The notes beneath the pieces were generated by a model. That model had not been told where the DNA came from, made no database searches, and was given only the letters and a program-made list of their open reading frames with translations. The position numbers and the translations under genes are program-made. Below are positions 1 through 64,000 of a DNA stretch of 64,000 bases, in pieces (the stretch's first letter is position 1; each line of letters opens with the position of its first letter). The stretch covers positions 1,612,001-1,676,000 of the forward strand of contig CP158635.1 in NCBI GenBank assembly GCA_050273025.1, in the 5' to 3' direction. The stretch is from Cenococcum geophilum. Its lineage: Eukaryota.

Positions 1-3000
1 TAGTAATAAGCTTGCTAGAAACTAAAGGTATAGAGTTTATCCTATTAGGAGATATAAACCTCCACTACCCGCGATAGGGGGGTATCTATATTACTGCTAA
101 TTAATAGGTAGAGTGCCTACTAAGAGCTATAGACACCTAGGGCCTTAAGTTGGCTACCCCCCTAGGAGTAACTATATAGCAATAAGGAACCTCCAGAAGT
201 ATAATTGACCTCATATTTATAGACAAAGGCCTATACTAGAGACTCGAAAGGTATAACCCTAAAGAAGAATAGGTACTCGCCTTAGACCATATCCCCATCT
301 AGATATAGCTAGATTTAGATATTAAGGCGTAACTAAGTAGTAAAAGATACGTAATAAGGAAGCTTAAGATAAATAGTTTCCTTAATATAGTTAAATAATA
401 ACTCTAAGACCTAGAAGAAATCCACCTAATTCCAAATAAGCGAGGCTTATTAGCTACCCCTAAGGAAATCGACTAAAGACTAAAAAGGATTTAGGTAGCG
501 ATTAAAAATAGGCTAGAAGAGCACTGCCCGGTCTTAAAACTGGGCCCCTACGCGCGACACGCATGGTCCGTATAATACGCGGTTCTTATTACCAGCCAAT
601 GATAAGTAAGAAGGAAATATATAAGTAGCTATAACCCTAAAAACGAGAGATGATATAAAGATATAAGAAACCAGTTAAAGAATACCCTAAAGAAAGAAGT
701 AAGGAATAACTGGAGACGGTTTATAAACAAGTATACTTTTAACCCGAGCCTCCCCTATAATAAGGGCCTTTAGGCTATAGCAAAATAGGTATAAAAAAAA
801 AGGTAGGGCGCCTAGTAGAAGACCTATACTTACTACCCCTATAAAGAGTAGGGGAATTATAGGCCACTAATAGCAACGATAAGAAGGTAAAGATCCTTAT
901 AGAAAGGTTCTTCCCCTAACTAGCTCTAGTAGACCTTAGTAATATTATAGGTAAAACACTGGTGACTCGCCTAAGGGTTAACAGCGATATAATAATAGAG
1001 GAAATGGCCAGAACTATTAGCCGCCTTTTAAATAATATATTACTAGGACTAGATGGGATTCTAAATAAGGCCTTAAAAATATATGGACTACTTATAGCAC
1101 CTTAGCTTGCAGATATAGCTAGGGCATGCTTTGCTATAGGCTACTACCCGTAACTTAGAAGAGCTATAACGACGGTTATTCTACGGAAAGAAGGTAAAGT
1201 AGATTACTTAATCCTAGGAAGCTACCGCCCTATTGCCTTAAAAAACACCCTTAGTAAGATCTTAGAAAAGGTAATAGCAGACCATATAGTAGATACGGCT
1301 AAGAAATATAACCTACTACTATAAAGCTAAATGGGGGCAAGAAAGAACCGCTTAATACTATTAGCACTTATGCTACTTGCTACCACCATTAAATCCGCAT
1401 AGGCGATGCGAAGGGACTTTATAGTATTAATGCTTAGCCTAGATATTAGCGGCGCCTATAATAATATACCCTATAAGCGTCTCCTATATATCTTTAGGGT
1501 AAAAGGCTTTTTAGAATAGATTATATAATTTATTTAAAGGTTTATAGGTTAGAAAGAAATATTATTAGTCTTTAGTGGATACTAGAGCCCCCCTATTACA
1601 GTTATAACAGGAATACTATAAGGATTACCCCTCTCGCCTATACTCTTCCTTTTCTTTATAAGTAACCTGCTTAACTTCTTTAAGGAAGGGGTAACCTAAG
1701 GGATAGGCTTTGTTAATAATATAAACCTAATTATATACAGGCTAATAGCCGCAGAAAATTGCAGAATACTAGAGAAAGCTTATAACACCTATATAGAATA
1801 GGCAAGACGATATAGAGTCTAATTCTCACTAGAGAAATACTAGCTAATCTACTTTATAAGAAAACGTAACTAATCTATAGATCTTTAGCATATAATCCGC
1901 ATTTAAGGCTTTAGGGGTTAACTAGTTTAGGGTCTAAGGGTATTAGGAGTATAGGTAAATAGTAAGCTCCGGTGAAGCGTATATGCGGCGTAAGCAGCCT
2001 ATAAGGGCTAAGTATAGTATATTATATTATCTAGGATTATTAATTTTATATAGGGTCCATGCTTCTAGAGGTTACGCCTATTATATATAGCAGTTATCCG
2101 GCTAACTACAACGTATAGGTCCAGTATTTGGGCTATTGGAGAATCTGAAAAAGGCCCCCCTAAATCGCTCCTTAAACTACTCTAAAAGGTCTAAATAGCC
2201 TGCCTTTAGAGTATAATATGCGGATATAAGCGAACGGCTATAGCACTGCTTAAAAAGGAAGCTAATATTCCCCCCCTATAACTATATATTAAAGCCGCTG
2301 TAATATAAAGGGCGTAAAATAAACGTAACTTTAATGTTATAAAGTATATTAAGACACGCCTAAATAAACTATAGAGGGATCTTAGGGCGCCCTATAGGAG
2401 AACAAACCAATAACCTTAAAGTAGGGAAGACATATTAGAGAAACAGGTAAAAAAAGTAAAAGAAGAATAATGCTGCTTTAGGGCCCAGGCCTATATAGAG
2501 GAGGAAGGGAAACGCGTAAGAGGCCAGTAAAGATAATAGTAAAAGAGAGAAAGGAGTAAAAGTAGAGTATAAAAGAATACTAGGAAACTATCTACTATAA
2601 TATAACACTGGCTAAACTAACGCTAGAGAGGTGTATGGGAGTTAAAGGTATAGAGGCTAACTAAGGTAAGAGGAACCTAAGCTGTAGCATGGTTAATACT
2701 ATAGGGGGTAAATATTCTAGGGCTCTAAGAAGGCCTAATAAAGGCAAAAAATATAATAGTAATACTCTTAAAAACAGGAATAATAGGACTAAAAGACTAG
2801 CTCTACTAGGTAGGTATCCTAGTAGGTAGCCTAAGATATAAATGTGGCTAGCTAAGATAGACACCAAAACACGTAATACTATTATGCCCCTTACGCACTA
2901 ACTAAGAAGTAATGCTCTTAGTAGCTAGCATAGAGAACTATAATATACTGCTCTTAATATAAAAAGGCCTTAAGGCGGTTACCTAGTGGCTTATTAGCTA

Positions 3001-3352
3001 AAATATACTAAACCAGTTCTAGGTTGCAAAGGAAATAGTAATAAAGGGCGGGGGGGTAAGCAACGGGCGCCCCCTAATAACTCTATAGTGGTAGAGTAAA
3101 GTTTATAATACTAGCGCGTCTATAGGCTTGTTACAGCAGCAGTAGTTCCTAAAAAGGTTAAAAAGTAAGGTAGTAGAGCACTATAGGTAACTTATATGCG
3201 CCTCGCAGGCGCCTCGTAGGCGAGTCCTAAAAGGTAGGGAGATAGATTACGGGGTTTTCTTAAATAGAGTTTTCTCCCTATATGTATATAAGGAGTAGTC
3301 CGCGTGGGCCTAATAGGGATCCGAATTAGACGTTAAGCAATGAATAATAATA
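1..3352 (+). mobile_element. Tad1-like LINE, copy 1 (ORF2 APE-RT region and 3' UTR; 5' part outside window), RIP-inactivated
   Basis: De-RIPed reading gives APE motif GDMNLHHPRWGG (~48-83), RT motifs YRPIALENTLSKILEKV (~1222-1272), G.PQGSPLSP.LFL (~1610-1651) and GFVDD (~1706-1720). It ends in gcaatg(aat)3 at ~3337-3352. Near-identical to the reverse complement of 37570-40920. Confidence 0.92.
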
Positions 3353-5585
3353 AATATATATATAACTATTTAATTTTAATATAATATAAATTACCCTTAC
3401 TATAAACCTTAAACTAATATAATAAAGTTATAACTACTAATTATAGTAAAGAATATAAAGATAATATATTAAAAACCCTTAAAATTTATATAGTATAAAC
3501 CGCACCCTTTTATTTATTAGTAAGAAAATAAAACTATAAAATTTTTACTATAACACTAAAAGATATTAAGAAGGTATTAAAATTAAAGTAATATATTAAC
3601 CCCTAACCTTTTATACCTAAAGAATATTATAATTTAATTAATATATTTAAGAAATAATTTATAAACTAACTACCCCTATATTAAAATAAGTATAATTTAA
3701 AAATAAAACTTAAACCTAGTATAATATTAAAGTTTGGCCTGTTATACGGTATATTATAAGAAGAGCTACTTATAATATAATAATACCTTAGGGAACACCT
3801 AAGGAAAGGATTTATTTGCCTTAGTTAATTACTATTTACTAAGAAACCTAAAAGAGGCTTAAGGTTTTATATTAATTATTAAACCCTAAATATAATTATA
3901 ATTTAAAACCAATATTTAATTCCTCTACTTTAAGAAACGCTTAACTACTTAGTAAAAGTATAATACTTTATAAAGCTTAACGTAGTTATTACCTTTAATT
4001 AAATCCATATTTATAAAGGAGATAAAAAGTATATAGCTTTCTATATATAATAGGGACTTTTTAAATACCTAGTAATACTATTTAGTATAAAGAATAGTCC
4101 TTATATATTTTAATAATATATTAATAATACGCTTCGCGAATTCCTTAATATATTTATTACCATATATATTAATAATATCTTAATCTATTTATCCTTACTT
4201 TCTAAGTATTAAAAGTATATCTAAATAGTCCTTAAGTGCCTATAAAACGCCGGCTTATAATATAATATTAAGAAATATAAGTTTTATATATCTAAAGTTA
4301 TATACTTAGGCCTAATTATATCCTATAATAGAATTAAAATAAACCCTAAAAAAATTATTATAATTATAAACTAGGAAAGTCCTAGTAGTATATAAAATAT
4401 TTAAGGATTTCTAAGATTTATAAATTTCTACTATTAATTTATTAATTACTTCTTAAAAATTATTTAGCTATTAGTAAACTTAATAAGAAAGAATATAAAA
4501 TTTAAATAGACTACTAAATATAAATAAGCTTTTAATAACCTAAAATATTATTTTATAACTGCTCTAATTCTTACCTACTTTAATCTAGACCTTAAATATA
4601 TTATTAAAATAGACTTATCTAATTATATATTAAAAGGGGTATTATTATAATATAATAAGAACAGTAAGCTACGCCTAGTAGCCTTTCTCTTTTAAAAACT
4701 TACCCCTACTAAATTAAACTATAAGATATATAATAAGGAACTACTTACAATTATTAAATACTTTAAATAATAGCGTTTAAAACTTAAAGGATTATTATTT
4801 CTAATACGCGTATTAACGGACTATAAAAACCTATAGTACTTTATAACTATAAAGCAATTAATATAGCGTTAAATTTATTAGGCCAAATACCTTTTATAAT
4901 TTAACTTTAAGATTATATACTAACCTAGTAAACTTAATTAAAAGCCTAACTTATTAATATAATAATTATAGAACTTATTTATAAACACTTCTAACGAATA
5001 GATTATAAATTAATTATAAACACTTCTAACGAATAGATTATAAATTAATTATAAATTTTACTGCCCCCTAAACGCTTTAAAAAACTATACCCTATATTTC
5101 TAAATATAGAGCTTAATAAAAATTAATTGGAAATTAATAAGTGGGATATAAAAATTAATAAATTAATAAAGTATAAATATAAGAATAACCCTTAGATAGT
5201 AGATATAATAAAAGTAATTTAAATAGGGAAATAGTAATATAAAAATATTATACTTACTAAACATAAAATCCGTAATAATTGGTTATACTATTAATAGAAA
5301 ATAGTAGTCCCGAATTCTAAACCCTTATAATTTAAAATACTTAAATTTATATACGATTTCCCTATAGTAGGGTATCCTAGTTATATAAAGATATATAAGA
5401 TTATTTAATAAGTATATTACTAGCTTATAATATATAACTATATATAAAAATACATTTAAGTATATAGAATATATATATATAGGAAGACCTCTTATATAAA
5501 GAAATAAGGAGTACTTTAACTATTACTAATTCTAATACAAAAATAGCGAGATATTTTAATTAACTTTATAGTTAACTTGCCTAAC
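3353..5585 (+). mobile_element. Gypsy/Ty3 chromovirus-type element A, pol segment 1 (RT, RNase H, start of integrase), RIPed
   Basis: RT YIDDILIY (RIPed tatattaataatatc, ~4165), RNase H NYEIYDKELLAII (~4717-4755) and integrase H-D..GHPG (~5350-5380). The frame resumes at 14578 after the Copia B1 insertion. Confidence 0.9.
4979..5055. repeat. Perfect 35-bp tandem duplication inside Gypsy A
   Basis: ataaacacttctaacgaatagattataaattaatt at 4981-5015 and 5016-5050. Confidence 0.95.
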
Positions 5586-5762
5586 TGTTGGTTATATAAG
5601 GGGATATCACGTAGCTACGGTTCGTAGATAGTATGATGATTGTTCTTCTTAATTCTTCTTTAGGGGGGGTAAGGAGCTTAAGGCTTATCGCCACACTAGT
5701 GCCGCGGCGATATGTGACGGTAACTTGCCGTATGTAACGGCAACTTGCCTATATTCCTAATA
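5586..5762 (-). repeat. B1 3' LTR
   Basis: Direct repeat of 14401-14577; adjacent PPT-like ctcttctttt on the + strand. Confidence 0.92.
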
Positions 5763-5940
5763 CTGGCAACTCTTCTTTTACGGTTGCCATCTATATATAT
5801 ATACCGCTCGACTAGCGTAATAAATATTAATCCTCTTTACTTACTATTGCCATTGTAATATAAGTCTTGCTGTCCCAAAATTTGCCTTTTAGTATATAGT
5901 GCTTTCTTGCTTACGAGTTATGGGTAGGTATCTTATTAGT

Positions 5941-6130
5941 AGGGCCGCTAAGGCGCTAGCGGTAAGCGAGCTAATAGCGATTTTCTATCCCGGGGATGGA
6001 AAATCCTAATTGGCTGGGTTAAGTTAGAGTCTGTAGAATGTTATGCTCCCCCTTCTAAAAAAAAGTCTTAGCGAGAGAATCTAACTAATTAGATAACTTT
6101 AACCGCCGGTTAAAGTTCCTGGATATCTTA
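5941..6130 (-). promoter_or_regulatory. 3'-UTR palindrome/CCAAT-like cassette in B1 (modules P2 and P1)
   Basis: agctaat-agc-gattttctatccc-g-gggatggaaaatc-cta-attggct (5969-6015) and aactttaaccg-c-cggttaaagtt (6095-6117). Regulatory role is inferred. Confidence 0.5.
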
Positions 6131-9100
6131 AGACCTTATATAACTAAGAAATTTCTAAGGACTCCCTTTTAACCTAACCTTTAACTTATATATATAGAGT
6201 ATTTATATTAATAAACGTCTCTAGTGCCTTATTTGGATTCGCCTTTGTTATTATATCTGCTAAATTATCTTAACTATTAATCTATTAAATTTTAAAGAGT
6301 TCTTGCCGTTTATAGGATTGCTAAAGTGCCATAATATTAATCATAAGGCGCTTTTCCTTTATAGTACTAAGCTTAACTAGATACTTATAGAGGGAGTATA
6401 AATTAGTGTATACAATTATAGGGATAATAGGAAGTTTAAGTTAATCTATAATTATCTTTAGGGTAGTTCTAATTGTAATTGCTATATTAACTCCGCTAAC
6501 TATTCTATATATCTCTAATACTAGGACACTTTAAGTAACGCGCTTACTCTTAGTTAAGCTCTAATGGATAAGATTGCTATAAATTATAAAGTTATTCTCT
6601 CTAGTAGATTTATTTGTAATAATAATCTTATATCCTAACTAGGAGCTAAAATCTTTATTATTTATAAATGATCTATTAATAAATATAAAGAGCTTAGTAG
6701 TAAGAAGATTAATAGGTATATAGAGTAGTCCCTAATTAAGATGGTTTATTTACTAAAAAAGATGTTTATTTAGGGCAAGAACGTTATCCTTAGTTAGTTT
6801 CTAGTATTAGGTGGTAACGGAGAGATTAAATAAAGCCTTAGGTTAATAGATAGAAGTAATATAAGCTCCGCAAGCGCGTTGCTCTACGTATTCTTGCTTT
6901 AGAGAATTAATGTTAATAATATTAATTTTCTTACCTTAACCTTTCTAGCGCAAAGCAATAGAATTCTTATTTAGGGAGAGGATGCATCTATTAAAGAGTA
7001 ATGGTATTATTAAATTAAGCTTTTCTTTTAGCTTTACTATAAAATTTGCCTTTACTAGCTTATCTTCTTTAAGAGCTAAAAATTGGTTGTCTCTTAAGAT
7101 AATTATATTATTAGTTTATATACTAACGATTCTAAACGGAGTTTCTGTGGTTGTAATAAGAAAGTAGGGATTAAATATAGATATAGTTATTAAAAGCTTC
7201 TCTTTATGGTGCTTACTATAGGTAGCCTACTAATAAGTTCCTGCCTTTGCGATTCCGTATAATGGCTTAAGCACAACCATGATTATATCTTTAGGATATT
7301 AGTGGCGAATTTGCTTTAGAAGGTGTGCTAATATTAAGCGCTAAAGGTGTGTCTTTAATTAGGTGTAGGCCTAGGTAATATTTCGCAAATAGACTGCTAT
7401 TCTATTCTTTATTAAGGAGGGAGCTAATATAACAATAACTTGTTAACTAGCTCGTTAAATCGTAGGAGATTATATAAAAATTATCTCCTTATTATTGTTG
7501 TTGTAACCTTAAATAATAAGCCTTAATTTCTTAAATAGGGCGTTAATAGCTTTGCCCTTAATCTCGTTAACTATTCTTAACTTAAAGATGCGAACTCTAT
7601 TAAATTTAGTAGGGTTATACTTCTTAAATTTAAAGACTCCTCTTATAATAAGACCGTTAATCTCCTACTTATTAGATGCTTAGAAAGGAGCTCCTAGGGT
7701 TATAATATAACCTTTTTTTAGAGCTGTTTTATAAGCTTAAAGTTAGCCTTCTCTTTAGCTGTTATAAAGGCCATTAATAACTTAACTTTATTCTTAATGG
7801 CGGCAATAAATTATTCTTTAAAATTAATAAGATGTTGGCGATTTTATAATCCCTTTAGGCGACCTCTACCGCGTTATAGTTATAGTATATCTACTATAAT
7901 TATATTAGGATTATAGTCGTCTTCTAAAGTATATTAATTATAGTTCTCCTCTAGGGCATCTTTTAGGGCATCCTATAAAGGCTCAGAATTGTTATCTTTA
8001 TAGTAAGGCTTAATAATAGTTAAATGGAATTAAGTAGGTCCGTAAGGCATCTAAATAGTATAAATTTAGCTATTAATTATAATAAGTTAGTATGGGCCTA
8101 ACTATCCTCCCTTTTTATGCTATATGTATACTTTAGACTAGAGTGGTAGATTAAGCGTAGTTAAGGTATTTAGGCCATTTTTTATTCCTAGTATATTATT
8201 AACCTGGCGTATAGCGTAGAGATATTATACCTCCTTTATTACCTTATAAATAGCCTTAGCTTATTATATAATAGAGGGAGATAGTAAAGAATTATTAGTT
8301 ATTTAAGGGTAGGCGCTAAAGACTAGTAATATAGGTATAAGTCTATCTAGGCTAGCGGAATTGTTAATAGCTTTAATAGCTATTTATAAGGTAAGTTCTT
8401 TACTAGCGTTTTTTAATTCTAAAGAGATAATCTTATATACGCGGTATAATGGCGCGTAATATTATTCTACTTTTTTAATACTATTATATGCCTTAACGGG
8501 GACTTCCTTAACCTTAATTGCTATTGCCTTTATCTATTATCGGAACTCTATAGATAAGAAGTTCTTTTTTATATTATAGACGATTTAATTAGGGGGTCCT
8601 AAATAGATATTAATCTAGCATAACTAAAGGGTATCCTATATATTTCTAGCTAATATATCTTTTAAAAAACGCGCGGCTTAAAAAAAAGTTAAGAAGTTAA
8701 TAACTTAGAGTACTAGCTTGCCGCTAAGATATATAACGTTAATAATAATATAAAAGTTAAAATCGTAGTTATCTTTAAGGGTAAACTTAAATCGGCTAGG
8801 GGACTTCTGGTTTATTTAGTAGTAATAGTAGTACTTTATAAGATGCTTAATTGCCTTAACCTTAACCTTATAGCCTACTTACTAAAGAACCCTAAGTAAT
8901 TAATAAACAGATAGGTGGCCAAAACAATGGTATAGTTGGCGTAATTCTAACTTAGTTAAGTGGCTCTAAGTAATACTCTTTTCTAGTTAATAAAGGAGCA
9001 ACTAGGGGTAACCCTACTTGCGTATAACAGGCACCTAATTATCTCCCTAAATAAGTATATTTTTAAGGTTATTAAGCTTAATACCTAATTTGTCTATATC

Positions 9101-10706
9101 TTTAATATAAAATAAAAATAGGGTGTTTATAGGAATAACGTAAAAAGTAATATATCCTAAGGGGGTTTGGACCCTAATTGTGCTGAAAGAGATCGCGGTA
9201 CTCTTGCCAAAACGTATTATATATTAGCCTGCCGTTAATTAGTTAATCTAGATAAAAGTATTAAGTTATTAAAGAGCTTAAACTTAAGATTCTCCTACTA
9301 TAAATACTCCTATAGCTCCGGTATCTAGTATAATACCATAAAAGATATTCGCCGAGTATCTGTTATTAAAGGAGAACGCGGAGCTCTCCTTTGGCTTATT
9401 AAAGATATTTAACTTTATAATAGAATAGAGTGTAGATTAGTTATTAAGAACAGCGACAGTTTATATACCATCTACCTTACTATACTTAGTAAAGTATTAG
9501 TTAGGTAAGTAGTCCTTAATTTCTATATTTATAAGGAGCTATTCAGTCTTATTAACCTTACCCTTAAGATCTTCTACGCCTTTGTATTAAACTAGGAAGC
9601 TTTAAAAATAGGCTATAGTAACCTTATAATTTCTAATGTTTCTTATACTTTAACGAAACTTATTATATACCTCCTTTCGCTTATTAAAGGAGTATCTAGT
9701 TAACTAGTAATTTGGCTTCTTATAAATATAGCACTTCTTCTAGTAATTACTTTAAAATAAACCTCCATAAGGACCTCTATAATTACCTTATAGTTAACGT
9801 TAATTATACCCTCTTCCGTATTCCCTACCACGGCTACTATATATTTAATTAGTCTAGTTATAATTATATTAGTTAGGAGTACTTAGTTAGGTAGGGTTTT
9901 TGGTATAGAGCTATTAAGATTCTTATATTTGCATTATAGTACCTATAGCGGAGCGTAGCTTAGTATATACTCCTTTAAATATATCCGCAGGTTTATATAG
10001 CGCCAAGTTACACTTAGGAATACTACGGCATACTAAGATAACCTAGTCCCTTAAGCTGTTTTTATTTTGGTAAGTTTTAGTAAGGCCACGTTAGATTTTC
10101 TAGAGTTTATTAAAGAGTAGTTAAAGGCACTCTAAATAAGTCTTTGTTAGGTTAGAAGCGATAACTCTTTAGAACATAATCTTCCGCTATTTAGATATAT
10201 AAAGCTAGCGATTTTCATTGGTCTTAAAGTGGGCTCTAGTAAGCTAAAGTATTATATTAAAGCTATAGTTTCTACCTATAATATAGTCGTAATAAAATAT
10301 TGCCGCCCGTCCCTTTAGTATGACTAAGAAAGCATAATAGAACTAGTGGCGTTAAATTCCAACCTTACTATAGCAGTTATAAAAGACCTGTAGTTTTATT
10401 CCGAGTATATTATATAGTTCTCCTCTAAACTTCTTCTCCTCGTCTAGATATACCTTTATTAGATTCGTGACTTCTTATAGTAAAGGCTTACCGGTTAGCT
10501 AGGGTAGAGGAGCTAGAGGCAGCGGAGGTAGAAAAGGAGTACCTCTAGGTAGGAGAGCACCTCTAGGTAGGAGAGTACCTCTAGGTAGAAGAGTAGCGTT
10601 CTAGGGGTTTTATTCCGAATTAAAGTTGCCTTCTAAAGAATATAGGTTGGTTTTAGGTTTCCATAGTTAATATATAATTTTAGCTTCCGTCCATACTAGT
10701 TCTTCT

Positions 10707-13465
10707 TATTGGGAATAATATTATATATAGTTACGTGGTCGTTATATAACGCCGCGGCACTAGCGTAGCAAGGAGCCTTAAGCTCCTCGCCCTCCCTTAC
10801 CCTTTCCTAGAATCAAAATTAACAGAACAACCATTATACTATCTACGAACCGTAGCTACGTGATATCCCCTTGTGTAACCAATACTAATTAGTGGTTAAC
10901 TTTACTGTTATACTATAGAGTAGCTAGGTATTCCACCAAGAAGAGACAAGCCACTATACTAGTGCTACTCGTGCTAAAGGGAGCTATCTTTTAAGGTTAG
11001 AACTGGTCTTAAACCTTAAATAGAACTCTTCTATAAATCTAAGGATCTAAAGGCCAGAACTAGTCCTAAGCCTTTTTAAGATTACGGATTCTTGCGTCTA
11101 TTACGCAGAACAACACGCTTTATAAGTCTTCGCGATTTAAGGCCAGAACTAGTCCTAAGCCCTATAATTACAAATACACGTCTAAACGCGTACTAAACGA
11201 CAAACGCGTACTAAACAACAAATATATATTATAAACGCGTACCAAACAACAATCCCTATACTAACAACACTTCCCTTCCTCTAAAAACATGGCTACTTTA
11301 AATAACTGGAAAGACTCCTTACTACTAGGGGTAGCTACGTACGCAAAACTCATCGACGAAAATTGGGACGAATTTACTATTAATATAACAACTTATACCG
11401 CAAAACAAGTTAACAGCTTTCTTCTATACCGTATTCTATTTTACCGAAGTAGATACTATACCGATTCACAGCTATAGGAATATTTTAGGGAGGATTTTAT
11501 AGAATGGACTGCCGATACCTAGGCACTTGGTAATATTTATATTATTTAAGATTTTCGAGACTTTCTTTGGGAGAAAGGAGTATTTGTCCCTATAGATAGG
11601 GGTAATATTAGAGATAATATTTAGAAGCAAGTTCTTAACGTAAAAGAAGAACACAAATGGACTTCACAAGAGATTGAGCACTAAAAGAAGTTTAACTCTT
11701 GAGGGAATTCTAATAACGGATAGCTATAAGCAACACTATAGACAACCTTAGGCTATTAAACACCTCAAATTCCTCAAGCTGCCGTATCTCAACCTGTGCT
11801 ACAAGCTCCGTCCGTACAAGCTCCGTCTATACAAGCTCCGTCCGCACAAGCTCCGTCTGGACAAGCTCCGTCCGTACAAGCTCCGTTCAACTCAAGCGCC
11901 AAGACATCTCCTCTAACCCCTACCGCGCCTAGATAACCGGCACAACAAGCCAGATCTATAAACGATATCCCAACCCACCAGCAGCAAGCTTAATAAGAAC
12001 CTCCGCAGCAACCTCCGCAGCAACCTCCGCAGCAATCTCCGTAACAATCTCCGCAAGAACCACCGCAAGAACCTCCGCAGCAATCGCAGCAGCTACACAT
12101 ATATACACCACCTAAACCGGCCGTGTATAGTGTGGAGCAAGGACCTAGGCAAAGACCTAGATACAGTAAGGAGGTGGCTATAATTATAGAAATCTACACA
12201 GACAATAAGTTGTTTATGGCTTGCCAGGGAATTCCTTTGCAGTCTTTAACTGTTGCATGGGAGAAGGAACACCCTAGTCAAAGAGTATATACTACCTTCT
12301 ATACGGATCGCCACTACCACAATTAAGATCAAGGCCGAAACTACAACCGAAACTTTAGCCGCAATCAAGCACCCTGCGGACGATATAATAAAGGGGTAGG
12401 TTGAATAAACGAACTTGTTATGGAACCACCTAACGCTCGCACCGTACTGCTACCTAAATCTAACAACTATCGCGCCGATATGCCTGTGAACCAACCCTAT
12501 AACAAGACTCCGTGCCGATCTGCCTACGGAACCAACCCTATACTGGCACCGCACTGCTACATGCTATCGACAAACCGATAGCGCCGCTATGCCTACTATT
12601 ACGATACTGATCGCACCGATACGCCTGCAATTTACCGACAAGATTCCGTGCCGATTTGCCTACGGAATACGACCCCATTGCTGGCATTGTACTGCCACCC
12701 GAACGACCTTATCGCTGGTACCGTACTACTACCTGGACAGACCGCTGCCATGCTTGCAGCTAATTCTGATTTAACCGTTGCTGCTCTACCCGCAGCTTAC
12801 CGATATTTTGCTGCTCCCGCCTACAGCTAATCTTCGACCTTTACTGCTTTGCCTGCAGCTAAACCAACACCTTACTACCTTGCTGCCTTTCTACAGCGCT
12901 ATAAGCATAAAGAAAAATTGCCAGAGGCTTCTTATAGAGCTTAGTAAGGTAGATGACGGTACTAGGGCATGCTACCTGCGACGACCTGCGATGACCTGCG
13001 ATGATCTGCGACGTCCTACAGACCCTAATTCCAACCAGCTAATTAGGATTTTCTATCCCCGGGATGGAAAATCGCTATTGGCTCGCTTACAACTAGCGCC
13101 TTAGCGGCCCTAATACGGTATCCACCTATAACTCCTAAGCAAGAAAGCACTACATATTAAGAGGCAAATTTTGGGACAGCGAGACTTATATTACAATGGC
13201 AATAGTAAGTAAAGAGGATTAATATTTGGTACGCTAGTTAAGCAGTATTTTATATATAGATGGCAACTATAAAAGAAGAGTTGCTAGTATTGGGAATAAT
13301 ATTATATGTGGTCACGTGGTCGTTACATAACGCCGCGGCACTAGCGTAGCGAGGAGCCTTAAGCTCCTCGCCCTCCCTCACCCTTTCCTAGAATTAAAAT
13401 TAACAGAATAACCATCATACTATCTACGAACCGTAGCTACGTAATATCACCTTGTATAACCAACA
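10707..13465 (+). mobile_element. N1: 2.76-kb non-autonomous LTR element related to family B (no pol)
   Basis: 178-bp LTRs (10707-10884, 13288-13465), exact TSD cttct (10702-10706, 13466-13470), ctaattagt after the 5' LTR, B-type 5' UTR and 3' end, no PR/IN/RT/RH motifs. Confidence 0.92.
11289..12830 (+). pseudogene. Remodelled gag-like frame of N1 (B-type N-terminus, QAPS and PPQQ repeats, C-like gag blocks)
   Basis: Track ORFs 11289, 12123 and 12648 share one frame. Hand translation shows no frameshift from 11289 to 12830, only scattered stop codons. Confidence 0.7.
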
Positions 13466-13589
13466 CTTCTATACTAGTAATAACGGCCTAAATATTGCTA
13501 GCAATTAGGTTACCGTTTTTAGTAATATATACCCCATTCCTATAGAGGAAGTCTTAAAATTTTTAAACAATATCAATATTGCTAAGTGC

Positions 13590-13782
13590 TGTCACGGAAC
13601 CCGACCGTAGGGGCCTCTATAGGAGAACCCCGTGCTCTCGCGTACACCTCGCGTACAGCTTATGTCAGCTACGCGAGGGTATATCACCTCCTTACGCCCT
13701 CGACCCTTACGATCGATCGCGCAACGTCTTGTAGACTCCCCGAATACATACGCTTTGTAGCCATTGCCCGCGTTCCGTGACA
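13590..13782 (+). mobile_element. Solo LTR of Gypsy family D inserted in B1 gag
   Basis: 193 bp, tgtcacgg...ccgtgaca, matches 31603-31795 and 43337-43529. Flanked by gtgc/gtgc; the uninterrupted B site reads gctaagtgcctagg (~30057). Confidence 0.93.
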
Positions 13783-14400
13783 GTGCCTAGGTGTTGGCGG
13801 TCTATCTTGCGAAATCCTCCCTAAAATATTCCTATAGCTGTAAATTGGTATAGTGTTTACTTTGGTAGAATATAATATAGTATAGGAGAAAGCCATTAAC
13901 TTATTTTACTGTATAAGTTATTATATTAATAGTAAATTCGTCCTAATCTTTATTAATAAGTTTCGCGTATAAAGCTACCCCTAGTGGTAAGGAGTCTTCC
14001 TAGTTGTTTAAGGTAGGCGTAGCTATGTTTTTAGAGGGAGGGAAGTGTTATTGGTATAGGGATTATCGTTTAGTACGCGTTCGTTATTTAGTACGTGTTT
14101 ATGACGTATATTTGTAATTATAGGGCTTAAGACTAGTTTTAGCCTTAAATCGCGAAGACTTATAATATATATTGTTCTACGTAATAGACGTAAGAATCCG
14201 TAATCTTAGAAAGGCTTAGGACCAGTTCTGGCCTTTAAATCCTTAGATTTGTGGAAGAGTTCTATTTAAGGTTTAGGACCAGTTCTGACCTTAAAAGACA
14301 GCTCCCTTTAGCACGAGTAGCACTAGTATAGTGGCTCGTCTCTTCTTAGTGGAATACTTAGCTGCTCTATAGTATAATAGTAAAGTTAACTACTAATTAG

Positions 14401-14577
14401 TATTGGTTATATAAGGGGATATTACGTAGCTACGGTCTATAGATAGTATAATGATTGTTCTTTTTAATTCTTCTTTAGGGGGGGCGAGGAGCTTAAGGCT
14501 TATTGCCATACTAGTGCCGCGGCAATACGTGACGGTAACTTGCCGTATATAACAGCAACTTGCCTATATTCCCAACA
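14401..14577 (-). repeat. B1 5' LTR
   Basis: Direct repeat of 5586-5762, abutted by actaattag (14392-14400). Confidence 0.92.
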
Positions 14578-16340
14578 CTAATAATAATAGGTTTATAAAT
14601 ATTATAGTTTATTAACTATCTTATAAAAATATAATATATAATTCCTATAGACTTAATTAATATAATATTAGTAGCTAAATATTTTATTAAGTATATTTTT
14701 AAGCTATACGGACTTTCTAATTTAATAATATCTAACTATAGAAGCTAGTTCGTTTTAGACTTCTAATAAGCCCTATATAAATAATTAAGTATATAAATAT
14801 AACTTTTAACTATATTTTATCTAGAAATAAATAGTTAAACTAAAATTACAAATATAATTATAGAACAATACCTATAAATATACTACTCCTACCTATAATA
14901 TAACTAGGAAAAGTAGCTACCTTTAGCTAAGTTTACTATAAATAATATAAGAAATAAATTAATAGGCGTAATACTATTCTACGCAACCTATAAATAAAAC
15001 CCTTAACTTAAATTTAAATTATAACCTATAATTAATATAATAGAACCTATAATTAAGAGGATTTAACTAATTAATATATATAACTTTGCTAATTAAATTA
15101 AGTAGTTAACGGAACTATTATAAGGTAAATTAGCGTATACTTAAATAGTATAGGAATAGTATAAAAATAAAGGATGAGCTTCCGTATAGGACTTTAAGAA
15201 AGGTAATATAGTTTACCTAAATATATAAAACCTAAAAACTTAATAACCCTTAAAAAAACTTAATTAGAAGTTTATAGGCCTATACTAAATTAAAAAGAGA
15301 CTAAACCTATACGCTTATAAGCTTAAACTACTAACTAAGATAAAAATATATTTAACGTTTTATATAAGCTTACTATAACCTTTAAAAGGTAAACCTATAA
15401 CTTATAAAGTACTACTACTACCTTTTATAATTATTAATAACGGTAATAGTTCTTACTTTATTAACTTAATTAATAATATATAATAGAAAATATAATCTAA
15501 ATAATTTAAACTCCTTATTAAGTAGGAAGAATATAAAATATAAACTTTAGAAACCTATAACTAGATTAAGACTAACACGCCTTCCCTAGTAAAAGAATTC
15601 TATAAAAACTATCCTTTACGGCCACTTTAGCTAAATAGATATAATATAAAGGTAAATAACTGCTACTTAATATAAATATATAAAACATAATAGCAAAAAG
15701 CTTAAAATTAAAAAGAAATTAAAATATATTATAATGTTTATAATATAATTATATAATACATAAGATATTAAGGAACTTTAACTACTAGTTAAAGTTATCT
15801 AATTAGTTAGAACTGCCTTACTAAGACTTACTATAAAGATATTAGTTTTACTTACTGCCTTAACTAAGCTAATAATAATTTTCTATTTTAGGAATAGAAA
15901 ATCCTAATTAGCCTATTTAATAATAGAATTAGTAAAACTTTATACCGCTACCTAACGCGAAAATATAACACGCGATAAGTTATAAGTTTTAACTAAAATT
16001 AAATTATTTAGACCTTTGGCTAAAAGGGGGGGTACTATAATAGGACTAGCCCAGTTATAGTAGGAGTATTTTAGTAAAATACTTAATAGATAAATTCTAA
16101 CGCTTTAACCGAATTCTGCTAGATTAATTAAATTTTACTAAAGTTTATTAAAGACCGCGTGCGTATATACGCACGCATTAACCACTAAGCCTCTAACTAT
16201 TTAATTATATAATTCTCTTGTTATTCCTTTCTCTTTTTTACATAACGTCTTGTTCTTAGCGAGAGCTATATACCCTTAGATTTAGATAGAATTTATATTA
16301 TTCCTTTAAATCTTCCCTAAAGTCTCTTTACGCCCTTATA
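14578..16340 (+). mobile_element. Gypsy A segment 2 (integrase core, GPY/F, chromodomain-like, 3' UTR, 3' LTR)
   Basis: De-RIPed reading gives V.VD.LTK, LHGL.DSI.SD.GSQF.S.FW, G-P-Y and F.LLIKWE.Y motifs. PPT aaaaggggggg at 16022-16032. Confidence 0.88.
16036..16340 (+). repeat. Probable 3' LTR of Gypsy A
   Basis: Begins tataa (RIPed tgtaa) after the PPT and ends cttata (RIPed ttaca) exactly where another pol frame begins. Partner LTR is outside the window. Confidence 0.7.
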
Positions 16341-17646
16341 AGGATATAAGAGCCTTTATAGGATTTGCTAATTTCCACTAATGGTTTATTAATAACTTCT
16401 CCGCCCTAGTTTTACCCCTTATAGCTCTAACCTAAAAGGATAAAGCCTTTATCTTTAATAAGAAATATAAAAAGGCCTTTACCTATTTAAAGGTTATATT
16501 TACTACTGCGCTAGTACTCTAATACTTTAACCTAAACTAAATAAGTGTTATAAAAGCCAACTTATCTAACTATATTACTAAAGGTATTCTATCTTAATAT
16601 AATAAGAATAGAGTATTGCACCCTATAGTATACTTCTTAAAATAACTAAGCCTAGCTAAATATAACTACAAGATCTAGAATAAGGAATTATTAGCTATTA
16701 TTAGATATTTTAAATAATAGTAAATTAAATTAGAAGGCGCTAGATTTCTAATTAAGCTCCTTAGCAACTATAAGAACCTATAGTACTTTACAACTATAAA
16801 ATAGCTAAGCCACTGTTAAGCCCACTAGTTAAAATACCTATTTTATTTTTAATTCTTAATTATATACTGCCTAGGCGTTTAAGGCTAAAAGCTTAATACC
16901 CTAACCTAATATTTATAGGACGCGTTAGCCCTAGAAGAAGCGCGCTCTTACTAAAATTAGACCCTACTTTACCCTAAACTATTTAACCCTCCTTCTAAAG
17001 ATATTATAGTATCCGTCCTTAAAATAACTAATTAATTAATTAAATAGATTATAATTAATAAATACCTAAATAATAAGTTTATTTAAGAGACGCTTAAGCT
17101 AATATAAAATAGTATTAGACGCTTTAAAAAGATTTCTCTAAGTAAATACAAAGCCTATAGGAACCGCTTATACTACTAAAACTGCCTAGTAATACCTAAC
17201 TATAATAAACTTAAGCTTAAGCTCCTTAAACGTATATATAACTTACTAGTAGCTAGCTATCTAGGCTAAAGAAAAACCCTAGAGCTACTCTAATAGGAGT
17301 ATTACTAGCTAAATATATATAATATAATATAAAGATACATCTCTACCTACTATATCTGCTAATAAGCTAAAGCTTTATATAAGACATATAACGGCCTATT
17401 AAAGCCATTACCTATTCTAGACCGAAGATAAAAGGATATCTTAATTAACTTTATTATTAACCTCCCTATAAGTATGGGCTATATAAACATTATAGTAGTT
17501 ATAGACCAACTATTTAAGATAAGGCACTTAATTACCTGCCTTAATATATTAATACCTATTATTACCTAACTATTTCTAGATTATACATTAAAACTCCATA
17601 AACTCCCTAAAATAATTATCTCTAATAAATGTAGCTAGTTTGTCTT
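16341..17646 (+). mobile_element. Gypsy element E, segment 1 (RT connection, RNase H, integrase N-terminus)
   Basis: KDVRAFIGFANF at 16341, NYEIWDKELLAII (~16663-16700) and GHPG..KTLELL (~17255-17290). Confidence 0.88.
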
Positions 17647-18812
17647 TATTAGTTACATAAGGTAATATTACATAGCTACGGTTCGTAGATAGTATAATAA
17701 TTATTATTATTATTCTATATATCTTTATAAGGGAAAGCAAGGAGCTTAAGGCTCCTCGCCACGCCAGTGCCGCGGCAATACGTAACGGCAACTTGCTGCA
17801 CGTAACGGCAACTAGCTAGTATTCCCAACACTAGCAACTCTTTTTTTATAGTTGCTATCTACATATATATACCCCTTAACTAGCGTAATAAATATTAATC
17901 CTTTTTACTTACTATTACTATTATAATATAAGTCTCGCTATCCTAAAATTTGCCTTTTAGCATATAGTACTTTCTTACTTAGGAGTTATAGGTAGATATT
18001 TTATTTAGAGGGCCGCTAAGGCGCTAGTAATAAGCGAGCTAATAGCAATTTTCTATCCCGGGGATAGAAAATCCTAATTAGCTAGGTTAAGTTAGGGTCT
18101 ATAGAATATTATACTCCCCTCTTTAAAAAAGTTTTGGCAAAAGAATCTAACTAATTAAATAACTTTAACTGCTAGTTAAAGTTCCTAGACATCTTAAGAC
18201 CTTACGTAACTAAGAAATTTCTAGGGACTCCCTTTTAACCTAACCTTTAACTTATATATATAGAGTATTTATATTAATAAATATCTCTAGTGCCTTATTT
18301 AGGTTCGCCTTTATTATTACATCTACTGGGTTATCTTAGCTATTAATTTATTAAATCTTAAAGAGTTCTTAACGCTTATAGGATTGCTAAAATACCATAA
18401 TATTAATTATAAGGCGCTTCTCCTTTATAGTACTAAGCTTAACTAAATACTTATAGAGGGAATATAAGTTAGTGTATATAATTATAGGAATAATAAAAAG
18501 TTCGAGTTAATCTATAATTATCTTTAGGGTAGTTCTAATTATAATTACTATATTAACTCCGCTAACTATTCTATATATCTCTAATACTAGAACGCTTTAA
18601 GTAATACGCTTACTCTTAGTTAAGCTCTAATAGATAAAATTACTATAAATTATAAAGTTATTCTCTTTAGTAAATTTGTTTATAATAATAATCTTATATC
18701 CTAGCTAGGAGCTAAAATCTTTATTATTTATAAACGATCTATTAATAAATATAAAGAGCTTAGCGGTAGGAAGATTAATAGGCATATAGAGTAGTCCCTA
18801 ATTAAGATAGTT

Positions 18813-19960
18813 AAAAGGAATACTAAAATCGAGATCTGACCTATACGGTCCTATAGGGGTTCCTTTCCATCTCATCTTGTCCGCATGGTCAAGCTAAGAG
18901 AGAGGATCTCATCTATTACTAATGCAGCAGCGTTACGTTGTGGCTAGAGGGGGCCTTCAAATACTCAACCCTTGACGCCGTCAGAATAGCAGAGTTTTCA
19001 CAGGCCTTGGCGCCAGACTAGTCAAAAAGACAACTCCAGAAAAGCGACTTCTGCACCCCTATGCGGTGGAGCCCGGGAACCTAGCAGCTACTATTAATGT
19101 TCTATTTGGATTGTGTTAATAGACTACCAGAGCGAACGCAGAGACGTATATACGGCTACGCAGCGCCTGCGCAGCGACGTAGTGGTAATGTAAAGATTTT
19201 TTACTAAGGGGTAAGCCTTAGCAAAAAAGTTTAAACACCGCTACTACGTCTCTAATGTATATATTTGGACATTAAATCGACAAGTATTATCCCTTCGGCG
19301 TACCCCCTCCCTTCTACGAATACTATATACACCGTATAGCATCTATATACACAAGTAATCCGCGCCCTAAGCGTAGCAGAGGCCCCCTATTTTAATATTA
19401 TCCGGCAACCTAGGTATTTAGTTATAGGGATTAGGCCCCCTATTAAATACTAGATTGTCCTCCTATACCTTACAAATAGGTATAAGGGCCTAGGTTTAGG
19501 CCCTAGGGCAAAAGCAATACCAAGTTATATACACCCCGTTATAGAAACCCTTTAATAGAGGAGTGGATAAGAGACCTCAGTATATAGGCCCAGGCGGAAC
19601 GCAAGTGTTATTTATTAGGAGATATTTATAGGAGACTTGGAAAAGGAGCTAGGGATAGGCATACGACTTAGACAAGTAATATATAAATGTGGTAAAGATA
19701 GTTTAAATGGCAGATAGGGCAAGATAGGTATTTAGACACTCTTGTATAAAGGGAGTCTCAAAGCAGTAACCTAACAGTGTTTTTCCTCCCGTTAATGTAG
19801 TATGGATGTTATCTGGAATATTACCTCTTACGTCTCCCCTAGGGGTTTTTTATACACTTAAAAATGGGGTTTTTCTTAGTAAGGAGGTTTTTCCTATAGG
19901 AATTAGTCTGTGTGGACCCATTAGGGGGACTAGGTCGGACGGTAAATTAAATCTTATATA
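18813..19960 (+). mobile_element. 1.15-kb non-LTR (SINE-like or truncated LINE) insertion
   Basis: Exact 14-bp TSD taattaagatagtt (18799-18812, 19961-19974), absent at the homologous B1 site (~6733-6746). No LTR or TIR; the 3' end resembles the LINE 3' UTR. Confidence 0.8.
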
Positions 19961-22558
19961 TAATTAAGATAGTTTATTTACTAGAAAAGACATTTATTTA
20001 GGGTAAGAATATTATCCTTAGTTAGTTCCTAGTATTAAGCGGTAATAGAGAGATTAAATAAAGCCTTAAGTTAATAGATAGAAGCAATATAAGCTTTATA
20101 AGCGCGTTGCTCCATATATCCTTACTTTAGAGAATTAATATTAATAACATTAATCTTTTTACCTTAACCCTTTTAGCGCAAAGCAATAGAATCCTTATTT
20201 AGGGAGAGGATGCATTTATTAAAAAGTAATAGTGTTATTAAATTAAGCTTTTCCTTTAGCTTTACTATAAGATTTACCTTTACTAGCTTATCCTCTTTAA
20301 GAGCTAAAAATTGGTCGTCTTCTAAGATAATTATATTATTAGTTTATATACCAACAATTCTAAATAGGGTTCCCGTGGTTATAATAAGGAAGCAAGGATT
20401 AAATATAGAAGTAGTTATTAAAAGCTTCTCTTTATAGTGCTTACTATAGGTAGCCTACTAATAAGTTTCTACCTCTACAATTCTATATAATGGCTTAAGC
20501 ATAACTATAATCGTATCTTTAGAATACTAGTAGCGAATTTACTCCGGAAAGTATACTAATATTAAGCGCTAAAGGTGCGTCTCTAATTAGGTATAGGCTT
20601 AAGTAATATTTTATAAATAAATCGCTATTTTATTCTTTATTAAGGAGGGAGCTAATATAATAATAACTTACTAACTAGCTTATTAAATTATAGGAGATTA
20701 TATAAGAATTATTTCTTTACTATTATTATTATAACCTTAGATAATAAGCCTTAATTTCTTAAATAGGGCGTTAGTAGCTTTGCCCTTAATCTTATTAACT
20801 ATCCTTAACTTAAAGATACAAACTTTATTAAACTTAGTAGGATTATACTTCTTAAATTTAAAGACTCCTCTTATAATAAGACCGTTAATCTCCTACTTAT
20901 TAGATACTTAGAAAGGAGCTCCTAAAGTTATAATATAATCTTCCTTTTAGAGCTATTTTATAAGCTTAAAGTTAGCCTTCTCTTTAGCTGTTATAAAGGC
21001 TATTAATAACTTAATTCTACTCTTAATAGTAGTAACAAATTATTCTTTAAAATTAATAAGATATTAGCGATTTTATAATCCCTTTAGGCGACCTCTACTG
21101 CGTTATAGTTATGGCGTATCTATTATAATTATATTAGGATTATAGTTGCCTTCTAGAGTACGTTAATTATAGTTCTCCTCTAGAGTATCTTCTAGGGCAT
21201 CCTATAAAGGCTTAGAATTATTATCTTTATAGTAAGTCTTAATAACATTTAAATGGAATTAAGTAGGTTTATAAGGCATCTAAATAGTATAAATTTAACT
21301 ATTAATTACAATTAGTTAATATAGGCCTAACTATTCTCCCTTTTTACGCTATACGCGTACCTTAAATTAGAGTAGTAGATTAAGCATAGTTAAGGTATTT
21401 AGGCCATTTCTTATTCCTAGTGCGTTATTAACCTAGTATATAGCGTAGAGACGTTATACCTCCTTTATTGCCTTATAAATAGCCTTAGCTTATTATATAA
21501 TAAAGGGAAATAGTAAAGAATTATTAATTATTTAAGGGTAAGCGCTAAAGACTAGTAATATAGGTATAAGTCTATTTAGGCCAGCTAAATTATTAATAGC
21601 TTTAATAGCTATTTATAAGGTAAGTTCTTCGCTAGCATCCTTTAGTTCTAAAGAGATAATCTTATATATGTGGCGTAATAGCGTATAATATTACTCTACT
21701 TTTCTAATGCTATTATATACCTTACTAGGGACTTCCTTAACCTTAATTGCTATTACCTTTATCTATTATCGGAACTCTATAGATAAGAAGTTCTTTTCTA
21801 TATTATAGGTAATTTAATTAGGGGGTTTTAAATAAATATTAATTTAGTATAACTAAAGGGTATCCTATACGTTTTTAGCTAATATATCTTTTAAAAAACG
21901 CGTGGCTTAAAAAAAGGTTAAGAAGTTAATAACTTAGAGCACTAGCTTACTACTAAGATATATAATATTAATAATAATATAGAAGTTAAAGTTATAGTTA
22001 TCCTTAAGGGTGAACTTAAATCGGCTAGGGGACTTCTAGTTTATATAGTAGTAATAATAGTACTTTATAAGATACTTAATTACCTTAACTTTAACTTTAT
22101 AGCCTACTTACTAAAGAACCCTAAGTAATTAATAAACGGATAGGTGGCCAAAATAATGGTGTAGTTGGCGTAATTCTAACTTAGTTAAGTAGTTTTAAGT
22201 AACACTTATTTCTAGTTAATAAAGGAGTAATTAGGGGTAACCCTACTTGCGTATAACGGGTACCTAATTATCTTCCTAAATAAGTATATTTTTAAGGTTG
22301 TTAAGCTTAACGCCTAACTTATCTATATCTTTAATGCAAAATAAAAATAGAGTATATTGGGAATAAAGGCATATAAGGCATATTGCCGTCACGTGTGGCA
22401 AGTTGCCGTTACGTGCAGCAAGTTGCCGTCACGTACCGCCGCGGCACTAGCGTGGTGAGGAACCTTAAGTTCCTCACCCCTTTCTTTAAGAATAACAAGA
22501 ATAACCATCATACTATCTACAAACCGTAGCTACGTGATATCACCTTATATAACCAACA

Positions 22559-22567
22559 CTAATTAGT
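22559..22567 (+). promoter_or_regulatory. Palindromic site ctaattagt replacing a tRNA PBS (CHS-like)
   Basis: Directly after the 5' LTR in B3, N1 (10885-10893), B1 and B2; reads ctaatcagt in C (46801-46809). Confidence 0.7.
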
Positions 22568-25500
22568 AGTTAACTTTACTATTATACTATAGAGCAGCTA
22601 GGTATTCCACTAAGAAGAGATAAGCCACTATACTAGTGCTACTTATGCTAAAGGAAGCTATCTTTTAAGGTTAGAACTAGTCTTAAACCTTAAATAGAAC
22701 TCTTCCACAAATCTAAGGATTTAAAGGCTAGAACTAGTCCTAAGCCTTTTTAAGATTATAGATTCTTGCGTCTATTACGTAGAATAATACGCGTTATAAG
22801 TCTTCGCGATTTAAGGCTAGAACTAGTCCTAAGCCCTATAATTGTAAATATATATTATAAACGCGTACTAAATAACAAACGCGTACCAAATAATAATCCC
22901 TATACTAATAACACTTCCCTCCCTCTAAAAACATAGCTACGCCTACCTTAAACAACTGGGAAGACTCTTTACTACTAAGGGTAGCTTTATACGCGAAACT
23001 TATTAATAAAGATTAGGACGAATTTACTATTAATATAATAACTTATACGGTAAAATAAGTTAATAGCTTTCTCCTATACCGTATTATATTCTACTAAAGT
23101 AGACACTACGCTAATTTATAGCTGTAGGAATATTTTAGGGAGAATTTTGTAAGATAGACCGCTAACACCTAGGCACTTGGCAATATTAATATTATTTAGG
23201 ATTTTTAAGACTTCCTCTATAGAAATGGGGTATATATTACTAAGAATAGTAACCCAATTGCTAGTAATATTTAAGCCGTTATTACTAGTATAGAAGAACT
23301 AGTATAGACGGAAGCTAAGATTATACGTTAACTATAGAAGCCCAGAACTAACCTATATTCTTTAAAAGGCAACTTTAATTTGGAACAAAACCCCTAAAAC
23401 GCTACTCTCCCACCTAAAGGTACTCTCCTACCTAGAGGTGCTCTCCTACCTAGAGGTACTCTTCCTCTACCTCTGCTATCTTTAGCTCCTCTACTCTAGC
23501 TAACCGGTAAGCCTTTACTATAAGAAGTTATAAATCTAATAAAGGTATATTTAGACAAAGAAAAGAAGTTTAGAGGAGAACTGTATAATATGCTCGGAGT
23601 AAAACTATAGGTCTTCTATAACTATTGCAATAAGGTTAAAATCTAACACTACTAGTACTACCACGCTTTCTCCATAATGTTAAAAGGACGGGTAGTAATA
23701 TTTTATTACGACTATATTATAGGTAAAAACTATAGCTTTAATATAATACTTTAGCTTACTAGAGCTTACTTTAAAACTAATAAGAATTGCTAACTTTATA
23801 TATCTAAATGGCGGGAAACTATATTCTAGAGAGTTATTACTTCTAACCTAATAAAGACTTATTTAGAGTGCCTTTAACTACTCTTTAATAAACTCTAGAA
23901 AATTTAATATAGCCTTACTAAAACTTATTAAAATAAGAATAGCCTAAGGGACTAGGTTATCTTAGCATGCTATAGCGTTCCTAAGTATAACTTAGCGCTA
24001 TATAAACCTATGGATACATTTAAAGGAGTATATGCTAAGCTATACTCTACTATAGGTACTGCGATGCAAATATAAGAATCTTAATAGTTCTATACTAAAA
24101 ACTTTACCTAACTAAGTATTCCTAACTAATATAATTATAACTAGACTAATTAAATATATAGTAGCCGTGGTAGGGAATATAGAAAAAGATATAATTAACG
24201 TTAACTATAAGGTAATTATAGAGGTCCTTATGGAGGTTTATTTCGAAGTAATTGCTAGAAAAAGTGCTATATTTATAAGAAGCCAAACTACTAGTTAACT
24301 AGACACTCCCTTAATAAACAAAAAGAGGTATATAATAGGTTCCATTAAAGTATAAGAAACGTTAAAAATCGCAAGGTTACTATGGCCTACTTTTAAAGCT
24401 TCCTAGTTTAATATAAAGGCGTAGAAGATCTTAAGGGTAAGGTTAATAAGGTCAAACAGCTCCTTATAGATATAGAAATTAAGGACTACTCCCCTAACTA
24501 ATACTTTACTAAGTATGGTAAGGTAGATGGTATATAAACCATTACTATCCTTAATAATTAATCTACGCTCTATTCTATTACGAAATTAGATATCTTTAAT
24601 AAGCTAAAAAGAGTTCCGCGTTTTCCTTTAACGATAGATACTTAGCGTATATCTTTTATAGTATTATACCAGATACAGGAGCCGCAGGAGTATTTATAGT
24701 AGGAGAACCTTAAGTCTAAGCTCTTTAGCAGCTTAATAGCTCTATTTAGATTAACTAATTAACGGCAGGCCAATATACAATTTGCTTTAGTAAAGGCACT
24801 ATAATCTTTTTTGGCACAATTAGAGTCTAAACCCCCTTAGGATACATTACTTTCTATATTATCCCTATAAACACTCCGTTTTTATTTTGCATTAAAGATA
24901 TAAATAAATTAGGCGTTAAGCTTAATAACCTTAAGAATATACTTATTTAGGGAGACAATCGGGTGCCTATTATATATAAGTAGGGTCACCCCTAGTTACT
25001 CCTTTATTAACTAGAAAAGAGCATTGCTTAAAGCCACTTAACTAAGTTAGAATTACGCCAACTGCACCGTCGTTTTGGCCACCTATCTATTTATTAATTA
25101 CTTAGGGTTTTTTAGTAAGTAAGCTATAAAGTTAAGGTTAAGGCAATTAAGCATCTTATAAGGTACTGCTATTACTACTAAATAAACTAAAAGTCCCCTG
25201 GCCGATTTAAGTTCACCCTTAAGGATAACTATAACTTTAACTTCTATATTATTATTAACGTTATATATCTTAGCGGTAAGCTAGTGCTCTAAGTTATTAA
25301 CTTCTTAACCTTTTTTTAAGCCGCGCGTTTTTTAAAAGATATATCAGCCAGAAATATATAGGATACCCTTTAATTATACTAGATTAATATCTATTTAGGA
25401 CCCCCTAATTAAATCGTCTATAATATAGGAAAGAACTTCTTATCTATAGAGTTCCGACAGCAGATAAAGGCAATAGCAATTAAGGTTAAGGAAGTCCCCG

Positions 25501-27867
25501 TTAAGGCATATAATAGTATTAAAAAAGTAGAGCGATATTACACGCTATTACGCCGCGTATATAAGATTATCTCTTTAGAACTAAAGAATGCTAATAAAGA
25601 ACTTACCTTATAAATAGCTATTAAAGCTATTAATAATTCCGCTAGCCTAGATAAACTTATACCTATATTACTAGTCTTTAGCGCCTACCCTTAAATAACT
25701 AATAATTTTCTACTATCTCCCTTTATCGTATAATAAGCTAAGGCTATTTACAAGGCAATAAAGGAGGTATAACATCTCTACGCTATACGCTAGGTTAATA
25801 ACGTACTAGGAATAAGAAATGGCCTAAATACCTTAACTACGCTTAATCTGCCACTCTAGTCTAAAGTACGCGTATAGCGTAAAAAGGGAGAATAGTTAGG
25901 CCCACACCAACTTATTATAATTAATAGTTAAACTTATACTATTTAGATGCCTTACAGACCTACTTAATTCCATTTAACTGTTATTAAACCTTACTATAAA
26001 GATAATAATTCTAAGCCTTTATAGGATGCCCTAAAAGATACCCTAAAGAAGAACTATAATTAACGTGCTTTAGAAGGCGACTATAACCCTAATATAATTA
26101 TAGTAGAGGCGCTATAACTATAACGCGGTAGAGGTCGCCCGAAGGGATTATAAAATTACTAATATCTTATTAATTTTAAAGAACAATTTGTTGCCGCTAT
26201 TAAGAATAAAGTTGAGTTATTAATAGCCTTTATAATAGCTAAAGAGAAGGCTAACTTTAAGCTCGCAAAACAGCTCTAAAAGGAAGGTTATATTATAACT
26301 TTAGGAGCTCCTTTCTAAGTATCCGATAAGCAGAAGATCGACGGTCTTATTATAAAAGGAGTCTTTAAATTTAAGAAGTATAACCCTACTAAGTTTAATA
26401 AAGTTCGCATCTTTAAGTTAAGGATAGTTAATAAGATTAAGGGTAAAGCTATTAACGCCCTATTTAAGAAATTAAGGCTTATTATCTAAGGTTATAACGA
26501 TAATAATAAAGAGATAATTCTTATATAATCTTCTATAATTTAACAAGCTAGTTAGCGAGTTATTATTATATTAGCTCCCTCCTTAATAAAGAATAAAATA
26601 GTGGTTTATTTATAAGATATTACCTAAGCCTACACCCAATTAGAGACGCACCTTTAGCGCTTAATATTAGCATACCTCCTAGAGTAAATTCGCCACCAGT
26701 ATCCCGAAGATACGATTATAGTTATACTTAAGCCATTATATAGAATTGCAGAGGCAGGAACTTACTAGTAGGCTACCTATAGCAAGCACTATAAAGAGAA
26801 GCTTTTAATGACTACTTCTATATTTAATCCCTGCTTTCTTATTACAACTATAGGAACTCCGTTCGGAATTGTTGGCATATAAACTAATAATACTATTATT
26901 TTAGGAGACGGCCAATTCTTAGCTCTTAAAGAAGATAAGCTAGTAAAGATAAATCTTATAGCAAAGCTAAAGGAAATGCTTAATTTAATAACACTATTGC
27001 TCTTTAATGGATATATCCTCTCCCTAAACTAGGATTCTATTACTTTACGCCAGAAGGGTTAAGGTAAGAAGATTAACGTTATTAACGTTAATTCTCTAAA
27101 GTAAGGATATATAGAGCAACGCGCTTGCGGAGCTTATATTGCTTCTATCTATTAACCCAAGGCTTCCTTTAATCTCTTAGTTGCCGCTTAACACTAGGAA
27201 CCAACTAAGGAAGACGTTCTTACCCTAAATAAGCGTCTTTTCTAGTAAATAAACCATCTCAATTGGGGACTACTCTACGTGCTTATTAATCTTCCTACCG
27301 CCAAGCTCTTTATATTTATTAATAGATCATTTATAAACAATAAAGACTTTAGCTCCTAGCTAGGATATAAGATTATTATCATAAACAAATCTACTAAAGA
27401 GAATAACTTTACGATCTACGGCAATCTTATCTATTAAAGCTTAACTAAAAGCAAGCGCGTTACTTAAAGCGTTCTAGCGTTAGAGATATATAGAATAGTT
27501 AGTGGAGTTAATATGGCAATTGCAATTAGAACTACCCTAAAGATAATTATAGATCGACTCGAACTTCCTATTATCCCTATAATCGTATACACTAACTTAT
27601 ATTCCCTCTATAAGTGTTTAATTAAGCTTAGTACTATAAAGGAGAAGCGCCTTATAATTAATATTATAGCACTTTAGCAATCCTACAAGCATTAAGAACT
27701 CTTTAAGATTTAATAGATTAATGGCTAAGATAATCCGGTAGATGCGATAATAAAGGCGAACCCAAATAAGGCACTAAAGACGCTTGTTAACATAAATACT
27801 TTATATATATAAGTTAAAGGTTAGGTTAAAAGGGAGTCCTTAGAAATTTCTTAGTCACGTAAGGTCT

Positions 27868-28016
27868 TAAGATGTCCAGGAACTTCGACTAGCGGTCGAA
27901 GTTATTTAATTAGTCACATTCTGCAGACCCTAACTTAAACCAGCTAATTAGGATTTTCTATCCCTAGGATAAAAAATCGCTATTAGCTCGCTTACCGCTA
28001 GCGCCTTAGCGGCCCT
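27868..28016 (+). promoter_or_regulatory. 3'-UTR palindrome/CCAAT-like cassette in B3 (P1 and P2)
   Basis: aacttcgact-agc-ggtcgaagtt followed by the gattttctatccc-t-aggataaaaaatc dyad; shared with other families. Confidence 0.5.
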
Positions 28017-30909
28017 ACTAACAAGATACCTACCTACAACTCATTATTAAGAAAGCACCACGTGCTAAGAGGCAAATTTTAGAACAGCGAGACTTATATT
28101 ATAATGGCAATAGTAAGTAAGGAGGATTAATTTTTATTCCGCTAGTTAAGCGGTATATATATATATAGATGGCAACCATAAAAGAAGAGTTGCTAGTATT
28201 GGGAATAAAGGCATATAAGGCATATTGCCGTCACGTGCCGCCGCGGCACTAGCGTAGTGAGGAACCTTAAGTTCCTTACCCCTTTCTTTAAGAATAACAA
28301 GAACAACTATTATACTATCTACGAACCGTAGCTATGTAATATCACCTTATGTAACCAATAGAGTGTTTATAGGAATAATATAGAAAGTAATATATCTTAA
28401 GGGGGTTTAGACCCTAATTATACTAAGAGAGATTATAGTACCTTTACTAAAGCGAATTATATATTAGCCTGCCATTAATTAGTTAATTTAAATAGAGCTA
28501 TTAAGCTACTAAAGAGCTCGAACTTAAGGTTCTCCTATTATAGATACTCCTGCGGCTCCTATATCCGGTATAATACTATAAAAAATATACGCCGAGTATC
28601 TATTATTAAAGGAAAACGCGGAACTCTTCTTTAGCTTATTAAAGATATTTAATTTTATAATAAAATGGAGCGTAGATTAATTATTAAGAATAGTAACAGT
28701 TTATATACTATTTACCTTACTATACTTAGTAAAGTATTAGTTAGGGGAGTAGTTTTAAATTTCTATATCTATAAGGAGCTATTTAGCCTTATTAACCTTA
28801 CCCTTAAGATCTTCTACGCCTTTATATTAAACTAAGAAGCTTTAAAAGTAGGCTATAGTAACCTTATAATTTTTAATATTTTTTATACTTTAATAGAACT
28901 TATTATATGCCTCTTTTTGCTTATTAAGGGAGTATCTAGTTAACTAGCAATTTGGCTTCTTATAAATGTAATACTTTTTTTAGTAATTACTTTAAAATAA
29001 ACCTCTATAAGGACCTCTATAATTACCTTATAGTTAATATTAATTATACCCTCTTCTATATTCCCTACTACGGCCACTATATATTTAATTAGTTTAGTTA
29101 TAATTATATTAGTTAGGAATACTTAGTTAGGTAAAGTTTTTAGTATAAAACTATTAAGATTCTTATATTTATATTATAGTACCTATAGCGAAGTATAGCT
29201 TAGCGTATACTTCTTTAAACGTATTTATAGGTTTATATAGCACCAAGTTACACTTAAGAACGTTATAGCATACTAAGATAACCTAGTCCCTTAGGCTGTT
29301 CTTATTTTAGTAAGTTTTAGTAAGGCTATATTAGATTTTTTAAAGTTTATTAAAGAGTAGTTAAAGGCACTTTAAATAAGTCTTTATTAGGTTAGAAGTA
29401 ATAACTCTCTAGAATATAGTTTCTCGCCATTTAGAAATATAAAGTTAGCAATTTTTATTAGTCTTAAAGTAAGCTTTAGTAAGCTAAAGTATTATATTAA
29501 AGCTATAGTTTTTACCCGTAATATAGTTATAATAAAATATTACTACCCGTCCTTTTAATATAATGGAGAAAGTATAGTAGTACTAGTAGCATTAAATTCT
29601 AACCTTATTATAACAGTTATAGAAGACCTATAGTTTTGCTCTAAGTATATTATATAGTTCTCCTTTAAACTTTTTCTCTTTATTTAAATATACCTTTATT
29701 AAATTCGTAACTTCTTATAATAAAGGGTTACCAGTTAGCTAGAATAGAGGAGCTAAAGGCAATAAAGGTAGAAGAGGAGTACCTCTAGGTAAAAGAGCAC
29801 CTTTAGGTAGGAGAATATCTCTAGGTAGGAGAGTAGCGTTCTAGGGGTTTTATTCTAAATTAAAGTTACCTTCTAAAGAATATAGGTTAGTTTTAGGTTT
29901 CTATAATTAACATATAATCTTAGCTTCCGTCTATACTAGTTCTTCTATACTAGTAATAATGGCCTAAATATTACTAGTAATTAGGTTACCGTTCTTAGCA
30001 ATATATACCCCGTTTCTATAAAGAAAGTCTTAAAAATCCTAAATAATATTAATATTGCTAAGTGCCTAGGTGTTAGCGGTCCATCCTATAAAATCCTCCT
30101 TAAAATATTCCTATAGCTATAAATTGGTATAGTGTTTACTTTAGTAGAATATAATACGGTATAGAAGAAAGCTATTAACTTATTTTATGGTATAAGTTAT
30201 TATATTAAAGATAAATTCGTCCTAATTTTTATTAATAAGTTTCGCGTATAAAGCTACCCCTAGTAGTAAGGAGTCTTCCTAGTTGTTTAAAGTAGGCGTA
30301 GCTATATTTTTAGAGGGAGGGAAGTATTATTAGTATAGGGATTATTGTTTAGTACGCGTTTATAATATATATTTATTATTTAGTACGCGTTTATTATTTA
30401 ATACGCGTTTATTATTTAGTATGCGTTTATAATATATATTTATAATTATAGGGCTTAGGACTAGTTCTAGCCTTAAATTATAAAGACTTATAAAGTATAT
30501 TATTCTGCGTAATAGACGCAAGAATCTATAATCTTAGAAAGGCTTAGGACCAGTTCTAGCCTTTAAATCCTTAAATTTATAAAAGAGTTCTATTTAAGGT
30601 TTAGAACCAGTTTTAACCTTAAAAAATAGCTTCCTCTAGTACAAGTAGCACTAGTATAGTAGCTTATCTCTTCTTAGTGGAATACCTAGCTGTTCTATAG
30701 TATAACAGTAAAGTTAACCACTAATTAGTATTAGTTACATAAGGTAATATTATATAGCTACGGTTTGTAGATAGTATAATAATTGTTATTATTCTATATA
30801 TCTTTATAAGGGAGGGCGAGGAGCTTAAGGCTCCTCGCCACGCCAGTGCCGTGGCGATATATAACGGCAACTTGCCGTACGTAACAGCAACTTACTAGTA
30901 TTCCCAACA

Positions 30910-31602
30910 GTCTTTATATTTTAGAAAAAACTAACTACTTAACTCTATATTAAGGCACTACTATCTACTATATATTACCTAGAAATAGATATATATATAT
31001 ATATTATTTATAAGATAACTAGATTAACTAGCTTATATTTACTAAGTTTACTATAAATAATTCCGTCTTAGAAACTATAAAGGTCTCCCCGTTTTTAGCT
31101 AACTATAGCTAGTATCTATAAATAGGTTTTAAACCTTTTAGCAACGTTCCTTACTCCGCTTATTATACCTTATAAGTTATAAAAGCAAAAAAAATTATAG
31201 AAAAGATAGAGGAACTATAATAGTTCTTTACTAATAAAATAATATAGGCTTAATTTATTTATAAAGCTGTAGCGAATAAGAAATAAACCCTAGTACTAGC
31301 CTATTAAATTAGTAACTTTATCTAGCTAGATATAAGAAATCTAAATATAAAACAACCTATTAAGAAACTTAATTAGAAGAACGTTAGCTCTTATAAAGTT
31401 AAGAAGATTATCTCCTCTTACTTCTACTAATTAAAGCTCCCTAATACGGTTAAAATCCACCCTATATTCTATATGTTAGTCCTCTACCCTATTACCCCTA
31501 TATTAAATACCCTGCCTAAATAAATATAGGACCCTCCCCTACTAGTTAAAGTAGATAGTAAGAATAAATACTTTATTAAAAGAATTAATAACATTAAGTA
31601 TA
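30910..31602 (+). mobile_element. Gypsy E segment 2 (integrase core to chromodomain start)
   Basis: Continues the frame broken at 17646. Motifs LSTAYHPETD, KKLDWKN.G.Y, IHP.FHVS.L, EYF.ERIDDIKY. Confidence 0.87.
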
Positions 31603-34600
31603 TATTACGGAACCCTACCGTAGGGGCCTCTATAGGAGAGCCCTGTGCTTTTATATACACCTCGCGTATAGCTTATATCAGCTACATATAGGTATATTAC
31701 CTCCTTACGCCCTTAACCCTTACGATTAATCGCGTAATATCTTATAGACTCCTCGAATACATACGCTTTGTAGCTACTACCCCCGTCCCATAATATTACG
31801 TTACGCCTTTTTTACTACTAACGCTTAGCCTACGACCAATTCTACGTCTTTGTAATACTGTAGGCGCTGCTAGAAGCAGCGTGTCTATAAATTACCTTAC
31901 TTTATACTTTTAAGGAACCCATAATAGTAAGATAATATCCCTTATTAGCTACTATATTAAACCTAAAGAACAATCTAATACCTATATTTAACCTACGACG
32001 CTAATTAATCCTAGGAGAATTTAATTTATTAACCTTAGCCTTAACCTCTAATAAGATGGACACTAATAATGTCTTATCTTTTATTAACTATATAACTACG
32101 GATAAGTAAATAAAAGGGCTATTACCTATTAAAATCGAAATATAAGACGCTAAGACGTTTATAAAAATGGTAGCATAAGACCCTAATAAATACTACTGCC
32201 TTTTATAGAACTACTACCTAAAGCTTATATAAGCTGAGATGCGTACTACCTAAGATCGCGATATTATTTAAGACCTATAAGCTTATAAGGCGCTTGCCGA
32301 TAATATACGTTAAGAAACTAAAGATAACCTTTATATATCTAAACGCGACATCTAATAGTTAAAGAAGGCTAAGATTATACTAATTGCTACGGTTACTAAA
32401 AGAGAAGGCATAATTAAATACCTATAATCTTAGCTTAATAAGCATATTCGTAACAACGCTAGATACCTCTTTACTATATATAACACTACCTAAGCCTCTA
32501 CGCCCCCGGTAACTTTACCTACTTAATGCTTAATAAAGGGCTAGTGCTAAGCAGCTTTATCTAATAGGAACCCCTACTAAAGCAGTAACAATAAAAGCTA
32601 TAATAATTAGACCTAAACTGCTACTATAAGGTCTAATATACGCTACCTTAATCCCCTAGTCTTTTAGGGAGACTATAAGGAATATAGCTGTTAAAAGATA
32701 TAAATCCGCGAGAAACTAACTTAGAGCGCCTACCTTTTTCCTACGGAAGATACTAAGATTAGCTATATTATTGGGTAAATAAAGGGTATACCATTTAATA
32801 GACTCTTCGCCTAATAGGAAACTAGTAGCCCCTAGAAGTAGCAGTCCTACTAAAAAGTCCTTAATAATCTTAACCTAATATACCGCGACTACAACCTACT
32901 AGCCACTAACTAAGCTAAACTACGTGCCCTAAAGATAAGCCCTACTAAATTATTTAATAAATTTTATATTAAATTCCAGGAATATACTAGAGCCCTCGCC
33001 TAAGATAATACTAAAAACTAAAAGAACCTCTTTAAAAAAGGTACTTATTGCCTTAGTTACGCAGCCACTAGCTATAACTATAACGATATTTATAATATAG
33101 TAGCAGCTCTATAGAAGATTAAATAACGACTAAATTAGATTACTATTACTAATTCTTACCTAAAGATCTCTCTATAGAAGCCCTCTAGGCCTACTAAACC
33201 TATATATACTAAGCCACTAATACTTACTACCTTAAGTACTACTAGAACTAATATTGATTTCTCTATACTAACCTTTCTATAAAAACTCCTGGGTAGGGGG
33301 CACGAGCTACTCTAAAAACTAGGACGCTACTATAAATGCCATTAAGAAGGCTATTATTGCGATAACTTAAACTACCTAATAGCTAGGTTTAGTAGCTGCC
33401 GCCTAATACCTAACCTAATACCCTAAACACTAAATACGTTACTACGCGCTATTATTATATAAGACGAAAACGTAGTAATAGTGGTAGAGTTAGATACGGA
33501 AGCGGAAAACGCTAAGTCCTAGCCCTAAGTTATAGGTTAGGATGCCCTAATAACGGAGGGATCTATATATTGGCTTGCTTAATAGATAACTCTATAAAAA
33601 TTAATAGATAGAAATAGATAGTTTTACCTATAATAGGAACTACTGCTAAAAAATAATATAAAAGCCGTTCTATAATTAATTATAAAACTATTAATAAATT
33701 TATAGATACCTAATTTATATATACTTATAACCTACCTACCTTACCCCTTACTAAAGCCTGCGCCCTATAACTCGCTAATAGTAATTATACTATATAGAAG
33801 ATTACCTATATAGTATAACTTTACCTAGGTATAAATAGGCACTAGGAAGAACTTTAGGCCTATATTACACTACTTACTAACTACCTTATTATTCTTAGAA
33901 CGAACTAGCTTAAATAATATAACCCCACCATTAACTAGAAGAAGAAAGAAGTAACCTTTAACTCTAAATACTGTAGAGAGACTTGCCTAGGGCATAGCTT
34001 AGCCGCCTCTATTTACTCCTTAGGATATTAACCTAAGGAACCCTTTATTACCCTACCTATAACTAACTACTACTATATAAGTGCCCTGGCCTTCTACCGC
34101 ATAATATATAAAAAAGGCTAAACCGTTACTATAGCTTCCTAATTATAACTATATAAGCTTAATAAAGAATAGGACTACGTCCTTTATAGTAATAGGATAG
34201 ATATAGTTAACCTTTTAGAAGATAACGCCCCTATAAAACTCTATAGACTTTTACCTTTAGACTTTAAGAAGTTTATAAAGCTTAAAAAAAGAACTTACTA
34301 ACGAAGAACTCCCTAAGCTTCTCCCTAAGAGGTACTATAACTTTACTGATATATGCTTATAAAAGAGCATAGATATACTCCCCCTATATTAACCTAATAA
34401 CTATACTATTAATATTAAATAAGGAAAAATACTACCTTATAAAAGACCCTACCTAATATTAAAAGATAAACTTCTAGTTATAAAAAAGTATATTAACGAG
34501 CACCTTAATAAAGGATTTATTTGTCCTAGCATATTACCAGCAGCCGCCCCTATTCTTCTCGCTAAGAAGCTAGAAGGAGGTATTCGATTCTATATTAACT

Positions 34601-37600
34601 ATAGAGGACTTAACGCTATTATAATTAAAAACTAATACCTAGTACCGCTTATATATAAGACCCTAAAGCGGCTTAGTTAAGCTAAAATCTATACTAAGCT
34701 CGATATTATTGCCGCCTTTAACTATCCCTAAATATAGGAAGGTAATGAATAGAAAACCGCATTTGTATTGCGCTTTAGCTAATTTAAATATACTATTATG
34801 CCCTTTAGCGTATATAACGGCCTAAGCACCTTTTAAAGCTATATTAATAACGCCTTATAGGACTACTTTAATGACTTTTGCTCTGCGTACCTAGATAATA
34901 TACTTATTTATAATAATAACCCCTTTAAGTATACTAAATACGTTTAAAAGGTCCTATAGCGCCTTAGGGACGTAGGACTTTATATTAATTTAAAGAAATG
35001 TAAATTCTTAGTTATAGAAGTAAAATACCTTAAACTAATTATTACTACTAAGGGTGTCCGTATGGACCCTAAGAAGGTATATATAATTACCAAATAGTAA
35101 GCCCCTAACTATATTAAGGATATATAAGCCTTCCTTAGTTTTGCTAACTTCTATTAAAAATTTACATATAACTTCTTAGGCGTAATAGCACTACTTATAG
35201 TAATAATATAAACGAAGGGCCTTTTTATAAAAGGAAGAAAAACGCACCTACGCTTTACCTAGACGCCTAAATACGAGAAGGCGTTCTAAGACCTTAAAAA
35301 TGCCTTTACTAAAGCACCTGTCCTAGCTTACTTTATACTAGGATAATAACTCTACTTTAAAACCGACTCCTTAAACTACGTTAATGTAAGCGTTCTCTTC
35401 TAAATAGGTAATAACGGTCTTCTTTACCTAGTCGCATTTTACTTGTCTAAGCTTATACTATAAGAATATAACTATAAGATCTATAATAAAGAACTCCTTA
35501 TAATTATATAAGCGTTTAAAAAATTCTAATTAGAATTCTTTTTAGTAGAGCCTAACTAGCTAACTAAAATCCTTACGGACTATTGCAACCTTAAGTACTT
35601 TATAACTATAAAGTAGCTAAACTAATACTAAGTACGTTAAAACGAGTTCCTCTCTAGTTTTAACTTTAAAATTATATATAGACTAGGAGTATAAGGTACT
35701 AAACCTAATAGCCTAATACGCCGCTTGCAAGACCTTCCTTAGTTTAAAAATAACCCTTATAATTAGTTCTAATAATAGACAATCCTAAACGTATAAAATT
35801 TAGCTTTAGGTATACTACCTATAATAAAGCTAACTATACCCTAGCTTTATACTATAGAACTAGAGTTACCTCTTAAAATTAATAAGCTTATTACTACGGT
35901 ATATAACGCCTCTATTAACCTATTACTATATTAACTTATTACCATAAAGACTACTAGCGCCCGTACGCTACCTATTAACCTCTAAAGCTTAGGCTATATT
36001 AATATAGCAGCTTTAGAAGTAAAAGAGAACAGGCTTTATTATAGAGGCCGCCTATTTATCCCTAACTTAAAAAATCTATAACGGCAACTAATCTAAATGG
36101 CCTACGACCTCCGATTAAGCGGCTACCTAGGTAAAAAAGAAACCTATAAGCTTCTTAGCTAATACTACTTCTGGCTAAAAATAATAGACTTAGTTAAACG
36201 CTTTATAGGCGTCTACTACGGTTATAAGCGCGCTAAGGCCTTTAATATAAAGTACTAAGAACTACTACATCCTCTACTAGTACCTATACGACGATAGGCA
36301 GATATTGCTATAGATTTCGTAGTTAACCTACTACCCTATAAACGACATAGCCGTACCTATAAGAACATTCTTATAATAATATGCCGACTTATAAAAGAGC
36401 GCCACTACTTCCTAACCAAAGGTGTAGCTATTAGCGACGTTACTAACACCTTTTTTCGCAAAGTTTACCGACTATATAAGTTACCTAACTTAATTATATC
36501 TAACTAAGGTATATAATTTAACTCTAATATATAGAGACGAATCTACTAACGCCTTAGTATCTTTAATAAGATATCTATATCCTTTTACTATAAAACTACT
36601 AGGTAACCGGAAAACGCTAATACTAGTATAAAAGCGTACCTATAATAGGTAGTTGCCTATAGTTAAGATAACTGGGTAGATTACCTCCTACTAGGTAAAT
36701 TTATAGCAAATAACTACGTCTTAACTACTATAGGACTTACCCCGTTTTTTATAAATAAGGGTTATTACCCCTAATCTGGCATAAAGCCACTAGAACCTAT
36801 TAATAAGAAACTGCTATATAAAAAACGCCTTAAGATGCTACTTACTAACTAGTATACAGACTGTATAAAAAATCTACTCAACTATTGCAAGGGAGAAATG
36901 GCCTAGGCTTAAGTAAAGCAGGCCTACTTCGCTAACTATTATAGAACGCTACCACTGGAGATGCGTATTAGCGACTAGGGATAGCTAGATATATATAATA
37001 TCTCTATATAAAGGCCTATAAAGTTACTCGATTATAAGAACCTTAGCCCCTATTTAATTAAACGAGTTATTAATAAGGGAGCTATATATAAGCTAAAACT
37101 TTTACCTACCCTAGCTACCTATAGGATATAGCCTGAATTTTACCTATAGCTACTATACCTCTATTAGCCTAACCCCTTACTAGGGTAGATATAGCCTAAA
37201 CCCCTACTAGTACTAATCCGAGATAAGAATAAAAACGAGAACTATAAGGAGTAGACCGTTAAACAAATTATTAACTCTAAATACTTTAGTAAAGGTAGAG
37301 GATGACGGCTCTACTATAGAGCTATATATATAGGATTCGACATAAATTAGCCAGAATGGTAACTATAGGAAGACTTCAAAAATATAAAGGATCTAATTAG
37401 CGACTTTTACTACGCGAACCTATAGAAACTAGGCTTAAGTAGAGACTTTATACCTAATCCTTTATAGGAGCTCTTATAGAGTTAAACCGTTATATATTGC
37501 TATATAAGGGCAAATTACCGTTAAATTGCCGTTAGATTATAGTAAAGTGTAATTATATAACCGGAATATTATTATTCATTGCTTAACGTCTGATTTAGAT

Positions 37601-40600
37601 CCCTATTAGGCCCACGCGGACTACTCCTTATATACATATAGGGAGAAAACTCTATTTAAGAAAACGCCGTAATCTATCTCCCCGCCTTTTAGGACTCGCC
37701 TATAAGGCGCCTATAAGGCGCCTGCGGGTCACCTATAGTACTCTACTACCTTACTTTTTAACCTCCTTAGGAACCACTGCTGCCGTAACAAGCCTACAGA
37801 CGCGCTAGTATCGTAAACTTTACTCTACCACTATAGAGTCATTAGGGGGCGCCCGTTGCTTACCCCCCCCCCCCGCCCTTTATTACCATTTCCTTTATAA
37901 CCTAGAACTGGTTTAGTATATTTTAGCTAATAAGCTACTAGGTAACCGCCTTAAGGCCTTTTTATATCGAGAGCAGTGTATTATAGTTCTCTATGCCAGC
38001 TACTAAGAGTATTACTTCTTGGTTAGTGTGTAAGGGGCATAACAGTATTACGTGTTTTGGTATCTGTCTTAGCCAGCCACATTTATATCTTAGGCTACCT
38101 ACTAAAACACCTACCTAGTAGAGCCAGTCTTTTAGTCCTATTATTCCTATTTTTAAGAGTATTGCTATTATATTTTCTGCCTTTGTTAGGCCTTCTTAGA
38201 GCCCTAAAGTGTTTACCCCCTATAGCATTAACCATGCTACGGCTTAGGTTTCTTTTACCTTAGTTAGCCTCTATACCTTTAACTCCTATATACCTCTCTA
38301 GCGTTAGTCCAGCTAGTGTTATATTGCGGTAGATAGTTTCCTAGCATTCTTTTATGCTCTACTTTTGCTCCTTTCTCTCTCTTACTATTATCTTTACTAG
38401 CCTCTTACGCGTTTCCCTTCCTCCTCTATATAGGCCTAGGCCCTAAAGCAGCACCATTCTTCTTCTACTTTCTTTACCTGTTTCTCTAATATATCTTCCC
38501 TACTTTAGGGTTATTAGTTTATTCTCCTATAGGACGCCCTAAGGTCTCTCTATAGTTTATTTAGGCGTGTCTTAATATACTTTATAATATTAGAGTTACG
38601 TTTATTTTACGCCCTTTATATTATAGCGGCTTTAATATATAGTTATAGGGGGGGAATATTAGCTTCCTTTTTAAGCAGTGCTATGGCCGTTTGCTTATAT
38701 CCGCCTGTTATACTCTAAAGGTAGGCTATTTAGACCTTTTGGAGTAGTTTAAGGAGCAATTTAGGGGGGCCTTTTTTAGATTCTCTAATAGCCCAAATAC
38801 TGGACCTATACGTTATAGTTGGCCGGACAACTGCTATATATAGTAGGCGTAACCTCTAAAAGTATGGACCCTATATAGAATTAACGATCCTAGATAATGT
38901 AATATACTATACTTAGCCCTTATGGGCCGCTTATGCCGCATATACGCTCTACTGGAGCTTACTATCTACCCATACTCCTAATACCCTTAGACCCTAAACT
39001 AGTTAACCCCTAAAGCCTTAGATATGAATTATATACTAAAGATCTATAGATTAGTTACGTTTTCTTATAAAGTAGATTAGCTAGTATTTCTCTAGTGAGA
39101 ATTAGACTCTATATCGTCTTGCCTATTCTATATAGGTGTTATAAGCTTTCTCTAGTATTCTGTAATTTTCTGCGGCTATTAGCCCGTATATAATTAGGTT
39201 TATATTATTAATAAAGCTTATCCCCTAGGTCGCCCCTTTCTTAAAGGAGTTAAGTAGGTTGCTTATAAAGAAAAGGAAGAGTATAGGCGAGAGGGATAAT
39301 CATTATGGTATTCCTATTGTAACTATAATAGGGGGGCTCTGGTATCCGCTAAAGACTAATAATATTTCTTTCTAACCTATAAACCCTTAAACAAATTATA
39401 TAATCTATTTTAGGAAGCCTTTTACCCTAAGGATATATAGGAGATGCTTGTGGGGTATATTATTATAGGCACCGCTAATATCTAGGCTAAGCGTTAATAC
39501 TATAAAGTTCCTTCGCATCGCCTATACGGATTTAATGGTAGTAGCGAGTAGTATAAGTGCTAATAGTGTTAAGCGGTTCTTTCTTGCCCCTATTTAGCTT
39601 TATAGTAGTAGGTTATATTCCTTAGCTATATCTGCTATATAGTCCGCTATTACCTTTTTTAAGATCTTGTTAAGGGTATTTTCTAAGGCAATAGGGCGGT
39701 AGCTTCCTAGGATTAAGTAATCTACTTTACCTTCTTTCTATAAAATAACCGTTATTATAGCTCTTCTAAGTCGCGGGTAGTAGCCTATAGTAAAGCATGC
39801 CCTAGCTACGTCTATAAGCTAGGGTGCTATAAATGGTCTATATATTTTTAAGGCCTTATTTAAAATCCTATCTGGTCCTAGTACTATATTGTTTAAAAGG
39901 CGGCTAATAGTTCTGGCCATTTCCTCTATTATTATGTCACTGTTAACCCTTAGGTAAGTTACTAGTGTTTTACCTGTAATGTCGCTAAGGTCTACTAGAG
40001 CTGATTAGGGGAAGAACCTTTCTATAAGGATCTTTACCTTCTTATTATTATTATTAGTGGCCTATAATTCCCCTACTCTTTATAGGGGTGGTAAGTATAA
40101 GTCTTCTGCTAGGCGCCCTACCTTTTTTTTTTAACCTATTTTACTATAGCCTAAAGGCCCTTATTATAGGGGAGGCTCGGGTTAAAAGTATACTTGTTTA
40201 TAAACCGTCTCCAGTTATTCCTTACTTCTTTCTTTAGGGTATTCTTTAACTGGTTTCTTATATCTTTATATCGTCTCTTATTTTTAGGGTTATAGCTACT
40301 TATATATTTCCTTCTTACTCGTTATTAGCTGGTAATAAGAACCGCGTATTATATAGACCATGTATATCGCGTGTAGGGGCTTAGTTTTAAGACCGGGCAG
40401 TACTCTTTTAGCCTGTTTTTAATCGCTGCCTAGATCCTTTTTAGTCTTTAGTTAATTTCCTTAGGGGTAGCTAATAAGCCTTGCTTATTTGGAATTAGGT
40501 GGATTTCTTCTAGGTCTTAGAGTTGTTATTTAACTATATTAAGGAAACTGTCCGTCTTAAGCTTCCTTATTATATATCTTTTGCTACTTAGTTGCGCCTT

Positions 40601-43529
40601 AATATCTAAATCTAGCTGTATTTAGATGGGGATATAGTTTAAGGTAAGTGCCTATTCTTTTTTAGGGTTGCACCTTTTAAGTCTCTAGTATAGGCCTTTG
40701 TCCATAAATATAAAGTCAATTATACTTCTAAAGGTTCCTTATTGCTATATAGTTACTCCTAGGGGGGTGGCTAACTTAAGGCCCTAGGTGTCTATAGCTC
40801 TTAGTAGGCACTCTACCTATTAATTAGCAGCAATATAGATACCCCCCTACTATAGGTAGTAGAGGTTTATATCTCCTAGTAGAATAGACTCTATGCCTTC
40901 GGTTTCTAGCAAACTTATTACTAATATAATATTCTCTGTTTATGGGACCCCTTTAACCTTAGGGTTATATATATTAATAATTTATACCAGTCCCCTATAT
41001 ATCTAGATTATTATAACTATAATATCTAGGTTAACTGCCTGCTATAACCATAAGGATAGGCTAATAGCCTTGCTAATTATAAAGCATATATATATGGCTG
41101 CTTTTAGTTTATATAGGAGCTGGAATCTTTAGGGGCAGTATGTTAATTATATATAGGTATTATAGTACGGCTCTTATATAGTAAGGATATAGTGTTTCTC
41201 TAGGTCTAGACCGTCTAGTAAAGGCCTTACAAGACGGTGGTTTATATTACCGCAGTTATATTATATAATAGATAGGTGGCGGACCCCCGGTAAGGGTCCT
41301 TCGCCTCTTCTTTATTCCTTTCTTTTTCTATTTCTACTTTCTCTAGGATATTTAGAACTTCTGTCTCTTATATCTATACCCTAGTTACTACTTATTTTAT
41401 ATAGAGCTTTCTATTCCCATATCTTATGTTCCTACTAGCGCTTCTATATCTAAATCTGTTATTATTTCCAGTTCCTCCCCTATTCTTACTAGCTAGCTAT
41501 ATACCCTTTATAGGTCGGCTATAAATGTTATATTTACCGCGTTAAATCTAATTCTTAATTATCCTAGTCTTAAGCTTGCTATAGCTGTCTATAGGGGTCT
41601 TCCTATAGGGCGTCCCCTCCCTTATGTCCCCTATAACCCTTATATCCCTATACAGTCTAGTAATATCGCGCGGCGCCGCTTCTAGCCCGTTAAGGCTTAG
41701 GATGGCTAGCCTAGCCCCCTAGTACTAAAGGTAGGAAACGCTAAAAAGGCACCTATGTCCCCCTAGCTTATTACCTATTATTTCCATTTATATAACCTGG
41801 CGTGTAGTTGTTCCCGTAGCTATTAAGCCCTTACCTTCTACCTCTTGTATTTAATATAGTCTTCTCTCTCTTACGCCTTATATATACTTTGGTAGCAGTT
41901 TACGCATTTTATTTAGTCTTAATTTAAGCAGTGTCTTATATTATAGGGGCCTGCATAGTAGCCGCAGCACACCTATACTGCGTATATGGATTAAGTATGT
42001 CCCTATTATACGCAGCAGTAGCATTATTTTAGGCGTAGTCTGTAGTTATAGAGCCTTGCGTTGTATATAAGGCCATTTATAATTATTCCTTTTTAGATAA
42101 GGAGTTTTTACATTCCTAGTGTATATATACTAACGATAAGGGAGCCATGCGTTTAACTAGCGTCTCCCTAGCAAGTCTCTGGCGACCCTTATATCCTCTT
42201 ATTATTCTTATTATTTACTTAGTTTGCATTTTCCTATTAAAGCTATTAGATTTGGGTAATCTTAAGGCCTAGTATAAGGCGTTCTGTATGCTTTACTATC
42301 TCCTATATAGTTGCTGTATTGTCCGCCTAGCGTCCCTTTTCTACCCTAAGGCTTATAGAAACCGCTAGGACTTTAACTAGGTAGTCTTTACAGAGCACTT
42401 TTATGCCAATATATTCTCCTAGCCTATTCCCTGCCCTTACGGCTTATTTCTTTACCTATTAGTCCTTTAGGGTAACTTTAATGTCTCCACTCCTAAGGTA
42501 TCGGACTATAACTACGTTGTAGACCTCTTTATAAATCTTTATAAGGACTTCTATTTCTAATTATCCCCTAAGCCCCTCTACTTTTTCTATATTTAGTTAT
42601 ATTATAATTATATACCCGGTTATTGTCTTAAAGGGGGTAGGTTCCCTATAGTATAGAAGCGCAGCTATAGCGGCCTAGGTGTAGTTCACCGGTAAGGGGA
42701 AGTTTTATTTATTTTTAATTTTGCTTAGCCGTTAGAGAATTTAATTAAGGGTTTACTAGAGGGGCGCCTAAGGTTCGCTAGACTAGCGGAGCCATTCTAC
42801 TAGCTATATTAGTTCGTTATAGCTAATAGTTACTTCCCTATAATTCTAGATACTAGACGCGTCTAGTAGGCTTTATATTTTATTAGATGCCTTCTTAATA
42901 GAGGTATTTCCGCTTTATGGTATGGTATTCGCCCGTCTTTATTATAGAGGGCCGTTGTTAGGCATAAATCTAGCGGTTACGCGCGAGTGCGAGCCACCGT
43001 TAGTTAATATGTGCCTCCCCTACGATGCATATATCTTAGGGGGATTCTCTAGGTGTTTTTCAGGGTTCTTTTTGGTTGGTTTTGGTCTTTTTAGGCCGGG
43101 TGCAGTAAGAGCTCCTCTATAACTGGAATATTATTAAGATATCTAGGAACTTTAACTAGCGGTTAAAGTTATCTAATTAGTTGGATTCTTAGATGCCAAG
43201 CCCTATTACATAATATTATTTTAAGCCTTTAGTAATACCCCCCTTTTTCTTCTTTTCTATACCTTAAGTGTCTCCTTTATATATATATAATAACCATAGC
43301 GTTACCGGAGCTCCGCCTCTATAAGAGGGGGGGTAATATTATAAAACCCTACCGCAGGGGCCTCTATAGGAGAGCCCTGTGCTCTTATATACACCTCGCG
43401 TATAGCTTATATTAGCTACGCGTAGGTATATCACCTCCTTACGCCCTTAACCCTTACGATCAATCGCGCAACGTCTTGTAGACTCCTTAAATACGTACGC
43501 TTTGTAGCCACTGCCCCTGTCCCGTGATA
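31603..43529 (+). mobile_element. Gypsy chromovirus D, full length, with a LINE in its 3' UTR
   Basis: 193-bp LTRs (31603-31795, 43337-43529), exact TSD gtata (31598-31602, 43530-43534), gag zinc knuckle (~33322-33375), RT AYLDDILIY (~34885-34911), RH, IN, chromodomain (~37250-37420), PPT at 43323-43333. Confidence 0.94.
37570..43117 (-). mobile_element. Tad1-like LINE, copy 2, ~5.55 kb, apparently full length (ORF1 and ORF2), RIPed
   Basis: TSD tataaccggaatat(tatta)/tataactggaatat(tatta) at 37556 and 43118. ORF1 has three CCHC-type knuckles (~41875-42025). ORF2 starts near IIQYNCGN (~41270). Same (aat)n tail as copy 1. Confidence 0.93.
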
Positions 43530-44049
43530 GTATAATAAACGAAAACGCTAATATATATATCTTATAAAATAGAACGGTTTTATTAAGCCCTTATAGGAAC
43601 CTATTAACTTTATAGGACTTATATAAGCTATAAAAGACTTTTATAAACTCTATTTAAAACTACTATAGCCTTATCTTACAGAAGCTTAAGTTTAAAGGAG
43701 GATACTATTCTAGGACACCCCTATAATACCTTATATACATTTACCTATTTTTATTAACTTAGTAACTAAAGACTAACTATAAAACAGCAATCTAATAGCA
43801 ATCTGCTATATTCTGCTATATTCTACTAAGTTTTACTAAATCCTATTAAGTTCTGCTAGAACTACTACCTAAGTCCTATTCTACTCCATATACATATTAT
43901 CTAAGTAACTAAGTCTATAATATATACTCTTTCTTCCTCTTTCCTACCTTCTTTTATTATATAACGTTTTAATCTTATTATATAGTTTATATACATAGCT
44001 TAATAATATCTACTTTGCTATATATTATCGTTGCTTATACTCTATAACA
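43530..44049 (+). mobile_element. Gypsy E segment 3 (chromodomain end, PPT, probable 3' LTR 43706-44049)
   Basis: YLVKWNG...WEP motif continues from 31602. PPT aaaggagga at ~43694. Ends tataaca where F-family sequence begins. Confidence 0.75.
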
Positions 44050-46629
44050 ATAAGGAAGTAATAGTTAGATAGCTTATATATATTTCCTTTCTTTTAACTT
44101 GCGCTATTATAATAGAGTTATATTAGTAAGGTTACGGCTATATACTAGAAGGGTATAAAAAGGTAAAGTATAAAGATACCTTGCTTATTAAGCTTAATCC
44201 TTTTTCTTAATGTCTTATTTCCCATTATTAACCTTTTTCTAATTTTAGACTTTTACTAAATATATTTATTAAGATTTTCTTCTTTTTTAATATTATTTTA
44301 ATACACCCCTTTATTCTCCTACTAACTACTCTTTTAAGCTAATTCCTTAGCGTATTTTAGCCCTACTATTATATATAAAACCTCTAATCTCCACTAACCT
44401 ATAATTAATACTAGTCCGACCTAAATAGCTTTGCCTATACGTCCTTAAAAGATCTAAAGTCTAATAATATAATCTTAGAGGCTTATAATAAGATTTACTA
44501 TATAAGGTCTAATACATTTAGTCCTTATAATTAGTATATATATACTAAGAGCGGTAGTTACGTTAAGGCAAGCTTTCCTATCTTTTAAACAGTTATCTAT
44601 TACTAACTTTAAGCTTTAATAGCCTAGGCCTAAGTAGTAATATTTCTTTAATGTTTTAGACTACTATATTGCTTAGGCTCTCTCTTATTTTAGTATAAAT
44701 AATAAATATCTAGGTTAAATTTAGGATTATATTATAGCTATCTATACTACCTATAACTCTTAATAAGCTAGCTAGTAATACCTAATATAAAAGTAAAGTT
44801 AGTATACTAAGAATAGGGTAAAGGATAGGGGTAATAAGAAGAAGATTGCCGTATACTATAGAAAGGAGTTTATATATACGCGTTAAGTTTCTAAAGAGTA
44901 TAATATAATATATTATTAGGTAGGTTACCCTTTAGGTACCTAGCGGATAGGTAGCTAATAATTACTATAGTAAGGTCTTAGTAGTTCTGGACTATGCTAA
45001 CCAGCTAATATCTCTATTTATTCTAGGCTTAAACGCGTCTTTATTAACTATTAGCTTATATTCTAAGAGCTTTATTAGTATTAGTTTAGACCTAATATTA
45101 GTATTAAGCGTTTAAGAGTCTCTACTCTTACTATACCTTATTATCCTACCCCTATTTTTATACCTACTTATACTCCTATAAAGGGATTTTATTCCTATTA
45201 GCTATTGCTTAGCAGGCCAATAGATACTAATCCTACTCCTAAAAGTAATGTATAGTGGCTTTTCATATTAGGCATTTATAGTTTAGACTTATAGAGTTTA
45301 GAATTAGTTCTCTTATATAGTAGCAATTAAGGACCTTAATTAAGTACTTAAAAAGGCCTTATAAGGCTTTTAAAAAGGGCTTAGAAGCCTATAGGAATAA
45401 TATTCCTAGTATAGATTAATTAATAGAAATGCAATTCTAGCAAAACGCCCTATTAATTCTATACTATATATATAAAAAGACTAAGGATCTATCTTACCCT
45501 AGGCCGTTGCCCTAATTCTTATAGTTTTTAAAGCCTATTTATTCTATATCCAATTAATCTATTTACTCTTTAAGGCCTCTTACGGCTTACTATAAGCTTT
45601 TTTTACAGGTTGCGATAATGCTATAGTATTAACGCGCTTTCTGCGATTTATAGATTATAGACCTTAGTTATGATGTTCTTTTAAAATATCATTATAATAA
45701 TTAAGATGATCCTCTAGTTTCTATATAGAGTCCTTAGCGGGCTAGCCTAGCTATTTAACTTTATATTAAAGCTTATTCTTAATAAACTTATAATATAGTA
45801 TAGCTTTAACCTTATACCGCTTACCTACTACTTTAGGATATCTAATTAGGCCTAGATAGAGGCTCTTTTCTAGTAGTAGTCTATATTATAGCTTTAGTAA
45901 ATTTATATAAAATACTAGATATATACGGGCTATAAATAGAGGTAGTTAAAGATAGTAGGCTAGCTTACTAATTCGTTTCTTGATTTAAAAGGGACCTAGG
46001 TATCTTATATTAAACTTCTTTAATAGCTAATAGGTTTTAATATTTGTAAAATATAATAAAACCTTATCGCCTAATCTAAAATACTTATTTTAGTATTTGC
46101 GATTATACTAAAGTCTCTATTACTCTTACATATCTTATAGGCTCTACTTTATATACTTCTATTACTCCTATTTTTAAGGTACCTTTATACTCTTTAGTAA
46201 ATATTCTTAAACTTTTTAGCAGGATTCTGTAATTAATTATACGGCCTTAACTAGTAACTATTAGGTATACTATTAAACCTAAATAGTTAGACACTATAGG
46301 TAATCTGGATTAGTATATACTAATGCAATAAATATTACTTTAAGTTATAAGCGTATTCCGTATATAAAAGTAGGTTATACTAATTATCTTACTAGTAGTT
46401 TAAATATATTTATAGGTAAGACTCTAGTTCCTAGTTCTAACATTTTATTTACCCATCTGTTTATAAATAGAAAGCTATACTATAATAATAGTCTATCTTT
46501 AAATAGAACTATAGGTCTAACTAGTACTAGCCTATAAAGATACTGTTCCTATTAGTAATAATAAAGTGCGACTAGTCTACTTTATAAAGTATTTCTTCTT
46601 AATTAGGTTAGCGAGCGCTTATATATTAA
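44050..46629 (-). mobile_element. Gypsy family F, copy F1 (long 3' region, chromodomain, integrase C-terminus)
   Basis: Minus-strand GPF...LAY.LQLP...IHPVFHV.LL (~45895-46000) and KV.WLG.P..DS.WEPE.HL (~45705-45775). Collinear with 56385-57001 plus 62491-64000. Confidence 0.85.
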
Positions 46630-46840
46630 TGTCGGAATGTTAGTTATATGACGTGGTTACAAGACCACGAAGTAAGACTAGCTAATCTGACCTTGGAGCA
46701 AACCCCTATTTCTAGACATCAATTAACTACCAACTTCAACACCGCATACGTACCACTATAAGTGATATTCGTGCACGTTAATAAAGCGAGTATACCGACA
46801 CTAATCAGTAGACGTATAGATCAGGAAATACGCAATAGCA

Positions 46841-47130
46841 AAGCTTGAAACCACGCATTAGCTTAACTACTAACGCGTTAAATCGCAGAGCTATCGCCCT
46901 ATTTTAGTTAAAGGAGAAAACTACGTTACCCTCAAAGCTCGAGACTACGTATTAGCTTACTAATGCGTTAAATCGCCTAGAGAATTGTACCTTTACTTAG
47001 AGAGAGCTACGTTACCCTTAAAGCTTAAAACCACGCATTAGCTTAACTGTTAACGCGTTAGATCGCCTAGAGGACCCTTAAAGCTTAAAACCACGTATTA
47101 ACTTAACTGTTAACGCGTCAGATCGCCTAA
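46841..47130 (+). repeat. Four ~46-bp imperfect direct repeats in the 5' UTR of C
   Basis: aagcttgaaaccacgcattagcttaactactaacgcgttaaatcgc-like units at ~46841, 46935, 47021 and 47081. Confidence 0.85.
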
Positions 47131-50100
47131 AGGACCATATCTTTGCTAAGAATCGTCTACAGTTTCTAAGAACTATAGATTCGTCGATAGGACACGTATA
47201 CACCTTTACATCCTCACTTTAAACCTTAACTTCTTTAAACCGACGACTACCCTTATACCTACCCTTACACCTACCCTTATACACAAAGACACGACAATAT
47301 GGAAATTAACTAGAAGGAAAGAATTACTAAATACAGCTATGGAATCGACTTGGAGACGGCTATAAATAACAACCTAATAGAGTATATAGAGACTAAGATA
47401 CACCTATATACACAATCCAACCTTACAGACTTTGCACTGTAGATAGTATTTTAGGAAGACTTTAAGAACTTTACGCCAGAGACCTTTAAACGAGTATAAT
47501 CCAATACTAGAATGGGAATCCGTTAATACCTAGTTAAGAAAGGAGTATATATTGCTAAGCAAGATAAGAGATACTCCCTTAGCAAGGTGCTAACGGACGT
47601 CGCTAATAAAGAAGAGTTTTATAAATAGACGGATAAGGAGCTTATCGCGGCCCTTATAGAGGTAAAACTAATAATTATAATAACTCTGCAAGACTAACTT
47701 AATTCGACCTTAGACAAGCTTATTACACCTCCAGCCCTACTACTAGCTACTCTACTAACTCCACTAGCTATCCTAGCTACCGTACTACTAGCTACTCCAG
47801 TTACTACACCGCCAGCTACTCTAATTACTACCCCTACTACCCCTACTACCCCTTCCGGTCCTTAATCCTCTAACTACAACTAAATCCACACTCTTATTAA
47901 CCAACTGCTATAGCTAAGAGAGTAGTAGCCGCAGCAGCTACAAATATATACACTACCTAAACTAGCCATACCTAGTACGGAGCAAGGACCTAGATACAGC
48001 AAGGAGGTGGCTATAATTGCGAAGATCTATACAGACGACTAAAAGTACAATAGAGTTAATAACAGCTTTAACTTTAAGCTGACCATCTTCTACAACATCT
48101 ATAAGAGATCTGGCTTACCACTAGAAGGCTACGTAGTGGTATTCCCTAGCATGCTAAAAGGGCTTGCTTAGGACCACTACTATAATAGCAACCTTAAGTT
48201 AAGACCTTTTACGGAAGCCTGCAACTATATACAACAGTTCTTTAAAGGGCTAAAATACTACTACAAGAACCTTATAAAGTAGAATAGCATAACCCTCCAA
48301 GGAGTTATAGACGAGAACCCTAATAAGTTAATTTATTAGAACTTCTAACTACTTGTAAATAAACTGCTAAAGTAATGTTATGGACTATACCCAGACTTTT
48401 ATACAAACCGCATTCTTATAAATAAGTTGGTCACTACTTACTAGGGAGTGCCAGCATGCCATATTGCTGTCTCTAACCCCTTAAAAGACCTCTCTTAGTT
48501 AATTAGTAAGCTACAATCCTCCATTATTGCGTAGGAAAAAGAATACCCCCTATAGGCCTCAATGAGATCGTCTTACTAAACCTTTTTTACGGATTGACGT
48601 TACTATTGAAATAACCAAAATCGAGACCAAAACACCAATTACTACGGCAGTAATCGCCCCTATAGAACTAACGGCGGACTAAAGGCTAAGTGCTACGTCT
48701 GTAAGAAGGAGGACTACCATTTATAGAAACATATAGAGGAGGAGCGTAATTAATCCAGAGACAACTATAAGAGACATTTTATTAATATTAAGGGCCGTAA
48801 TAAGGGCAACTTTAACAACTACTTTAAATAATACGTCGCCGCCTGCGAAAGAGATAAAGAGGATGACTTAGACTTTAAAGCCTATATATAAGACGCTAAC
48901 GACTCTAGAAGTAATGCCGGAGAACCTAACAATAGTTCTGCCTATATCACTACCTTTAGAACACTTACTATAGAGGAAGTAACCTCTATAAGCGTAGAGC
49001 TAGCTAATAAGGCTTATATACACCTACTTACGGCTTTAGAACTTACCACGGAGTCTACCACAAAACCTTACACAGAGACTAACCCATTCGCCTATAATAC
49101 AACCACAACCATAGCGTTACGATACACCTTAACGGTCTTTATAGGAATTATAATCGATACAGGTGCTTCGCGTAAGTCTATAGCTGGCTACGGCCAATTC
49201 CAAGCCCTATAGGCCGTAGACAAGTCTATAAGTCTTAATATGTTAACTAAGGGCCAAGTAACTATCTAATTTAAGATTAGAGCCTCTACGTCTATTAGAA
49301 CTATAGACGTTAACAGCCCTATAGGCAAGGTATAATTCCATATTATTAAAGCAGATACTCCTTTCCTACTTTGCTTAGCAGATATAGATAGACTCTATAT
49401 TAAATACGATAACCTAAAGGACGTTATTATCACTCGCACTAAAAAGGTGCCAGTAGTTAGATAATTTGGCCACCCGTTTCTTATATAGAGCTTCTCTTTA
49501 CAGTCTTATTTAGTTAAGTTCTTTAACGCGAACCCTTACTACTTAACTAACATAGAGCTACGACGTCTATACCGTCGATTTAGTTACCCATTAGTTAATA
49601 AACTATAAAAGCTTCTTAATAAGACTGGCCACGGCTATAATACTAATAGATCTACTATTAAAGAGCTAACTAGACTCTACTACTACTGCTAGAAGTTTAA
49701 TAGATCTCCAAGTAGATTTCGCTTTACCTTACGAGACGATATTAATTTTAACTATAATATCATCGTCGATATTATGTATATTAGCGGCTCCCCCCTATTA
49801 TACGTAGTTAATAAAGTAACTTGATTTTAAACTAATAGATAGCTATAAGATATCAGCGCTAAGCATACTTAGGACATTCTACAAATGTGCTAGATTAATA
49901 GCTATTTAGGACTACTAGACTTAATCACCATAGACGCTAGGAAGAACTTTATTAGTAAGGAGTTTAAGCACTACGCTGCTACTATAGGAGTAACTACAAA
50001 GTTAGTTCTAGTCGAATTACACAATTCCATTAGAATGGTAGAGCGCTACTATAGTCCGCTACAACGAGCCTACTAAATCATTACATCTAAAATCCCTGAA

Positions 50101-50601
50101 ATTAGCAAGGAGATAGCCCTATAAATGGCTTTCAAAGCTATTAATAACACGGCTGGCCTAGAAGGCCTAGTCCCTATACTCCTAGTCTTCGGAGCCTACC
50201 CCTAAATGGTCGAATCGGACGCACCATTACCTTTAGTCGCACAGCGAGCTGCGGCTATTAAGAAAGCAATGGTAGAAATCTAGAAGCTTTAAGCTAAACA
50301 ACAGATCGCTGACGCTCTTAATACGCGAAATGGACAATGAACTAACGCTATTCACGGCCTCCTACCTAGTTCGCCTGTCTTAGTCTAGAGAGAAGGCAAT
50401 ACTAGCTAAAGCGGTTATTGGGACGAGCCATATATGCTACTTGCCGTTAACGGTAAGACCTATACCGTAAAGCTACCAAATGGGCCTACGACCTTCCGCT
50501 TTACGGTTGTAAAACCTTACCTACTAGACCTATAAGACTTAGTTGAACTACGAGAGTCTATTAAATTAGCTAAACCAGTACCTACACCAGCTAAACCTCA
50601 A

Positions 50602-50997
50602 TTGTTACCTAAAGCTAAACCACAGCTACCGCCAAAGCGAGGCAGAGGTCGCCCCCGCAAATACCTATTACTTACGGCTGTCGTAGACACGGCTGTTACG
50701 GACGCTACGATAGACATAGATGCCCTTACGGGTAATATTGTAGACATAGCCGACATCGCTATCTACTTGCAGGATAACGATACCGCAGATATAGCTAACA
50801 CTACTATTTACTTACAGAACAATGGCAACACCCAATTCAGCGCTTTACGGCAAAAGGAGGTCATAGGCCTACTTAAGAAAGGCGTCTTTAAGATTATTAA
50901 GCTATACAATATGCTAAAGGGGGTTAGACTCTTTAATTTACGGTTTATCAACGAGATTAAGAATAAGGGAACTAATAAAGCCTTTAAGAAATTATAA
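50602..50997 (+). pseudogene. Stop-free remnant of Copia C pol (IN-RT linker with AT-hook, RT start)
   Basis: ORF track 131 aa with KRGRGRPRK, then RQKEVIGLLKKGVF...FINEIKNKGT; lies within the pol frame. Confidence 0.85.
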
Positions 50998-52957
50998 CTT
51001 GTCGTATAGGCCTATAACGATTTGGAGAAAGAGCTAATCCTTACTTAGTCACCAACAATTTAACAAGTTAGCCAGCGGCTGATTCTCTATATCGCTACTA
51101 CGCTACCATAGATATAACTCTACCTCCGAGACATCTTATAAGCCTATATCTAGTCTACTATAAACCTAAACCGCGAGTTCTATATATAACCACTATACGA
51201 GCTAAATAAACAATTGGGAATTAATAAGGACTCCGTTCTAAAGGTTATAAAGCCACTTTATAAAGTACCTAAAGCTAGAAACCACTAGTTTAAGACCTAC
51301 TATTTACATTATATTAATTAGCTGCGAATGGACCAGTCTATATACAACCCTTGCTTACTTTACAGCAATAAACCTTTTAGCATCGTCGGCTTATAGATTA
51401 ATAATACACTATTCCTTATAAATAATACCTTTATAGAGGCTAAATAAAGCGAACTATATAAGGCTAAATTTATAACTAAGGAGCGAGAGTAACTAACTAC
51501 TAATATACTAGTTAAGTTTAATGGAGGACTTATTTAATTAGTATAAGATAAAAGTATTACGCTAACATAAAAGCGCTAGTGTAAGAACCTTAGTATGGTT
51601 AACACTACGCTAGTAGATAGTACTAGCTCCAGAGGAATTACGCGCGGCCTACTTACGCTAAAGGACTAGTATATCGCTTAACGCGCTAGAGGAGCCTATA
51701 TTGCCTTAGTCTGTTAACTAGAGGCTTTATTTAACTTATCCTTTACTACCCAGGTAACTAATCCTAAAGAGGTAGACGCGAAGGAGTTAAATAAGCGCCT
51801 AAGTTAGCAGATTTAGAACTTATATAGAGGTCTTAAGTTTATTAAATTAGAGGCTAAGACCCTATAGCTCTTAGTCTTTACGGACGCTTCTTTTACTAAT
51901 AATAAGGACCTCTCTTCGCAAATTAGCTATATTATTATACTAGCTGACGTAACTAAGAAGGCTAACGTTATCTATTAGAGCTTAATTAAATGTAAAAGAG
52001 TTACTAGAAGCGTTCTGGCTTCTAAACTCTACGGAATAGCTTATAGCTTTAATATCGCCGTTGCTATTAAGTCTACGGTAGATAAGGTCCTACAGATTAA
52101 CCTCCTGCTTATGCTTTGCACTAATTCTAAGTCGCTATATAACTGTCTTATACAACTTAGAACCACATAAGAGAAGCGATTAATAATTAATGTAATATGC
52201 CTGCGATAAGCCTATGAACGTCAGCAGATTATAGAGGTTAAATGGATTAATAGTGAAGCTAACCCTATGGACGCGATGACTAAGGGGAAGCCTTACGTCG
52301 CCCTATAGTAACTTATTGACACGAACTAGGTCGATATATAGGCTATAGGTTAGGTGGAGCGTAAGGAGCAATAGAAGGTGGTTTTCGGGTTGTGACGGTA
52401 CTAGGGTATACCACCCGCCATATTCTGCGGACCCTAAATTTAACTAGCTAATTAGGATTTTCTATCCCTAGGATAGAAAATCGCTATTGGCTCGCTTACC
52501 ACTAGCGCCTTAGCGGCCCTCACGATATATTAACCTGCTACCCCTAACAATCCTTCTCCTTTTTTTTTTTAGCTTAGTGTCCCCGTAATACAGCATTCTA
52601 TAAGCTTCTGTTTAGAGGTATTAGTATAAGCCGTAATACTAGTTGTATAATTACGGACCTATAAGAGGAGCGTAGAAACTATTGCGTATTAATTAGATCT
52701 TTAGCTATTATATATATACTATAAATAGTTTAGAAACAGACTTGGCTTTAGAGTATAGATTAGCCTTCTTCTTAGAGTTGCTCTAGTGTCGGAATGTTAG
52801 TTATATAACGTGGTTACAAGACCACAAAGCGAGACTAGCTAATCTAACCTTAGAGCAAACCCCTATTTCTAGACATTAATTAACTACCAACTTTAACACC
52901 GCATACGTACTACTATAAGTGATATTCGTGCACGTTAATAAAGCGAGTATACCGACA

Positions 52958-53483
52958 ATTAATTGTCTTATTAATAAAAAGGTATTAAACGTATTTTAAA
53001 CCCTTATTAATAAGTATAAGGACTAAATTATATATTTATCCTTACCTATCTTTAAATAATAGAAATATAAGGGATGTTATTGCAGTTACCTTAGGTTGTC
53101 CTTAAAACGACCCCTACGCGCCCCTTAAATAGTCGCTAGTTATATACTAAAGGCATATGCCTATAGTATATAATCTCTACAATCCTAAAGGCTATACCTC
53201 CTTAAGGATTCGTCTCTCTTACTAATCTATCCTATTCTATAATTATGTCCTTATAGCCCCCTACCTGTTACAGTACGTGCGGACTGTCAAGGTACGATAT
53301 ACGAGGTAACTGTATATGATTGACAAACGATGTCGTGTGAGGATCTATGTAGGAGGTAAGGTGGTATATATACTCGTCGCTTAGGGGTCAGGTCCGTGCT
53401 CATGTATATGCGTACGCTCAGCCGAGCCACGATAACGCGTAAGGTCAGTGCCGTGACACTGCTTATAAAATCCCCTTATATTT
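52958..53483 (-). mobile_element. Gypsy F1 continuation (integrase core N-terminal side), interrupted by a solo LTR
   Basis: Joined across the attaa TSD it reads DSVLVLVD...KTIDA..LADLI...IITDR. The right boundary is uncertain. Confidence 0.7.
53266..53458 (-). mobile_element. Solo LTR of a family with no full copy in the window
   Basis: 193 bp, termini tgttacagtac...gtgccgtgaca (imperfect 11-bp inverted), TSD ctacc/ctgct (two transitions). Strand inferred from a TATA-like motif. Confidence 0.75.
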
Positions 53484-53727
53484 AAATTCTTTCTGCTCTA
53501 TTTAAAAGGGCAGCTAGCTTAAGGACCAGATTATTTATTTATATCTTTTATTTACATCTACTATTTTTTCCTTAAAAATCTCGCGATATTCTAAATAGAA
53601 ACTCTATAAATACCTTATAGAAAGCTGTTACGCTAACGTAAAAAGGTCCCTTTAATAGTAAGAGATTACAATAATATAAACCTCTAGGTAAAGCGGCTAA
53701 ATTAGCTCTAATACCTAGATACGCTAG

Positions 53728-53947
53728 GTATAAGGGGACTTTATAAATAGGGTACTATAAGGACGCAATTGTGGAATAGAATAGATTAGTAAAAGAGACG
53801 AATCCTTAAGGAGGTAAGGCCTTTAGGATTGTAGAGACTATATACTATGGGTATATGCCTTTAGTATGTAACTAGCGACTATCTAAAGAGTATCTGGAGG
53901 TTGTCCTAAGGGCAACCTAAGGTAGCTGCAATAATATCCCTTATATT
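53728..53947 (+). repeat. Inverted, diverged copy of 53064-53265 plus 53464-53483
   Basis: For example gagacgaatccttaaggaggta at ~53796 versus tacctccttaaggattcgtctc at ~53196. Confidence 0.88.
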
Positions 53948-54360
53948 GCCCCTCTTTCTTATAGTTAGCCCCTAATTGCTATTACCTTACAATAGAGGGA
54001 GATTATAAAGGCTTGTTCTAAAGGGGGTTTAGAGAGATATTAGTATACCGCTATATATTATCTATCTATTTAGCCCCTACTTTAAACTCCTAAAAAACCT
54101 TAGTAAGAAAAAAACGTAACTAGAGAAAAGATATAATAATTACTAAAAACCCTATTAGAAGCCTACTAAAAGCCTACTAGTAACTGCCTAGGTTAACCTA
54201 TGGATTTTTATATAACTTTATATCTAAGCCTTTATACTAGTCTATAATTAATCGCAAGTATTATAAGTAATTTAGTGTTCCTAATATAGTTCCGTAGAAC
54301 TATTTAGTATATAGCTTAATATATAGGGCCTTAGCTTACCGTCGTCTTTAACTATTAAGA

Positions 54361-54396
54361 TATAATCTATAATCTATAATCTATAATCTATAATCT
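54361..54396. repeat. (tataatc)x5 microsatellite
   Basis: Directly visible. Confidence 0.9.
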
Positions 54397-54645
54397 TTTT
54401 TATAATCCTCTGCGTTACTAATATATAATTTTTATATTTGCCCTTAGGCTATTAAATATAGTTTAGGTATTAATTAGTTAATTAAAGAGACTTATCTCTT
54501 AAGATTTAGCATATATGCTTTTAAATCTAGTAGTCCTATACTATATATTTAGCGTAGCTCTACTGTCTAGTAAATAGGAGGGATACTTTATAATAGCACC
54601 TATAGCTATTGTATAATTATTAAGAACGTTTATAATATTATTTAT

Positions 54646-56287
54646 TGTAAGCTTTGCAGTGCGAAGAATTGAATGAACGACTTAATTGTAAATCTATGGA
54701 AATCAAAGTGGTATAAATACATGAAAGTAGACCCCGAACTCCGAAGCCCATGACTCATTTCCAACGTATCTGAGACATACGAGGGTAGTGCTGACGCAGG
54801 TGAAACAGGGTAATATGCAAGGTCCGGTAGTCGGTTACACACCCCCCCAGATTTGACGGTGTAGTCAAAGCTGTAGAAGACAAATGAAGGTAGAAAACTG
54901 TACTAAAAATAGGAAATTTAGATACAGATTAGGAGTGGTAAAGCTTAATTCGATTCGCTAATGGGCCGATATCAATGCTCTGGTGACGTTAAGACGTCAA
55001 GTTTAGTGACGTTGCGGTCGTCGCAACTGGTGCCGATATAGGCTGTTTAGGAGTCGGTAACTGTTCAGCGTCCTTTATAGGAGGCTCTTCTAAATCGTTT
55101 GATTCAGGGGATACCATTTTAATCTGCATTCGAGGCAGTCAATTAATCCGTGCTCGCGGTAGATCCTTTTGATCCATAGTCAAGGTAGATATTCGATCTG
55201 TGTTTAAGGTAGTCATTTGGGCTATAGCCATATAAGCTATAATCGAGGTAGATCTGGAGGTAGTCACTTAGTAACTCTGGTGACGTTAAGACGTCGAATT
55301 TGGTAACGTTAAGACGTCAAGATTAGTGCCGATGAGGCTGGTGCCGATAAGGCTGGTGCCAATGTAGGCTGGCGTTTCGGAAGGGCGTCTACAGCGTGAT
55401 GGCTGCGACTGGTTGTAGCGGAAGGCGTCTACAGCGTAATAGCTGCGACTGATTGTAGTGTTGGTGCCTCCCCAGGAGGCCTTGATTTGATTTGGTGACA
55501 GGCCTATATTGAGGCTCTGATGTTCGCTAGCTGGTCGTTCGAACGGTTGTCTGGTTTTGGCGACGGTCCTCTGCTGGCTGCCGTCGGTCTAGTGCCTTCC
55601 TTGTGTCTACCCAGTATCCTTGTCTCTCACCATCAGTATATCCAAGCTAGCTTCTGCTCTGGCTCCGTGCTCTGGCATCTCGCTCTGGCTCTATGCTCGG
55701 GCATCTCGCTCTGGCTAGGCTCTCACTTAGACGCCATATAAGGTCGTTACGCTGTGGTGGGTAGGTCGATTTTGTTGATTGATTGTATATCTGGGTTGAA
55801 GGAGGTTAGGGTTCGTACGGTCGTAGGTCGTACGGTCGGTCGGGTTCGGCTCGATCGATGTTCGATGTATTCGATGTTCGACGTAATCGATGTTCGATTT
55901 GATCGATGTTCTATCGTCCGTCCGTTTGGTAAATGAAGGTAATCACGAGTACAAGAGAGGTACCCGGAAGAAGCTCGAGACACTTGCAAAGGTAGAAGAA
56001 GTAGTGACTTCTTGAACGAGGTAGCAATTGATTGCTTAGTAAGCGCTGAACGTACAGATCAGATGCAGTACGGTAGGCAGGCCGGGCTCATAACTGTAAG
56101 CTTTGCAGTGCGAAGAATTGAATGAACGACTTAATTGTAAATCTATAGAAATCAAGTGGTATAAATACATGAAAGTAGACCCCGAATTCCGAAGCCCATG
56201 ACTCATTTCAAACGTATCCGAGACATACGAGGGTAGTGCTGACGCAGGTGAAACAGGGTAATATGCAAGGTCCCGTAGTCGGTTACA
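54646..56287 (-). mobile_element. H: 1.64-kb non-autonomous Copia-derived LTR element (TRIM/LARD-like), almost un-RIPed
   Basis: LTRs 54646-54839 and 56095-56287, exact TSD tttat, PPT (cacccccccag on + at 54840) and PBS shared with G, no pol motifs. Confidence 0.93.
56083..56094 (-). promoter_or_regulatory. PBS gttatgagcccg, complementary to the tRNA-iMet anticodon arm (half-tRNA priming type)
   Basis: Immediately internal to the 5' LTR; resembles the Ty5/copia-type GGTTATGRGCCC PBS. RIPed equivalent in G at 62262-62273. Confidence 0.8.
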
Positions 56288-56384
56288 TTTATTAATACCA
56301 TAGTATTGTTTTAGGTATAATTTAATCTATATATATCTTTAATTAACGTCTTAATTACTTCCCCTAGCTGCGTAATTGGTTTTA

Positions 56385-57001
56385 TAAGGCAGTAATAGCC
56401 AGATAGCTTATATAAGTATTTTCTTTCTTTTAAATTACGCTATTATAATAGAGTTATATTAGTAAGGTTGCGGCTATTTACTAGAAGGGTATTAGACGGT
56501 AAAGTATAAAGACACCTTACTTATTAAGCTTAATCCTTTGCCTTAATACCTTACTTCCCATTATTAACAGTTGTCTAATTTAGACGTATCTTTAATACAT
56601 TATTAAGATTTTCTTCTTTTTTATTATTAATTTAATATACCTCTCTAACCCCCTACTAACCTATAACTAGTACTAGTCCTATCTAAATAATTTTGCCTAT
56701 ACGTCTTTAAAAGACTAGAAATCTAATAATAGGATTTTAGAGGCTTATAATAAAACCTACTATATAAGGTCTAATACCTTTAGTTTTTGTAATTAATATA
56801 TATATACTAAAAGCGGCGGTTATATTAATGTAAGCTTTTCTATCCTTAATAGATTTCTATTACTAACTTAAGCTTTAATAGCCTAGGCCTAAGTAGCGAC
56901 GTTTCTTTAATGTCCTTAACTACTATATTCCCTAGGCTCTTTCCTATTTAAGCGCTAATACTAAATATATAGGTTAAATTTAAGATTATACTATAGCCAT
57001 C
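56385..57001 (-). mobile_element. Gypsy family F, copy F2, segment 1 (left boundary uncertain)
   Basis: Homologous to 44050-44742. Confidence 0.82.
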
Positions 57002-60000
57002 TGTAAGCTTTTGCAGTAGTGGAAATAAATAAGTAATATGATTGTAAATGTAGCTCTAGAGCCTCTCTATATACACGAGGAAGGTATAGGTAATAAGATG
57101 AAAGGGGAGACTACTACGTAACTAAAACAGCGTGATATGTAAGTGATACATAGTCGATACGTAGGCGATACGCAGGTGATACGCAGGTGTTTTAGTATAG
57201 TATTAGTAGTCGGTTATACACCCCCCTAGATTTGACGGTGTAGTTAAAGCTGTAGAAAAATGAAGGTTAAAACTATATTAAAATAGGAAATTTAGATACA
57301 ATTTGGGAGTAGTAAAAGGATAGGGTAACTGTAACGGATATTGCGAATATCGAGGATATTATAGATATTGCGAATTAATTGATCTGATGTCGAATGTCTA
57401 CTAAATTTAACTGCTGTATCCATGCTTCGTGCTTTTAACGAGGTAAGATTTTAGTAATGCCATAAGTAGGCATTTTGTCTGTAGGAACCCATTATACGTT
57501 AATCTTTTTGTCTTAGACTTTCTGTCTTAGCTAGTGCTAATAGACGTTAATATGTCGAAGCTTGGTATTAAGCTTTGGTATATCCTGTCTTAGGAGTTAT
57601 ACGGTCTGCATCTTATCGCAAAGTACGGTAAATTCACGTTCTAAGTTAAAGCAAATTGCCTTAAAGAATCGTTGCTACTAAATGACCTTAACAGCAGCAG
57701 TAGACAGGGAGAGAAGTTTTGCTTCGATAGTTAAATAAGTCATTAATTGCTATAGGGTTACCTTCTAATTAATTAGCCCTCTAAATAGTATAAATAGGTA
57801 TCCTTAAGAGCTCTGTCTAGTCTCTTTATAGTCCGTAAATACTACGTCTAATGCTCTGTAAAAGGTAATATCTTCTCCTTTAGGGTTTCTAAAGTAGATA
57901 TATGCCCCAAATGCTTCGCTAGAGTATTTAATAGCTATCGATTTTGTTCTAGGGCAGTAGGTAATTACTTAGTTTACTATATTAAGGTGCTTTTAATTTA
58001 GATTAGTAACGAATTCGGCCAGCTTAGAATGCGTCTTAGTAATATTAGGTCTTCTAAATACGGCCAGGTATATAAAAGAACTAACCCGTTACTAATAGGC
58101 TAGTGTTCTTTAAGGGTTTGTCTACTAGTCGGACGGAATTAGTTCTTTAGCAGGAAGTAGTAACTTAGGAAATCTTCCTAGTAGTTAAATATTGAATTAA
58201 TTGGCTATCTTTTCGATATAGGAATCTTAGCAGAGCCAGAGCTTTTAACTTAGTCAATCCCGTTTAATTTAAATTTTTAGGAACTATTTAAGGTCTCCTA
58301 GTGCACGGATCTTGTATCGATGTAGTAGTTTAGCTTTAAATTCTTCTAGTCTTAAAAGGTCCTTTTTAGTAAATAGAACGGCAATATTGTCTACATAGAA
58401 GAAGATAATAAGTCGTCTATTAGTGTATAGGCAGTTAGTACCTAGAATAGGCTTTAATCCAAATTCGGCCAGTGTATTAGTAAGCTCTTTATACCATAGT
58501 AGCGGTGATATTTTTAATCTATATAGCGCTGTAAGTAGCTCTAGGATATATCTATCTTAACTAAATCCTTCTAGGTAGTAGCAGTAGACTATTTTACTAA
58601 GCTTAGCGTTTATAAATACATTTACGGCGTTATACTATTAAATTTCTAAATTAAACGCGGCCGTTATAGCTATGAGGGCACGGAATATTTAAGCAGCTAG
58701 AGTTACTGCATAGGTCTCTTCTTTAGTAATCTATAGGTCTTCGCGGATATATAGTTAAGCTTTTAGCTTTTGAAGATAACCATCGCTATTAAGCTTATAT
58801 TTAAAGACCTATTTTAGTAGTAGAATCTGCTCGTTGCTTGCTTCTTCTTTTAGTACGATTTTAAATGTCCCTTAGCGTTTTAGGTTATTGTATTCTTTTT
58901 CTATAGCCTTTTAGAAGCCAGTAGTTAATGGATGTTTTCTTAGCTCCTTAAGGTTCTTTAGTTTAGGAGGAAGATTATCCCAATATAGAGATAATAATCT
59001 AGTTCGGTCGATGTCCTTTACTAGTCCTATAGTAAAGCCAGCGTAGTAACCAAATAGGGTGGATAGATTGGCTAGTGCTACTGCATATGCTTAACGTTAA
59101 ATTCGTTTAGATCCTTCTAGTAGGATAAGGTCGGTAGAAGGTTTAGCCAAGACTTCATTAGCTCGTGGAGCTGTATTTAACAGTTCTAGTAAACTGCTTA
59201 GCTAAGTAGGAATTACTTTAATTATATCTAAGACATCGTCTTAAAGTCCTCCTGATGTAGTGTTTATTTCTAGTAGATTTAGAGATACTGTTTTACTAGG
59301 AGTTAGTAGCTGCTCAATATCCTTTATAAGAGGCTCTGCCGAATTATACGATTCTGGTATAGTCGTTTAATTTGCATTTAAGGTAGATCTTTAATTAACT
59401 GTGTATAGGGTAGATTTATCCTTAAATTTATTATTAAGAGGCTCTAGTAGACTAATTGTCTATAGGGTGTCCTCCAATACTTCCTTTAGCAAGTAGTTAA
59501 TGTTCTAACCCTTAGGGTTATAGAACGAGGTTTCGTTAAATATAACGTCTTTAGTTTAAATAACCTTGTAGAGGCTTAGAATCTATATACGGTAGATATT
59601 ATTTAAATTATAGCCAACTAGGTGTTTAATCGATGCATAAGGAGCTGGCTTATCTCCCTTTTTAACTCGTTTATTTAGTATATAGATCTTGCAGCCGTAT
59701 ATATATATATAGGTAAGTAATAACGGCTTGCTGTAGGCAATCTTATATAGAGTTTTCTACCCTAGCTACTTATTTGGGGTTCAATTAAGTATATAGCTAG
59801 TAGTAAGGAAAGCTTCTAGTCCTAAAGCTAGGGGTAAGGATGCTTCTAGCTATATAGCCCTTAATCGTTCTATAAGGGTTTATCTAGATCGTTTAGCTCT
59901 ATTATTTTATTCCTTAGTATATAGTACTCAGCATTTAAAGGTAATGCCTTTATCCGCACACTACGTCTATAGAGTATCTCCTGTCTATCTAAAAGCTTAT

Positions 60001-62490
60001 TTATTATTACTCCAGAAGAAGATAACGTCTTAGTGGAATTATAATTTAATTAATTAATATATCTTACGAATAGTAGGTAGGACGGTAGCTTTATCCTTAT
60101 TCTTAGTAGTATATATAAATTTTAATTTAGAATACGTGTAGTAGAAATGCATAATATATTTATCGCCGTTATAGTCTAGTTCTCTAAGGCTAATAATATT
60201 AAATGCGAGCCGTTTAAATGGTTAAGTGGCTAGAAATTTATATTCTCGTCTTTAAGAGATCTACTGTGTATGCTTTGCTAATAAGTAAACTTTACATTTA
60301 ACTTTAAGCGGTGCTCGTTTGTTAATTAGCTCTTTAAGCTCTACGCTATTAATATACTTAGGAAGCTGCTTAATAGCGTTAGGTCCTATATAGCCAAGTA
60401 TTTTATACCATTTTATAGCTATAGCTCCGACTGGTTTACGGGCCATTCTACTTAGTTAATATCTTCTTATTAAGAAGGTTAATTGGGTTATTAAATCTAG
60501 GGTATCCGTAGGCGTAGGATCTCTATATATTAGCGCTTAGTGGCCCCCTAATCATTTTGTATAGCATACTATTTCGCCAGTTACTAAACGGTATAGTAAG
60601 TTTCATCCTAAGTCGAAATAGATATCGTTATTAGTAGCTCTTAAAAGTGCTACAATATTTATAAATATGGTGGATACTAATGCTATATAGGATAGCTTCA
60701 TCTTCTAGCTCCCAGTAGGTGTATTAATAGTAATAGTTACTATTCTATAAGCTTAAATCTTTTCGGAAATTTCCGCCAGTAATTAGATAGTCGTCTTTTA
60801 CTACTAGGTATAAGAAGATAAAGTCTTCTTTATTATTATAGACGTGTATATCTACGCTAGGGTTAAGTATCTAGGTGTTCTAAAGTTTAAATAGAATTTA
60901 ACCAATACTAAACATAGTAGCATAGCTAGTTAGTATCTTAGAAGGTGGGGTTTTAGAATTAAAATTAATTGTGGATTCTGTGCTCTTTTAATTGTCCTTT
61001 TTTACCCCTTTTTTTCAATCTGTTTAACGATGCATTTAATCCAAGGTATAGATAAGATCTTTTTATCTACTTCCTTTTGGACGTCTAGGTTTGGTTTCTA
61101 TTCTTAAGGGCGCTTATACTTAGCAATGTAGTAGCAGTCGCCGAATTAATATACGAGGCCGCACACGTATATCTTATTCCACTTAGAATTAAAATTAGAA
61201 TTGCCATTAGAATCTAAATTAGAACTTAAATTGCCTTATAGGGTTGCAAATGCAGAGCTATTAGTAGTGGTAGCAGAGGATACCACTTACTACATACGGT
61301 AGTGCTCCTTAAATTCCTCAATCAGTTCGACAATAGATAGTACATCTTCACTCTTCCGTTTCTTACGAATAAGGTCTACTTCTAGGACTCTTATAAAGCT
61401 AGAAGAGATAGGCTTAATAGCTTAAACGAAATTATAGTGTGGCCTAAATCCCTATACATCTAGTAGCTCTAATTATTCCATAAGTTTATAGACGTTCCAC
61501 TAGCTATTTAACTATTTATTAATGCTCTGCTTTTTATTATAGGCTTTTAAAGCTGTGTATTAATTAAGGACGTCGTACTTTTAACCTAAGGTGGTAGGGG
61601 CAAGAGCAGTCTTTAGCGCCTATAGCCGTTTATATACCGTATCTAGGCCGTTAATAAGAGGGAGGTAGGCTACCGATGTTAAGCGAACGATATAGTTACT
61701 AATATTGTCTATAGCCTGTTCTCGCTTTTAATATATACATAAGTTATCTTTATATTTAGCGTAGAGCTAATTATAGGCTATAAGCTTAATTTAGTCTAGC
61801 TAAGCTATCAATATAGTATTAGGAAGTACGTCCGCTAGTATAGGTCAATACAGTAGTTCTAGCTTTGGAAGCTTATCTTCTTCTTAAATAGGTTAATATA
61901 CTCCCATACCTTATTAGTTTTAGCTATATCTTAGATAATAAAGAACCATTAAATCTAGTTAAATGGCTGGTTAAGAATAAGGTTAACTTTTAATTTATTT
62001 ATAGTTATTATTTTTAGAATTTATGGGGTTAGACAGGGTCTAATTGGTGTCTTAGCGAAAACCTTATTTTAACATTCCAAACTTTTAATTTAATTCATTA
62101 GTTTATTCGTCAACTGGGTACGATCGTCGTTTAAGGTCAATCGTCCGTTCGTTTAGTAGATAAAGAAGCTTAAAACACTTATAAAGGTAGTAAATTAACT
62201 GCTTAACAGATAGTGCAACAGGTAGTGCAATCTAGGTAATTGCTTAGCAGGTAGTGCGATCCGGGCTTATAACAGTAAGCTTCTGCAGTAGGGGAAATAA
62301 ATAAGCAACTTAATTATAAATATAGCTCTAGAGCCTCTCTATATATACGAGGAAGGTATAGGTAATAAGATAAAAGGGGAGACTACTACGTAACTAAAAC
62401 AGCGTGATACGTAAGTAATATATAGTCGATACGCAGGCGATACGCAGGTAATACGCAGGTGTTTTGGCATAGTATTAGTAGTCAGTTACA
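57002..62490 (-). mobile_element. Copia family G, full length 5.5 kb, RIPed
   Basis: 217-bp LTRs (57002-57218, 62274-62490), TSD ccatc/ctatc. Minus-strand zinc knuckle (~61130-61170), PR WILDPGADIHVCN (~60835-60873), GAG-pre-integrase W.K.LG.IG (60261-60446), RT FFYVD(D) (~58385-58402), RH TKLRHIDV (~57544-57567). Confidence 0.94.
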
Positions 62491-64000
62491 CTATCTATAC
62501 TAGCTATAACTTTTAGTAAGCTAACTAGTAACGCCTAATACGTAAATAAGGCTAGTATACTAAAGATAGGGTAAAAAATAGGGGTAATAAGAAAAAGGTC
62601 GCCGTCTACTATAGGAAGAAGTTTATATATACGCGTTAAGTTTTAAAAGAGTATAATATAATATGGTATTAAGTAGGTTACCCTTTGGGTACCTAGTGGA
62701 TAGGTAATTAATAGTTACTATAGTAAGGTTTTAGTGGTTCTAAACTATACTAACTAGCTAATATCTCTATTTATTCTAGGCTTAAGCGTATCTTTATTAA
62801 CTATAAGCTTACGCCTTAGAAGCTTTATTAATATTAGTCTAGACCTAATATTGGTATTAAGCGTTTAAGAATCTCTACTCTAGCTATACCTTATCGTCCT
62901 ACCCTTATTTTTATGCCTACTTATATTCCTATTAGCTATCCCTTAAAGGGCTAATAGATACTAATCCTAATCCTAAGGATAAGACATAGTGGCTTTTTAG
63001 ATTAGGTATTTAGAATTAATTCTTATATATAATAGCAATTAAAGACCTTAATTAGGTACTTAGAAAGACCTTATAGGGCTTTTAAAAAGGGCTTAAATAC
63101 TTATAAGAATAGTATTCCTAATATAGATTAATAAATAAAAATATAATTCTAGTAAAATGCCCTATTAACTCTATACTATATACGTAAAAAGGCTAAGGAC
63201 TTATCTTACCTTAGGCTGTAGCCCTAATCCTTATAGTTTCTAAAGCCTGTCTATTCCATATCTAATTTAACCTATATACTCTTTAGGGCTTTTTACGGCT
63301 TTCTTTATAGGTCGCGATAATACTATAGTATTAAAGCGCTTTTTATAATTTATAAATTATAGACCTTAGTCCTAATATTCTTTCAAAACATCTTTATAAT
63401 AATTAAGGCAATCCTCTAGTTTCTATATAGAGTCCTTAGTAGCCTAGCCTAGCCACTAAACTTTATATTAAAGCTTGTTCTTAATAGGCTTATAGTATAG
63501 TATAGATTTAACCTTATACCGCTCGCCTACTAGTTTAAGGTATTAAATTAGGCCTAAATAGAAGATTTTCTTCTAGTAATGATCTATGCTATAGCTCTAG
63601 TAGGTTTATATAAAATACTAGATATATATAGGCTATAAATAGGGGCAGCTAGAGATAGTAAGCTAGCTTATTAATTTATTTCTTAACTTAAAAAGGACCT
63701 AGGTATCTTATATTAAGCTTCTTTAATAGTTAATAGGTTTTAATATTTGTTAAACGTAATAGAACCTTGTCGCCTACTCCGAAATACTTATTTTAGTATT
63801 TATAGTTATACTAAAGTCTTTACTACTTTTAGGCATTTTATAGACTCTGCCTTATATCCTTTTATTACTCCTTTCATTCCTAGAGGTATTCTTATACTCT
63901 TTAGTAGATATCCTTAAACTTCTTAGTAGGATCTTATAATTAATTATACGGCCTAAGCTAGTAATTACTAGGTATACTATTAAACCTAAACAGCTAGATA
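62491..64000 (-). mobile_element. Gypsy F2 segment 2 (3' region, chromodomain, integrase C-terminus; continues beyond window)
   Basis: Homologous to 44738-46295, with GPF and chromodomain motifs at ~63410-63705. Confidence 0.85.

Follow-up and report, generated by a model that had tools for sequence, protein, structure and literature searches.

A palindromic CCAAT module carried by Copia and Gypsy retrotransposons of a fungal genome: a probable DNA control site captured from a Gypsy LTR

What might a 49-bp palindrome do in the 3' untranslated regions (UTRs) of retrotransposons from two superfamilies? On the sequences compared here, the palindrome, P2, is probably (at about 0.55) a DNA control site for the CCAAT-binding complex together with a putative dimeric partner. 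Two head-to-head CCAAT boxes would dock the host CCAAT-binding complex (HapB/C/E, NF-Y), leaving the GC-rich central 7 bp open to a symmetric, dimeric partner. The distribution of P2 suggests that many unrelated elements may use it to recruit one host DNA-binding factor. The evidence is drawn from one lineage and is of the sequence level.

The window, the whole 64-kb stretch of DNA that was analysed, is an AT-rich, RIP-damaged nest of fungal retrotransposons. In it the Gypsy element A is split by insertion of the Copia element B1, which in turn is split by the pol-less element N1; B2, B3 and C are additional Copia copies. The principal elements are as follows.

10707..13465, plus strand: N1, pol-less, with B-type LTRs and TSD CTTCT, inserted in B1
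5586-14577, minus strand: B1, a GalEa Copia element broken by N1 and by a solo LTR
46630-52957, plus strand: C, a GalEa Copia element with TSD ATTAA and CHS at 46801-46809

B and C are classed as GalEa Copia elements by the CHS that directly follows their 5' LTRs in place of a primer site (CTAATTAGT in B, CTAATCAGT in C). Integrase precedes RT in the Copia translation, an order judged by eye, and no Pfam family was assigned to the four RIP-damaged Copia RT-RNaseH translations. The original prediction counted B1, B2, B3 and N1 as separate carriers. They are not four independent families: blastn finds their LTRs and the entire 3' end in common (the left flank of N1 is unlike that of B), so that the window holds three lineages, not six. 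The same prediction gave C unrelated LTRs, different flanks and a diverged pol. The pol proteins of B and C have indeed diverged, to 36-39% amino-acid identity, but the two are related, both being of the GalEa type with CHS. The integrase of Gypsy A, encoded upstream of its P2 core, matches SH3_Tf2-1 in Pfam (E 5.6e-9), and the polypurine tract and LTR of A lie near 16023-16035.

P2 reads RRCCAATCAS, a 13-bp arm, a C, a 13-bp arm and GCCATTGGCT. The window contains six copies.

13037..13085, plus strand: P2 in N1, the left CCAAT arm in its RIP form CTAAT, the 27-bp dyad at 13047-13073 and the inverted CCAAT arm at 13077-13083
5967..6015, minus strand: P2 in the 3' UTR of B1
18035..18083, minus strand: P2 in the 3' UTR of B2
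27942..27990, plus strand: P2 in the 3' UTR of B3
52446..52494, plus strand: P2 in the 3' UTR of C
15865..15913, minus strand: P2 core, inverted, in the 3' UTR of Gypsy A

A near-identical block had been predicted in B1, N1, B2, B3 and C, and blastn with positions 13017-13111 as query places it in each of them (52430-52520, 91% identity; 27924-28016, 89%; 6035-5941, 88%; 18103-18009, 88%). The match to Gypsy A is limited to the core and is inverted, as expected (15912-15867, 78% over 46 nt). ATTGGCT likewise stands at 13077-13083 and at 6009-6015, where it had been reported. Over 95 nt, B, N and C differ from one another by 0-3 transversions but from A by 20-21; A thus has only the P2 core in common with them. 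Within the 49-nt module, all 15 pairs of the six copies differ by transitions only. The 27-nt core pattern matches the window five times, a count that omits the heavily mutated A copy (more than three mismatches), versus no match in 100 shuffles. A RIP-tolerant dyad scan of the window ranks the six copies as its top six (scores 35-38; the next dyad scores 33).

Where does the module come from? A wider sample was obtained from one metagenome scan with the core pattern, which yielded at least 128 loci, all copies being chosen by that pattern. Every one of the 128 matches listed has a RIP-like composition, and the whole set may derive from a single species or its close kin. By host, these matches comprise 57 in GalEa 3' UTRs, 32 in Gypsy-type 3' UTRs, seven in non-autonomous 3' UTRs, 24 in Gypsy LTRs and eight others; the classes rest on flank grouping and hand labels, with short loci placed via their flanks, and their borders are approximate. 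The 24 LTR copies, about a fifth of those listed, lie within LTRs that have a start plus R or U5. Among the matches listed, the LTR start word is found 45-114 nt 5' of P2 in 28 of 134 copies. Some LTR copies come after a polypurine tract, others before primer-site-like sequence. Two of them (L027 and L026) are the paired 241-bp LTRs of one 5.7-kb element, with TG...CA repeats and the duplication GTTAA, and a third (L078) is a solo LTR with P2, flanked by the duplication CCAGC. Eight of nine 5' LTRs have a stretch complementary to the primer site, at about 10 of 12 nt, starting 75-84 nt beyond the core. In self-priming of the Tf1/sushi type, as set out in the available text of PMC5445492, sequence after the 5' LTR is complementary to a site inside the LTR. 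Relative to an RNA start deduced from this self-priming complement, the CCAAT boxes lie near -114 and -76, before a pyrimidine run. This anatomy shows the donor to be a short, apparently self-priming Gypsy LTR element with P2 in U3, at the presumed promoter position. The profile matches of its integrase are both under the cut-off (SH3_Tf2-1, E 0.0015; Integrase_H2C2, E 0.098), and no chromodomain was matched. In a viral collection neither a relative of this integrase nor a match to the full P2 core was found; half-site matches at four viral loci represent two distinct sequences with no Pfam family in two frames each, lack the full dyad, are about as numerous as estimated for chance and were rejected.

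The P2 copies in UTRs carry traces of this donor. Its R or U5 sequence is retained in 22 of 96 UTR copies among the matches listed, and C retains both LTR ends. In the window the traces are as follows.

52391..52638, plus strand: captured Gypsy LTR, entire at 248 bp from start word through U5 end, in the 3' UTR of C; the flanking 5-mers agree at 3/5 positions
12954..12967, plus strand: 5' start word of the donor LTR, surviving as a remnant ahead of the N1 module
13086..13111, plus strand: tail of the N1 block, native to the donor Gypsy LTR and present in dyad-free LTR copies too

Since these UTR copies bear donor LTR traces, transfer in B, C, N and the D-like Gypsy elements ran from LTR to UTR. 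Since many 3' UTR copies, that of C included, have donor LTR ends, the 95-bp block is largely captured LTR and not a MITE. We conclude that LTRs with P2, or pieces of them, entered the 3' UTRs of GalEa Copia, of other Gypsy and of non-autonomous elements in both orientations, and that the chimeras were later amplified. In these captures the flanking LTR sequence has eroded and the P2 module is intact. An LTR origin of the block accounts for its source and for the route of exchange, but not for its repeated retention in 3' UTRs.

Two sets of sequences tell against a simple LTR-origin story. Six of the 44 matches to donor R/U5 lack the dyad; a single foldback contig supplies two of them as its mirror halves, and one dyad-free donor LTR is a solo LTR with the duplication GAGAC. 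The A-type form of 120 bp, for its part, is without the donor tail. It occurs as a cassette in place of the U3 repeats in one of the eight copies that were aligned from a second Gypsy LTR family (L010:1106-1437); the window copy of that family, at about 43730-44050, has its U3 repeats. Another A-type cassette (L066:3946-4077) has no LTR sequence around it and precedes a damaged MULE transposase (5201-6700; PF10551, E 1.9e-9) by about 1.2 kb; an inverted repeat of 118 bp is present at 6560-6677 of the same locus. Some dyad-free donor LTRs (L068:7045-7330, L040:2027-2200) have the right-arm CCAAT box, single or in tandem, and the dyad may stem from an inverted duplication of that box. A 25-bp core in L040 with one base lost from each arm was set aside, its contig being a foldback.

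How widely has the module spread? At least four families of Copia and three of Gypsy have the block, and the original prediction of a module common to both superfamilies holds for carriers whose proteins are 29-63% identical. Among the matches listed, Copia RNase H sequences fall into six groups, 33-63% identical between groups, of which five have module-bearing members, one of these being a doubtful single copy; integrases of the three recipient Gypsy groups and the donor are 29-40% identical. P2 occurs in either orientation in Copia and in Gypsy, even inside one family, and the listed Gypsy copies divide into 19 sense and 13 inverted (three L048-type copies are in sense, and no pol was seen for those three). 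The 200-bp inverted repeats around the L048 module, considered as MITE ends, are two opposed LTRs. The module is also kept in pol-less elements, as had been proposed: in N1 and in non-autonomous 3' UTRs. The GalEa element in L037 (Copia end at 5626) has an RNase H about 43% identical to that of B and a B-like LTR start, which suggests LTR sharing among GalEa families.

Is P2 better conserved than the LTR sequence captured along with it? It is, in line with the original prediction. Nine copies outside full-length donor elements, compared with donor L026, show no transversion in 441 core positions (0/198 where the search pattern imposes nothing), versus 41 in 1063 positions of the rest of the LTR, plus 27 gaps (Fisher p 0.0015, for comparisons that are non-independent and share the single reference L026). 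Recent gene conversion could be a source of the high core identity. The module is, at the same time, dispensable: it is common but facultative, being absent from the 6/44 donor matches, from two GalEa 3' UTRs examined and from Gypsy D. Copia ends outside the selection have it in 4/4 cases in the window and in 2/5 among the loci. This dispensability, like the choice of copies via the core pattern, counts against the control-site reading.

The arms had been predicted to be CCAAT boxes, and so they prove. Among the 128 matches listed, left arms read CCAAT in 63, CTAAT in 64 and otherwise in one; right arms read CCAAT in 59, CTAAT in 64 and otherwise in five. The two bases preceding the left CCAAT are purines in 128/128, and the choice of AG, AA or GA differs by family. 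The fungal CCAAT-binding complex has the consensus CCAATVR and covers 13 nt beyond CCAAT, according to the portion available of PMC7144946. The 122 intact-CCAAT arms among the matches listed comprise CCAATCA (28), CCAATGG (21), CCAATAG (37), CCAATAA (1) and CCAATTA (35), the last being the RIP product of CCAATCA. By sequence, the unmutated arms CCAATCA and CCAATGG both fit CCAATVR. The -9 position is complementary to its partner in just 61 of the 128 listed copies, and three spacer positions in 0, 1 and 16 of 128. Because the outer bases vary without compensation and the spacers are never complementary, a protein site suits the data better than a stem.

What could occupy the centre? A footprint extending 13 nt past each box leaves the central 7 bp, which are GC-rich, free. 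In the solved complexes, as far as the available text of bioRxiv 10.1101/2021.07.15.452465 describes them, a HapX dimer binds the 7-bp stretch right after the 13-nt footprint. The Aspergillus CBC:HapX sites (PMC7144946 and the same preprint, both in part) resemble P2 in having a CCAATVR box and then a 7-bp stretch centred 17 bp from the box. They differ in that P2 is without RWT/TKAN, has a GC-rich centre and sets two boxes around one centre; the solved HapX complex is 1:2:1. In the 122 arms among the matches listed, neither RWT 12 bp after CSAAT (0/122) nor a TKAN half-site 11-23 bp downstream (0/122) was found. As HapX motifs are absent and the central 7 bp are unlike in P2, in its second allele and in a further dyad, P1, no partner is named. 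If the CCAAT complex is recruited, P2 would point to a partner other than HapX at the HapX position. The spacing of P2 may resemble that of the mammalian ER-stress element, and the block tail may resemble PacC or VosA sites.

P1 is a second dyad, of unrelated sequence, which lies upstream in A and B and has like orientation in both.

15774..15806, plus strand: P1 dyad with CCAAT box, Gypsy A
6085..6117, minus strand: P1 dyad with CCAAT box, B1
18151..18183, minus strand: P1 dyad with CCAAT box, B2
27881..27913, plus strand: P1 dyad with CCAAT box, B3
43148..43180, plus strand: P1 dyad, without P2, in the 3' UTR of Gypsy D

The CCAAT box of P1 lies 16 bp from the axis, as in P2, in 52 of 55 copies (loci among the matches listed, plus the window), compared with 0 of 26 other window dyads; this agreement concerns two modules, not 52 events. 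It is possible, though we hold the idea only tentatively, that the two superfamilies trade P1 and P2 as interchangeable anti-silencing modules of a single design, in which a CCAAT box is set 16 bp from the dyad axis, and that these modules would engage the CCAAT complex and an undescribed dimeric partner, host- or element-encoded, to the advantage of the carrier at any position or orientation. Were that so, cis-regulatory modules would be a selected resource common to a whole transposon community. P1 is found with or without P2, and relatives of Gypsy D carry both, in sense or inverted. The 3' region of Gypsy D itself (40923-43336) is unusually long, about 2.4 kb, and is cut off from pol by a LINE-like insert (37567-40923); a quick search of the antisense strand of that region found no six-cysteine cluster.

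How might a control site benefit an element from within its 3' UTR? The module would have entered UTRs by nested insertion, solo-LTR formation and template switching. The bound complex would then bend the DNA and keep the local chromatin open, and open chromatin could aid transcription in silenced repeat nests, whether the unit transcribed is the element, its 3' LTR or an antisense unit, and in either orientation. Human NF-Y binds LTRs in inactive chromatin, as reported in the available part of PMC3730095, an analogy which suggests that position and orientation may not matter for P2. The CCAAT repeats of ERV-9/LTR12 described there are alike in placing CCAAT boxes in the upstream LTR part, and NF-Y binding is a feature of LTRs of that type. 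P2, as a putative site of this kind, differs in that its boxes are opposed on the two sides of a perfect dyad, within the LTR of a fungal Gypsy element, and that most copies are in the 3' UTRs of other superfamilies. Against the control-site reading stands the position of the UTR copy in a provirus: some 5 kb separate it from the 5' promoter, which it follows, and fungal upstream activators are generally regarded as short-range. In a raw RNA run deposited under another organism label, of which about 12% was read, an unmutated copy whose flanks are L066-like is spanned by some 45 reads, most of them running the same way. Neither starts nor ends of these reads pile up at the module; that copy is transcribed through and gives no sign of a promoter.

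Could the module have spread without benefit to its carriers? Donor LTRs would insert into other elements, only insertions into 3' UTRs would survive, and the stable hairpin would stall reverse transcriptase so that co-packaged RNAs swap flanks, the dyad being spread and homogenised as a recombination hub. We think such neutral capture rather unlikely, although several observations accord with it. Flanks on the two sides of the dyad are reassorted, in 42 combinations in 134 copies among the matches listed; the module is facultative; and in a B subfamily (L039, L067, L095, L124) it is doubled in tandem, with one module per central allele (L095:189-327) and an intact donor U5 end after the pair. 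Of the 18 non-standard copies among the matches listed, ten have a symmetric centre allele, with both arms changed, in Copia UTRs, Gypsy UTRs and one donor LTR; no one-sided form occurs among them, which is the pattern expected of palindrome correction. This allele fits a dimer site, a hairpin and palindrome correction equally. Correction ought, however, to symmetrise the spacers and outer arms as well, and both are asymmetric, yet keep the CCAAT consensus. Neutral capture also leaves the common box-to-axis distance of P1 and P2 unexplained. If P2 were a mere recombination hub, it would still document non-coding exchange across superfamilies.

An RNA hairpin, acting in the transcript of whichever strand is read (in packaging, dimerisation, export or 3'-end processing), is clearly the less probable use of the palindrome. 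Unmutated copies do have folding energies of about -22 to -29 kcal/mol, whichever strand is folded, the symmetric allele preserves pairing, and transcription runs through an unmutated copy. On the other hand, the outer stem positions change without compensation, the symmetry reaches the single central base, which is unpairable in a hairpin, and the inferred RNA start in the 5' LTR comes only after the module. Rfam gave no match (best E 0.62, at 16 bits where the threshold is 76).

That a host factor bound near the cDNA end anchors the integration complex on chromatin, or brings the two ends together, we regard as very unlikely. The classified copies are indeed no more than a few hundred bases from the end of an element, whether in U3 or 3' UTR and in either orientation, but the copy upstream of the MULE transposase has no surrounding LTR sequence. 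A small repeat moving on its own is scarcely credible, even with the ~120-bp form in settings as varied as the vicinity of that transposase gene: the original prediction had named an ordinary MITE or a solo-LTR fragment as what might undo it, and only the LTR half of that alternative stood, for among the matches listed 5-mer duplications flank the dyad in 4/128 copies (3.2 when shuffled) and the block in 2/128 (3.1), 8-mers in none, block edges differ by family and duplications bracket whole LTRs.

How does P2, read as a control site, compare with palindromes already described in Copia elements? The CHS and extended CHS of GalEa elements (PMC5445492, available text) are likewise palindromic non-coding sequences common to GalEa families of one species. 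CHS, however, follows the 5' LTR and reads CTGATCAGT, whereas P2 comes after pol or in U3, reads CCAAT and is found in Gypsy too. P2 as a form of CHS was accordingly rejected: none of the 128 left arms listed reads CTGAT, and the module is not directly after the 5' LTR. The LTR cis region of plant Sireviruses (PMC4728375; see also PMC2829016) also has palindromes in the regulatory part of the LTR; those, as the part consulted of PMC4728375 describes them, differ strongly by family and are confined to one Copia lineage, whereas P2 is near-invariant across superfamilies. CCAAT boxes in U3 and LTRs, nested LTR insertion and palindromes in LTRs are each known singly. Among the papers listed by searches of the open literature we found no account of P2 or of such repeated Copia-Gypsy exchange. 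Less expected is that one LTR promoter module has been captured repeatedly, in both orientations, by Copia and Gypsy families of 29-63% protein identity, and kept as the captured LTR erodes. New here are the anatomy of the LTR, the direction in which it was captured, a conservation control internal to the captures and the common P1/P2 geometry. If the CCAAT complex is recruited, P2 would offer a 49-bp handle on the transcribability of fungal retrotransposons under RIP and heterochromatin.

Two further elements of the window are recorded here. The element at 54646-56287, probably a miniature LTR element of young age, measures 1.6 kb and has direct repeats of 194 bp that are 97% identical; it is present in L005 too. 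At 53064-53947, inverted repeats of 200 bp, 85% identical, are separated by about 480 bp.
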